In this document: in pieces, positions 1 to 64,000 of the stretch | Position numbering within the stretch: the first letter of the stretch is position 1 | Layout: the number at the start of each line of letters is the position of its first letter | DNA from: Cenococcum geophilum | Lineage: Eukaryota | Assembly (NCBI GenBank): GCA_050273025.1 | Contig: CP158635.1 | Coordinates: forward strand, 4,030,001-4,094,000 | Direction: 5' to 3' | Length of the DNA stretch: 64,000 nucleotides | The notes under the pieces: generated by a model | The model's database searches: none | Told to the model about the DNA's origin: nothing | The model's input: only the letters and a program-made list of their open reading frames with translations | Made by a program: the position numbers and the translations under genes

Positions 1-3000
1 AGGCCCTTATTATTTTATTAACTAATACCTAGAGCTCTAAGAACTAGTTAGCTGGGGGTTCTTATATATAAACGAGAACAACCAAATCTATACTAAAATA
101 CGTTAGCGCCTAGGAAATCCACTCCCATATTTACCAAGCAGCTATTAAATTCAGTTCCTTAAAGACTAGCTAAGGTAGAATGCGAATATTAATCCCAATG
201 CGACGGCGACAGGTATCTAACTAAATACGTCCTTAGTAGAGCTTATAGAAAGCAATAGCGCTAAAAGTAAAAAAGAGCTCGGCGAGTCCTAGGAAGATAT
301 ATACTAAGTAGAGTCGGTATACGTTAATCTAATAGGAGCAGCAACCCAGTCGCAGCCTATAATACGGTCATACGATCTTAGAAAGCCAAGAGGAGACATT
401 AAGGTGATAAAACTATTTCTAAAACTAACTGGTTTGTAACCGGCAATAGTTTAAAATATACAACTAGGAGGATATGTCTAAATCGCACCACAACTACAGC
501 GGCAGGCCCCCTATTCACTAGTAAACAATAAGGAGACTAATAAAATAGACTATACTAAATAGCTAAGAAGAGAAGTAGAGTAAGGAATAGAAGCGACTAT
601 AACCGCTAAAGTACCGCAACTAAAGCCAGTTAGGATAATAGACATATTAAAAGGGAATGTCCTAAGCCCAACCGTAATAGCGAACAAGATCTTATTAAAA
701 ACTATTAAAGTTACTATTAGTAACTGCCTTGTGTATATACCTAAAGTTATAAGGTTATTCTTTAAGCCGCTCCTACTACCTTTTATAAAACCTTACCAAC
801 AAAAGCAAGAGGGCGTTAAGGCATCTATATTGTTGGCATACCTAACGTTTTATGCTAATTAAGCTAGCCTAATAACTATAGAGGTAGACCAAATTAAACG
901 GGAAGCAGGATTCACCTGGTTTTAATAATAATGTCTAAAGGTGGAAGCACAGATAGGAGACAAAAGGGTTAAGTGTTTAATTAACTCTAGAGCGGAGCTT
1001 AACCTTATTAAGGAAAGTGTAGCTCTATAATATAGCTTGCTGATATTAAGTCTGCCCCTATAGTTATAGGGCGTATATCTAATATTTACAAATAGGACTT
1101 AGTTTAAGTTTATTGGATTAGTATATATAGCCGCTATAGTTATAGGGGACGTCTTAATATCCACGACTTTTATTACTATGGGAGAAATGTTATATAAGGT
1201 AATACTTAGTAAGCCGTAGTTAGTAAGGGCTAGGCTAGCAACGCAGTAAACCGCAATAGGCTAGGTATCTTATATTATTTAATTAGAAGATAGCGGAGTT
1301 AAAATAAGGTTCTTAACATCCTATAAGGACGCAATATTCCTTAGACCAGATAAAGGAATTAGTATAGGCAGTAGTTTAGGAAACGTGTAACTAGTATAAC
1401 CGCTAGGATCGTATCTAGGGTTACTTATAACCCAGTATATTAGAATAAGGAGGACGCCGAGGACGGAGAGAAAGGAAATAAGGTGCGGCTTTAATAAGGA
1501 CGTTTACTATTCTAAATATCTACTAAACAGGGCAATCGACAGGAAGAAGAGCACAACGCTAGATAGAGAAATCTTAACAGCGAAACGTTAAAGGAAGTCC
1601 TAAAGAAGCACTTAGGAGGAAGGCAGAAGCCAGTATTTAAGGCGAAGGCTAGATCCCTTATATATCGAATGTCAAAGACGACGGATCTATTTATAATATA
1701 AATAGAAGGCTATAGGAGCAAGGCCTAATAGAAAGCTATAAGTATAGCAACTATATATAAACGAAAGGCAGAGAAGGTCCGCCTGGTTAATTCGTCAGCA
1801 CTAGACAGAACGGTTATAGGAGGAATAATAAAGTGGCGAGAAGTGGCCTTACGTTGGCAAAAGGCGTCCATTTAAGAGTTACCCCTTAGTCTATATAATC
1901 ATTTCCTTAAGCCGCAGTATACTAAGCTGGCCTATAGTACACGGCTAAAGCCAGAATAATTAGAGCGCGTAATTATAGGGGACCTCCAGCTAAGAGAATA
2001 AGAAATCTTAGAGGCTATATTATTTAACTAAGAAGAGGCTCTAGTATGGGAGTTCTTTAAGATAGGTCGTGTTAGCAGAGACGTAACTCTACTATTAAAG
2101 ATTAAGACTGTACTGTATAAAGCATAGCAAGTGCCGAACTTCCCTATACTAAGAGCCCTATAAAGGGAAGTAATAAATATGTTATAAGAACAACTGGCTT
2201 AAGGGACTCTAGAATATTGCGAAAGCCTATATAAAAATCTATGGTTTCTTATAAGCAAAAAGGAACACAAGAAGTACCAGCTAATTAATGTGGCGATAAA
2301 TATCAACTAAGTGACTATTAGGGACGCAAATCTACCGCTATATACTAATGAGTTTTCTAAAGAGTTTATAGGGTGTAAAGTTATATCTCTAGTGAACTTC
2401 TTCTCTAGATATAACTAATTGGAGCTAGATATAGAAAGCAGGAACCTAATAGCCTTTATAACACCTCTAGGACTTCTATAATAAATAACAGTACCTATAA
2501 AAGGAATAAATTCGGTAGCCTAGTTTATAAGGACAATTACTAAGATTCTAGAGCAACATATCCCACACTATGCCTTACCGTTTCTGGATAATATTATAGT
2601 AAAAGGACTATAGATAATGTATAATAGAGAAGAGAGCCTTTTAGGCATGCGCAGATATATTCTAGAACACATTATATAGCTAGACGGAGTACTTATAGAT
2701 TTAGAACAAGCTAGGTATATAATCTTAGGCGTAAAGTCTTATTTCTATAAGGACGAGATTATAGTAGTTAGTTACCGCTGTAATAGAAAGGGGCGATATT
2801 TAGAAGAATTAAAAGTCGTAAAGATTATTTACTAAAGAGATTATAAAGACGTTATATCTGCCTAAGCCTTTATAGGAGTTGTCGTATATTACCAAATATA
2901 GGTAGAAGACTTCGCAATAAAGGTAGAGCCAATCTTCTAACTACTATAAGTAAACGTTCCGTTTGTATAGGGTATAGAGTAGATAACTGCTATAAAGACT

Positions 3001-5420
3001 CTAAAGTATACAATTACTACTATACCCGCGTTAGTTCAACTGGATTATAGTAAGGGGGCTAGGCTAATTATTCTCGCCGTTAACGGATATAAGAATGGGT
3101 GGGGATACAGTCTTATACAACTGGACGTATAAGGTTATCGCCACCTATATTAATATAAGAGCGGTATCTAGTCTTAAGCGGAATAGAAGTATAATTTAGG
3201 AAAGCTTAAATATTAGGCATTGCTATATACATTAAAGAAGTATTAAGTATACCTATACGGCGTCCGCTTTACGGTTAAAACGGATATAAATACCTTAGTT
3301 ACGCAACTAAATTATACTGCCACCGATTTACTAGGAGCCTTAATAATATAATAGCTAGCATAGATTTAGTTATAGGACTTTAATATTAGGCATATTCTAA
3401 GGAAGAAAAATAGCCTAGCTAATAGACTATTATAACGACCACTAGATAGCGAATAACCTAATAAGCTAACTAAAGATATTAAAGAGTTTATTAACTGCGA
3501 ACTAAGTGCTTTAGAATATACGGCTAGCCCAGTTAAAATAGAGGTAAATCTGCTACTAGAAGACTTATATTCTGGGGAGTTTTAAAAGATTATAAAATGG
3601 CTAGTAACCTTACGACGTCTAGAAGAAATAAATACTAAAGAATTTAAAAAGTTTAAACGACATATACTGAAATTCCTAGTGCGCAATTAACAGCTCTTCC
3701 GCTAATAGTCAAAAAATATACTAATACAAAGGGTAGTTAATAATAAGGACGCTTAGTAAAAGATTATTAAAAGCCTTTATAATCAAAGCGGATATCGCGG
3801 ACAAGAAGGAATATATTAGAGGATTTTAAATTAATATTAGTAGCTAGGGCTATAGAATCAGATATTGTGGTATATTAAGTTATATCTATAATGCTAGGAG
3901 CAACAGCTAGAATAGGAAGAAGAAGCGATATACTTTACGTAGGAGTCTACCTTATAGCAATAAGTAGTAGTAAACATTACGTTTATGCCTCTAAGCCGTC
4001 TTGGATTCCAGTACCTGGCTATTACTTAAGAATATATATCTAAATAGGTAGAAGCTTGGGCCCTTTAAAATAAGGATATAAAAAGTATAGCGAAGTTCCT
4101 TTATAAAGATGTCATTTGCCGATAGGGAGTATTTAAACAGCTCTCTGTAGATAGTAGAGAAGAGAATACTAACGTTACCGCTACGCTTGTAGAGCTCTAT
4201 AATATTAAAAGGGTTATAGCTTCCGCTTATTATACTTAGGCGTAAGGCTTTATAGAGTAAGGCTATAAACCTATAATAGACGCTTTAGCGAAGATAGATA
4301 GCTTATGGCTAGACAATCTTTATACCGTTTTATAGGCAGATAGGATAACTATTAAGCGGCTTATGGAAATAACACCGGTAAGAGTTATATACGGATATAA
4401 GTATATCCTTCCTATTAAACTCTATATACCTATTTAGTAGACGCTGCCTTAGTAAATAGTCCGGACCACTATAGAGCTACTAGTACTTTGTGTAAAGCAG
4501 TTTAACTAAAGAGACGTAGATATAAAAGAGGCTATCGCGCGTATAAGACAACTAAGGGTAGTAAATAAGGAGTACTTTAATAACACCTACCGCATTTACT
4601 AAGACGGATTTAAGGTTAGAGATATAGTTATACTTTATAATATGTAGCTTAAGTAAGACTATTCTAGTAGTTGTAAGTTAGATCTAAAATGGCTAGGCCC
4701 GTTCCGCGTATATAAGAGTTACCCTTATAAAGGATGGTACTTAATTAAGGATCTTAACGGCACGCCATTTTGTAATTAAACTCTAGGGAATAGATTAAAG
4801 AAGTTCTATTAACAATAAATGTCTAAGGTCCGCTAAAAAGACTAGCTTAACTAGTTAGGCGGAACTATGCTATAAGAAATAACAGCAGAGCTAGAACCTA
4901 AGGAGGATACTATATAAAATCCACTAGTATCACAACGCCGTATAGTTTAAGAAGTGCGCGTTTTAGAAAGATCGTTTAACAGAACTAAGTATAAAACATT
5001 TAACTAGGGGACAGTTAAGTTCTAAGGTAGGAAAGGGGATATAGATAACAGCCGTATAATCCATCTATTTATTTACCGTATTTCCTAAAGCTCTTTCTAT
5101 TACGCTTTCTTATTTACTTTTTAGTTAGGAATTTAATGCGTAGTAATAGTAAGGTAAGGATAGAAGAATATTTGCGTATAACCATCTAGTATTATTTACT
5201 GTAAAGATATTAGTTCCGCTTACCGCCTTTACTAAACTAATAGCAATTTTCCATCCCGGGGATAGAAAATCATAATTGGTCCATTTAACGATTAGAGCCG
5301 GCAGAACTTTATACCGCCACTTAGATTTAGTAGACTATTTAGATTAGAAAGCCCTATTTAAAACTTTACCTTTTTACCCTTAATAAACCTTAAACACAGC
5401 CGTAATTAGTTAAAGTTACA
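1..5420 (+). mobile_element. RIP-degenerated Gypsy/Ty3 LTR retrotransposon A (5' part outside window): gag-protease, RT, RNase H, integrase, PPT, 3' LTR
   Basis: De-RIPed translation gives protease LI(D)S(G)AELNLI at 977-1009, RT FLD(D)II at 2581, RNase H ILAV(D)G near 3070 and integrase at ~3780-4450. Purine tract AAGGTAGGAAAGGGGA lies immediately before the LTR. Many TAA/TAG stops derive from C->T/G->A changes. Confidence 0.92.
5040..5420 (+). repeat. 3' LTR of Gypsy element A
   Basis: Starts TA (RIPed TG) directly after the polypurine tract and ends ...GTTACA at 5420. Confidence 0.7.
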
Positions 5421-5452
5421 AATTAAATAGAATTAACAACAGTATATTTATA

Positions 5453-8074
5453 ATATCTTTATCTAGTAGACCTCTGGTACTATATAAAGGAGCTAAGTAA
5501 TAGATTAGTGACGTCCTTGCAGAAGTCAGAGGCTTCGTAGTTAATTAGTGTTAGGTAGTACTCCTCCAAATCTATAACGAGATTCTGCTCTCTTAAGAAA
5601 ACTACGCAGATACTACTAGTATGGTAGTTAATTTTATTAACTAGGATAACGGGCTATAAGCGTCTCTAGGAAGGGACGCGTTCTTATTAATCTTTAAAAA
5701 CATCTCTAACGTTAGTAAGATGGCAAAAGATTAAAGAAATTAGTGTAATAAAGCTAGAGAAACCATCTAAAAGTCCTAGGGATAAGGTGTTCTTAACGGT
5801 CCACTTAAATATGTGGTTTCCTATTACTTCCTTTCTACCGCCTAAAAGCTTACCGTCTACCCACTTTATAAAGTAATGGCATAAGTTAATGAGGCCCTAA
5901 TTAACAGGCTCAAATATCTAGGACGCGGCATTAAGAACACCACTTAACTACAGCCGACCGATTTCGCGCTCGCGCTAAAGATGCTAGGAAGGGCAGTATT
6001 AGACTAGGTAGTAAATAAGCATGGCTTAGAAAGACACTTAACTAACTTCCTTGTTTTAAATAAGGACCTGCCGCTAAAAAGTAGGAGACTAACTACTATG
6101 GGGCTAAAGGTTATTAATATTGGAATTAGATAAATAGGAGAGAGCTTAGCTCTTATACTGCAAATATATTTACGATATGCTTCTAATATAATAAATCCCT
6201 TAGCCTTTCAGCCATCAACACCTGTTTAAAAAGGAGGCATTAGTATTATACTAAGTCCGTTCTAATAAGGGTCACCTATATTAGTTAACTTACCTTTATT
6301 ATCTATAAACGAGAGTATTCTCGCAGCTAGAACGCCTATTGGCTTACCCTTGCGGCTATTAGTATCTTTATTAAAAAGGAATCTAAGAAGAGGGCTAACG
6401 ATTGCTTACCTAGAAGTAGGAGGGCTAGGAGTAGAATCAATATTTAATAAAAACGTTATTAAGCCGGGAGATAATAAGGAGTATATTAAGGAGGCCGTAG
6501 ATGCTATAGCGATACTCCGCGCAAAACGAGGGTATAACTGTAAGGATAATGTGCCTACTTATCTTAAGGCGTCCCTAAACTAAACTACTAAAATTAAACC
6601 AACTAAGGTTATAAAGCTCTTGCGTAGTTAGTATAGGGCAGCTAGTTCTAATCTAAAGATATATAAGGTCTGCTAAATGCATATATAAGCTATAGGAGAA
6701 CGTATGGGTTTAGCGATAAAGGATCTAAACTACGCCGTACTGTGTTATAGACTCCATTTAATATATCACGCTTATAACTACCTCGGCACTATAAAGACCG
6801 ACCCTACTATATACTCTTAGTTTAGAAAGGCTTATAGACCTTTAGTTTTATCTAATTCCTTAGGACTATATAAGTTCATTTATAACTTAGCGCCAAGGTT
6901 TTTATATAATAGAGAGGCTTTGCTTAATTAGATAATGTTACTAAAAGACTAAGAAGTATAGTAGCGAGAAGGATCTGTAATTTTAAACGTGTTTAGATAG
7001 TAGTGGGATTCTAGTATCTTAGTAATAATTAATAAGGAAATGCGTATATACCGCTACTATTAGCGTCTAATTAATAGGCGGCTAAATTACGGCTGGTTAA
7101 GAATAATGGTCTATAGTTTCTACTAATAGCTAATAAGACAAGACCCTTAGTATTATTGTCTCTATTGCGCCCTTAGACCTAACAGCTAATGGCGACTTAT
7201 CTCCTACCCTTATTATATAAAATTCGCAGTTAAAGGAGACTCTACAGCTTTCCGCCATATTAATGTTAATATTCCCTCGCTCCTTAAAAGTAGACGCGGT
7301 GCTAACATAATCTAAAGGAGCGTTTCTCTAGATAATAAGACTAAGGATAACTGTACGATTATTCTACCTAGTATGCATTACCACCTAGAATTATAGTATG
7401 AGGATCTTAAGGCGCGAGGATCGATTAAGGGCGATGGATTTGTTTATAAGATCTCTAACTAAGACTAGACTATTAAAGATGTAGAAAAGTATGCGACCGA
7501 CTAGGTAGCTTAGCTATATGAGAAAGGAGATATGTGTATAACTATGCCTTACCTTCCTTATAAAGTAAAAGGACCTTTAACTAGAACCTAGCGAACAATA
7601 CTACTATAGTTTATTAGTATTTAGGATGATTATAATAACCTTAAGGTTACTAAAGGAGGTACTTAGGTAGAGTTGGCAGATGCGTACTAAGACTTAAAAG
7701 CGCCGCCCCATACGCCGTCTAGATATACCAATCTCTATAGTATAATTCCATATTGCTTCCCTATAGCAGTTAAGCTTATAGCTGCCAGCGCTCTATTTAA
7801 CGCCCTTCTCGGTAAACGACAATAGGATTCTTTAGCGGTAGTTTAAGATTGTAACCTTCTTCTTAATAGCAACGGGAACGAAGTTAGGAAATGGATGCAT
7901 TCCTACCGTCTTAGGGCCGTTAAGAATTATAAAGATGCGTTTAAGCTAATATATACGACTAAGATGGAACGCTTTAATAGCCGCTCTTACTTCTACTGCA
8001 TCGATAATAGAATCAATCCTTTAGCTATTACGGTAGATCTAAGTAGAGTGCCCCTGGTTGTTATAGAAGGATAA
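5453..8074 (+). pseudogene. RIP-inactivated ~874-codon ORF: N-terminal helical region, Cys/His motif, C-terminal PhyH-like 2OG-Fe(II) dioxygenase domain
   Basis: One reading frame is kept at 5522, 6350, 7205 and 8072. De-RIPed text reads ...NYGWLR..QQLMRQDP.YY.LYCALRPD..WRLISYPYY..FRHI(D)VNIP...IQGSVSLD(DE)..DNCTIILP(G)MH...(PC)EKGD....P(H)LP(HGA)KGP...(R)RT. HxD at 7256-7264, distal His at 7559, Arg at 7589-7594. Confidence 0.75.
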
Positions 8075-8536
8075 AGTTATATAAAGTTGCCTAAAGAATT
8101 ATGGGATAGAACTAAGTAAATAGAAGGGTGCGAAAGAGCTATATTATCTAAGAGCCGCCAGTCTGAAGTCTCTCTTGCTGCTTAGCTAAGTAGACGAGAA
8201 CGGTCTTATTTAACCAGAACGGAGTCTCCTCGTTCGCCATCTTAGGTTTGTAGTAAGAGTAAAAAGCGCATATAATTACCTGCCGCGCCTTCATTTCGAA
8301 GATAAGAAGTTTTAGAGTTTCGGAAGTTATTAAGGGATAACGACTTAGGTAGGGGAGGTATATAGTAGTGTGATTTGGCCTCTAGATTTAACATCTAGAT
8401 TAAGCATAGCTTTAGGAGAGCCTAGGCCTTACATAAGTTATATAGATTAGTCTAAAGCCCTTAAAGTCTTTAACAACTCGGACAGGCACAATAGACATAC
8501 AATATACTCTTTTCTTTCTTTTTTACTGCCTGTTCT

Positions 8537-8597
8537 ACTAACTAATTATAACCAACCAACCAACTAACCAACTGACTGACAGACAGATAGACAGCAC
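8537..8597. repeat. Compound tetranucleotide microsatellite (ACCA/ACTG/ACAG)
   Basis: accaaccaaccaactaaccaactgactgacagacagatagacag read directly. Confidence 0.85.
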
Positions 8598-8943
8598 TGT
8601 CACTTTCCTATCTTAGAGAGGTCGTACCCTCCCATAATAGTAACTAAGGTTATATAATATAATCTATATAATTTATAGAATCTATATAATCCGTAATAGA
8701 GTAAATAGAGCACATATATATTATATATAAGAAAGATTTTATAGGAGTACGGTTATATATTTAAGGACCCTTAGTCCCTACCTAGATAGTTCCTTCCTTA
8801 TAATAATTCTTAGAATATAATTAGAGTTAATTTATTAGGCAACTACTCTACTAGTTATTATTACGTTATTAACTTTAATTTACTTTACCTATATACCTAG
8901 CCTAATAACGAGCCTATCGTAGTACTTACTAGGTTTTGTTACA
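8598..8943. mobile_element. Orphan LTR (E) without matching TSD
   Basis: Termini TGTCAC...GTTACA. The right end cuts the minus-strand integrase of element B mid-frame. Flanks AGCAC and CCTAC differ. Confidence 0.6.
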
Positions 8944-11900
8944 CCTACTCTAAAATACTTATCCTAGTGCTTATGGTTATACTAAAGTCTCTATTACTCT
9001 TAGGCATCTTATAGGCTCTACTTTATATACTTTTATTACTCCTCCTATTCCTAAAGGTATTCTTATACTCTTTAGTAGATATCCTTAAACTTCCTAGTAG
9101 GATTCTATAACTAATTATGCGGCCTTAGCCAGTAATTATTAGGTATACTATTAAACCTAAATAGTCGGACGCTATAGGCAATCTAGATTAGTGCATACTT
9201 ATACGATATATATTACTTTAAATTATAAGCGTACTCCGCGTACGGAAGTAGCTTATACTAGTTGTCTTACTAATAGTTTAAATATATCCGTAGGTAAGAC
9301 TCCAGTTCCTAGTTCTGGCGTTCTATTTACCTATTTATCTTTAGGTAAAAAGCCATACTATAACGGTGGTCTATCTTTAAATGGAAGTATAGATCTGACT
9401 AGTACTAACTTATAAAAACACTGCCCCTATTAGTAATAATAGAGTGCGGCTAATCTACTTTAAGAAAGCATTTCTTCTTAATTAGGTTGGCGAGCTCTTA
9501 TATATTAATCGTCTTATTAACAGAAAGGTATTAGACGTACTTTAAAAACCTATTAATAAGTATAAGGACCGAATTATATATTCATCCTTAGCTATCTTTA
9601 AATAGCGGGAGATCCGTAATAAAGTTTATAGTGTAATATCGTTATAGCTTACTAGCGGGGTGAACTAATTTAAGTAGACCCTATGGCTTATGCCTATAGA
9701 TCTTATATACTTAACACTTCTCGCAATAGCTAATATACTCCTTTACTTCCTAATTAAGCCTTAGCCAATATTATTTATATTAAAGTAATTCTACTATTTT
9801 TGCTTAACTATAGTGGCCGCCTAAAGAATTATCGTAATTCTTTATAAGAATCTTCTGTTGTAGATTTACTTCTTATAGCACCTAAACCTTACTATCTTTA
9901 TATAGTAGGCCCATCGGGTTTAGTTCCTAATAGTAGCGCCTAGCAGCTTCCTTTCTATTACGTTTCCGGTCTACTTTTATATTAAGAATAGTATAGAAAG
10001 CGTCCCTTTATTATACCTTACGGATAAGGTCTATTAACCTGTTAAATAGTTCCTAGGTAAAAGCTGTTTTATTCTATACTACTCCAAATATAAAACTAGA
10101 TAGTACTATAGATCTTATAACTCTTTAATATGCGTATATTAGGAAGGCCGCTATAAGGTTAAAGTCCTTTAGTTATTATAGGGCTCCGAGTTCCAATTGC
10201 TCTATAGCTTCGCTATTAGTTTAAGGGGATAGCTTAACAATTAGGGATAGTATATTACCAGGTTCCGAGAATATATTAGGGACGTCCTATTTAAGTATAT
10301 TTAGACCCTTATTAGTAACGGACCGGGTACTAGCTAGAACGTTAGTAAAAACTAATAGGGCTTATACTGCCTAAAACTCGGTATATAGAGCTGTGGGTAC
10401 TTAAGCATTCTATACCTAGAGCTTATTCTATAATATAGGGAGTAAGATATCTATTATCTATTTTCCTTCTCCCGTTTTAAAGCCTTTAGTATAGTCTAGC
10501 CGTTATAACAGTCTATTAGTAAGGTTGTTTTCCCTTAGCTTATATTTAATCTTAAAATTAAACTATATAAGCTCCTCTGCCTATCTAGCTTATTAAAGTA
10601 TAAGCTCCTTTATAGTTAAAAAGTAGCGTAAATTATAATAATCTAAGAGTATATAAGTGGTATAGCTCGCGTGCTTAAGGTAGTGTTGCTACTATTTAAA
10701 GCAGTTAACTATAGCTAGCAGTTCCTTATTATGGGTATAATACCTAACTTTAGGTCCCTAGGATTTTCTATTATAAAATATTACTAGTCTCTAATAGAGC
10801 TAAGTAGCGTCCGGATACCTATTAGGTTGCAGTAAGATACTAATAAGGGCAAAATTTAATATATTAGTAATTATTATTAATGGCTAATTTAGGTTAAAAT
10901 GCCGTAGTAATAAAGCTTCTATAAACTTTATATAAAGTTTCTAAAAGGCCTCCTAAACCTTTCTAGGCTATAACCATAGCTTATACTATTTAGTTAGTCC
11001 CTTTTTAGTTTTCTTCCTTACTACCTTTAAGCTTTTTACTCCTTAGGTTAAGTCTTAGGAAGCTTCTATAATATAATTAAATAGGTATTAGGTAATATCT
11101 AAGTAGTTATAAATAAAACGCCTATAGAAATTGGTAAAGCCTAGAAATACTTAAATATCCTAGTAGCTCTCTAACTCTAGCTACTCCTAGATTATCTACA
11201 CTTATACTAGGTCTATAATTATACTTATAGGCGTTATAATATAACCTAAAAACTTAACCTACTTAGTATTAAAGATATACTTTAATACCTTAGCATAGAG
11301 GCCCTAATTATCCAAACATTCCAGCACTTCGCGGATATATTACTCGTATTAATCCTCGTCTTTTAAGTAAATTAAGATATTATCTAAATAGATAATATAT
11401 ATGCGGTTAACTAGCCCCCCTAAGGCTCTGTAAATATATAATTAGAATATTATAGGCGTATTAGCTAGCCTAAAAGGCATCACTAAATACTTAAAGTGGC
11501 CGTATTAGGTCTTAAAAGCGGTCTTTTACTTATCCCCTTCTTTAATACGGAGCCTATAATAGGCGTCTTATAGATTTAACTTCGTAAAGATCTTCGCCCT
11601 AAATAGTTAATCCAGCATTTTACTAACCAGTAGTAGTAGGTAACGGTTCTTAATTGTAATCTTATTAAGGCCGCGATAGTTTATATATAGCCTTATAGTT
11701 CTATCTAGTTTTAGGATAAAAAAAATTAGCGCGCCTAACGGCGACTTACTAGGCTAGATCTATCCCTTTTCTAGTAAGCCATTAAAGTACTCCCGTAGGA
11801 TCTTAAGCTCTTTATATAAAAGGTTATAAATAGGAAGGTTTGGCGGTTACTTACCTTCTTTTAAATTAATTATATAATTATACTCCAAGTTCTATAGTAG

Positions 11901-14854
11901 GACTTTAGCTCTCCTACCCAAAAATACCCTTAGTAAGTCCCTTAGGCCTACTAGAATATTTAATAAATTAGGGTTGCGTTTATCCTCTGTGTTATTATTA
12001 GGTAAGTCCTAGAGCTCCCTTAAGATACTTACGGGCAGCGTCGTGCGCTATAATAGTTGCTTATACATAGTTGCCACTATATATTAAACCGTTTTATACA
12101 GTAGCCAATAGAGGGTAGGGAACTCCTTAACGCAGCGTTTAAGGTGCTGTAGTATACTCTCCGTATATTACTTAAGCTAGAGTAACTTATAGCGGTTAAA
12201 GTATCTTATAAGATCCTTAAGATCGCCGCCTCCCTATAATATCTCCGCGACCTATTTAGCAGTTCCCTATAGGGTCTCCGTTATAGAGGGGTTATTACCT
12301 ATACTAAGCTCTATACCTATCTTACTATTAAATAGGGGTTAGATTTAATACTCCTTTAGGTATAAAGCGTACACTATTTTACCTAGGGCTATATTCTCTA
12401 GAATATCCTTTAGGCTTATTAGTAATATATACCCTTTTATATCTTTATCGTTTCACTATTTAAAGGCTCCTGTCTTAAAGCGTATCTTAAAATCTACTTC
12501 TATAAGCTAAGGGTATCTAAAAATAAGGTTATAATCTATAAAGTTAGCCGCCTAAAAGGGTTGCGGGCTAACTACCTTAGTGCGGTTGTATATATTAGTC
12601 ATTAATACTGTAAGCTTATAAGCACTATATAGCTTAATCTAATACTTATCTAGAAAGCCTATAATAGATTTCTGCCACCTTTATAATAGGATAAGTTTAT
12701 ACTCTTTTACTAAATTATATTATATAAGATTAATTTCGGCGCCGCTATTATATAGTACTTAGAACTGTTATACCTCACCTATAAAGAGTATTATTTCCAG
12801 CTTAACAGCAATATAGAGAGTCTCTCCTTTTATATCCTGCCCTAGTTATAGCTAGGAAAAGTCCGTAACTAGGGCTTTTTTTTTTTTAGATCGTTAGTGC
12901 AGTTATTACCCTACTTATTTTTCTAATAAGATCTACCTCCGGAGTTTTTTCTTGACTTCTTAAAGTATTTCTATAAAGGTGCTAGATAGGTATCGGGTTA
13001 GCCCTAAAAGTCTTTCCCATTATTTAAGGTTCCTAACTTTAACCCTTCTAAAGTTCTCTTTAAGAACGGCTTTTTTAAAAATTAGGTCTGCCCTATATTA
13101 TTACTAAAGTGCCTACGCTTTTAGTAACCCCTTAGCTTTCTACTAAAAGAGGTCTAGTTCCTTATTATATCTTTAGCGTTCAGAACTACTCGTTTAAAAT
13201 CCGTATATATAGTAATTCGTAATAGGGCTCCTACGCGCTTTATTTTATTATAAATTACTAGCTTAATTCTAGCCTAAATAAACCTAATCTTCTCCTTCTT
13301 ATAGATGCTACCGTCCTTATTTTTAAAGGGCTCTAGATCTATCTACTAAGTATAAGTTTTTATAAAGTTTATAAACTGGCGGAAGTTATAGCAGTCTAGC
13401 TATATCCTATTCCAGAATAGCTTTATATTATTATATTATATAATATACAGATCTTAAGTCTATTTCTTTAGAAAGGTTTATAGCTATAGCTATATAATAA
13501 TTTGCTCTTTATTAAACTAATTAAGTATAATCTAGTTTAGCGATTAGTCTTTAATCTTGCTAATAATCCAGTATATACGCTCTTTAGTATTATCTTATAT
13601 CATTAGTATTTTAAAGAAGTTATTTACCTTATAAACCCAATCGTCTAACTACTGGGCGTTAGGTCTATAGCGGAGTTCTAAACTATTAAAGGCCTTAGCT
13701 AGTCGGTCTATATCCTTTTTCTATTTATAGCGTAGATAACTCTTTAAGTCTTCTATACCTTTTTAGGTAGGTACTAAGTAGCTTCTAAAAAGCCCTTAGC
13801 CTTAACTAGGTTATAAAAGAATTTACTTAGCTTAGATTAGACCCTACTAAATTTAAATTTACCCTTAGAGGGTTCTAATATATTTATTAGTGGCTTTCTC
13901 CTACATAGCTTTTAAGAGCCTTATAATAGCTTCCTAATATCCGTCTTAAAGGAGATTAGTATAAGGCTCTTAACCTTCCGAACTTAGGCTTAGGGAGGCT
14001 CCTACTATAAAGGTAGTATTAGTATTAGTAGCTAGTATAGGCTTCCCAATAAGGCTTAGGTCTTAAGTTAGTAATTAACTTAAATTACCTAAAGGGGTAG
14101 GCCTACTTAGCTTATAAGCAGTTTATATACCACTACTATACCAATTATAGGCCGGTAGTCTTCTAGGAGGGTTCTAGTTAGTTCCCTAGTTAGATATATT
14201 AGTATATTCCTCTAGTATTTCTAACTTAGGGGAAGAACTTAAAGTCGCCTCTAGCGCTTAATCTTTTAATTAACCTAGGTGGGGCCGGAGAGGTTCTAGC
14301 TGCTTTTTAGCAGTATTATAATTATTATAGAGGGTGTTTATATTTTCCTTAGCGTTACTGGTAACTATAGGTATATAAGAGTCTTCGAGCTCCTAGAGCA
14401 TCTAGGTATTAGGGCTTATTTAGCCATCTTGCCTAAAGGGTTATATTGTCGCAATCTTTCGCTATTAGAGGGACCTTCCTATCTTTACGCGACGGCTTTC
14501 TATAAGGTATCCGTGGAGTTTCTATTTAGGTTATCGCGAGATTTTAAAGGAGAATAGTAGTTGTAAATAAAAGATATAAACAAATAATCTGGTTTTTAAA
14601 ACCGACTACTCTTTTAAAAAAGAGTAAGAAAGATTTAAATATAAGGGGATCTTATAGATAGGGGGCTATAAGGACACAATTGGAATAGAATAGATTAGTA
14701 AAAGAGATAAATCCTTAAGGAGGTAAGGCCTTTAGGATTATAGAGATTATATACTACAGGTATGTGCCTTTAGTACGTAACTAGCGACTATCTAAGGGGC
14801 GTCTAGGGGTTGTCCTAAGGGCAACCTAAGATGTCTACAATAATATCCCTTATA
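8944..14854 (-). mobile_element. RIP-degenerated Gypsy/Ty3 LTR retrotransposon B, 3'-truncated, with 5' LTR at 14640-14854
   Basis: Minus-strand motifs: protease (D)SGAEIN ~12731-12750, RT YLD(D)ILI ~11372-11392, RNase H T(D)ASDFA ~10850-10870, integrase (DGQT)ERQN(Q)ELESYLR ~9290-9335. A-run at the gag/pol junction 12876-12887. LTR has inverted ends T(G)TAAGGG...CCCTTA(C)A. Confidence 0.9.
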
Positions 14855-17570
14855 CTAGGTGTTTATAGCTCTTAGTAGGCACTCTACCTATTATTTAGCA
14901 GCAATATAGATACCCCCTTACCGCGGGTAGTAGAGGTTTATATCTTCTAATAGGATAAACTCTATACCTTTAGTTTTAAGTAAGCTTATTACTAATATAA
15001 TATTCTCTGTTTATAGGACTCCTTTAACCCTAGGGTTATATACGTTAATAATCTATACCAGTCCCCTATATACCTGCATTATTATAACTATAATATCTAG
15101 GTTAACTGCCTGCTATAACTATAAGAATAGGCTAATAGCCTTACTAATTATAAAGCACACGCGTATAGCTGCTTTTAGTTTATATAGGAGCTAAAATCCT
15201 TAGGGGCAGTATATTAATTATATATAGGCATTATAATACGGCTCTTATATAGCAAGGATATAGTGTTTCTCTAGGTCTAGGCTATCTAGTAAGGGCCTTA
15301 CAAGATAGTAGTTTGTGTTGCTATAGTTATACTATATAATAGATAGGTAGCAGACCCCCAGTAAGGGTCCTTCACCTCTCCTTTATTCCTTACTTCTCCT
15401 ATTTCTACTTTTTTTAGAATATTTAGAACTTTTATCTCTTATATCTATAACTTAGTTACTACTTATTTTATATAAAGCTTTCTATTCCTATATTTTATAT
15501 TCCTACTAGCGCTTCTATATCTAAATCTGTTATTATCTCTAGTTCTTCCCCTATTCTTACTAGTTGGCTATATACCCTTTAAGAGTTGGCTATAAATGTT
15601 ATATTTACCGCGTTAAGTCTAATTCTTAATTATCCTAGTCTTAAGCTTGCTATAGCTGTCTATAAGGGTCTTCCTATAGGGCGTCCTCTCCCTTATATCC
15701 CCTATAACCCTTATATCCCTATATAGTCTAGTAATATCATATAGCATTACTTCTAGCCTGTTAAGGCTTAGGATAGCTAGCCTAGCCCACTAGTATTAAA
15801 GGTAGGAAACGCTAGAAAGGTACCTGCGCCCCCCTAGCTTATCGCCTATTATTTTTATTTATATAACCTAGCGTATAGTTATTCTCGTAGCTGTTAAGCC
15901 CTTACCTTCTGTCTCCTGTATTTAATACAGTCTTCTCTCTCCTACGCCTTATATGTGCTTTAGTAGCAGTTTACGCATTTTATTTAGTCTTAATTTAAGT
16001 AGTATCTTATATTATTGGGGCCTATATAGTGGCCGCAGCACACCTATACTGCGTATATAGATTAGGTATATCCCTATTATACGCAGCAATAGTATTATTT
16101 TAGGCGAAGTTTATAGTTATAGAGCCTTACGTCATATATAAGGCTATTTATAATAATACCTTTTTAGATAAGGAGTTTTTGCATTTCTAGTATATGTGTA
16201 CTAATAATAAGGGAGCTATACGTTCGACTAGCGTCTCCCTAGCGAGTCTCTAGCGACCCTTATATCCTTATTATTCTTATTATATACTTAGTTTGCATTT
16301 TCCTATTAAAGCTATTAGATTTAGGTAATCTTAAGTCCTAGTATAAGGCGTTCTATTTGTTTTACTATCTTATATATAGTTACTATATTATCTGCCTAGC
16401 GTTCTTTTTCTACCCTAAGGCTTAGGGGGACCGCTAGGATTTTAACTGGGTAATCTTTATAAAGCACTTTTATACTAATACGTTCTCCTAGCCTATCCCC
16501 TACCTTTATAGCTCATTCCTTTGTCTATTAGTCCCTTAGGGCAACTCTAATATCTCCGCTCCTAAGGTGTTAAACTATAATAGCGTTATAGACCTCTTTG
16601 CGAATCTCTATAAGGACTTCTATTTCTAATTATCCCCTAAGCCCCTCTACCTTTTTTATGTTTAGTTATATTATAATTATATACCCAGTTATTATCTTTA
16701 GGGGGGTAGGTACCCTATACTGTAAAAGCGTAGCTACGGCAGCCTAGGTGCGGTTTGCCGGTAAAAAGGAATTTTATTTATTTTTAATTTTGCTTAGCTG
16801 TTAGAGGATTTAATTAAGGGTTTGCTAGAGGGGCGCCTAAGGTTTACTAAACTAGCGGAGCCATTCTGCTAACTATATTAGTTTATTATAGCTAACGGTT
16901 ACTCCCCTATAACTGCAGATACTAAACGCGTCTAATAGGCTTTGTATTTTATTAGATGCCTTCTTAATAGAGGTCTTCCCACTTTATAGTGTAGTATTCG
17001 CCCGTTCTTATTATGGAGGTCTATTACTAGGCGTAGTTCTAGTGGACACGCGCGAATATAAACTACCGTCGCTTGATATATGCCTCCCCTATAATGCATA
17101 TATCTTAACGGGGTTCTCTAGGTATTTTTTAGGGTTCTTTTAGTTAGTTTTGGTCTTTTTGGGCTAGGTGTAGTAAAAGCTCCTAGTCCGCTAGGCTCTG
17201 TTATTATAAATCTAGCTATATATAAATAGCCTATAACCTATCTATAAGGTACTAGCGACCTGCCTATATAAATAAGCTTTTAGAATATTTCTAGTCTACT
17301 AAATTTAGGTAATAGTATTAAGCCCTACTAGCTTTACCTATTAAATAGACTAATTAGGATTTTCTATGCTAGGTATAAAAAATTGCTATTAGCTCGGTTA
17401 AATGCGAGGAAGTTTTAGTACGGTAAATCTAACTAATTAGACAACTTTAACTACTAGTTAAAGTTCCTTAATATCTTTTCGCCGCGTATATATACTACCC
17501 GTCTCTTTATACGCAAAATTAAGACGCTCTTTCCCCTCTAAATTTTTTCCTTACTAAGGTTTTTTATAGG
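14855..17570 (-). mobile_element. RIP-degenerated Tad1-like LINE (5' UTR, ORF1 with three zinc knuckles, start of ORF2 AP endonuclease), truncated by element B
   Basis: Minus strand shows a Cys/His knuckle cluster at ~15930-16100. Endonuclease motifs SII(Q)YN...ILAI(Q)EP lie at ~15235-15345 and LL(G)D(M)NL(HH)PR(W)GG at ~14910-14955. Confidence 0.85.
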
Positions 17571-17579
17571 GTTTTATTA

Positions 17580-17856
17580 AGGCTTAAGTATATAAAGAAT
17601 TAGGAACAACCCTTTTTAATAAGGGGGGCATTATTAGGTAAAACCTAAGTAGATAGTTATATAGCCGTAAGGTATGGGCGACCTTAAGGCAACCTAGGGG
17701 TAACTCGCCCGTAAGGTACGTACTCTATATATACCTAGGGAAAACCCTTCCTACCTCGTATATAGACTCCTTCTTTTCCTTTAAGGATTTATCTCTGTCT
17801 ATACAATATACCTATTGTTCTATTATTAGACTCCCTATTTATATCCTTACCTTATA
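17580..17856 (+). mobile_element. 3' remnant of LTR element D (PPT plus LTR 17632-17856)
   Basis: Purine tract AAGGGGGG at 17621. LTR ends ...TTACCTTATA and shares TTAAGGATTTATCTCT with the reverse complement of the element B LTR. It abuts the RNase H of element C. Confidence 0.65.
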
Positions 17857-20288
17857 CCCGGCTAAGTGTAACTATAAAATATATAATAAGGAAATGCTAG
17901 CTATAATCTAATTATTATTCTAATAGCGCGTAAGGCTTAAAAGCATAAATTTCTAAATTAGGATATATATAGATTATAAAGCCCTAGAGTATTTTATAAT
18001 AATAAAGTAACTTACTAGTTAATGGGCTAAAATACTTTTCTAATTCTTTTTTACAATTACATATTATCCTAGTAGGTAGAACTTCTAGGCTAATACTCTA
18101 ACTTAGAGGGAATAGGACGTAGGTCCTTAAGATAAGCTAAAGTGTAACCAACTACCGGACCTTGCATATTACCCTGTTTCACCTGCGTCAGCACTACCCT
18201 TGCATGTCTCGGATATGGTTCAAATGAGTTATGGGCTTCGGAGTTCGGGGTCTACTTTCATGTATTTATACCACTTGATTTCCATAGATTTACAATCAAG
18301 TTGCTCGTTTAATTCCTACACACTGCAAAGCTTACATAAAGGCTTAGTACTAAATATAGGTACTCTACTATCCTAAATAGCTTAATCTATGGATTTTTAA
18401 GGAGCTATACTCTAAATAAAACAAGCTAGCGCCTATAAAAGAAGAGTCCTTAAACGAGCTAATAGGACTAATTAACTACATTCTAACTATAAACTATACG
18501 GCTAACTCCCTAAAGGCCCTTCGCGATTAAGCCATAAAAGGTAACCCTAATTTAGAAATAGAAGAAGGACTGCTGTTATACTAAGAACGGCTTATAGTTC
18601 CGGATATTAATAAGCTATAGATAGAGCTAATCTATAAAGCCCATTATTAAGTCTCTATAGTATACCCTAGTTAAGATAAGACTTACTAACTACTAATACC
18701 CCATTACTATTATTGGGGACTTTTATTAGATATAGAGCGATTTATTAGAAACTGCTACGCCTATAAACGCGTAGATACCCCTAGGGATTAAACTCCTAAG
18801 TAGTTATAACTACTATTAGTTCTAGTATATCCTTAGCAATATATTATAATAGACTTTAAGTCATTCCTAAAGGACGCCTATGGCTATAATATAGCCTTTA
18901 TAATAATTAACTAACTAAATAAGTAATTCTTCTCCCTCTTTTATTTTAAGACTATGACTATAAAGGATATAGCTTACCTTTATATTAACAATATCTACTA
19001 AATCTACGGCGCTTCTAAATTAATTATCTCTAACCATAGCCCCTAGTTTATATTAGATTTCTAAAACGAGTTCTACTATATTCTTAGGATTAAGATTAAA
19101 CTCTCTATAGTATTTTACCCTTAGACGGATAGCTAAACTAAAATTATAAACTAGTACCTTAACTAGCAGCTATAACCCTTTATAGACTACTACTAGGACA
19201 ACTAGTTGGAATTACTGCCTATAATAGACTACGCGCAGCTTACGCTCCCCTATAATAGTATAGGAATATTATTATTTAAACTGCTCTATGGATATATATC
19301 ACAAGCGTCCTTTAATTAGGATAGATTTACTAAACCCATTATAACTTATAAACGCCTTAATTATAAAGAAGCCTAGATATTTATAAAGAGAATATATAAA
19401 GCCTAAGAGACTACTTAAGCAATTATAAAGAAGGCGTAGAAGAAGAAGGAATCTAATATAAACTAATATTGCCGCAAGGCGGACTTCCAAGTAGGAGATA
19501 AGGTATAGGTATTAATAAAAAACTAGAAAACCTAGAGGCTAAGCTATAAGTTAGACTACTAAACGGCTAGCCTATATAAGATTCTTTAAAGGGGAGGATA
19601 CTCTTTTAGGGTTAAGCTACTAGAATTAATAAAAATCCACCCTATCTTTTCCCTAAACTAACTATAATAGGCTATAGACAACTTATTACCTGGGTAGTAT
19701 AACGACCCTCTACTACTAATTTAGATTGCGAAGGATAAGGAATAGAAAGTTAAAGAAATCCTAGCAGTTAAGAAGATTTATAATATATTAAAATACTATA
19801 TAAGCTAAGTAGGCTATAACGACGACCTAAGATAGTATCCTATATTTAATTTTAAGTACTCTTCTTATAAGCTGTAGGACTTCTACCTAGCCTACCTATA
19901 TCTCCCTAAACCACCACGCAAATTAGAAAACCGGATTAAACACTAGGAAGAAAGGGTAGATAACTATAATAATTTAGATAATAATAGGGAGCTTAGATAA
20001 CGCCTAAGGGCAGGCTTTTTTAGGAGGGGGGGGGGGGTAATGTAACGGTGCTAGGGCGCGTTAGCTATTAAATTCTGCTATACTTTTGCTAACTTCTGCT
20101 AACCAATTAGGATTTTCTATACCCGGCATAGAAAATCGCTATTGGCCCGCTTACTACTAGCGCCTTGGTGACTCCGTTGTATTTACGTTAACCCCTAAGG
20201 GCCTTCTTCTTTTTCTCTTTAGCTTAGTATCTTTGTATAGTAGCAATCTACAAGCTTTGTCTTAGAGGCATTTATACGAGCCTGTTAT
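17857..20288 (+). mobile_element. RIP-degenerated chromovirus-type Gypsy element C (RNase H C-half, integrase, chromodomain, PPT, 3' LTR 20041-20288)
   Basis: PA(E)CNY(E)IY(D)KEMLAI at 17857. HHCC integrase motif ~18630-18770. Chromodomain E(W)(E)V(E)EILAV..Y..(W)VGY at ~19740-19840. G-run PPT 20022-20037. LTR TGTAAC...TGTTA(C)A. Confidence 0.9.
18143..18336. mobile_element. Un-RIPed solo LTR (194 bp) with 5-bp TSD TAAAG
   Basis: Termini TGTAA...TTACA. TAAAG at 18138-18142 and 18337-18341. Retains many CA/TG dinucleotides. Confidence 0.92.
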
Positions 20289-20492
20289 AGTAGGAGTAGT
20301 AGGTAAAAGTCCTTTATATCTTATATACTATATTTATAACGGTCTATATAATTATTTTTATGTTTATAAAAGCCTCCCTAAAATTTATAAAAGCTATAGC
20401 GATAAAACTAGTAAAGGGCTATTAGAGATATTAGGCCTATTTTATAATAATAATAAAAGCGCTAAAAAGGGAAAGAAAAGCAAGTAGCCTAT

Positions 20493-20677
20493 TATAAGGG
20501 GACTTTATAGATAAAGGGCTATAAAGGAGATAAATCCTTAAGAGGGTAAGGCCTTTAGGATTAAGGAGACTATATACTATAGGTAAGTGCCCCTAATACG
20601 TAACTGATGACTATTTAAGGGGTATTTAAGGATTGCCTTAAGGGCAACCTAGGCTAACTATAATAATATCTCTTATA
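20493..20677 (-). repeat. Orphan LTR of the element-B family
   Basis: Colinear similarity to 14640-14854 (GAGATAAATCCTTAAG...GGTAAGGCCTTTAGGATTA...GGGCAACCTA). No matching TSD. Confidence 0.8.
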
Positions 20678-21105
20678 GTGCCACCTCCTTTTATAATTAG
20701 CCCTTAATCACCACTATTTTATAAAGGGAGATTATTATTAAAGACTTGTTTTAAAAGGGGTTTAGAGAGATATTAGCCTACTACTATAGGTATATAATTT
20801 ATATATAGTGATATGCACTAGTATAAGAGATAATAATTTGTAAATAGTTATAATAGCATAATTTAAAGACTTTATAGCGCAAGTGGATAATAATTAGCTC
20901 TTACTATTAGAGCAGCTATAAGATATAAAAAGGGAAAAAACTAAAATGCTATTAATTTAAAATGTTTATAGGAGTAAATTAGGGTTAAATTTTAGTTAGG
21001 TAATATTAATATTTGTATATAGAGAGGTACTGCTAAAATCCGCAATAAAATACTATAAAGCCTATACTACTTTCCTAATTGGGTTAGCTAGCTGGCAGCT
21101 TGACA

Positions 21106-23505
21106 CAGGCTGGTTTTTGATGCTATCGATAAGGCGTTAATTAATAATCGCTATTATTAGTTAATAATTAATAATCATCGATAATTACTTGGCATTATAG
21201 TATGTGCCTGAGGCTAATTAATTTATAAAGGGAACTTAGAGGAAGGCTTCCAGAAAAGGCCCTAATAGTCTCCTAATATTAGATATTATTTATCTAAAAT
21301 ACCACTTTGTTTATAATGTTTTAAACACTTTACCCTCTTAAGGTTTTCTGCTCCCATCTATGCCCTTTCCCATAATACCGTACGATATCCCCCTAAAAAG
21401 ACTCGCTCTGGTTTATCACTTATAGCTAGAATTAAGAGAATATTAATTGCCATATATAATAACCTTGGCTAACGTTTTCTTTATTAATCTTAATACTACT
21501 ATTTAAGCGCTGGCATCTTACTAATATCGTACGGTTCCCTATTATAATAATCTTGGTACTCGTCCTGACTTACTAGTTAAGTATACTTCCCTAGCTTTTA
21601 AGCAATCCGATTAAATACGTTAAGTTCCTACTCCTAAGGTCTCCTTTCGTATAATAGAGGACTTAGAGGAGTAGGAGCTTTTTCCCAATAGGACTCCTAA
21701 AGCTCTTTAACCTTTTTTAATACGGGCTTAACCCACTTTGCTTTCTAGTTTGCCTTAATATACTTTATATAACGGTTTAGATAAAGAATAAGGGTAGTAG
21801 TATAAAGTAGCGACTCGTCCGTTTTACTATAGTACTTATTAAAGGTCTCCTACCCCTTTCTAATTTAAGCGTTAAACTCCTTATTAGAAGCATATTTAGA
21901 CTATTATACGGTATTAGTATTATCTAATTTAAAAGGAAGTTTACTTATAAGCGCGGCTTTAAAGTACTGAATAATAATATCTATAGTAAAGAGTATACTA
22001 TTAATTATTGCGCAGTTACCCTAAGTTTCTAAAGTTGCTCGGTGGAACGGTTAAAGGAATTCCTTAATTATATAAAGCCGTTTCTAGTCTTCCGGAAAGA
22101 GATAGTCTACCTAAAGCGTGGCAAAGTGGTTCTTAGTGTAGGTATTAATAGCTCCCGCCTTTTAATCGGCTATAGCTAGTATTTAAAACCAGCTATTCTA
22201 TCTTATACGGTTATTAAGTGGAATTATTCTCTCCGCTAAATCTTTAAACTCCTTTATACGACTAGCGGAACTGCGGATATGTATAATAATATTATAAAGC
22301 TTACTAAGTGGTTCTATAACCTAAAAGGTTGCCCGTTTCTCCTTTTTATCTACTACCTCTTTTTTTCCTTCTTCTTTATTGTACAACTTAAGTTACTCTA
22401 TTTTAATTAGACTATAAAATAGGAAGGCTTATACGGCTAAATTAATAATATAACTAGTATAGCGGATCCGCCGATATATAGAATCCCATTTAATATCCTC
22501 CTCTTTTTAGAGATAGGCTTTTACTGTATAATAAAGTATATTATTTAAAGTGGCGTTATTACAAACGATAGACCTAAGCTTTTATATAATACTATAGTCC
22601 TTAAGGATTAAGAGAAGAGTAGCGAATTACTTGTTTTTGCTATAGTTTGCCACCGTATAAAGCGCGAGAAGGGCCTTTAAGCGCTTCTCTTAACTATAGT
22701 TAATAAAGTAGGCGCAGATCCCTAGAAGAAGAAGCCTATTTAGGGAGGTCCAGATATTAAGTAAAAGATAAATACTTAATACTGCTAACTAAAGTTTCTT
22801 TTATACGACGTCTTTATAAGTCTGCTAGGACTGCTTAATCTTCTTTATAACTTAAGAGTGTGCTATAGTTATAAAGTCGGATGATTCTGGATTAAGCACT
22901 TAGCAAAAAGTATAAAATTTAGGCTATTTAACAACTTGAAAAGGAAGGTTTTATATAATAATTAGTGTAATTAAAGCCTTATTAATTATATCCTAATTTA
23001 GATGTTTTCGGTAGACTTAAGTATTAATCTCTTCTGTTTGGCCTAAAGACTCTGCTTGGGTATAAAGTTGCTATAGTTAGTAGATAGTTTCTTCTTAAAT
23101 TAGACCTGGAGTTTAGTTAACATATATTCTATGCTTTAACTTAAGATATCCACGCATATTTGTACTAACCGAAGTGCTATACGGTAGTATTGCTATACAG
23201 TATATACAGAACTTATACCGAGAATTCTCTCTATTATGTGCCGTTTAAGTATAGACCTATATTATATAAGCGGATCTACCCCTTCCTTTTAATTTAGTTT
23301 CAACTAAATCGTGGGTAGTTAAAGGCGCAAGAGATAAATTAATTTTAGAATCCATAATTCGTACGAAATAATTAAAGAGAAGAATGGAGTTCAGAAATTT
23401 TGGTTAAGCGGTAAGAATTATTAATAAGAATCGATAATAATCGATTATTGTTGATAACGATTATTAATCGATCTTATCGATAATAAGTTATTGAAAACCA
23501 CACTG
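21106..23505 (-). mobile_element. RIP-degenerated hAT DNA transposon 1 (2400 bp) with 8-bp TSD GCTTGACA
   Basis: TSD at 21098-21105 and 23506-23513. Imperfect TIRs CAGGCTGGTTTTTGA / CAGTGTGGTTTTCAA with subterminal ATCGAT repeats. Transposase starts at ATG 23355 with NR(T)R(W)NSWF ~22185-22212 and dimerisation motif IP-AMSD(E)PERVF(S) ~21395-21435. Confidence 0.93.
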
Positions 23506-23926
23506 GCTTGACAGTTAGAGTACGTTATTTAATAGTTAGCGGACAGCGAGCGATCCAATTGACGCAGTTAGTTAGCTATTTTGCTTAAGATCGCAGCTAG
23601 GCTGACTGTTGGACATACTGGGTTTAGCACTATTGCAGGCTTATTAATGCTTAGCCACTTTAATTATATTTGTGATTAACTAGGAGGCAAGACCGCAAGC
23701 AAAAATGTTTAACTGTAATTTATAGACCCCACCCTTAAGGATCAAATATATCGTACATAGCGGAAGACCTGTCCACTTCTCAAGAATTTAAAAAGACAAG
23801 GACAAGACAAGTATTCCTTGAAACACTATGAAAAGTTTGGATTAGATAAGCGCTCACGCCTAGAAGGGGTAAAGCTTCTAATTTTTCCACCAAACACTCA
23901 GACTGGGATCGCCTCGCAGGTGGGCT

Positions 23927-24430
23927 TTAAAACCCAGGGTAATCACAGCCAGAGAAGTCTGTTAGGCCCGTAAACTTCTTAATAGCGTCTTCCTGACAGT
24001 CCCTTGGCGCAGCACCTTCACTCGTAAAATCTATTATAGCTTTGATTTTCATAGTGACCCAAACTCCATTATTCCCCAAATCTGCGAAAGGCGCATATTC
24101 TTTTAGGTTATCGGCGAAACAGGCATCTTCAACCTCCTTCTTAAACGCATCAACGTGATTATCAGCTTCAGGGAGACCTTTAATCTGAACACCGACGTTG
24201 CGGATCATATCCGGAGGTAGTACGATACTCGAGCTAAGCGAATAATGGACTGTACAGCTAACCACGATTTGAGTGCTAGCTCGAGGTAAGAGGGATTCGA
24301 CGGCTTTTGCTCCTATATCCCCAATGAGGTCTCTAGGAGGAAACATTCCGCCTATGTTATTTAGACCCGCACTGGTAAAGGCGAGAAGATAGGTATAAAG
24401 GAGAAGCAACGATATTTTCGCGTAACGCAT
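23927..24430 (-). CDS. Small secreted protein, 167 aa, 4 Cys (effector candidate)
   Basis: ATG at 24430 gives the signal-peptide-like start MRYAKISLLLLYTYLLAFTSA. Intronless and open to TAA at 23927. No recognised domain. Confidence 0.7.
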   Translation of the reverse strand: MRYAKISLLLLYTYLLAFTSAGLNNIGGMFPPRDLIGDIGAKAVESLLPRASTQIVVSCTVHYSLSSSIVLPPDMIRNVGVQIKGLPEADNHVDAFKKEVEDACFADNLKEYAPFADLGNNGVWVTMKIKAIIDFTSEGAAPRDCQEDAIKKFTGLTDFSGCDYPGF

Positions 24431-25645
24431 TGTAATGGTAATCAGGATAACACAGGTTTGGAGGCGGAAGACTGTGATTGCTAGAATGGAAAAGACCAGG
24501 ATGGAGATTGTGGAAGTTATTATGGTAGAAAAACAGGAAGGGTGCTGACCCAAAGAGAACTGGGAGACGTATTTGCTGATTCTTAAATATTTCACAAAGA
24601 GTAAAGACTGAGTGTCCTGAACTGCCTTGAGTTGTTAGCGGCGTAGTCGTTGACGTGGGGGGGGAAGTCATCTGCCAGCCCGAAGGGGCGGGGCCGTACG
24701 AAGGAGCGACTGTGCCGCTAGCGCGCTTACAACAAAGTTGTTCGTCCATACTATTGGTGCGTTCTATAAACATGGATTCTATCAACGTCAGCTTATTTAT
24801 GGGTCGTGAAACCCAACATCACTAGGATTGGTATTGATTGATGCTCGTGGATATACTTCTACATCCTACAAAAACTAGACCCTCCTGTCGCCTAACTGCG
24901 CCTTCTTCATGCGCAGAACACATCCAATATCACTGGGACAAATGTTCATGACGTGCCGCCTCATTTCAATATTTTCCCATCCTCCCTGATTCAGTGTTCC
25001 CCCGAAACAAACCTATTAACGCGATACACAGCATCATTTAATGGCACGCTGCCGTCTTCTAATCGTGACATTGTAATAGGACTGTCTAGTATAAGTCCTT
25101 TCGGTATTCATATAGCTACAGTTAGTTGCAAAATTTATTTCGCCTAGCAAGCCGTCTAACATCTGATCGCGAGGCTTGCTATTGCAACATGAAAGCGGCA
25201 TTCTCATATCTGTCCCTATCGTATGATTCGTACGAGATGGTTGGCTTGATGCGCCACCCCTGAATACACTTGAAAACTATTGTTTCATGTTAGAGCGCCG
25301 CTCACGAAAAACAGGCAACAAACATTGTCCGCTTATACCAACAGCATATTTCATGTTGATTCTGTGTCCACCTTAAGTCCGTGAAGGACAGATAACTGAC
25401 TTTAGACGTCAGGATGCCTTTTTTAGAAAGAAGAAACCGTATTCAAACAGATCCTTAGCTAGCGAGCATAAAGAGGAAGCAAAAAGACATATAAGACCAT
25501 AATCCACCTTGTAAAACCAACCGTCTGATTCCCACTCATACTCACAGGTGTCAATATACCTACTCTTACCTAATATCTATCGCCATATTGCCTTTACCAC
25601 ATTGAATTTTGTTTCTAACCTATATTGCATCCCATCTCGAGCATT

Positions 25646-26398
25646 ATGCTTTATCGGCGAGCAAATTTTCCATCAGCACGCTATTTGGGCTATCTACTTC
25701 CACTTCTCACAAGTATATTGCTCCTAGGATTCATAGATTCTGTTATAGGAAAGGCAATCCCTCTTCCTTTTCCATTCCCAGCAGACAACTCTCCTCCGGA
25801 TACATCATACAATCCTCCGGCACCAGAAGGCGCTTTGCCTATCCCAGCCAACCCATTAAATATTAACAAAGACTGGTTCCTTTCATATCTGACAAAAAAT
25901 CAACCGGAAAACAATTGTGTATTCTACTGCCGTATAACCAATCCGGCTAGGGATTGGATAAAACTAAACCCACCGTTAAGGACAATCTGGGAAACCTATC
26001 CTGCTTTTTTGTTTTTGGATGATAAGGAACCTAGGAAGTCCTTCGCTGATGCGGACAAGCAAGCGAGGGCCCAGAGTGGCAAGGAAGAATATCCGAACTT
26101 GAACAGATATGCCGCGATGTCATCAGAAGCCTATGCGGAAAGATGTCTGGGAACAACAGTCCACCTGCTTCTTGACGAGAACATAGGCATTCCGGAACAG
26201 TGCATCTGGAATTCGGAGGAAAAGGTGGCGCTCCTACGAGAACCGAATCCGATCCAGAAGGTCATAGAGATCACATTTAAGGCGGGCACAATGATAGAAA
26301 AGTCAAGAAGGGAGTATGCGCTCGCGGAAGATGAACCGGCATCTCCTTCGACATCTCCTTCTTCAAGTCCGACTGACGAACCGTGGTGCCAATCCTAG
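25646..26398 (+). CDS. Secreted protein with ADP-ribosyl cyclase/NAD-glycohydrolase-like domain (N-terminal part of a formerly longer gene)
   Basis: Hydrophobic N-terminus and Pro-rich spacer, then CVFY...TIWETY...SSEAYAERCLGTTVHLLL...CIWNSEEKVAL. This resembles the CD38-type S..FA....V.V.L...STFGSVEV core. Confidence 0.55.
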   Translation: MLYRRANFPSARYLGYLLPLLTSILLLGFIDSVIGKAIPLPFPFPADNSPPDTSYNPPAPEGALPIPANPLNINKDWFLSYLTKNQPENNCVFYCRITNPARDWIKLNPPLRTIWETYPAFLFLDDKEPRKSFADADKQARAQSGKEEYPNLNRYAAMSSEAYAERCLGTTVHLLLDENIGIPEQCIWNSEEKVALLREPNPIQKVIEITFKAGTMIEKSRREYALAEDEPASPSTSPSSSPTDEPWCQS

Positions 26399-27474
26399 CC
26401 CGAATGGGGAAAGGGATCTCTCTTGCTTGGCATCTTTTTCAAGTACGATCTCTACAACTATTCCGCCAGGCCTGACGTCTATGTTATCAAGTGCCACACC
26501 TATAAGCACTCCCCAAATCTCCTACTGTTGACCTGAATCGGATTTCGTTACCACCGTCTTACTACTGTCTTACTACTGTCTTTAATGCCTAGTACTTTAT
26601 GTCTTACCATCCAGTTCCTATTACCTATTTTGTTTCGGTTGCCAATTATATGTCTCTGTTGCCTGCACCAACCTCATCTCTATATAGAGAGCTTCTAGAG
26701 CCAGATTCAATTGACAGAGTTCTCATTCCTGATCGTCCGTTCAACGCCTACACTTATACGGATTTTTTTTGATCACGATGTTATCGCATGCGAGTCTGTT
26801 CCTTTGGGCAATTACGGCGGCTTTACGGAGACCTGCGCAGGCAGTTCAGTAACGCTCACTTTTGCCCCATCAGCTACCGTGCAAGTCGGCAAAAAATAGC
26901 AAAACGTTGGGACTTTAAACGGAACTGCTTTATACACCTCTATATCCAGCGCTCTCAACAAAATCTGTCCTACTGCTACGGAGAATTGGGCGTCATGTTC
27001 CACGACTACGGTGGCGATCAAACAAATCGTCTACATAGAAGGAGATGGCACCCGCGGGGAAGACGGCGAGCTTGTTGTCAGCGTGCAAAGCGGCTCATAC
27101 AACGATACGAAACTCCGCGATGCTATGATTAAATCCGCTGCCCTCACGGCACAAACTTCAGCCAACAGCACAAACTGTTACCAGACGAAATATATTTTAT
27201 GCGAGAAAGGCGAGTGCGGAGAGGAGAAGATAACTTTGTGCAACGCCGCCGGTTTCGCCGGCGTGCAGTACTACGATGGGGCGCCAGTCGCCGCGACAAT
27301 GTGGCTCGATGTGCTTTGGGAATTCGGGGTCTATTCAGGGGAGTCTTTGACTGCGAAATCATCATCGAGACTCTCGACGCATTTCTTGTAGAATTCGCTC
27401 CTGAATTTGTGGTGGAAGATGTAGCGCTCTGTGAGGGGCGCCAGGCTGCATGCCAGGACGTGCTTGGCAATTGA
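26399..27474 (+). pseudogene. Disrupted Ser/Thr linker and Cys-containing C-terminal extracellular domain of the upstream secreted gene
   Basis: Removing the LTR joins ...PQISY to TYTD. Lesions: extra T in the run at 26763-26770, TAG at 26897, frameshift near 27340. Protein-like text NVGTLNGTALYTSISSALNKICP...LCNAAGFAGVQYY...FDCE...APEF. Confidence 0.7.
26526..26746 (+). mobile_element. Solo LTR with 5-bp TSD CCTAC
   Basis: Termini TGTTGA...TCAACG. CCTAC at 26521-26525 and 26747-26751. Homologous to 59482-59644. Confidence 0.9.
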
Positions 27475-27881
27475 AGGCCTGACATAGAAGGCCAAGTGTG
27501 CGGATTGGAGGGGGTAATAGTCTGGAGTCAAACAGTTTGCTTGTTTGCTTGTCTTGATTGTTTGCTTGTGGTTGAGTACTCCTGCGAGTCTGGGTCTGTT
27601 TGTCAGTTTGTCTTGCATTCCTTTGCCTACATAGATTGTCTTGGAGGCAGCTGTCCGTGCTATGTCTGATACGGACCGTATCTTTACGGAACTGTACTGT
27701 GCCATAGTAGACTTTGCCTACCAACCAAACCCTTAGGAACTCTTAATTTTTTTTCAACAACTTTAGCTGCCTAGGACGTCAGCCAGGGTTTCAGGTGCTG
27801 CAAAGAATGACAGGCAATTTATTTAGCCCAGGAGTGGGCGGACATTACGATTATACAATTTACTTTATCTCACGGCATCCC

Positions 27882-28650
27882 TTAGTAATAAGCCCATACC
27901 GGTGACCCGGTATAATTATATGTCGCTAGCCTCTCCAAGCTCACGCAGTCAGTTCTCACAAAACCCGGCGTAACGGCATGGATCACGGTCGTGCCGGGGT
28001 TGAACGGAGACGAGCATGCCATAACGCCTCCCTTGGTTGCGCCCGGCGCCATGAAGTTGAAATAGCCAGACGGTAGGTCGCAGTTGTAGGGCGGGCCATG
28101 CCATAGCAATGCTTGCCACCGTGTTCGTTCCATTTGCGGCGGTCCTCCTTAGGCAGAACGGTCCAGGTTCAGCCTATGTACTCTGGGTACGAGCCGGGAG
28201 GAAAAGAGTGGGAGTGTTGGACTGTGATTTGGATCAAGCCGTCCGGTTGGACATAGGTGTCTTGGCTGCTGGGGACAATGGAATACTTGAGTCACGTTCA
28301 TAAGTTGTGTCCCGAGAAAATTCAGTTGGAATGAGGCATTTAAGTCAGTTTACAGGATACAGTGTGCTCGAAAACGCCAGCTCAGTGCCATTGGGACATG
28401 GGCTTACTACACTCGGGCAGTACGATGGCGAAGAAGCTTGTTAAATACCAAAGCCGCCTCCACTTGGCTCTACCTTTGAGGGCATTGAACTTGTTGTCAT
28501 GAGGCCTGTAGACGATGAGGGTGTAGTGATTAGACAAGGTCTTCGTTTCCGGTTGATGCGTCGTGTCGTGAGGGAGGGTGAACGCTGCGGGCAGGACACA
28601 GAGTCCCCCAAGAATGAGTCTCGAGAAGAACGTTGATGATAATGCTGCTC
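27882..28650 (-). pseudogene. Pseudogene of a secreted PhiA/IgE-binding-protein-like cell-wall protein
   Basis: Fragments SYCPSVVSPCPNGTELAF, QDTYVQPDGLIQITVQHSHSFPPG and VMACS...RTDC...VWAYY. In-frame stops near 28441 and 28150, plus a frameshift. Confidence 0.6.
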
Positions 28651-29357
28651 TGAGAAAGTACTGTAACGAATGTATAGAGTTGGTTGTATGTCGATATCAA
28701 AATGCGTTGACAGTGCGCCGTGAGCTCCAGCGAGGTCGGCTGGCATCTTTCCATGAAGTAAATCCGTGAATAACTATGATGGCATTATAAAGTCTATTGA
28801 ATTTTTTTTAGGTTCTCATCTGATGACACGAGACCCGTGTTCTGACAGGGTGCACAACATGAAGGCATTCATCATGCACTTTGCCGTCCTGAGATCCGTC
28901 ACATCTAAAGACCAAGAAGCTTAAAAAAAATGATACTGCTAGATTATTAAGTGCTTTTGTTTAATTGGCTTCTTTGGCAAGACTGGAAGGTCTCCTGCGT
29001 TGATACGAGGAAACTGACCTTATGGTGGTTGGGATGGTAGCGGTTAGTCACGTGAACCCACGAGATGAGCTGAGTTGAGATATTTTTGGATTCAAATTTC
29101 AACTGATTCCTTAACTCCCAATATTGCACATCTTCCTTTTCTCGAGACTAACAAAATCTAACAAGTGATTTGGTGGTAAGGGGTCCGAGATAAAGGTAAC
29201 CGATACTATAATAAGTGACGTGGCGAATGTTCATGAGATGACAGGTGATCGGGGAACGGGTTTCTGTAGAGAGTTTAGGTACTCTTGGCAGAAACGCTTG
29301 AGTTGGTATTAGAAGTGTCCAGACCGTACCGCCATTAGATGTTGAAAACACAGCCGA

Positions 29358-31531
29358 TTATTCCATGTTGTGCCAGAGAGCCACATTTCGTAAACAGAGA
29401 GCATTCCATCGCCAGAACGCTGCCACAATTACGATATGAATGGCTAATAGGAGGAGCGATCCGCCAAGGCGAAAGTGGAGGCCACCGTAAGTTAACCCGG
29501 CAAAGGTGAAATCCAACGCCGCAAAACAAAGAAGCGGATATGCTACCCAAGGGTTTGCGGCGAGGGGATAACATGGGCTGGAAACAGATATCACTTTTAG
29601 GCAGAATAGAGATATCTTAGCAAGTCCGAACGTTATAGGATTTGCGGGGAAGTAGTGAAACCGTGATACTACTGTTGGGGGTGGAGGTAGCATTAAACGA
29701 GGTGCTTGTGGGGGTGGGTGATTCGATTTTGAATTGGACTCAATCTTGCGCGGACGGAGGACTACTGAAGAGTCTGGTGGTGTTGGTGCTCGCCCATTTT
29801 TTGTCGGAGTGGGAGGGTGAATAGGTGGACTGGGTGTACGAGAAGTATCCATAGAAGACGATTTTAGCATCGAAGAGCCTGGCCGCACATAGTTGGCGGC
29901 AGACTTTTTCCTTGAATGCTTACCGGGAGCAGGCGAAGGTGTATCGGCCCGGGATATTCGAGACCCAAGTTCCTCAAGACCAGATGGGCTCGCGAATCCA
30001 CCAATCTCATCGAACATGGATGGAGACTTAAATACCTGCAGAATCTCCTCCGTTCCGGGTCGCTCAGCAGGATCCAAGGAAAGTAAATGTTTTAGTGATT
30101 TGTATAGCTTGTCGGGAAGATCATCTCGGACACGCCGTTCATAATTAAACCCGGCCCAAGTAGATATTTCTTCTCGAAGGCGGTCCAAATCTTCATTATC
30201 TTCATCAATGCCATCTGCATTGCGATACGGCAATCTTCCAAAGCACATGAAATACACAATCATGCCCAGCGAGAATATGTCCGATTTTGTGGAGAAGTTG
30301 CCCAGCGGTCCACCTGGAGACTCTCGACGAAGCACCTCTGGGGCACAATAAGAGATGGTTCCCGTTGCTCCGGTGGATTTCCGAACAACATTAGCTACTT
30401 GGACTTCTCCAAAGTCGCTTACAAGCACCCGCATCTTCTGTCCTGTATCGTGTAGGAGGCAGTTGCTCGGCTTTAGGTCGCGATGTATATATCCATTCGC
30501 GTGAAGATGGTTGAGACCTGAGGTGATATCCTTGAAAAACGAAAGGATTTGCTCGAAATGCATTCGACGCGGCCCATTTAGTTCATGCGGTTCCTCAAGT
30601 TGACCCTTTGATCTCCGGCGTAAGCGCTCTTTCAGTTGCTGTGTAGTCATGGACGTCTTTGCCGAATCTAAAATGTAATCGTGGAGGTCCCCAGCATTGC
30701 AGTATTGCTGTAGAATGAACGCACACGGAACGCTAGGTCCGAAATTTGATATTTGATAATCTTCCAGCCAGACGTGTCGGTATGAAACAAGATTCTGGTG
30801 TGATAGATTTTGGAGCAGTTGGACCTCGATCAAAACTTTTTCTAGCCATTCATGGTCGTCACCCACAGGTACACGTTTGCAGGCGAACTGACCAAGCGGC
30901 ACACCGTCTAAAACATGTTTGACCAGTAGCACCACACCTTTCCCACCTCTTCCCAGCTCACGCTCCTCCACGAAGAAAGTTTTGAAGTAATTTGGGCTGA
31001 ATGCCCTTGCGGATATGCCTTGAGACTTAGGTGGGGGTGCTGGAGTGCTTCCAACAAACTCAGCCCCAGCAGGGGCATGAAGAGTATCACCAGAGCTCCG
31101 CAGAGGTATGTGTCCAATACTTTTGTGAGGTGATGGTGGACACGGAGGTTCCGATGATCCAGGCTGACTGCGACGAAGCATGCGGAAGTATCCCGGATTC
31201 ACAAACCCCGTCTCGTTATCCACAGCTGATCCATGCTCTTCTTCATCCGAATCCTGTGGATCTTCGTGAAGGGGTCGATGGCAATATGGGCAGTCGGCGA
31301 TTTCGACGTCGGTCGAGTGGGAGACATCTCGCAATGAAAGCTGTTTAGACCGTTGATCGAAGACAACGACCGCAGAACCATGACGCCTGTAAATGAGACA
31401 AAATTAGCCTAGTTCTGACGGCATAAGTGGTACTCGAGCAAAAAACATGTGAGAACTGACAGGACGACTTCTCGAGATTCGGCGGGGAGGTAAGGCACAA
31501 GTGACATGCTGCGTTGAGGTTCGTCGGCCAT
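29358..31531 (-). CDS. IKS1: IKS1-family Ser/Thr protein kinase (intron 31387-31460)
   Basis: Exon 1 MSLVPY..REVVLR, N-terminal CPYC, kinase motifs LGRGGKG, FACK, HRDLKPSN, DFG and APE, C-terminal hydrophobic segments. Confidence 0.88.
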
Positions 31532-31998
31532 AGCTAGAGATAGCTGGAAAGTCGTGTAATGGACTTTCTCCTCATGGTGTTATGATCAGATGCGCCCAAC
31601 ATGTCTAGGCTGGCCTGCAGGTCACTGGCTTAGACCGCTTGTTTTGTTGTGATGCAACGTGTGGAATAGTGAGCAGGGTCATCGCTTCTGTGAAGGTGCC
31701 AGGTGCCAGGGTGCCGGTCTATCAGTCACGAGCGACGTCAATGTGCATTTTGTAGCTGTAATTATGAATAGCCTGTATTTAAATATCGCAAGTTGAGTAT
31801 TAATTAGAATAAACCGAGATTCATCGCAGCCGTTCATTGCAATGGTTTCCAAATGTAAATTAGAAGTCTTCCTCGCATAATTTCAGGAAGCAGCATATAT
31901 ATAAATGCAAGTAATTCCTCATAATAACCCTTGCACCCCACCAACTCCTTGATAATGCTCCGCCCATGCCGGATATTGCATGTTATGCAGCCAAATCC

Positions 31999-33785
31999 TT
32001 AATCGTCATCCAACTCCTCGAATCGTCCCTCGTCAACAGCCTGCTCAACTGGGTTCTTCACATTCACCACCCCAGTTTTCTTTAGTCTGCAACCAAGTCA
32101 GCGAAGGCAATGAACCGAAATAGGATGCAAACAAACCGTTCGAAAAGTACAAAGAGCCTCTCTGCCTCTCTTTCCTTTTCCTCCTGCGTCATTTTCGGTC
32201 CGGTATCCTCAGGTTCAGCGTCCAGTCTTTGGCCGGTAACTGGATTAACACGTTTAGCACCACCTTCTTCACTTTCAACAGCATTGGTACTAAATGCTTC
32301 CATTGCGCTTTTGGGTACCGCGATATTGTGGCTTAGAAGGAAACCAGACGCAAATCCGTAACCAACATTGCGAACAAATTTGGCTGCATCCTTCCCCGAA
32401 AGCTCGAACATCATCGAAGATATTGATCCTCTGAGATTTGGAGTTAAAGCAGAGGTGGATAGTCTCAGGAGTCGGGCAGACAGAGTATCAGACTTTCCGA
32501 GCGGACGAGTCCTTTCATCGTCCGTGGGCAATAACAACCACTCCATGTACTTCTTTACACTGTCTGGCGCGATTTCATATACTCGTCGTATGAGGGTCAG
32601 AACTGGCGCGGCAGCTTGGTCGAGTTCACTCTCAGGATAGGCAACGATAGCATTGTCGAGAATATTGATTAGGTGTTCGGCATTGCATTTTTGGTCGAAC
32701 TTTGGGAAAACTGCATTTAACCCAAAGTGTGACTGCTTCTTGTCTTCTAAATCTAAGTTGAGGAGTGCATTGACAAGATAATTGATAGGTGGTTGAAGGG
32801 GTGGAATTGATATCTTTGATCGAAAAAGAATCTTGAAAATGTGAGGTATAGACTTAGAGAACTGGTCTGCAAGATCAGGGTAAAAATGAGTGATGTTGAA
32901 CATAAGTTTAAGGGTCTCGGAGAGTGCCATTGTGTCCATCGGTTGGGTTTGAGATGCTCTACGGCTCGACTTCGAGTAGCGTTTTGAATGGCGGGCGATG
33001 GCCTAAAGCAGCCTTTAATACATGGATATATCATAGCACCCGAAAGATTTTACCTGGTTAATGCTTTCTGCTAGCTGGTGGTCTGCCACGAGCTTTTCAT
33101 AATCCAGGTTTGTATCGTAAGTCATAAGGAAGAGGATTCTGGAAATGAGAAATTCATCATCTCTGTTGTCGTTCTGTATCCAGGAATTAGACTCGGCGCA
33201 ACCTCTACCCATAATAATCAACTTACCTTTAACCGCTCCGCGGCTCCTTCTCCATAACCCAAGTCCACAAGTATTTGGCGCGTTTTTGGCTGCAGCAATA
33301 ATGCATTTGCTAAGCAGCGAAGCGCCTCTCGAGATGTCACCGACGAAGTGCTCTCGAAGCTGTACCGTGCCAGTGTCTCGATTCCCTATCGCCATGCTCC
33401 TCAGCACCACCGCTGACACGCGCATTATGTATTGCTTCTACATACATCTTTTGTGAATATCGGGTCGGCATTTTCTACAACGCGTCCATGGACCTTGAGC
33501 TCTTCCAAGATCGAGTTTCGCCCTGGTGAATTACGGTTAACCCGATGAACTTTGCCCCAGCACACGGCGCGGGGATGCGCATAGAAAGGCATGAGTGAAT
33601 CTTACGATGAGGTAGGAGATTAGTTTCTTTGAGGTCGACGGTCAGTTTTGCCAGGAGTGCGGTAACTTCGTCGAGCTTCTCTGAAGTGAGGTCAGCGCTG
33701 ACACTGCATGAAGGGACGGCGGGCAGAATGGCATACTTTGGCCGCTGCTTGGCTGGGCGGTGGTGACTTGAATGGTCGAGGCCAT
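31999..33785 (-). CDS. RIC8: Ric8/synembryn G-alpha GEF and chaperone (multi-exon)
   Basis: Motifs DEFLISRILFLMTY, ETLKLMFN, VGYGFASGFL, NPVTGQ and MTQEEKEREAERLFVLFER. Final exon LKKTGVVNVKNPV. Confidence 0.92.
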
Positions 33786-34579
33786 GTTGACATTGAGTTG
33801 GTGAAGGAGGGAGAGTGGATTGCGAGGCCGAGACGCGGCATTAACGGCAAGTTCGAAGAGGATGCGTCCAGGATTATGGTGGGAGAAATCCGGCCCCGCA
33901 TTGTTGTAGGTTGAAAGGGGCATCTAATATCATCGGCTATCACAAGCGGCTGCGCTGATCATTTCCGAGGCCATGTGCTTTCAGAGAATGAGACGAAGCT
34001 ATCATCAGGACAGTCAAGCCATCGCATTAATTAGGATAGGGCGTTAGTAGGACATGTGGATAGACGCATGTCACCGTCATGTGCATGTCCACTTGAACCT
34101 TGATTTCGTCCTAGCATCGAAGCCATTGCGAGGCTGCGAGGCACTCCATCACGCTGTATCGTGACCAGCGACGGGACCAACCGACATGTGAATCTCTCGC
34201 TCGCAGGGGTGGCTCGAAAGTGAAGCCCGATGGTGCACTATGATGCATTTGCAGGGAGGGGGATAAAAGCCATCCAGTCAAACGATACGGCGCGAAATCC
34301 CCTGGTGCCCCGGATTCTGGAGCGACGGGAGCGCTTGCAGCTGACATGAGTCCAGGCGCCGCGGGTGCCCGTCACTCCAAGTCTCTCGCTCGCGTCGCGT
34401 CCAGCTCCCGCCAGGGCTTTGGCGTGGGACCGCGATTTCCACTTTGACCAGCCCTGTCAATTTCACCTCTACCCACGATCACAAAATCTCTCCAATGCCA
34501 TGATATTTGCCGCCTCTTTGTTTCAGTCTCTTTTCAACTTCCTTTCTTTCTTCTGTTCCATCTTCCATTCAGCATAGCC

Positions 34580-37500
34580 ATGGTGTTCTCTTCTACGTTG
34601 CTCAAAACTTTCGCTGCTCGTCCGCCTACTCCTCCGCGCGATGTCAATCGAGACATTGCTGATGCCCTCGATTTCCTCGACGAGTCCTTTGTCACGTCTC
34701 AGGTGCCGAAAAAGCCGGTAGAGCGAAAACTCTTTGTCAACACTCCTCCCCAACAGTCACCGTCCTCTTCAGCAGAACAGCCTATCAAGGACTCTAGAAA
34801 AAGGAGAAAGCGCGTTGATTTCGACTTCTCGCCATGTGCTGATAATCACGACTCGAAAGATTTCGGCCATTGGACTCCCAGGTCCACGTTGAGACCACTC
34901 CCTCAAACACGAATTCCGGTAGCATTAAAATCAATCCTCAAAGCATACGACCCATCGACAAGCTTCAACCAGATTGCGGCGACCGAATCCATTCACTTAG
35001 GCCCAATATCGGCACACAGCTTCGAGACTTTTGCAGAGATGCTCGAGTCTGTCACTCAGCAACTTGCCAAAGAGGCGAGGCAGGCGCGATTGGATGCATA
35101 TATTTGTTTGATGGGTACGTTAAAGGCGTATGACAACATTCCAGATACCAAGGCTCTAGTCTCGAAAGCCGGACTGCTTTCACAGTTCATCCGACGAGAC
35201 ATGACGGCACTCAATGGTTCAAACGCCCTCGACTCTGTCCTTATCACTCAAGCCCTCAAGCTCTTAATGGCTTTAGTACGAATCCCCAGCGTCATAGAAG
35301 TGATGGATTCAGACTTTTGCTCATTCGTAATTGACCGGTCGACTGAGATTGCAGAAGACTCGAAAGCGCCGAAATCTGTCATCAACACTCACCTGTGTGT
35401 TCTCACGCAACAGAATTTCAGTACGAAAATAATGACTGCTGCACGTGCAGAAAGAATTGTAGACGCCGTCCATGACATAGCCGATCGTGTTAAGGGCAAC
35501 GGCGTCTATGCCTACAGACTACTTGTTTACCGAAAGCTCATCGGGCAGGCCCCTAATGTGATGATAGCGAAAATCCGTCAATGGTTTGAACATGTATTTC
35601 ACGCAATGCTAAGCAGCCAGAAAGACACGAGACAGCATGGCATTGATGTTGCAAGATTAGCCGGTATGGAGTTTGGAACGAACAGCCAAGCATCAAAAGC
35701 GGTATTGGATTTTCTGAATATTCCTATCGTTGCTGGTGGATGTATGGCAAGCTACCTTGTGGATCGTCTCATGAAAATGCTCGAAAAGAAAGGAGAAGCA
35801 TCTCCAAGTCCGCAGATTTGGGGAGCGGTTACTCTGTTTCTTCGACCGGCGCTGCGTAACTCAGATCGGGAGCGCTGGCGACCTCTTCGGTCGTGGCTCA
35901 CCATCTTCGAAAGATTCCTCAACTCGAATTCGCAGGTTAAATACCATGCTAACATCGCTTTCAACTCTCTCGTGTTTGTAGTCAATCCGGATCGTTCGAC
36001 TACGCCTGCTATGGCAAATCTTCTACGGAACATACCTCAAGGTCAGTTGGAGCTTAGGAGTAGGTGTTCTACTCAAGAGAGCCAGATCGCCACTGCCAGC
36101 TATTATACTCTTCTTTACTACTCTCTCCGTCCTTCTGCATCCGAAGAAGAGCTTCGGCGTTACTGGAATGAATTTGTATATACGATCTGGTCTAGCCTGA
36201 TTTCCTCCTCTACGAGGAATGCGAATGCAGCCTGCCGAGTCTTGTCAGCTTTGTTTGGATCCAACCCTCCAAGGATATGGAACGAGCAGAGAGCTCTTCA
36301 ATCGCAACCCATCAGACTCGAAGAGTTGCCCAGGCTTGATCCCAAGTGGATGCGAAAGCATATTGCCCTAATCCTGGGAATTGTTGATATCTGTCTAGGT
36401 GCCGCATCATGGTCTTCTCGTCCTTCAGGAGAGGATGCAATCAAGACGATGTGGTCTTGCTTAATGAATTCTCTAGCAGAAGCCGGCAGCAAAGAAGTTA
36501 AGGCATCGATGGAACTAAAGGACGCAATTGCACACATTGTAAATTTCCTCCATAAGGTTTGGTCCAACCACACATCGTCACCTGCCACGGAAGAACGACA
36601 GGAAGATGAATGGGCGGAGAAGTTTGGTTTCTTGGTTGAGACAGCAATGCAGAAATTGGGCGCATTCAATTTCGCCGAGAAATTCCTGACAAGGAATAGC
36701 GAAGCAGATGATTTCGAAGTTGCGCCTACTCCTTCACACCGATCTAGGAATACCGGAGGCCTGCAATCTCCTGCTTTGGACCTGGTGGATTTACTCTCAA
36801 ATCAATCCGAGGGCAAACTGCCTGACTCAAATCGTCTTGCTTTGGTTAAAACCATGGTCGGACCTTGTTGGGAATCAAGAAATACTACTTTGCTGAAGTT
36901 GGAGCTCCTCAAAGACTGCTCAGATATTGCAAGAATAACGCCCAACGCCGGTTTGGCATCGAAAGTTTGGGAGAGTGCTGCACAACTCGCCGAGGCGACA
37001 CTTAACCAAGTCGCTGGACACACAGTAGAGCATCAATCACGTCAGTTCGGCGAAGAATGTGGAGAGATAGTCAAGATTCTCGGACACGGTCTTCGCTATT
37101 CGAGCCCACGAAGCTTGACTGTAACCAAAGACTTATTAGCCACCTTCATGGCAAAAGTGCAACAGGAAGCTGGGGATGGAGGAGTCATACTCGCCATCAT
37201 AGAACCGCTCTCTGAAGCAATTCGCGCACAGGCTTCGGAGCAGGACGCCAATACCGCACTAATTTATACTGCTGTCCTACTCAACAATTTGCCACAAACT
37301 ATCAACCGTCGCCAGCTCGAACAAGGAAGGAAAGCGCTGTGGAGCGCATCTCCCGTCCCCCCACGAGTCCACGATTTTGACCCTTACAATCATATGTACA
37401 AAGCTGTTGTTGCTCTTTCAACGTCTTCTTACGAGAATCTGAACTTCATTGAAAGCCTTAATCTTAAGGAATTCATCTCTTCATTAGCTCGATCAATTCA

Positions 37501-40454
37501 AAACTGCCCGATATCCCTTTTGGGATTATACTTTCGGAAGATACAGAATGGCATTGCTTTTTGGATTGAAGACTCGGAGCGCAAGCTTCAGGCGAAAGAA
37601 AAACGTACGCTGGACATATATCATGAGGTATGCACGAACTCTCTCCATTTTTCAAGATGAGGTTAACACTCTTCAGATTTTAGCACTATGGCAAACTATC
37701 AACACAGCTATTGAGCGGCTTCCCCGAAAAGACAGCTCTCTGCTCGTTGCTCTGGAAGCCATGATTGCAGCCGGGTTTTCCAGCCGCCGTCGTGCGATAG
37801 TCAATATCTCCATCGAGACTTGGAACTGCACATTTGGAGTAGAGGACACTTTAGAATATCCGTCGAAGGTCAAACTTGCCCTGCAACAGCTACGCCCACT
37901 GGCTGACTTGCACCTACCGGCATTTCCTGAGGGTGACGGTGATCGGGTAAATATCTTCTAGATTGATGTCTTACCCCCGAAACTAACGTTCAATCAGGAC
38001 ATTGTAACCACATTCTACGATTCTGAAGACAACGACGAACCTACTCCGAAGCAAGCTACAATCTCTGGCGTGGCCGCCTCGCCTTTACCCACTCTCAGAG
38101 CTACTCCTCTGCATTCATCTCTTGCCAAGTCTACAGTACTAAGAAGGAGCAGTAGAACTCCCCTAAGGCAGATCTCAAAGACTCGATTACGACACGATAA
38201 TTCACAAATTCATTTTGAAGCTATTGAATCGTCCCCACTCAGCTCTGTTAACCAGGAATCTCAAGTGTTGACAGACAGACAAAAGGAGGTGTTCGAAAAA
38301 CAGCAAGCTACAGCCGCTGCCATGTTTCCAGATATTCGATCTAGCCCAGTCACACAGCCTGCAATGCGAACCTCAGACATGCCCCAACTGAACCTAACAT
38401 CTGACGCTAGCAATGCTGATGAGCCATTGGATGAGGGCTCAAGAACACCTTTAGCCGCTCTTCCATCTCTTGGGCCAATGGATTATTATCTTGGATCTTC
38501 ACCTACACCTCGGGCTAGAACGCGAAGCCAGCATATGTTGAGTAGTGGTAGAACCTCAGTAGCACCGAACGCTACGCGACCCATTCATTTAGAAGTCCAA
38601 TCGACCAATATTCCTTCGTCACCTCCGGATCTAGGAGAAGAAGCCCACGACAATGCCAATTCTACTGTTCTCGATGCTGACGTGCGTGTACACGATGAGG
38701 ATACTGCCCCGAATAGCTTTGAACATTCCCAGGTTGGTAAAGCCGACGAGCCACATCAAGATAGTGCCGATACTACTGATCACGAGGAAACCATTGACAA
38801 TCAGGAAGACGTGTGCAAAGATTCGTCAGAAGACATGAACCTTGCTGCAGTGCCTAATGGGGAACAAGATTTGCTCATAGATGATGAGCCTTGGTCAGAG
38901 CTTCCAAGTTCAACGGCTGACCTTGAATTGAGTGCTCAGATTGCTGCCGAAATTGATGCGCATCTTAGGAGGCCAGAAGTTGGAGGTGATGAAGAGGACC
39001 AGTCTCTACTACATGGGCAGACCGCATCTCAACAAAACGTCGGTGACGTCTTCTCAGACTGTCTTTCCGATAAACTTTCTTCTGGCACGGCAGATAGCAC
39101 GGAAGTGTTCGTTGATGCCCCCTCAGTCCTGCAGCATAATGCGAAGAAAACGGTACAAAGTCCGCCTGTTCAAGAACCAGAGTGCTCCGTTACTTCTGAC
39201 GCCCGCTACCCTGACGACTCTTCAGAGATCGCGGAGACGCAAGCTCAACAACAGACGCCCATCCTACTAAGCCAACTTGAGGCATTTACTCAGGATGACA
39301 CCGAGCAGTCTATTTCCGACGTGAGTCGTGTGGGGGATTCTTTCTCAGTATCAGAAAACGAACTGGCAGCGTTGGAGAACTGCGCGTCAGTCCCAGAAGC
39401 GGTTCGAAAATCCCCTCGGAAACCCGCATCTTCCAGCAATACCATGGCCAGAGCTACGCTGAAGCGTAAAGAACCGCCAGTCAAACTGATAAGCAACGCG
39501 AAACGAGCCAAGAGAGCGTCACAAACCACGCCGGAAGCAGCGTCCACGCCGTCCACGGCTGCAACTGAGGCAAAGAGCAACGTTCCTCTAGACTGCATCA
39601 TGGTAACAGTCAGCCCGCCCCCGGCATCCCGCTCGCCTTCTCCCCAGCCCGACATCGTCGACGAACCAACCCCTCCACCCGCTCCAGTCGCCGAATCCGA
39701 AATGCCAGCATCGCATAGCATGTTGGCGCCACCAACGCCCGCCGTCTCGTCCACCAAGCGGAAGCCCGGCCGCCCCCGCAAGGTGGTTTCTGAGAGCCAG
39801 TCCGCACAGAAACCGGCTGCGTCTCTGAAGCGTCGCACTCGCCTCTCAGCGCCCGAGCTCGACAGGCTTGATTCGGATACAGATGCCTTGGTTGTGGAAG
39901 ACACGCCCGCGCCGAAACGGATGCGCACGCGCGCGAGTCAAGATGTGAGTAGAGGACCGTCCAGCGCGCCGTCGGAGAGCGGGTCCGTGCTGTCGTTGGC
40001 GTCGTTGGCGGCGCAGGTGAGGAGGGTTAGCCATGTCGAGATCGGCGGCCGTGCTGTGGGCAGGTTGGGCGTGGATAGAGCAGGCGTTCCAGGCGAAGCT
40101 GGTGATGGCGAGGCTGCCGATAACGAGGAGGAGCGAGCGGACGCGACGGTTGCTCAGCCACGGCGTGATGCGACGACTCCGCTTGAAACTGCGGACGAGG
40201 GCGTGCAAGAGGTTAGGACGCCGAGCAGGCCCGCTTCTTCTCCTGCTGCTGCTGCTGCTGGGGCGACGCCGACGAGCTCATTGGGCAGGGTTATGTTGAC
40301 TCCAAGGAGCATTCTTGGACGGCTGAAGAAGATCTTGTCGGATTGCTCGCAGATGGTGCTGGGGAGTCAGGAGGAGCGGCAGTTCGATGACGTGCTGTTT
40401 GAGCTGCGAACGGAGGTGCATGCGGCGGGGAGGAGGGGGAGAGGGGTGGAGTGA
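34580..40454 (+). CDS. RIF1: Rap1-interacting factor 1 (telomere/replication-timing regulator); introns 37628-37676 and 37947-37997
   Basis: N-terminal ARPPTPP, PP1-docking motifs KRVDF and KSILK, ~1000-aa helical domain, RLRHDNSQIHF motif, disordered C-half with AT-hook KPGRPRK. Confidence 0.9.
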
Positions 40455-40871
40455 GGGTGAGGGTGAGGGGGTGGGATTGGCTGGATGGGCTTGGTTGCTT
40501 TGGTGATGCTTTTGGAATACCCTATATGATGGGCATTATTTTGACGAAAACTATCAAATACAGTTTCTTGGGTGGCTTTATTACTATCAGACCTGTTGAG
40601 TGTGGTAGGGGATAGTATTGGTAAATATGGGACTTGGCTGCGAGCTAGCTGTGGCAACCCGGAATTGAAATGATCATCTTCTGCACCGCGCATACCTCTC
40701 TGTAGCCCTGATCTCGAAGACCAGAGCATTGAATGTCCAAGGGTTGTGGTTATGGGTTAGGATCGCGAGGCTGTTGCGCATCTCATTGTCAGGGAGTTGG
40801 AGTGTTTGAGACGTCGATCCGTACATTGCTGGGCTGCAGTCCTGAAACCCGAGCTAGTTTCAGCCGAATGA

Positions 40872-42456
<1,585 letters not shown>

Positions 42457-43037
42457 GTCGGGGGTGGCGGGGAGAGAGGGATAGGAGTGGCGGAGAGAGA
42501 GAGATGTGGGGTGGATGGGAGGATGGAGTGCATGGCGTAAGGGGGATCGAGATAGGGCTGGTAAGCGAGGGTCTACCAAAAAGTGCCCTGGAAGGCTTTG
42601 AGAGGGGTGCGGATAGATTTTTTATGCTTTTACGATCGGTTGAACGAGGATGATGGCGCAGAGTAGTATATCACGGGTTACACGTGACGCGGACGAGACG
42701 GGCAGATGCATCCCCTCAATTTTTGCTTCCAGTCTTCTCTGCTCCCGCCTCTGATTTGAATGCTTTTGCCCAAGCCATACCTAGTGCTTGCTATAGGGAT
42801 CCGAACATATTGGCTCATTCATTACGATTCGTTAATCATGCAACCTACCCCTGGCTGATCTATCATGCAAGCGCCATAAGGTTCGTAAAGAAGAAAATGC
42901 ATAAATCCATCAATCAGCATGAAGAAACAGCTGTGGTCAGGGCAGACGACAAGCCCTGCTTGCCATCCAAATCCACGCAGTAGCGACAGGACACTGCCGC
43001 AGAAGCAGGAGGTCGACGAAAGCCACGAGCAAATCGA

Positions 43038-44872
43038 TCACTGAAGAAGCGGGTCCTGCAAGTTAAACCAGTCAACAATCATTCCCAGCGATACAAACAG
43101 AGACGCCCAACTCACCCGGAAGTGTTTCTGGAAATTCCCCCTCTTCTCGTTCCCGGCCTGGTACCTATTCCTCTCGCGCTGCTCCCGCCGCCGCTCGCGC
43201 TTCTCGACCACGCGGATCTCCGCCTTCTTCGCCTCGCTCACGCCCACCATGCCCAAGCCGCCATTCGCACGCGTGACGAGCTGGCGGCCCCTCCCGCCCA
43301 TATCCCCACCGGCGTGGGCATCCCTATCCAGCGACGACTCGCTGCCGGACGCGATGGCGCGCCGCTGCTGCTGCCGTAGCTCCATGCGCTCGGCGACGCC
43401 CGGGTAGTTGCGCAGGTTCTGGCGGTAGTAGCGGTTGAGGGAGCGGTGGCCGGCGGTGCGGCCGGAGGGGAGGTGCAGCTCGAACTCGTCGTGGTAGACG
43501 GCGACGGGGGTGGCGTGCGCGTGCGAGTGCCAGCCGTCGGCGCTGCGGTGCGGGCGCGGGTCGCCGTGCGAGTGGTGCCGCGAGCGCGCCAGCAGCGCGT
43601 ACCGGTGCGAGCGGTCGCCCAGCGGGATCGCGGTGATCTCGTCCGTCGGGACGTCCGAGAGCGTGCTGTCGGTTTCCCAGCCATCGTCGTCGGCGGCGGG
43701 GGCGGACGCGTCGCCGGAGATGGTGGTGGTGGTGGTTTGGCGGGCGGCGCCGAGCTTGATTCCGCCGGTTTCGTTGGTCGTCGAGTCGGTGCTGTTGGAG
43801 TCGTCTTCCCCCCCCCCGGCGTCGGAGTAGGTGCTGGTGAAGTCGTAGAATTGGCCGATTTCGATCAGCTCCTCTTCGCTTTCGAAGGCAATCATGCAGT
43901 GTCCGCGGTCGCGCATGTGGGTTTGGATGCCGGAGGTGGTGTGGACCACTTTGCCGCAATAGAGGCACTCGTGCAAGTCGTTGATTTTGTTCCACAAGTA
44001 GGTGATGAGACCTTCAGCGTCGACGAGATAATCCTTCTCTGGGACGAACATGCCGTGGAAGCGGCCCATGTGCTGAACATTTAGCGGGAAGGTTGGAGAA
44101 GCAAAGTTGCAGAAGAGGCAGTTTAACATGGGGTTAGCGCTATACTTGGAGGTAGAGGCCGTCGAGGCAGTGTCGTCGTCTTCCATGGTGGTCGTCGCTG
44201 TAGTGGTAGTTGATAACGGGTGTTCTGGTCGGTCCTCCGCTGACGAGTGATGTGGTCTCGTGGGACGACGCGAAACGGGCTCCTTCTCGTCCAATGAGGT
44301 ATTTTTGATGTCGTTCACGACCTGCGAAAATTCGGCCTCTGCGTCGTCCACATCGACCACGTCTTTCGACTCCGACTCCACGACCGGCTCACCCATGGAG
44401 AATGCGGAGCTCAGCATGGAGGCTGTTTCATCATCGCGGATTGTTGACGATGCGGCCTTCTGTGCCCTCGTGACATTCGCCTTGTGCTTCTGGCTGTTAA
44501 GATGGTTGTTATAAGCGTTTTCGCTGTAGTACGTTTTCTGACACACGGTGCACGGTTTCTCGAACGATGCTCGTGCGGCAGTTGCGGCGGCCGATGCCTT
44601 GGTGGCCAACACCTTCTCTGCAAAGATCTCCGAAGACAGAGGAGGGAGAGAGGCTACTCGACGCTTGAGATTATATCGACTGAAAGGAAAGAGCGAGTGG
44701 TTAGTTTGATTTCACGGCATGAGACAATATCCCAGGTTACTTACTGCCAGTCTGATTGCATATGAGTCCTCTGCAGTTCACTTGACCTGAAGGCTACCTG
44801 GCAGGTATTGCAGGTAAAAGGGTGGGTGGACTGCGCGCTCTGCTGTTGCTGCTGCGCCGTTGTGTCGGCCAT
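43038..44872 (-). CDS. REI1: Cytoplasmic pre-60S maturation factor REI1 (C2H2 zinc fingers); introns ~44680-44744 and ~43057-43115
   Basis: FTCNTC..HMQSDWHRYNLKRRVASLPP, CTVCQKTY..HLNSQKH, CLFC, CLYC..HMRDRGHC, ELHLPSGRTAGHRSL and the C-terminus QKHFRDPLLQ. Confidence 0.93.
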
Positions 44873-45545
44873 GGGGACGTAGAAGACAATGATGGAGGAG
44901 ATGGAGGAGCGAAGAGAGTTTTCGAGTAGAATGGCTTTGTTGAAAGTGGTGTGAGAAAAGGATAGGGAGCCTTAGGGGAGGAATATGGTGGTGGAAGAAG
45001 GCGTATGCACTCCAAAGGGTACATGTATGTGCTTGTCAAGGCTGGGAAGAGGGATCCGGAAGAGGGTCCGGAAGAGGGATTGGGAAGCTGGAGAGGGAAA
45101 ATTCAGGCAGTGGATGCAGAGTATTACAGATGACCAGCGCGCGGCGTAGGTTCAATGTCCGCTGGGTTCAATATGCGCTGTTGGCGACGAGTGTGAAATT
45201 TGTCGTGGGGTCGGTGACGTTAGCCTACCACTTCTAAAGGCTCGGCGGCCACCGAGTGTCTCCGAGTCCAGACATGTAGCTAATTCTACACCCCATCTAG
45301 ATACACCTTCTAATGCTCCTGCTACACTGCTTCACCTCGCCCCCCCGAGGAAGGCAAAGGGTGAAGACAGTATCTTCTAACCCCAATCCTTCGCCTGCCC
45401 TTACCATGTGTTTCCTTCACGCTAATTCGCCTGATGTTTGTCAGCCATTAATTCCCACCAGCCTGCTCTAGAAGGCTCGCCCTCCACCTCAGCTCTTCCA
45501 CGCCCACTTCGCCTTACCTGCGCAGACATACACGGCATCTATGAT

Positions 45546-48500
45546 ATGACGGGTCCGCTACGGATGACCCAGAGTCCTCCAATCGAGGATCATAATGTCG
45601 TGACACCCGATCCGAGTAAAGGGGGACTGGAAAAAGACCGCTTTCGGAGAGCTCCCGATCGTCTCATGCGAAACACCATATCGGTGGATGGCCCCGATAG
45701 GCTTATGGATTCTGCTCACACACAGAGACAATTGCGTTTCCAGTATCTTGTCCGACGGTGTGTAAAATAACACATTTGGTACTGTGCACATGCTGAACCG
45801 ATTCGCAGATATATTTCACAGATTCAGTTTGGCTGCAAAGAGCAATACTGCACCACTCCTACCTGCCTCAGCTGTAAAAGGCGCCTCACATCAAAGCCCT
45901 TCCGTGCACCCACCCCGATTACCGCCCGAACCCTTGCCTATTTCCTAGCCAGCCAAAACAATCCTTACGCCGGTCTCTGTCCCCACGACCTTAAAATATC
46001 CCCGTCAGCCTTGGAGATAGGAGATGGAGAGGTCCCGAGGAAGCATGTGGATGAGCCGAAGCCAGAGCCGGCCCGTGGTTATACCCGAAGCCAGATGACT
46101 CCTACAACTGGGCCCAAAAAGCCACTTGAACAAGCTTTGACAAGCCTTGTAACCAGCAGTAGAAACCCTGATGGCCCCCAACGCAGGAACATGGATGTAG
46201 AAAACCAAGGGTCTTCGGCTTATGTCGAAGGACTTAGTGAAAACACTAGTACATTCTGGAACACTCTCAGGAACCAACATCAAGCCAAAAAGGACAACAA
46301 GTCCCTAGGACAAAATGTCTTCGATACTGTTTCCGTGATTTATTCATACTCAAAGCACCTACCCAGTCCATTAGATGTTTTCAACGCGCTCTCACGGTCT
46401 CACGACGAACCCTTGGATAGATTCAAGGAGGAAGAATCGCAGACCAGCGGCATTAAAGAACCCCGCCAGGGACCCAAATTCTCAGCATCAAACTCAGACG
46501 CAGCAAATCGATCATATTCCTCCCCCCCTCCGTTGGAGTCAGAGCCTGTTGGGAATGGTCACGCTGTTCACCCGGGTGGCAATGGACGTCATTCTTGCAA
46601 GCCGGCTCAAACCGAGCGATGCCATTCACTGTCATTAGGCCATTATACAACAAGCCCCAGAAAGCATCAAAAGCCGTCCATTGCTGATGTACACTCTGAG
46701 AATCTAGCGGACGGTCAAAAAGTACAGCTATGTAAGATTAAGCAACGATTGCCTCAGCATCTCAGCAACGGACAGAGCGAATTGAAGACATGTGATTCCA
46801 AAGGAGTTGAAGGGACTGAGGAAACTAAATCTACTCCGCCACCAGAGGTGACCAACAAACGCCGTCCACCAAGTTTACCGCTAAAGGGAAGTAAAGCTGA
46901 ATCCAAATCAGATCAAACCTATGCGGTCTCAGGGGCAAACGATGTTTCGAGGCCAAGCTCAAAAAGTCCCAGTGAAATGATATTGCCAGTTACCTCGCAT
47001 CTTTCTTGCGACATCATGGACGATCTGGCAAATTATGCCTATCACCAACACAGCAGATATGGCGATATACCCGGTCTGTCTTTTGTCGTTGACTATGACA
47101 AGCGAACAAGGCTTCGTCGAACTATGCCTTTTGTCAATAGATCCTTGTATTACACACTGAGCGATCCGGACACGCTCTTAAGATCATTCCGCGAGGAGCC
47201 TTGGAAAGAGGGGGGGCATTCCCCGTTACCGCACATGAATCCCGGCCGGCTGAGCCACGCCTTTCAAGCCTGGAACAAGCGGAATGGGTCACTCGTCTTT
47301 GATAGCCTCTGGACAGCCACGAAAGCATTATTCACCCCGCCACCGGAGCTCGTTGCTCAGAAGAGCCCAAGGCTCCGGGCGTCACTGAAATCAACCGACT
47401 CGAATATGTTCGCGAATCCGCCGTTGTCTCCGTCTGACGACAGTAACCAAAGCATGTACTTGAGCGATCTCGACGCTGTTCATATAATTATGATATGTAT
47501 TCATGCACTGACATCCTCGGTTCCCAATGGCTGGCCACATGCTTGGTCACAGATTAGAAAGCTCAGATCTTGGGGTGTGATACTCCCCCAGTGCCCCACC
47601 GAGACACAACACAATGCATATCTGGATCCTTGGATCGGTATCACTGATGAATTGGAGTATGAGCCGGCGTTACGATTATCTGATCGGTTGGTGCGTGGAA
47701 TTGCCGCTCGAAGATGCTTCTCAGAGATCCTGAAAACATTATCTGATCGAGCAACCGAGCAACAGCAGGATTATCAGGAATCGCGCTTTCACTTGACAGA
47801 TCTACTCATCAAACACCTTACTATCGTTGAAGGTCAGGCACTCGCGAGTCGAAGAGATCTAAAGACAGATGAAGATCCGGGTTGGACTGTGACCTCTATC
47901 TTCTTAGAATGGCTGAGGACAATAATAATAATGGGGTGGGATGGTAAAGCCGAAGTTCATCGGTGGAGCGCGGTCGGGGGTGCCATTGAGATAATGGCCG
48001 ACCTCTGTAAGTTCTTATATAATACCCTTTTGGAGACTTCGATATTGATAAAGATAGATGAACGCCACGAGAGCTTGAGCTTGTACCCACATATGTTTTA
48101 CATTCCATACTTGAATGAGCGCATAGACCAAGTCGAGACACCAACGCAGTTCCTTAATCGGTCAACCAACCCCAACACCCTCCATTTGCTCTCTTACCCA
48201 TTCCTATTTTTCCCGCGCCATTTGGTATCATACTTCCGGACAGTCAACTATGCGAACATGTACAAACAGTACGAGGTTGCGGAGCGTACTAGCCATTTTC
48301 GAAGGCAGCTAAACCCATTTCTGGACGATAAGTACTGGTGGGTCATCAACCAACGTATGAAGATTCCTCTAGCACAGTATCTCGTATTGGATGTCAGCAG
48401 GACGAATCCTTTGCAGGACGCCTTTGACCAACTTTGGGGGTTGGAGAAGAGACAGTTCTTGAAACCGCTGAAGGTTAAGATGGGTGCCAACGAGGGTGAA

Positions 48501-49776
48501 GTTGGAGTCGACCAAGGAGGTGTTTCTCTTGAGTTCTTCCGGGTCATTCTGAGCGAGGTTTTCAATCCGGATAACGGTAAGCTTTACCACTTTACAGGGA
48601 TCATTTCTGCACGTGCTGATTGTTGCAGGCATGTTCAACATCGATCCGGAAACCCGAATGACTTGGTTTCAACCAGCATCTCTTGAGCCCATTTATCGAT
48701 TCGAACTCATCGGTCTACTCTTCTCCCTAGCAATCTACAATGGCGTTACGCTGCCAATTACATTCCCTAAGGCTTTCTACCGCCGTCTACTCAACAAACC
48801 AGTAACCTCGATCGACCATATTCGTGATGGCTGGCCCAGCTTAGCCAAAGCATTCGAGCAGCTCCGATCCTGGTCTGACGGCGACGTTGGCGATGTCTTC
48901 ACCCGCACCTACTCATTTAGTTTCGAGGCACTTGGCCAGGTCGTTCACGTCGACATGGAAGCCTTCGATCGTGAAGAGCTGTGGCCCGCTGATCTGGTCG
49001 ACAAGGACAAGGTCTGGAAAAACCTACCCTCTCTATACGCAGACCCTTCTGTCTGGCCCGAGAACGTGCCGCTGCCCGAACTCGGCAGCGTAGCCTGGGA
49101 GCGCCCCGAGCGGCGCAACGTGCACCCGCTACACTGGAACAATAACAACAGCGATGCCATACTCAACTGGATGCAATCTCACCAAACCCCGGAAGATCAG
49201 GAGACAGCATGGGAAAACAACGGGAGTCGCGTTTCCTTCACAAAGTCCAAAGAAGCGAGTCTCGTCACGAACGAAAACCGGGACCGGTACATCGACGACT
49301 ACATCTTCTGGCTGACAGACAAGAGCATCCGCCCGCAATTCGAAACCTTCACAAAGGGCTTCTTCACCTGCATCGACCGCGCGGCCCTGCAGATCTTCTC
49401 GCCAGAAGCCCTGCAAATGCTGATCGAAGGCCACCAAGAAATCGAGATAGCGGGCCTACAGCGCGCGACACGGTACGAAGAAGGTTACTCGGCAACGCAC
49501 CCGCTGATCGTGGACTTCTGGGCGCTGGTCGCGACGTTCGACGCCGAAGCGAAGCGGCGGCTGCTCGAGTTCGTAACGGCGTCGGATCGCGTCCCCGTCA
49601 ACGGCTTCGGTAGCATCCAGTTCAGCATCGTCCGCGTCACGGGCGATACGGAGATGCTGCCGACTAGCTCCACTTGCTTCGGCAAGCTGCTGCTGCCGGA
49701 GTACGCGGATAGGGAGAAGCTGGAGCTGAAGCTGCGGCTTGCGCTGCAGAATTCCAAGGGGTTTGGGGCGGCGTGA
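45546..49776 (+). CDS. HECT E3 ubiquitin ligase with N-terminal AZUL zinc finger (E6AP/HUL4-like); start codon uncertain; introns ~45758-45808, ~48008-48057, 48577-48628
   Basis: QIQFGCKEQYCTTPTCLSC (AZUL-like), LKPLKVKMG..GEVGVDQGGVSLEFF, LLEFVTASDRVP and catalytic LPTSSTCF. Confidence 0.9.
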
Positions 49777-50968
49777 CCGGGGGGGCCCTAGATCTGCCTC
49801 GTCCTTGAAAAGGAGTGTGTATGTGGGATGGGAGCTGATTGCGAATTGCGGATTTGCGTGCCGCTAGCGCAGTCAGGACCCGAGGAGAAAAAATGGTATT
49901 AGTGGCGTATAGTGGTTCTTTCTGGGTTCGGTGATTTTTTGCATAGCCGGCCGCTAAAGGGGCTTTCGAGGGGGCAGGGGGATTATTTTTTTATTCTTAA
50001 ATATTTTTCTTTTTCAGCTCTGGCATGGGCAAGTTGGGAAAACTCGGTGCAGACGCAGGAAACTGGCGTTTTGCGAAGAAAGCGAAACGCAGATGGCGCT
50101 TTTTGGCTTTTGGCTTTTTTGTTTTTTTGGTTTGAGGGGGGGAATTGCATGTGTATAGTACAAGTACCGTGGCTCTCGGCTCTGCAGACAATGACTCTCT
50201 GTTCATATGCATCTAATGCCTCGTACCGCACTGCATAGTACTATTCCCTCACTCTCCCAGGCACAGCGAGCGAGCGAGCGATACGCACAGGCCACCCGAC
50301 CCAGCTGCCAGGCATGGAAAGAACCCCGACCGCATGCACCTCCCCAATCCCGCACCGTGCTCTCTCCTGCACGAACAATCAAATACCTCGCCCCTCCTCG
50401 CACAAACCCAGCCCTCAGCGCCTGCAGTGCGAGGGCCAAGTCGGCTGACGTTGCGCAGTTTGGGATTCTGCTGCGATAAGCCTGCTACCCCACATTGGCC
50501 AGCGGGCCAAGCAGCGCGATCGGCAGCCCCACGAAGCTTGTTCCCGCTGGTCGCACTTGGCAGGGCTGAGATAATGCTGGCGCGCGCTATTGGCCGGCTG
50601 TCGGATTGCTGGCACGAAACCGGAAGAATAGAGGCAGAGACGGAGGCGGTGGGGAGGGGGGGAACTTGATAGTGCAGGTTGTGGGATGGGATTGGGCGGG
50701 GTGTGAGTGATTGAGGGGGCGTTGTGGGTAGGGGATGACGAATTGGCTGCGCTGGAGCGAGGAGGGAATGAGGGAGGGATCAGCTGGCTGGATGGCTGGA
50801 TGGCTGGATGGCTGGAGGAGCGGTATATATGCTGGGCTTTGCTCTCCGCGTTGGGTTGGGGCGCTGAGTGCTGTGTGCGCTATTTCTGCCAACTGACATT
50901 TGGTGATTACTATCCCCACGCTCTGAGTTTGAACCGTGCTTTGAAGCGACGAGAAGAGAATACACAAT

Positions 50969-51462
50969 ATGGCTGAGGAGACGCTCGAGAGGCATATCTC
51001 GTATGGACGCGGTGGGGCGGGGAATCTGCGTAAGGCCCACCGTCCTGTTTTCCCCGTCTCTGTCGGTTTCGACGAGTAGTGGCTGGGCTTTTTTTTCAGT
51101 GGTATGGTGACGAGCTGTGATAAGCGTTGCTAACGTGGAGGAAACTCATCTAGGCCGTGCGTCCGTCGTGGAAGAAGCCAAAGCAGCATTGGCGAACACG
51201 CCGCCCGAGAGTAAGCTTCGTTCACCCCGTCCATGCTAAGTGTCTCCGACAGGCCAATTACCCCTTTGTCCTGCTCGGTCTTGGTGTTGGCAAATATCGA
51301 TTCTGATCTTTTATGTTAGCTAATACCCAACGCCGCCGGAGTAGCGTCTGGTCCCTTTCGAATGATGGCTCGAGAAGAGGGTCGATTTGGAAGAGCGCGA
51401 CGACTCTTTTTAGGAGAGGCAGCACGAGCGAGGAGGTCATTGAGAAGGAGACGGGAGACTAG
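50969..51462 (+). CDS. Small 86-aa three-exon protein with GRGGAGN motif (DUF3602-like); introns 51030-51153 and 51211-51319
   Basis: Spliced product MAEETLERHISYGRGGAGNLRRASVVEEAKAALANTPPETNTQRRRSSVWSLSNDGSRRGSIWKSATTLFRRGSTSEEVIEKETGD. GTAAG donors and CTAAC/CTGAT branch sites. Confidence 0.8.
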
Positions 51463-51790
51463 ACATCATGCAAGTGATGATGACGGCCGACGGTGGTTGT
51501 ATGATATCACCACAAATTGAGAAAAGGGGGTGCTCAGATGTGTTATGAGATCAACCTTGTGAGATGAACACCAAAGGATGAAGCGTTAAACAGAAGATTG
51601 AAGCATGTACTAAGACTATCAAACTACCAATTGACTAAGGATCCTAACCTTCTATTTGTTTTTTTGCATACCGTGCTTTTTTTTATAGATTGCCTGGCCT
51701 TACATTCCGTTCATCCAACATAATCTATTCGTACATTCGTAAGACCCTCAACATACGCCATCATGAATTCAACTTTTCTTCCGTTCTTTC

Positions 51791-51909
51791 ACATACGATC
51801 AGAGATCTAGGAGTACAGGCGATCCCGTCCGCTCTCGCATACTTAAGCCTTGAATCGGTTGACCAGTAGTCAGTTGGGTGACCACTGGCGAATCCCAACT
51901 GTCGTATGT
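51791..51909 (+). rRNA. Dispersed 5S rRNA gene
   Basis: ACATACGA...GATCCCGTCCGCTC...TTAAGCC...AGTAGT...GGGTGACCAC..GCGAATCC...TCGTATGT, 119 nt with pairing ends, followed by an oligo-T Pol III terminator. Confidence 0.95.
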
Positions 51910-52208
51910 TTTTTTCTATTATGAATTTTTTTGGTCTCAAGGAAATTTTTCCAGTCCATGTTTTGGCAGAAGTTTACTGGCGGAGCCTTCAGAGACTATC
52001 ATATTATCCGTTAAGCCGCTGAGACGCCTACTCAAACTTCAGTGCCCTGGTTGGCCCTCGTTAGATATAAAAGAAAACCGTACATGGTTCATTTTATATC
52101 TGAGCCTAAATTACTTCAAATGCTCTTACAAAGTGCATATGGTGTGGCGGGAACGGAATGAATGGCCCCTCGTGTGGAGGCTTTTATCAACAGCACATGG
52201 GATGGTAA

Positions 52209-54438
52209 TCAGACAAAATGAAAAGGCGAGGCGGTGCGCACAGATGGAGGTAGGGAGTCAAGAGTTGATTGGCCAGTGATGGACGAAATTTCCGAGTTCT
52301 GTAATAAGTCGCGTTGATGCCGTGGAAGGCTTTGCGTGGGGTTCCGAAACCACTTCACTACCGACTTCCATAAATTCTGACAGCTAGTCCAAGGATGCTG
52401 GGGTTTCCAGACCGTCCAGGGGACTGACTGCGAAGATATGCCACACGCAATGTAGTCAGCGACGCTGGTGACACCTCGCTCAAAGTCGAAACCTTTGTCA
52501 CTTAGAGTCCCTCCGTGACGATACTCTGGATCACAGTAGAGTCCCTTTCTCGTGGTGGTACCTGGAGTCGCCGTGAGGTAGACATCGGGTCTGCCCAAAT
52601 TGCTGGTCCCTCGATCTTTTTCCCGTAGATGGTCTCGGAGCCTAGTGATGCGCCTCATCTTATCTGCCAAAGTTTTCAAGTCGTCAACGTCGAGATGATT
52701 CTGCGTGGGTCTCTTCCAGGAACAACCACTTCCGCACGAGACAAGGCCCGGAATCGGTGGCAGCTCGTGTTGACATTGTTTGTGACAGCAATCAGGTCCT
52801 CTGAGATGAACCCGATCTCCATCTTCTTTAACTGCAAAGCCTCGACACGACTTATAGCCGAATGTGTTGACCTCCTTCGTTATCTCCACCCAGCACCAAC
52901 GTCTTGTCAAAGCGTTGCTGTAGTCAGAAGGAACAAGCTTGTAGGATGTTTCAGTCATGAGGAACGGCCGGACATGGTTTGAACGGTTTTTGTACAGGCC
53001 GAGACGGAGTGGGAGACCTTCGAGAATTTCTTCGAGCTCTTGCTTTTCCTTTCCGGAACTGCGGTTGCGCATGATGCGACCAACATCCATAAAGAGAATC
53101 GGAATACTCCTAGTCTTCTCATCAATGGGGATAGTGCTGTGGTCCCACTCAAGCTCTAGCGCGAAGCTGAGGATGTCGTAAAGATCATTGGAGGCAAGGA
53201 AATTCCAAACCCGTAGTTCCATCTTTGACTCTTGGCTTGAGGCCGCACAGATGAGTTCGGCAAAGGTAAGACGCTTTGATGCGTTGTTGCTGACTAGGAC
53301 ATATTCCGTTATATCAGTTTTGGGATCGTCGAATTTCGGATTAACTGCCCAAAACCCTACCCGGACAAGAGCCAGAGCTACAGTCAGTTAGCAAAGTCTG
53401 CACTAAATCATTAATATGAGCCGATCATCAGTCTTGTACCTGCTTGGCAGCCAATCCAAGTGAACGCTCTACCACTTGATGCGCTATTCAAAACAGCGTA
53501 TTGGCAAACATAGGCAACGGCACAGAAGGTAGCTACCACAAAGGCTGGAACAGCTATGCACGATGAGTCGAGCATGTCTGTATTGCCACGGAAGTGTATC
53601 ACATCTCCACCTTTGACTCGGGACTGAAGCATTCGTAGCCTGTAGGTCTTGGCGTTTATTCCGGAGTATAAAGCTTTATACTTCCCAGCAGATATGTGGG
53701 TGGCAGGCCGGTTTGTCTGGAGGTCGTACAGCAAGGGGATAGTCAGCATGAAGAGAAGACTTCCATGTAGGCCTGGCACTGCTATATATGTGACCCAATC
53801 CCATTTGGTGGTTACGATAAGCAAGAGCCAAACCGTCGCTCCAGAGCATATTAAGGCGAAGATGGCAATAAATATAGGGTGTCGAGCAAAGGAGTTTTCG
53901 CGTTTTGCATTGCCAAGATTGACAGCTGTGATGCCGTGGAGCCCGCCGGGCCAATCTCCTCCCACACCAACGATGGGGTTCAGCTCTTTTTGGAGGTATT
54001 GCTTTTTCTTCCTAAGGAATATGGTTCCGTCCCAAAGCATTACGTCCACCACATCGCAATCCACGAGGTCGATTGGGGCAACTTCATCTGGGCGGAAACC
54101 ATACCACCCCCGTAAGGTGTCTACTGTGAAACCTGCAGTAATACCTATCCAAAGTTAGAAGAGGTTGCTTCCTTGATGCTCTTTGAGTCCTAGAAATTCT
54201 CCAAAGAGCATGCTAGTTTCTTTCTGCACGTACATTTATCGAGACCCAGTGCAACTTTCATAGTGCTTTTCACTAGTCCCAATAGACCTAGGATAGACAT
54301 CGAGGATACGGCAACGGATCCATATCCATATTGAGTAGCGAGGAGGTTTTTCTCAACACCGTCGGTGCAGAAGAGGCCAGCAAGGGCAGCAAAATCTTGT
54401 GAGCCGGTGGCAATGGATTGGACTGTAGAGCTATCCAT
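52209..54438 (-). CDS. Hypothetical multi-pass membrane protein (about three exons)
   Basis: Three consecutive minus-strand ORF segments joinable by GT-AG introns (~54150-54232 and ~53380-53438). Several hydrophobic helices, then a soluble C-terminal region with a Cys cluster. Confidence 0.65.
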
Positions 54439-54680
54439 TACAAGTATTACGAATTTAAAACAACAAGTTAAACTAAGCGTGATAAGAGGTAGGTTAATAT
54501 TGCGAAGGTGATGGTCAATTAATGGATACAGTTCAGATCGGGGAGATATATGGTAAGTGTCCCAGGCACCCTAAGGACAGGAGAGCAGGGTATTATCCGG
54601 TACCTACTCTGCCTGCAGTTCCAGATGTAAGATGGCCCTGCCACGGACTGACCACGAGGCATACCGATCGGTGGGATATC

Positions 54681-54744
54681 CCGTGGCAGGCATGTTCCTG
54701 GCAGGCATGTTCCGTGGCAGGCATGTTCCGTGGCAGGCATGTTC
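54681..54744. repeat. Tandem repeat, 4 x ~16 bp CCGTGGCAGGCATGTT
   Basis: Read directly. The second unit lacks one base. Confidence 0.9.
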
Positions 54745-55299
54745 GTCCAAGATTGACGGGAATGCTTCCAATTCCGACATAGATGGCTGAGGCACAGCCG
54801 CTTGGGTGGAGTAGCAGAAGGTGGAGGGTTGGCACAGAGGGAGCAAAGTGCATATGCTGGGGAGACACGAGACTGGCTGCCGCTGGGGGCGTCGATTGGC
54901 TGATGCTCCTGCATGTTGCACCAGGCTTGGAAGGTTTCGAGAAGGCTGGCTATGCTCCCCCTTTGATAAGCTAACCTTATGATCGTTTCCCCAATATCCT
55001 GATGTTTCATGCCACCACTATGTCAAGCCCAAGGGTGCCAAGCTTCAGGCCCTTGGGAAGGATTTTTTGTTTTGCTTTTGTTTATGCACTTTTTTATGGC
55101 GCCGGTTTCTAGGGCTTTTTTAGTGTAATATTACGATAATCTGAATCCCGGCGATATCGCTAAGCACCTACCGCGAATGTTGGTATAACCAGTAGAGAAT
55201 TTGTATAGGAGAGGCGGGAGAGGGCCGTGAGGCAGATATTCTAAACCCTTTTAGGTATTAAGGCCTCCTTTTCTCTGCTTATTTACCCTACAAGTGACT

Positions 55300-55377
55300 T
55301 TTTATATAACGATATCCTCATTATAACGAATCCGCTCGGCTGCAAAAACCGTATCGTAATATAGAGATTTTACTGTA
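55300..55377. mobile_element. One-ended Tc1/mariner-pogo-like terminal remnant
   Basis: Reverse complement reads TA|CAGTAAAATCTCTATATTACGA...TTCGTTATAATGAGGATATCGTTATA, a typical TIR with subterminal TATAACGA motifs. No partner end was found. Confidence 0.5.
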
Positions 55378-56098
55378 ATGGCCTCTATGCCAATATTGTT
55401 GGAGAAGTAACCGCCGGACGTGCGACGATTGCAGGGCAAAGCGATCGAACGGGGCATCACCCGTTTAGTCGACGCCAAAACACCGTCAGCCAGAGTTCTC
55501 CTGCACTTTTCAGTTATCCCTTCTTGAAGGGCTTCAAACCGGTTTGTAAAAGAACATGGAAGAATTATAATAGAGCTTTGAGCAGATGCACACGTCGTCA
55601 AGAAAATTGTCAAAGCTGCTTCGCAAATATAGCTGTGAAGGCTTCAATAGCCCGTCAAAAATGGCTGGCGGCTGGCGACGATTAAACGACACGGGCTTGA
55701 AGCGGGACACGGAATGAGAAAGACGCCCGTTGACGACGTTCGGTCCAAGCCCAATTCAGCCTGGACCAAAGCTGCCGGGGCGGGGTGCTGTCGCGATGCT
55801 CATCAGGCAGCAAAAGTGCATTCCATCGCCCTTCGCCATCGCCGCAATTACCTCCATCATCATTGTGGACTGCTCAGCCCAGCTCAGCTCAACTCCAAAG
55901 CCGTTCAGCAACGCCCCTCTTGGCTATCTTCTCGACTCTTGATCCTCTGCGGTCCGTCCTCCCGACCTTGATTATCGCTATATCACTGCTGCAAGGCTGA
56001 GACTGTGGCTGCACCTCCTGCCTGCCGTCATTCGGGATCGGGGAAATATCCTGTTCTCCTTTTCTCCAGATGCAAGGCCCGGCTTCGATACCGACGCT

Positions 56099-57532
56099 AT
56101 GAATGCCGAGACCATCCAAGGCGCCGTGCGCGACCATGTCCGAACTGTTAATCTGCCACCATCCCAGCCTCAGCGCCAAACACAGGACCATCCAGCGCCA
56201 AACCGAATCATGCTCGAAGGGGATGAAGAATACCAAGGAGAGCTTTGTAGGGGAAGTGGAGAATGGGTGAAAATATGGGGAGCATGGACAGAGTTGCCAA
56301 ACCGGTCCAAGAGCAACTCTTCTCTCCCTTCCAACTCCACAGAGGATGAAGAGAGAACGGAGCTCTCCAGCTCATATTCAAGCCGACATTTCAGAAACAA
56401 GCCTCCCGCCTTCCCATTATTGTCTTTTCCTACCCATATCCGCCAACAAATCTACTCCTACGTCCTCACCGACCCGTCCACCACTCGCACCCTCGTCCAC
56501 ATAAGCCGAGCTCCTCGGATACCCCCGTCTTACAAAGTGACCCGGCCGCTGCCTCCAAAACTCCTGTACCATCTGGACCCAATTCCCCGAGAGCCCTTTG
56601 CAACAGCGCTGCTGCTTGTTAGCCGTGAACTCTATCATGACGCGCTTCCTGTCCTCTACGCTCATAAAACGTTCTTCCCACGCGACCTCGAAGGTCTTCT
56701 ACCTCTCTTCCTGAACAACCTTTCCCCATTCGCACGGCAAAGCATTAGGCGCATTCGTCTCTCCTCCGAGCCTACTGAACCTAGGGCTTCCATCTTCTGC
56801 GACGATCGCACGAAACCCACCATCCATTGGGCTATAACCTGCGCACAAGTCGCCACTCTCAATTCAACACTCCACAGCGTTGAGGTGTCCGGTCACTCTT
56901 TCCTCTCAGAGGTGCTGAACCGGCCACTTCTCTATCCCCTTTGCAAAATCAAGGCGAAGAAAGCCCTCGTTGATAGGAGTTACGCTTCATCTCAGCAAAA
57001 GGCGGAAGCGGACAAGCGGTTTGAGGAGCTTTTATGGGAGGCATCGGAGCGTCTTAAGGCAGCTGCGAAGCAGCGCGAGGAGAGCACTCAAGCCGAGGCC
57101 GTCGATCGTGCGCGGAGACGCGAGATGGAGTTGGCTAGAGCGAGGAATATCATTACTCTCCAAGAGGATTATGAAAAACAATTTCAAACTGATGGGGATG
57201 ATTTATGCTGTATTTCAAAGCAGAAGCAGTCCATCGAACGCGACCTAACTAATATCGAAGGTCTGAAGCAGTTCGAAGCGGAACTGGATGTCCATAGAGA
57301 AAAAGAGCGAATCGAAACGGAGATGAACGAGGAAGACGAATATGAGATTGTCGACTTACCTCCCAGCCCTCCCAAGTATGAAGATATCGTATCAGAGGAA
57401 TGGGATGTTGTCAGCACTATGAGTGGAAGCACTAGTCCACTTAGACGTTGCAGTACTAGAGACGGCGAATGGCAGGGCACATCAACACTTGCTGAGACTA
57501 TAAGTAGGTCGTCCATTGACAAAGAAAACTAA
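56099..57532 (+). CDS. Hypothetical protein with F-box-like motif, coiled coil and acidic tail
   Basis: 477-aa ORF with FPLLSFPTHIRQQIYSYVL and ALLLVSRELYHDALPVLY, characteristic of fungal F-box-like hypothetical proteins. Confidence 0.75.
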   Translation: MNAETIQGAVRDHVRTVNLPPSQPQRQTQDHPAPNRIMLEGDEEYQGELCRGSGEWVKIWGAWTELPNRSKSNSSLPSNSTEDEERTELSSSYSSRHFRNKPPAFPLLSFPTHIRQQIYSYVLTDPSTTRTLVHISRAPRIPPSYKVTRPLPPKLLYHLDPIPREPFATALLLVSRELYHDALPVLYAHKTFFPRDLEGLLPLFLNNLSPFARQSIRRIRLSSEPTEPRASIFCDDRTKPTIHWAITCAQVATLNSTLHSVEVSGHSFLSEVLNRPLLYPLCKIKAKKALVDRSYASSQQKAEADKRFEELLWEASERLKAAAKQREESTQAEAVDRARRREMELARARNIITLQEDYEKQFQTDGDDLCCISKQKQSIERDLTNIEGLKQFEAELDVHREKERIETEMNEEDEYEIVDLPPSPPKYEDIVSEEWDVVSTMSGSTSPLRRCSTRDGEWQGTSTLAETISRSSIDKEN

Positions 57533-58581
57533 TGAAGCGTGGGAGGGCGTCGAAAAATAGTTTTTCTAATACTGCTACACCCTCATTCGTTCATCCTGTT
57601 TGCAAGCTGTATGATAGTTGAGGATTTACGATTATTGGCGCGACATAGCATACAAGCAAGTGATTGAACTGATGATAGCCCTGGAGTGTATACTATCTAA
57701 ATCTCTAATTTTGGTGTTCGCAGTCATCTCTACACCTCAGGCTCACCACAGCTTCCCAGAGCCGCTTTTACATTGTCTCTCTTACGATTGTGACGGATTT
57801 CACTGTCCTATTACTGTAGAAACGCATGTAAAATCAACGACAAAAGTAGATAGGCCCCCTCTAATCCAATCCGATTTCCGCCGGCAAGATGAGAATATTT
57901 TGGTTTCTGTTTGCCCGTTCTTGTGGCTGCATCGGATGATCCTAGCCGGCCGATTGGAGCTTTCCAATCAGGTCCCTCAGCTCGATTTCTGACCCCTTAG
58001 GGACTCATGGTCCGTCTCTGGTATTGTTTATGATACAAGTTTAATATGCCGAGCAGCCATGCACAGCCCCATCACTAAAGCTAAGCCACGCTGCCAAGGC
58101 TGAATCAACAATACGGGAGATCGCGAAATCTCCTAGAGCACTAATTGATGGAACAGCCAACACAGACATGGACGGCTAGCTGGTTCGCATTTCGTAGAGC
58201 ATTTGAAGTATTGAGATTTGCGGAAGATCTTTCCTTATTCTTTTAATGCTTGCTTTAGTAAGTGGCTTGCTAGAGTTGTCTTGTTAACTCTCCGCTCTCC
58301 TCTTTGCTGAAGGTTTGGAATGGTTGCTGCGGGCTGATCAGAGACGTGGATAAGACAAATGGGGCTGTACTAGGAAACCATGACCAAGAAATTGCTTTTT
58401 GCTTACGCGCTTTGATCTACGTGCAGCCACCGCCAACCCAACCTCCGCACACCACCTTGCCAACTCCGATTGAAAGCGCGTGTCGATCTTGGTGATCAAT
58501 CGGCAGAATTTATACAAATGTACGCATTTTGGTTAGCGTGATCAACACGCGCTTTCAACCGGATGCGCCGAGACGGTGTAC

Positions 58582-59053
58582 AGCCTGTACGGAGGACGGA
58601 GCAAAAAGATATTTCCCCTTCCTTTTTGGGACTAGCGGTTTTCTCCCCATAAGGTGCCCATAAGGTTGCTAAGGTTTTAAGGGCCTTTGGCGGGTCTAGG
58701 GGCATAGACCGCCTAAAATCTCATTACTCAGGCGACAGAGCCCCCATAACTTTGGCGACCCCATGGGGGATAGCCACTAGTCCCAAAAAGGAAGGGGAAA
58801 TCTCTTTTCGCTCCGTCCTCCGTACAGGCTCCAGTGTCCCCCGTGTACGCGCGCAACACACAGCAATTTCGGTAATCACTAGTTAATTGCACCATCCAGC
58901 GTAGATACTGTGCGCTTGCCGAAAGAGCTGTGCACCCGCAAGCCTTTAGCTTTTTAAGCTTAATTACAAGAGTCAAACTTGAAATTCTCTAGTGCGTATG
59001 AAGCGAAATTGCCGTGTGTTGCGCACACATTGGGGGGCCCCACTGGAGCCTGT
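58582..59053. repeat. Compound inverted repeat / MITE-like foldback
   Basis: Arm 58582-~58650 is the near-perfect reverse complement of ~58763-58830. A second looser pair links ~58823-58882 with ~58988-59053. Confidence 0.8.
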
Positions 59054-59419
59054 AGAGCGTAGGCCAGGATCAACGTCACCTCATAGCAGCTTTCAAGCCC
59101 AGAAAACCTCACACTATCTTTTAACGGTCGAGATATCTCTAGAAAGGCTGGCAACGGAGCTTAAACAAGCTATTATTAGCTTTCTTGACCTTATCCCTTA
59201 ACCCGTTTGCGTGACTAGTATCTCGTGCAGCTTACTTGATTGGCTGACCCGTTATCGATAACAGATGCGCGCGAACCAGCGGGTTAAAGGAAAGGAATAC
59301 GAACAAATATCTACGCAACTTGGTCAACCATGCACTCATTCAACCGAGTATTACCTATACGGCTCGTATTACGAACGAATCGTGATCAAAATGTCTCAAA
59401 ATCAACCCCGAAAGCCGTG

Positions 59420-59670
59420 CAAAATAGACACGATTCGTGAGTAAAATGGATACGATTCGTGAACAAAATGGACACGATTCGTGTCGACCTGAATCGGATT
59501 GTCTTACTACCCAGTTCCTATTACCTATTTTGTTTCAGTTGCCTATTATATGTCTCCGTTGCCCGCACCGACCTCATCTCTATAGAGAGCTTCCGGAGCC
59601 ACATTCAAGAGACAGAGTCCTCATCCTTCATTGTCCGTTCGACAATTCGTGAACAAGATGAACACGATGT
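59420..59670. repeat. ~22-bp tandem repeat (AAAATGGACACGATTCGTGA..) x4 interrupted by a solo LTR
   Basis: Three units precede the LTR and the array resumes after the ATTCG duplication. Confidence 0.8.
59482..59644 (+). mobile_element. Solo LTR (163 bp) with 5-bp TSD ATTCG
   Basis: Termini TGTCGA...TCGACA. ATTCG at 59477-59481 and 59645-59649. Homologous to 26526-26746. Confidence 0.92.
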
Positions 59671-59980
59671 GTAATTACTTTGGATAGATAGGTATCATTT
59701 AAGTAGGTTATAAAGATTACACTCGGGCTATAGAGCCTTAGAAACGGATTCAGGGGTTAATTAGTTCCAATTGAAGTATATACACGTGCTAGTCGCAGTA
59801 AATTACAGGTCAAGGTCACTTGAAGTTAGGAGACGGGCTCACACTAGAACCAGCGCCAGGCTCCTTCCCTCCAACCTAGGCTCTACAGAAAATCAGAGCC
59901 CGGTTTTCGCTCACACATGGCAGTTAACATCTGCAAGGCTGGAATACTGCGTTATAGCTTTAAGCGTGCAGTCACACATC

Positions 59981-62584
59981 CAGTGTGGCTTTCCATACAT
60001 GGATTAGGCTGCAATCCATTATCGATATGGACTCGTCCATACCTCTCCATATCCATACGCTAGTCCATACTCCTTAGAATTATAATACATACGTCTATCC
60101 GTTTAATTTCCGTACAGACCTTATAACAAAAGGGGCATATATTGTTAACTTAGTTGCTAGGTTAATAGGAGTCGCGCTATACATGGGGCAGATTACGGTT
60201 CTGGCAGAATTTGGCAGAATTTAGCGGACTTGGCAGAATTCGGCAGATATTGTAGTCTTGTAGATATTGCAGATATTATAGATATTGCGGATATTGCGGA
60301 TATTGGACAGTCTATTTAAGTTATTATCTTAAGTTTTTCATCTAAAATACCACTTCGTTTCCAATGCTTTAAATACTCTACTCTCTTAAGGTTTTCGGCT
60401 CCTATCTACGCCCTTTCCCATGATACCGTACGACGTCCCCCTAAAAAGACTCGCTCTGGTTTATCGCTTATAGCTAGAATTAAGAGAATATTAATTGCCA
60501 TATATAATAACCTTAACTAATGTTTTTTCTATTAATCTTAATACCACTATTTAAGGGCTAACATCTTACTAATATCGTACAGTTCCCTATTACAATAGTC
60601 TTGGAACTTATCCTGGCTTTACAGTTAAGTATACTTCCCTAACTTTTAAGCAATCTAATTAAATATATTAAGCTCCTACTCCTAAGGTTATTTCTTTTTA
60701 TACAATAAAGAAATTAGGGGAGAAGAAGCCTTTTCCTAGTAGTACTCACAAAGTCCTTTAACCTTTTTTAATATAGGCTTTACCTATTTTGGCTTTTAGT
60801 TAGCCTTAATATACTTTATATAATGGTTTAGATAAAGAATAAGGGCTATAGCGTAAAAGGGTGAATTGTTTATTTTGCTATAGTACTTATTAAAGGTTTT
60901 CTACCCCTTTTTAATCCAAGAGCTAAACTCCTTATTAGAAGTATATTTAGACTACCATATAGTATTACTATCGTCTAATTTAGTAGGAAGTTTACTTATA
61001 AGTACGGCTTTAAAGTACTAGATAAGAATATCCATAGTAAAGAGTATACTATTAATTGTTATACGATCTCCTTAAGTCTTTAGGGTTGCTTAGTAGAACG
61101 GTTAAAGGAATTCCTTAGTTGTATAAAGCCGTTCCTAGTTCTTTAGGGAGAGATAGTCTGCCTAGAGTATAGTAAAGTAGTTCTTAGTATAGGTATTAAT
61201 AGCTCCTGCCTTTTAATCGGCTATAGCTAGTATTTAAAACTAGCTATTCCATCTTATATAGTTATTAAGTAGAATTATTCTCTCTATAAGATTCTTAAAC
61301 TCCTTTATCCGACTAGCAGAACTACGGATATGTATAATAATATTATAAAGCTTACTAAGTAGTCCTATAACCTAAAAGGTTGCCTATTTCTCCTCTTTAT
61401 CTCCTACCTTCCCTTTTTCTTCCTATTTGTTATACGACTTAAGTTATTCTATTTTAATTTAACTATAAAATAGGAAGGCTTATATAGCTAAGTTAATAAT
61501 ATAGCCGGTATAGCGGATCCGCTAATACGTAAAATTCTATTTAATTTCCTCCTCTTCTAAGAGATAGGCTTCTACTTTGCAATAAAGGGTATTATTTAAA
61601 CTAGTATTATCACAAATAATAGACCTAAGCTTTTATATAATACCGTAGTCCTTAAGGACTAGGAGAAGAGTAGCGAATTACTTATTTCTGCTATAATTTA
61701 CTACCGTATAAAGGGCAAGGAGGGCCTTTAATTGCTTCTCCTAGCCCTAATTAATAAAGTAGGCGCAGATCCCTAGAAGAAGGAGCCTATTTAGGGAGGT
61801 CTAGATATTAAGCAACAGATAAATACTTAATATTGCTAACTAAAGTTTCTTTTATATAATATCCTTATGAGCTTACTAGGATAGTTTAATCTTTTTTATA
61901 ATTTAAGAGTATGCTATTATAAGAAAGTTAGATAATTCTGGATTAAGAACTTAGTAAAAAGTATAAAATTTAGGCTATTTAATAATACGGAATGGAATGT
62001 TTTGTACAATAATTAATAAGATTAAAGCCTTATTAATTATATCCTAATCTAGTTATTTTTAAAAGACCTAGGTATCTATTTCTATTGTTTAACCTAAAGA
62101 CTCTGCTTTAATATATAGTTGCTAAAGTTTTTTAAGTATCTCTAATTGTATTAGGCTAGTATCTTTTTTAACCTAAAGTAGATGTTTTAAATTAAGATGC
62201 TTTTAAAAATTACTAGTAACTAGGCTACTATATGGCAATTCTTGTGGATAGTGAATGCAGTAGAGAATATGATTTTGACCTAAATATTCTGGCTCCGTGC
62301 CAAGCGCCGTATGAGCATGGGCCTATGTTGTAACGGCTGTTCGGGCCCTTATTGGGCGAGTTAAGGCCGAATTAACGGTAGTTGAAGGCGTAAGAAGAGA
62401 TGATTCTGCTTTAGAATCCATATTTGTACGATAGGGTAAAGGGAAGGTAAAAGCTGAGAATTTTTCTAGCGGTGAGGAAGTAGGGATAATATTTGTAATC
62501 CATATCGATAAGATCCATATCGATAAGATCCATATCGATAATGGATCGATAAGATGGACGATAAGAGAATGGAAAGCCAGCCTG
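59981..62584 (-). mobile_element. RIP-degenerated hAT DNA transposon 2 (2604 bp), TSD CACAC(A/G)TC
   Basis: TSD at 59973-59980 and 62585-62592. TIRs CAGTGTGGCTTTCCAT / CAGGCTGGCTTTCCAT with (GATCCATATCGATAA)n subterminal repeats. Core ~60340-62110 is colinear with ~21290-23060. Transposase ATG at 62421 (MDSKAESS). Confidence 0.93.
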
Positions 62585-63499
62585 CACACGTCTTGCCTCA
62601 TGTGCTTCGCTGAAACATTTCGCTACTCTAAGCTGCTGCTTTCCGGCTTGGATATACAAAGAATCCCCATAGCCCCTTGTTAGTCAGTTCAGCGTTGTTG
62701 GATCTGTAGGCTTGTTCTTCGTCCCCCGCCCCTGTCTAATTTTCTCCCTTCGCTACCGGATACCTTCCTGGGTGTACCGTTCTGGAAGTGAATAATACCG
62801 CTCCTGTTTTGTCAGTCAGCATCTCCACCAAATAAACGTGTGGCAATTTCCAACGAACAAAGATTGCATTCGATGGAACCCATTCCTCATCAATCTAGCT
62901 GTCGTAGATAGAATATTTACCGTTTATTTCCAATATCACCAGGACCTTCGCGCCGATCATGGCCACCTTGTTAGCTCTGTCAATGAGGCCGAGCTTTCAC
63001 TTACGTCTTTTATCCGTTTCGTTCTTTTCTGTTAGATTGAGATGAAGCCATCATTAGCTATTTGGAGCTGCAGTGAAAGGACAGATGTTTCCCGTGGACG
63101 GCTACAGAATGGGATTTAAAGAGAGGTTAGCTGAAATGTCCTGAATGCTGGCGGTAAACGAAGGGTTCCCAATACTATAACTAGGGTCGCCGGCGAGGCC
63201 TCTTTTCGGACTCACGAGTTGGGGCATCGTTCTGGGTCATTTATGGGAGTTTGTTTGGGGACACTGCTAGGGCTCCGCGGATCCAGTTTGGAAACCAACG
63301 CCCAGAAATTCTATGGGAGATAGGCCCCACATGAGTGTTTGACACATAGAGAGCACAGAGCGTTTCTATCAGCGGAACAGATTCTAAGTGTAAGAAATGC
63401 AAGAATTATAGAGCGAGGCGGTTGTGGTTACGGTACGGGGATGAAACGAGTTCTAAAAAATGACCTGGAGATATATGCTTCACAAATTCCACCCTAAAA

Positions 63500-63941
63500 A
63501 TGAAACGTCAAGTCCAATATTCTGCAGACCAGCCGCCCTGTTCCCTTGTGGTAGTGATTCAGATATAGCCACGGCGTTTATCGGTCTTCAAGGACCGTCT
63601 CAGTAGTTTGCGCGCCAAGAGGCTTAAACGGGGGGACAGTCTCGGTGCATACAGTAAGGCATCTACTAAGGCGTGCCTGGCATTGCGATATCCGTTGTCG
63701 AATCCGCCGTCGAGTCTGTCGTTGAATCCGATGAGGAATCTGTTGTCATCTTGATTTTCAGCTCCCTCATCGACCAAACATCTGCAGAGCGGGGATGTCG
63801 ACGTCGCTGAGGATGATATGGCCGTATTTTGGGATCGTAATCATGAACTGTTGCTGCGTAATGTAGGAAGGTTGTCGTCTCGGTAAAGCCACGCTCAGTC
63901 TGAGAGTGGAGGGTACAGTGAATAGCGGCATCGTTAGTCAT
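63500..63941 (-). pseudogene. Probable gene fragment or pseudogene of a hypothetical protein
   Basis: Protein-like segments in two frames (AIHCTLHSQTERGFTETTTFLHYAATV; LLRRSLKTDKRRGYI*I) broken by a frameshift and a stop. Confidence 0.35.
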
Positions 63942-64000
63942 GCGCTTGAAGTGCACGTCTATCAGATGACGCCTCAGAGAATCGTTGCGCCGGAGCTTGC

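Follow-up and report, generated by a model that had tools for sequence, protein, structure and literature searches.

A RIP-inactivated Ty3/Gypsy retrotransposon of Cenococcum geophilum carries a third open reading frame for a predicted PhyH-clan oxygenase

The DNA analysed here (hereafter, the window) is a stretch of 64,000 nucleotides of the ascomycete Cenococcum geophilum (assembly GCA_050273025.1, contig CP158635.1, positions 4,030,001 to 4,094,000 of the forward strand). Positions 2-8636 of the window belong to a single Ty3/Gypsy LTR retrotransposon mutated by RIP; they comprise its right-hand 8.6 kb, and its 5′ end precedes the window. Positions 5453-8305 are the third open reading frame (ORF3) of this element, which is located in the sense direction after pol and before the 3′ LTR (Table 1). 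The second, different Gypsy element that follows has no room for an ORF3, and its blastn similarity to the related loci is only short and weak; further repeats continue to 24 kb of the window. No tRNA gene was found within the window. In some relatives, ORF3 begins further upstream, at the equivalent of window position 5340.

Table 1. Features at the left-hand end of the window, with positions counted from its first letter; L001 and L002 are un-mutated metagenome copies of the element.
Feature	Positions	Strand	Observations
ORF1, 3′ part (gag-like region and aspartyl protease)	5..1390	+	collinear with L002 ORF1 (582-3515); 27 stops in 462 codons
ORF2 (pol: reverse transcriptase, RNase H, integrase), RIP-inactivated	1612..4979	+	L002 3737-7105; 81 stops in 1122 codons
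ORF2-ORF3 spacer	4980..5452	+	identity to L002 0.751
ORF3, RIP-killed gene for a 950-aa protein	5453..8305	+	54 internal stops; 0 gaps against L002
Purine-rich tract (candidate polypurine tract) abutting the 3′ LTR	8347..8360	+	eight-copy alignment and L002; putative function
3′ LTR, 276 bp, ancestral TG...CA ends partly RIP-altered	8361..8636	+	L002 3′ LTR 10470-10743; matches L001 5′ LTR
Neighbouring second, different RIPed Gypsy element, tail-to-tail	8703..14402	-	RVT_1, RT_RNaseH and Integrase_H2C2 in the frame read with X at stops

The internal stops of the 950-codon frame are all TAA or TAG. Over 5453-8074 there are 50 of them, none being TGA (0/50), and the other five frames hold 69-118 stops each over the same interval. 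Only one open reading frame within 5453-8305 reaches 60 aa, a 77-aa piece at 6350-6583. For protein comparison, the dead frame was read through with an X at each stop. Translated in this way, 5453-8074 aligns to an intact protein of 950 aa (P0002) with 577 of 873 residues identical and no gaps (E = 0), and the full frame aligns to it with 626 of 950 (66%), also ungapped. This gapless match is far stronger proof than the stop count that the frame is a real dead gene. Similarly, no gap is found in the 2853 bases of ORF3 aligned to the intact copy L002, that is, there is no indel. Concerning the residues discussed below, H602 is retained (codon at 7256), D604 has become N (7262), the distal H703 has become Y (7559) and R713 is now a TAG stop (7589). 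The codons of the Cys-x-Cys...Cys-x-x-His motif lie at 6533, 6539, 6671 and 6680, and here C361 has been changed to Y and the other three residues are retained. With three of its four catalytic residues replaced by RIP and 54 stops, this copy of ORF3 is dead. The original prediction, made from the sequence of the window, had described a single RIP-inactivated frame without indels, represented among the listed open reading frames by one 77-aa piece, with the HxD motif at 7256 and the distal histidine at 7559, and all of this agrees with our results. By contrast, the extent that it gave, 874 codons ending at 8074, was too short, as the stop at 8072-8074 was made by RIP at Q874 and the true stop is at 8303-8305.

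The changes observed in ORF3 of the window are those of a RIP product: an excess of C>T and G>A, an excess of TpA, a depletion of CpA/TpG and no indels. In window 4001-8000, TA/AT is 1.66-1.77 and (CA+TG)/(AC+GT) is 0.43-0.50; in window 24001-60000, the values are 0.49-0.99 and 1.10-1.41, respectively. The composite RIP index is 1.16 for ORF3 of the window versus -0.67 to -0.75 for the intact copies. There are 684 differences between ORF3 of the window and that of L002, of which 530 are C>T or G>A (269 at CpA/TpG and 151 at CpG), although part of the 24% divergence between both sequences is ordinary rather than RIP, because L002 is a relative and not the ancestor of the window copy. The identity to L002 is 0.760 in ORF3 and 0.770-0.775 in pol (ORF2), where 77-86% of the changes are C>T or G>A. 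It had been anticipated that the mutation density of the gene would be the same as that of the neighbouring retroelement sequence and that the gene would belong to a repeat. The former follows from these identities and the latter from the related metagenome loci, as 11 of 13 are RIP-type mutated copies (with stops and low GC) and the remaining two are intact.

The complete structure of the element is seen in these two un-mutated copies (L001 and L002), which are about 10.6 kb long and consist of an LTR, ORF1 (protease), ORF2 (RT-RNaseH-integrase), ORF3 and a second LTR, the three open reading frames being intact in L001 and likewise in L002. Their LTRs measure 274-288 bp and have TG...CA ends. 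In L002, the two LTRs (127-400 and 10470-10743, 274 bp) are 100% identical, and those of L001 (1289-1415 and 11654-11780) show the same 100% identity along their 127 bp up to the contig end. L002 is flanked on both sides by CTAC (4 nt), and a purine tract precedes its 3′ LTR. Pfam finds, in both copies, an aspartyl protease at the end of ORF1 and, in this order, RVT_1, RT_RNaseH, Integrase_H2C2 and rve in ORF2. The intact copies thus have terminal repeats with TG...CA ends and an integrase located after the reverse transcriptase, as Ty3/Gypsy elements do, and the window copy is collinear with them. No Pfam gag family was found at E ≤ 0.01 in ORF1 of L001 and L002 (974-977 aa), only the C-terminal protease, and the presumed Gag role of ORF1 is assigned from its position.

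Window 2-8540 forms one continuous alignment with L002 2115-10659 and with L001 3315-11778 (76% identity), and the nested insertion of another element was rejected because this collinearity is unbroken. Using the L002 element as the query, pol is found directly upstream of ORF3 in all four other loci that reach ORF2 (L001, L004, L011 and the window copy). In addition, the same LTR is present in the seven copies that reach past ORF3 (the window copy, L002, L003, L004, L008, L011 and L012), and the similarity among them ends right after the shared CA end of the LTR. The retrotransposon link rests on one element family, with two subfamilies that are 87.5% identical and relatives about 93% identical in RNA-library contigs. 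The original prediction had considered the gene as cargo of an undescribed mobile element placed between retroelements. It was right in assigning it to a repeat and in stating that it is neither gag, pol nor a transposase, but the undescribed carrier did not hold, as the gene is the ORF3 of the left-hand Ty3/Gypsy element and is followed by the 3′ LTR of that same element. Likewise, none of the neighbours then suggested (a tyrosine recombinase, KDZ, Helitron or MULE) is involved, and the pol and LTR of Ty3/Gypsy are found instead.

Assembled contigs from two metatranscriptome runs of one study (X2 and X3) extend over ORF2, ORF3 and the LTR with identities of 90-95%, and one of 7988 nt spans L001 3963-11727; being assembled contigs from RNA libraries, they carry no information on transcription, strand or a separate ORF3 or subgenomic message, and the bins of ORF1 that they leave uncovered have no meaning. 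One contig each in X3 and X6 skips 146 nt, from L001 8345 to 8492. Given its GC..TC ends, this skip was rejected as a canonical intron and is regarded as a length variant that belongs to a different subfamily. In 23 of 24 runs, the word shares were small (0.07-0.18), which is no evidence of habitat.

As shown by the structural model and by conservation, the product of ORF3 is a soluble protein of 950 aa. It contains no hydrophobic segment (the maximum Kyte-Doolittle 19-residue mean is 1.14), and this, together with the enzyme fold described below, led us to reject an env-like nature. The protein consists of a helical N-domain (residues 15-210), a disordered linker (211-353), a basic Cys/His module (354-487, pI 10.0), a PhyH/DUF1479-like oxygenase domain with a double-stranded beta-helix (DSBH, 488-865) and a basic R/S-rich tail (866-950, pI 10.9). 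The AlphaFold2 model was built on an alignment of 69 sequences and reached a mean pLDDT of 78.7, with 569 residues at 90 or more and values above 90 over most of 360-865, while a run on the single sequence gave a pLDDT of only 35. Foldseek returned 205 PDB matches at E ≤ 0.001 and, among the matches listed, all are 2-oxoglutarate (2OG) oxygenases of the PhyH kind. In VIA-align, the highest values correspond to YbiU (4rgk, Z 21.2 over 274 aligned residues, rmsd 3.0), 7twe (Z 20.9) and Gig2 (6akz, Z 19.6), and are followed by those of GriE, EctD and proline hydroxylase H11 (Z about 15-16) and of the PhyH-like chain of a trypanosomal RNA-editing complex (8fni_14, Z 15.0). The model and conservation thus show residues 488-826 to be a PhyH-clan DSBH closest to DUF1479/YbiU/Gig2. 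They also show H602, D604 and H703 as a complete 2-His-1-carboxylate iron site, and the conserved R713 at the place of the 2OG-binding arginine. Counting the non-gap rows of a 150-sequence alignment, H602 is conserved in 138 of 148 sequences, D604 in 146 of 149, H703 in 142 of 149 and R713 in 142 of 148 (93-98%). The Cys-x-Cys...Cys-x-x-His motif of the basic module is near-invariant (C361 102/103, C363 103/105, C407 111/113 and H410 108/112) and may bind zinc. The original prediction had proposed a PhyH-type DSBH Fe(II)/2OG oxygenase with an HxD...H...R motif for the C-terminal half, as well as modelling it through AlphaFold and Foldseek. Performed on intact relatives, this modelling gave a DSBH dioxygenase fold and, with the structure matches and conservation, upholds that assignment.

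The resemblance to the DUF1479/Gig2-like/YbiU structures (4rgk, 7twe, 2csg and 6akz) reaches Z 19.6-21.2 over 274-281 residues, and both these proteins and PhyH (PF05721) share with ORF3 the HxD...H iron site and an arginine after the distal histidine. However, sequence identity to the DUF1479/Gig2-like/YbiU group is only 12-14%, and ORF3 has double the length, possesses additional domains and resides in a retroelement. The match gives no function, as the substrates of YbiU and Gig2 themselves have not been established. At the sequence level, P0002 obtains 17.1 bits with Pfam PhyH (E 0.0068), under the gathering cut-off of 22, and among 54 relatives 18 match at E ≤ 0.01 and six are over the cut-off (22.5-36.1 bits). 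The most fitting description of the family is that of a divergent sister group inside the PhyH clan. Although they are the best structural neighbours, P0002 has no Pfam match to Gig2-like/DUF1479 (PF07350) even at E ≤ 10. The same threshold gave no match of P0002 to Tet_JBP, and no TET or JBP chain is present among the Foldseek or VIA matches listed. AlkB-type 2OG-FeII_Oxy_2 was matched neither by P0002 at E ≤ 10 nor by the 54 relatives at E ≤ 0.01, and no recombinase or transposase Pfam match was found in ORF3 or in these relatives.

The RIPed translation (P0001) has no Pfam match and no PDB sequence match, and neither P0002 alone nor the 69-sequence profile has a credible PDB sequence match (Pvc2, E = 1; designed helical repeats, E ≥ 0.058). 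Four family members had no NCBIfam match. In the Atlas, the whole protein hits PhyH clusters at 0.89, which is only a lead, and the N-domain (residues 10-215) gives no usable match. The fold search in BFVD finds only PhyH-like proteins of giant viruses and phages, with nothing retroviral, and no relative appears in the viral contigs scanned with the family alignment. Fused forms longer than 1664 aa (e.g., pol-ORF3) were not found, which is weak evidence. The family is large, with 1441 representatives at E ≤ 0.001 that are more distant than the element family. Some of them may be ordinary host genes, one of which was possibly captured by the element.

We are highly confident of the anatomy and the enzyme class of ORF3 as explained here, a judgement that excludes its substrate. 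As for its role, ORF3 is present in every copy of the element that extends that far. The proposal that it is cargo of a separate, undescribed and non-retroviral mobile element, nested between unrelated retroelements, would fit the fact that the region is a nest, with a different Gypsy element starting tail-to-tail at 8703 and more repeats up to 24 kb. Nevertheless, we find it hardly conceivable, as the collinearity with the intact Gypsy elements is maintained without a break between positions 2 and 8636 of the window, two independent contigs show LTR-to-LTR distances of 10343-10365 bp, and ORF3 has neither terminal repeats of its own nor the Pfam matches that a recombinase or transposase would give. 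It might also be thought that ORF3 is a host PhyH-like gene that was transduced once into a Gypsy lineage and is merely carried, being useless to the element. The size of the family points in that direction, as do its named relatives, all from Pezizomycotina (among them Sclerotinia borealis, Peziza echinospora, Candelina, Coniocarpon and Vezdaea) and annotated as ordinary "hypothetical proteins" on contigs of up to 768 kb, and the DNA context is known for one element family only. However, such a gene would be expected to decay in a retroelement that is copied through an error-prone reverse transcriptase, and ORF3 is intact in both un-RIPed elements and keeps its catalytic residues. Moreover, its dN/dS between L001 and L002 (0.071, over a dS of 0.33) is like that of pol (0.069) and lower than that of ORF1 (0.173), which makes a useless passenger very improbable. 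Purifying selection equal to that of pol, together with the presence of ORF3 in every copy reaching it, argues that it is needed by the element. Consistent with this, it is probable, judging from the sequences, that the element encodes in ORF3 a catalytically active Fe(II)/2OG oxygenase required for its own spread.

The nature of the activity allows for further readings. The DSBH domain could be a non-catalytic binding or scaffold module, e.g., for RNA or a capsid partner, as the structural matches include the PhyH-like chain of the RNA-editing complex and as the Cys/His module and the tail are both basic. This is quite unlikely, since each residue of the full iron triad, as well as the arginine, is retained by 93-98% of 150 relatives, which is the pattern of active enzymes. 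The PhyH clan is mostly devoted to small-molecule chemistry, and ORF3 might hydroxylate a metabolite (an amino acid, a lipid-CoA or a sugar derivative) with a benefit to the host, or a change in its physiology, that would indirectly favour retention of the element. All the best structural neighbours with known substrates (GriE, EctD, proline hydroxylase H11, SnoN, PrhA, KanJ and FtmOx1) act on small molecules. Conversely, metabolic PhyH enzymes do not typically have the 480 additional residues at the N-terminus, the disordered linker, the Cys/His module or the R/S tail, and a benefit to the host fails to explain selection of the strength of that on pol within a selfish element, so that we consider a metabolite as a substrate possible but doubtful. 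We give about an even chance to ORF3 working in trans on a macromolecular target, whether belonging to the element or to host silencing (nucleic acid, Gag or a chromatin protein), instead of on a metabolite. That it specifically undoes a repressive methyl mark would be a good deal less likely, although the chance is appreciable. The boldest version, a retrotransposon-encoded counter-silencing enzyme in which a PhyH-clan oxygenase has been recruited to methylated DNA or RNA bases or to methyl-lysine marks on the chromatin of the element itself, we regard as unlikely. If it were correct, ORF3 would be directed to that target by its Cys/His module and basic tail, and Pezizomycotina Gypsy elements could escape methylation- or RIP-linked repression. 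The nearest solved structures have small-molecule or uncharacterised substrates, which argues against a nucleic-acid or chromatin target, and an anti-silencing role is speculation.

Accessory genes are rare in LTR retrotransposons. In a search of full-text literature, no paper was found to describe a gene of PhyH-like or DUF1479-like type on an LTR retrotransposon of a fungus. In the available part of the review "LTR Retrotransposons in Fungi" (PMC3248453), no more than chromodomains and "complex transposons" are mentioned. Other element-borne 2OG dioxygenases have been described. For instance, the accessible text on the Ty3/Gypsy elements of Phalaenopsis orchids reports an additional ORF for an AlkB-type Fe(II)/2OG dioxygenase, an m6A RNA demethylase, that its authors read as a counter to host control (PMC9289625). 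While those elements are from a plant, are about 25 kb long and encode an AlkB with demonstrated RNA demethylase activity (PMC9289625), the element described here is from an ascomycete, measures 10.6 kb and encodes a predicted enzyme of the PhyH/DUF1479-like clan with no AlkB Pfam match, known from sequence and a model. In the portion available of a 2025 survey, DNA transposons of fungi (KDZ, Helitron and others), mostly from Basidiomycota, harbour TET/JBP dioxygenase genes, which are thought to aid the element against methylation or RIP-like silencing. That text notes that no retrotransposon carries them (PMC12730594). ORF3 belongs to a Pezizomycotina LTR retrotransposon and to another branch of the superfamily. 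A similar gene order is that of Boty (BcGypsy1) of Botrytis cinerea, also a Pezizomycotina Gypsy element, in which an extra ORF named brtn separates pol from the 3′ LTR (Zhao et al. 2011, as cited in PMC7264820 and bioRxiv 10.1101/2021.04.13.439636). According to those descriptions, on which this distinction is based, brtn is antisense and its function is not known, whereas ORF3 is sense and encodes a recognisable oxygenase.

For annotation, ORF3 accounts for an "orphan" frame that recurs in AT-rich blocks affected by RIP. Beyond this, each accessory gene of an LTR retrotransposon reveals what limits the element in its host. After TET/JBP and AlkB, this ascomycete Gypsy lineage provides a third kind of element-borne 2OG oxygenase, conserved as tightly as the polymerase. 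If its target were a small molecule or a protein, ORF3 would still represent a family of uncharacterised enzymes for which the mobility of the element offers a clear genetic test. If, on the other hand, the target were nucleic acid or chromatin, ORF3 would constitute a new counter-defence against fungal genome defence and, should counter-silencing prove true, fungal retrotransposons would have their first enzyme of this sort and the PhyH clan a new class of substrates.

Up to 24 kb, the window is AT-rich (GC 0.31-0.38) and shows the dinucleotide bias typical of repeat-induced point mutation (RIP; TA/AT 1.48-1.82, (CA+TG)/(AC+GT) 0.28-0.64), the corresponding values in the gene-bearing 24-60 kb being 0.49-0.99 and 1.10-1.41. 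A further short AT-rich block of RIP type closes the gene-bearing region on its far side (60001-62000, GC 0.32, TA/AT 1.52). Within the first block, frame 5453-8074(+) contains 50 stops, and the other five frames 69-118. TAA and TAG make up all 50, TGA being absent, as expected of C>T and G>A changes in CAA, CAG and TGG, and the sole conventional ORF of at least 60 aa in the frame is a 77-aa piece (6350-6583). When its translation with X at stops (P0001) was compared with 5.8 billion proteins, only one match was obtained, an intact protein of 950 aa (P0002), identical at 577 of 873 residues without a gap. The dead frame is thus a real observation, and the RIP-killed, single-frame gene of the original prediction stands. 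Its proposed length of 874 codons does not: RIP created the stop at 8072-8074 from the codon corresponding to Q874 of P0002, and the frame, termed ORF3, extends to 8305 (950 codons, 54 internal stops, 626 residues identical to P0002).

Scanning metagenome contigs with P0002 revealed 13 loci. In L001 and L002, GC is 0.50-0.51 and ORF3 contains no stop, while the remaining 11 have 9-93 stops, an ORF3 GC of 0.32-0.45 and positive RIP indices, so that many RIP-hit copies of this gene exist, in agreement with the multicopy, repeat-borne gene that had been proposed. In a blastn comparison of the whole window with these loci, window 2-8540 formed a single alignment to L002 2115-10659 and L001 3315-11778. 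The similarity runs beyond ORF3 and spans the entire left "flanking" retroelement; the gene had been thought to be flanked there by a separate retroelement, but in L001 and L002 the two are collinear as a single piece. This piece is an LTR retrotransposon: L002 has direct repeats of 274 bp, 100% identical (127-400 and 10470-10743), with TG...CA ends and CTAC on both flanks, and L001 has the same arrangement (1289-1415 and 11654-11780), truncated where its contig ends. A purine tract precedes the 3' LTR, and three intact ORFs, all in the same direction, are found between the repeats. With the L002 element as query, pol was directly upstream of ORF3 in all four other sequences reaching ORF2 (L001, L004, L011 and the window). 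At the 3' end, the seven copies running past ORF3 all share the LTR and lose all similarity right after its CA end, and tblastn with 165 family proteins detected a single ORF3 copy in the window and in each locus. The DNA context of ORF3 genes thus described comes from one element family. In L001 and L002, no Pfam gag family was matched by the N-terminal 820 residues of ORF1, whose dN/dS (0.17) exceeds that of pol and ORF3; these residues appear to be an unusually long, unrecognisable Gag region.

Features of the window, of the intact elements and of the ORF3 protein
Feature	Coordinates	Strand	Details
ORF1 remnant	window 5-1390	+	element 5' end before window start
ORF2	window 1612-4979	+	
Spacer ORF2-ORF3	window 4980-5452	+	
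ORF3	window 5453-8305	+	
Purine tract	window 8347-8360	+	
3' LTR	window 8361-8636	+	
Second, different RIPed Ty3/Gypsy element	window 8703-14402	-	RVT_1, RNase H, Integrase_H2C2 in X-read frame
Protein kinase	window 29358-31403	-	
Rif1_N (Rif1)	window 34448-37660	+	
REI1-like zinc-finger protein	window 43038-44711	-	
AZUL + HECT ubiquitin ligase	window 45771-49776	+	
DUF7730	window 55943-57532	+	
ORF1, intact	L001 1756-4680; L002 582-3515		974-977 aa; aspartyl protease at end (Pfam)
ORF2, intact	L001, L002		1112-1122 aa; RVT_1, RNase H, Integrase_H2C2, rve (Pfam), the Ty3/Gypsy order
ORF3, intact	L001, L002		third ORF; P0002 protein
Helical N-domain	residues 15-210		AlphaFold2
Disordered linker	residues 211-353		AlphaFold2
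Helical basic region with Cys/His motif	residues 354-487		pI 10.0
Beta-rich domain	between the 354-487 region and the tail		AlphaFold2
Disordered basic R/S-rich tail	residues 866-950		pI 10.9

The second Gypsy element faces the 3' LTR of its neighbour tail-to-tail and has no ORF3, since no more than a few hundred bases separate its integrase end from 8637, leaving no room for one. Outside the Gypsy-ORF3 element, a short repeat (83-90% identity) is shared by window 18143-18364, L011 2745-2962 and L007 10494-10647; it presumably represents a further repeat family in this fungal lineage. The gene-bearing part (24000-60000) contains ordinary fungal genes, of which the REI1 homologue is closest to Dothideomycetes (best named match, Mytilinidion resinicola, 68%; environmental proteins reach 95%) and, judged by this protein, places the host in that class.

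The entire element has been mutated as one unit. Compared with L002, ORF3 shows 76.0% identity and no gaps in 2853 bases, and identity in two pol segments reaches 77.0% and 77.5%. Because L002 is related to the window copy rather than ancestral to it (L001 and L002 being 12.5% divergent), part of the divergence must be ordinary. C>T or G>A changes account for 530 of the 684 differences in ORF3 (269 at CpA/TpG, 151 at CpG) and for 445/575 and 482/562 in the pol segments. Stop density is also alike (27/462, 81/1122 and 54/950 codons in the ORF1 remnant, ORF2 and ORF3), and the mutation density is, as anticipated, equal to that of the adjoining retroelement sequence. The positions originally given for the motifs proved exact when checked against P0002. 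In the window copy, H602 (7256) is kept, whereas D604 (7262) has become N, H703 (7559) Y and R713 (7589) a stop, and C361 of the Cys-x-Cys...Cys-x-x-His motif (6533-6680) has become Y. Having lost three of four catalytic residues, this copy is dead.

The intact copies are under selection. Between L001 and L002, dN/dS is 0.173 for ORF1, 0.069 for ORF2 and 0.071 for ORF3 (dS 0.33), and it is low throughout ORF3 except in the last 90 residues (0.26). As an unneeded gene would not stay so clean through reverse transcription, ORF3 is probably needed by the element. L002 is un-RIPed (GC 0.51) and lies in AT-rich, RIPed-looking flanks (L002 1-126 and 10744-10869), which, together with its identical LTRs, points to recent activity and suggests that the element entered an old repeat block recently, before any RIP cycle. 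ORF2, ORF3 and the LTR are matched, at 90-95% identity, by contigs from RNA libraries, one of which, of 7988 nt, spans L001 3963-11727. The libraries are two metatranscriptome runs of one study and two runs of a coded organism, each from a different further study and of guessed RNA status. The contigs fit the presence of ORF3 on full-length RNA, although assembled contigs are no proof of transcription. One contig in each of two runs (X3 and X6) skips 146 bases of the ORF2-ORF3 spacer (L001 8345-8492); the ends, GC..TC, are not those of a canonical intron, and the skip could stem from processing or from a length difference in another subfamily.

A HMMER search of 1.84 billion representatives retrieved 1441 relatives of ORF3 at E <= 0.001 (319 at <= 1e-30), with a conserved core at residues 350-860 and a variable N-terminal third. 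Ten were looked up, and the five with organism names (Candelina, Sclerotinia borealis, Coniocarpon, Peziza echinospora and Vezdaea) are all Pezizomycotina proteins annotated as "hypothetical protein". In Pfam, P0002 matches PhyH alone, at 17.1 bits, below the cut-off of 22; among 54 relatives, PhyH is found in 18 at E <= 0.01 (six above cut-off) and no other domain recurs. The AlphaFold2 model (69-sequence alignment; mean pLDDT 78.7, >90 over most of 80-200 and 360-860) matched 205 PDB chains at E <= 0.001 in Foldseek, with PhyH-kind 2OG oxygenases throughout the matches listed. In VIA-align, residues 488-794 are closest to DUF1479 proteins, namely YbiU (4rgk, Z 21.2 over 274 residues, rmsd 3.0; 7twe, Z 20.9; 2csg, Z 19.6) and Candida Gig2 (6akz, Z 19.6), followed at Z 14-16 by GriE, EctD, proline hydroxylase H11, EvdO1, SnoN, PrhA, KanJ and FtmOx1. 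Among 150 aligned relatives, the iron ligands H602 (138/148), D604 (146/149) and H703 (142/149) are conserved, as are R713 (142/148) and the Cys/His positions (102/103, 103/105, 111/113 and 108/112). Fold and HxD...H...R motif thus confirm the predicted PhyH-like Fe(II)/2OG oxygenase. No membrane-type segment was detected in the ORF3 protein, and the intact proteins are soluble and, on these models, very probably active Fe(II)/2OG oxygenases whose extra basic Cys/His module possibly binds zinc. In the same alignment, Y replaces H703 in four relatives and R replaces H602 in four. As RIP turns His into Tyr (CAT to TAT), some public-library "proteins" are probably gene calls on lightly RIPed copies.

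Element-borne 2OG dioxygenases have precedents in the AlkB of orchid Gypsy elements (PMC9289625) and in the TET/JBP of fungal DNA transposons, the latter study reporting no TET/JBP-carrying retrotransposon (PMC12730594). Among LTR retrotransposons, an additional sense ORF encoding such an enzyme has one published example, from plants and of a different enzyme family than ORF3. The brtn gene of the Boty element is reported to be antisense, unlike ORF3. Full-text literature searches, with Repbase and subscription journals outside their reach, turned up no account of fungal LTR elements carrying a PhyH-like or DUF1479-like gene. To our knowledge, the transposon-borne dioxygenases described from fungi are TET/JBP enzymes on DNA transposons.

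With the anatomy, fold, conserved site and selection of ORF3 established, the element would make the oxygenase for its own benefit. Fold alone favours a metabolite as substrate, as those structural neighbours whose chemistry is known work on small molecules, and we know of no substrate for the closest ones, YbiU and Gig2. By contrast, we lean slightly towards a macromolecular target because ORF3 sits in a retroelement, has 480 additional residues at its N-terminus, a basic Cys/His module and an R/S-rich tail, is under selection equal to that of pol and has the two precedents named above. We give an even chance to an ORF3 oxygenase acting on such a target in the nucleus or the particle; that it would be a true anti-silencing demethylase or hydroxylase seems rather unlikely.

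Follow-up and report, generated by a model that had tools for sequence, protein, structure and literature searches.

A candidate secreted ADP-ribosyl-cyclase-fold protein encoded by a truncated precursor gene in Cenococcum geophilum

Gene content and transcription of the locus

The window analysed here is a stretch of 64,000 nucleotides of Cenococcum geophilum DNA (contig CP158635.1, positions 4,030,001 to 4,094,000), and its plus strand carries at 25646..26398 a single-exon open reading frame that starts with an ATG at 25646, ends with a TAG at 26398 and encodes a protein of 250 residues, P0001. A preliminary description drawn from the sequence had treated this frame as a complete gene; it is instead a transcribed, truncated allele that retains the front half of a longer precursor. 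The first 35 residues (25646..25750) resemble a signal peptide in hydropathy and alignments, with a basic N-region ahead of a hydrophobic stretch at residues ~14-34 (Kyte-Doolittle values of up to 2.08 per 11 residues) and a cleavage before KAIP suggested by homologs. The signal-like N-terminus of the preliminary description thus reappears in the Kyte-Doolittle profile, and P0001 is predicted from hydropathy to be secreted. A Pro-rich, probably disordered spacer (25751..25828; pLDDT below 50 at residues 27-55) leads to a domain at residues ~62-229 (25829..26332) that profile and structure matches assign to the ADP-ribosyl cyclase (ARC; CD38/Tox-ARC) fold. The four motifs on which the preliminary description had relied are all present where it had placed them: CVFY at residues 91-94 (25916-25927), TIWETY at 113-118 (25982-25999), SSEAYAERCLGTTVHLLL at 159-176 (26120-26173) and CIWNSEEKVAL at 186-196 (26201-26233).

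Head-to-head with this gene, on the minus strand at 23927..24430, lies the gene for P0012, a multicopy, predicted secreted protein of 167 residues with 4 Cys and a modelled alpha/beta sandwich, which we regard as a candidate partner. The resulting two-gene cassette adjoins an AT-rich block without strand assignment (1..23600; GC 0.34), considered here as context only, which bears a RIP signature. RIP damage to the P0001 gene, located about 2 kb from this 24-kb block, was rejected as an explanation, the composite RIP index being -0.82 in the gene versus 1.26 in the block. Ordinary conserved genes occupy 29358-49776 and include a protein kinase identified through Pfam, together with others that, by resemblance, we take to be Ric8-, Rif1-, aldose-epimerase-, Rei1- and HECT-like.

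At least half of the sampled words were present in 20 of the 24 RNA runs listed, and four runs were compared with the window. One contig of run X5 covers 24922-26582 without differences and skips the 194 bases of a plus-strand GT..AG intron at 25121..25314, which falls in the 5' UTR of the P0001 gene. Reads of the stranded run X21 over 25469-26002 are oriented opposite to those of two minus-strand neighbours, as expected for a plus-strand transcript. The ARC gene is transcribed from the plus strand. A contig of run X1 crosses the same intron unspliced, and DNA or pre-mRNA may therefore contribute to the signal. Contig depth, a poor measure of expression, is about 10 for the ARC gene versus 90-240 for the kinase and about 760-2,700 for contigs matching P0012 exactly. 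Four reads of run X21, derived from a diverged strain or a paralog, skip 26339-26382.

Predicted fold and active site

Homology searches recovered four proteins closely related to P0001, with 66-81% identity (5 of 312 candidates, including the query), and eight representative sequences among 1.84 billion, reaching P0010 (29% identity) and P0011 (24%). Both of these distant homologs are stand-alone proteins, of 213 and 265 residues respectively, and P0011 comes from the ascomycete Vezdaea aestivalis. The alignment stayed shallow because a wider word-index search with profile A3 returned 7 of 4,845 candidates and no new family members; as far as these searches reach, the ARC family around P0001 is small. 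With P0001 or P0010 as query, at least one ARC copy was detected in G000 and no second one, these copy counts being lower bounds.

Used alone, P0001 gave no match in Pfam (no family at E ≤ 1), in the PDB with phmmer or in NCBIfam, and its residues 66-228 had none in the ESM Atlas. The Pfam family of CD38 and Aplysia cyclase, which we take to be Rib_hydrolayse, was not reached by P0001, P0006, P0010 or P0011, for which no family was returned at E ≤ 1. Profile A3, built from six fungal sequences without any ARC input, nevertheless had Aplysia cyclases as the top five of its ten PDB matches (E 6.4e-5 to 2.5e-4), eight of the ten being ARC proteins and the other two antibody chains. With profile A2, also restricted to fungal sequences, all seven PDB matches at E ≤ 10 were ARC proteins. 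The fungal profile hence reaches Aplysia ADP-ribosyl cyclase at E = 6.4e-5, in agreement with the family placement put forward in the preliminary description.

An AlphaFold2 model of P0001, which rests on 8 sequences, had a mean pLDDT of 67, with most core blocks at 72-90. All 41 matches listed in a Foldseek search with this model were Aplysia cyclase, CD38, BST-1 or ARCtox (best E 2.9e-3, probability 0.99), and none among them reached E ≤ 0.001. Comparison of the model with 48,161 chains by VIA yielded Z ≥ 5 for five chains, every one of them ARC-type: Aplysia cyclase (7.8), ARCtox (7.3), BST-1 (7.2), porcine CD38 (6.3) and the bacterial NADase domain 8ka2 (6.2). The first non-ARC chain in this ranking was a TIR domain at Z 4.2. 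A second look with VIA gave Z 8.6 for Tac1 (9ouf, labelled 'Ribonuclease' in the PDB; PMC12356396) at rmsd 3.7 over 130 aligned residues, Z 8.1 for ARCtox (9ro8; rmsd 3.2, 119 aligned) and Z 7.9 for Aplysia 3i9k (rmsd 3.7, 151 aligned), values that taken alone are middling, scores of 7-8 being frequent between unrelated folds. Because the sequence profiles and the structure searches agree, a two-lobe, flavodoxin-like ARC fold is supported for the modelled P0001, and this predicted fold together with the catalytic Glu argues for its membership in the ARC/CD38-like (Tox-ARC) family. The CD38-like fold for which the preliminary description had proposed an AlphaFold and Foldseek check was recovered, ARC-family chains filling the Foldseek matches listed and also ranking first in VIA, and the distinction it had drawn from TNT-type NADases stands, given that there is no TNT match in Pfam and that the best structural matches are ARC-fold chains.

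Alignment with Aplysia cyclase, in which one of the structures (1r0s) is a Glu179Ala mutant, pairs Tyr94 with Trp77, Trp115 with Glu98, Glu116 with Asp99, Ala156 with Trp140, Ser160 with Ser144 and Glu192 with Glu179. These Aplysia residues presumably correspond to W125, E146, D147, W189, S193 and E226 of CD38. The predicted catalytic glutamate, Glu192 (26219..26221), also aligns with ARCtox Glu356 through P0010, whose alignment with ARCtox agrees on the last two motifs and has the published W323 to E356 spacing. Profile alignments place Tyr94 (25925..25927) as a conservative change. At Trp115-Glu116 (25988..25993), sequence alignment puts Trp in place of the second, cADPR-hydrolase Glu (CD38 E146, Tac1 E516, ARCtox E299); Thr113, Glu116 and Thr117 are in register with T-L-E-D-T, and the Trp occupies the first acidic place. 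The short notation of the corresponding [ST]..[DE] motif, in the accessible part of Zhang et al. 2012, is ambiguous as to which acid it denotes. At 26111..26125, Ser160 is kept and Ala156 has lost the aromatic side chain of Aplysia Trp140 and ARCtox Trp323. The second Glu of WNSEE, named as catalytic in the preliminary description, is Glu192 and in register with both Aplysia Glu179 and ARCtox Glu356; the accompanying by-eye motif match was thus correct for this residue and broke down at the Trp of TIWET, which stands at the second Glu of TLEDT, and at the third motif, where Trp has become Ala.

Glu192 is invariant in all eight sequences, down to 24% identity, and in all nine close sequences, and the conserved central-helix residue Ser160 is likewise invariant in eight of eight. 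Trp is found at position 115 throughout the nine close sequences, whereas P0010 and P0011 have Trp and Tyr there, respectively, and an aromatic residue at both the Trp115 and the Ala156 sites. Since the changed residues are fixed in the nine close sequences, they represent a lineage trait and not decay. Only one of the four key residues of ARCtox and CD38 (two Glu, two Trp), the catalytic Glu, is identical in P0001, and the two Trp that mark Tac1/ARCtox-type toxins (ARCtox W273 and W323) are replaced by Tyr94 and Ala156. Mutational work on Tac1 found only Glu573 to be essential: in E516A, which lacks the second Glu, hydrolysis is slower and cADPR is released, and W540A is strongly impaired, as slow as the second-Glu mutant, with cADPR undetectable (PMC12356396). 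In ARCtox, substitution of each of the four key residues abolished toxicity in E. coli (PMC12605009). Judged by its aligned active site, P0001 is not an enzyme of the Tac1/ARCtox type, and the remodelling points to a slow or cyclase-leaning enzyme, or to an altered substrate.

Precursor, neighbouring gene and allelic history

P0006 (602 residues) and the open frame of locus L002 (586 residues) run on beyond the ARC domain, with a second stretch of similarity to the window at 26765-27465. P0001 is the surviving front half of a precursor of about 590 residues, comprising the ARC domain, a Cys-KR-Cys loop, a linker and a variable C-terminal domain; the rear half of this precursor is in decay at 26388-27465. 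A frameshift at ~26,380-26,390 puts the last residues of P0001, WCQS, out of frame. It is followed on the plus strand by what is left of the Cys-KR-Cys loop and Ser/Thr linker, out of frame and detected by tblastn (26388..26510), by a short repeated element without strand assignment that replaces part of the linker (26526..26745), and by the decayed C-terminal domain (26765..27465), which carries one stop and one further frameshift in the window and is in frame in L002. The syntenic locus L003 shares the truncation, its C-terminal remnant still being open, and no second copy of this remnant was found in G000. The element at 26526-26745, recognised from loose contig ends and high RNA depth, is a dispersed repeat that has a second copy at 59500-59643 and, in RNA runs, high coverage and a wide variety of flanks; the copy in the dead linker is common to L003. 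A contig of RNA run X3, from the minus-strand kinase transcript, crosses a CT..AC intron (27767-27843) into 26716-27766, antisense to the dead C-terminal remnant.

Directly after the ARC domain, six longer sequences (P0003, P0004, P0005, P0006, L002 and L005) have the pattern Cys-x(7-9)-Lys-Arg-x(3-12)-Cys. Nicked two-chain toxins have a dibasic site enclosed in this way by a disulfide, and by this analogy we infer that Kex2 would cleave the full-length relatives into an enzyme chain and a second, binding chain tethered by a disulfide. The module behind the loop is exchangeable, because some relatives (L002 at 6001-7758, P0006 and the window at 26765-27465) have a Cys-rich domain of ~240 residues, for which no Pfam family scored above cut-off, and others (L004, L005 and P0005) join the same N-terminal enzyme to a Fungal_lectin_2 region (PF18647), the lectin-like second chain of L005 being matched at E 2e-14. 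The truncated allele would give nearly the same enzyme chain without its tether.

P0012 has 33 homologs, the named ones being from Cenococcum geophilum (92% identity) and Lepidopterella palustris (56-60%), which points to a Cenococcum-like dothideomycete as the probable host, and is characterised by 4 invariant Cys and a disordered pro-region ending in LxxR, presumably a Kex2-type motif. It had no Pfam or NCBIfam match, and the fold search with its model, a generic alpha/beta sandwich as predicted, returned only generic ACT/ferredoxin-like matches (best Z 6.7; Atlas scores below 0.9), none standing out. In all five ARC loci with DNA, a P0012-type gene lies head-to-head with the ARC gene at 1,074-1,215 bp; because the five loci share one block by descent, this linkage does not represent five independent events. 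G000 contains five intact P0012 copies and one fragment, each in a different gene context, and four of the intact copies, as well as the fragment, have no ARC gene within ~4.5 kb. Three subclades accommodate the linked copies, and each of them also includes a solo sibling from G000. This distribution is what orphan immunity genes would show, and is no less compatible with an abundant effector that is independent of the ARC gene and at times accompanies it. Inspection by eye of the two-gene block found neither terminal repeats nor a clear mobile-element boundary. Related 12-base tandem repeats, read as EALH or CTKL depending on frame, occur near two solo P0012 copies (L014 9205-9700 and L015 5730-6500).

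Within the ARC gene, the motif blocks (52 codons, in part picked once conservation had been seen) gave pN/pS values of 0.08, 0.00 and 0.27 against L002, L003 and L005 (Fisher p = 0.011, 0.012 and 0.009, respectively), and the loops at residues 99-112 and 120-152 (25940..26101) gave 1.17, 1.11 and 0.48. The two loop values above 1 were not significantly so (p 0.8-1.0) and do not demonstrate positive selection; the 3' remnant stood at 1.04 against L002, and dN/dS over the whole ARC core at 0.72-0.92, with intervals spanning 1. The motif blocks are under purifying selection and the loops within residues 99-152 are hypervariable; the purifying signal may predate the truncation. A shuffle test of the motif pattern (0 of 20,000) carries no weight, being circular because the pattern was derived from P0001 itself.

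From 26120 onwards, the window and L003 are 97-100% identical, with one bin at 93% and a kinase dS of 0.028, versus only 81-91% from 23620 to 26120. The step in identity, at ~26100, falls inside the ARC gene (70 mismatches in 460 bases before, 8 in 290 after; p = 6e-9), and the divergent block at 23620-26100 is mostly closer to L002 than to the syntenic L003, which suggests that conversion or recombination between cassette copies produced it. Two of the four related loci, L004 and L005, have dead ARC genes with a common TAA stop at codon 79, next to an intact P0012-type gene. Such a pattern of birth, death and reshuffling is typical of conflict genes.

Functional interpretation

Tox-ARC domains were listed in Ascomycota and Basidiomycota in 2012, as gains from bacteria independent of those in animals, and share with P0001 the flavodoxin-like ARC fold and the conserved Ser and Glu, as given in the accessible text of Zhang et al. 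2012 (PMC3482391). P0001 probably belongs to this fungal branch; the Tox-ARC passages available from that paper make no mention of its precursor architecture, its altered active site or its head-to-head neighbour and contain no description of an individual fungal member, just as the available supplement text has no ARC content. The literature searched, in which most subscription journals fall out of scope, yielded no characterised fungal ARC protein. The 2025 JBC papers on bacterial ARC toxins do not mention fungi (PMC12356396, PMC12605009), the accessible parts of PMC11187862, PMC8415550 and PMC9503650 describe no fungal ARC enzyme, and 'ribosyl cyclase' was absent from the fungal secretome literature among the matches listed.

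Comparison with characterised systems delimits what such a protein might do. Tac1 (PDB 9OUF; PMC12356396) and ARCtox of Pantoea ananatis (PDB 9RO8; PMC12605009) have the same compact two-lobe core and IW-x-x-x-E catalytic motif as P0001, but keep both Glu and both Trp where P0001 has Trp115 and Ala156; they act in the cytosol as fast NAD(P)+ hydrolases after delivery by T7SS or T6SS and carry the toxin at the C-terminus, whereas the ARC domain of P0001 is N-terminal, behind a predicted signal peptide. Aplysia ADP-ribosyl cyclase, CD38 and BST-1/CD157 resemble it in providing the best profile match, in motif order and spacing and in ecto-location, and differ in structural identity (10-19%) and in a larger N-lobe that P0001 lacks. 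The closest functional analogue is Nac1 of Actinophytocola oryzae, likened here by its published description and not by sequence, which has a signal peptide, keeps the catalytic Glu, lacks the second Glu, forms cADPR and ADPR in similar amounts and is non-toxic to E. coli (PMC12356396); unlike P0001, it is bacterial and has Ala, not Trp, at the second-Glu site. The fungal surface NADases with a TNT domain are, like P0001 as proposed, fungal, extracellular and NAD-cleaving, but have an unrelated fold and mechanism and are pure hydrolases incapable of forming cADPR, according to the accessible text of PMC11187862.

On balance, we favour the reading that P0001 is a secreted ARC-family NAD(P)+ glycosidase that uses Glu192 and works slowly, with mixed ADPR and cADPR output, outside the hypha and on microbial or plant partners. 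NAD+ would bind between the two lobes, the nicotinamide-ribose bond of NAD(P)+ would be cleaved outside the cell with departure of nicotinamide, and Glu192 would stabilise a ribosyl intermediate resolved by water to ADPR or by adenine to cADPR; Trp115 may stand in for the missing indole. A slow enzyme with Nac1-like output is likelier than a fast toxin of the Tac1 type because the second Glu has become Trp and the stacking Trp has become Ala. In full-length relatives, the loop would link the ARC domain to a C-terminal module that can be exchanged and that some relatives have in lectin-like form; the truncated allele, having no binding chain, would set the enzyme free. A part in biological conflict, or in interactions with a plant or microbial partner, would be consistent with the hypervariability of the loops, the mosaic structure of the alleles and the presence of dead paralogs.

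The same active site could instead belong to an ARC-fold protein of changed chemistry, in which the pocket is kept for binding and not for NAD turnover: a pseudo-enzyme, a binder of an NAD-type ligand or an N-glycosidase for NMN, nicotinamide riboside or a nucleoside. Two of four key residues are replaced in all nine close sequences, a bulky Trp fills the second-Glu site, and at these sites one substitution is enough to cripple either Tac1 or ARCtox; we still consider this unlikely, in that no homolog has lost the sole residue essential in Tac1 (Glu573), Nac1 is active without the second Glu, and the distant P0010 and P0011 retain an aromatic residue at the Ala156 site. That the resemblance to ARC proteins is a chance match to a common alpha/beta fold, such as TIR, nucleoside deoxyribosyltransferase (NDT) or flavodoxin-like domains, would be in line with the weak single-sequence signal, Z values below 9 and Foldseek E values above 0.001. 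It is nonetheless highly improbable, with the sequence profile and two structure aligners independently placing ARC proteins first, a drop in Z from 6.2 to 4.2 separating them from TIR and NDT folds, and the catalytic Glu in register.

The genomic context raises two further explanations. The locus could be a polymorphic toxin-partner cassette in which the ARC protein depletes NAD in competing microbes, P0012 is its cognate inhibitor or escort and the solo copies act as orphan immunity against other ARC types. Nuclear toxin cassettes have a precedent in the zymocin-like toxin gene clusters of filamentous fungi, as far as the available text of 10.1101/2024.10.25.620242 goes, and immunity proteins with various folds block the cleft of bacterial ARC toxins. 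The cassette explanation would account for the constant head-to-head arrangement, the solo sibling of each linked subclade, the intact partner beside the dead ARC genes of L004 and L005, the far deeper RNA coverage of P0012 and the hypervariable loops and mosaic alleles. We regard it as rather improbable, as the five loci share their block by descent, four of five intact P0012 copies in G000 stand apart from any ARC gene within ~4.5 kb, a secreted inhibitor would leave cytosolic NAD unprotected, loop pN/pS is only ~1.1 and not significantly above 1, and the active site is unlike those of fast toxins. Alternatively, if the precursor needed its C-terminal domain, P0001 would be a decaying pseudogene whose front half has simply so far escaped a disabling mutation. 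The 3' half, with its frameshift, repeat insertion, stop and second frameshift, the dead paralogs L004 and L005, the low RNA depth and a truncation shared with L003 that may be recent (97-100% identity 3' of 26120) would agree with this. Yet L002 and L003 differ from P0001 by only 0-1 amino-acid changes in the motif blocks (a selection signal that could predate the truncation), the break immediately precedes the KR site, at which the domain would be severed in any case, stand-alone homologs exist and the gene lacks a RIP signature, so that decay also appears quite improbable.

A more elaborate scheme, which is speculative and rather doubtful, would combine these elements into a secreted two-chain ARC enzyme nicked by Kex2, composed of an NAD-cleaving chain with a cADPR-leaning site and an exchangeable glycan-binding chain, encoded head-to-head with its own secreted inhibitor or escort, with solo copies covering other ARC types and alleles reshuffled by recombination within the enzyme gene. 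If true, such a cassette would provide the first case of a fungus, here probably a root symbiont, that supplies cADPR acting on its neighbours or its host plant. In animals, and also in plants, cADPR is a calcium messenger. C. geophilum is described as the most frequent tree-root symbiont in the accessible text of PMC5023957, and the slow secreted glycosidase that we favour could be directed at soil microbes or operate where fungus and root meet. If active, P0001 would constitute a second class of fungal ecto-NADase beside the TNT enzymes, in principle able to make cADPR, and its locus offers a small, intronless and expressed test case for fungal ARC proteins, in which the natural pair of Trp-for-Glu and Ala-for-Trp replacements tests how far a CD38 active site can be rebuilt.
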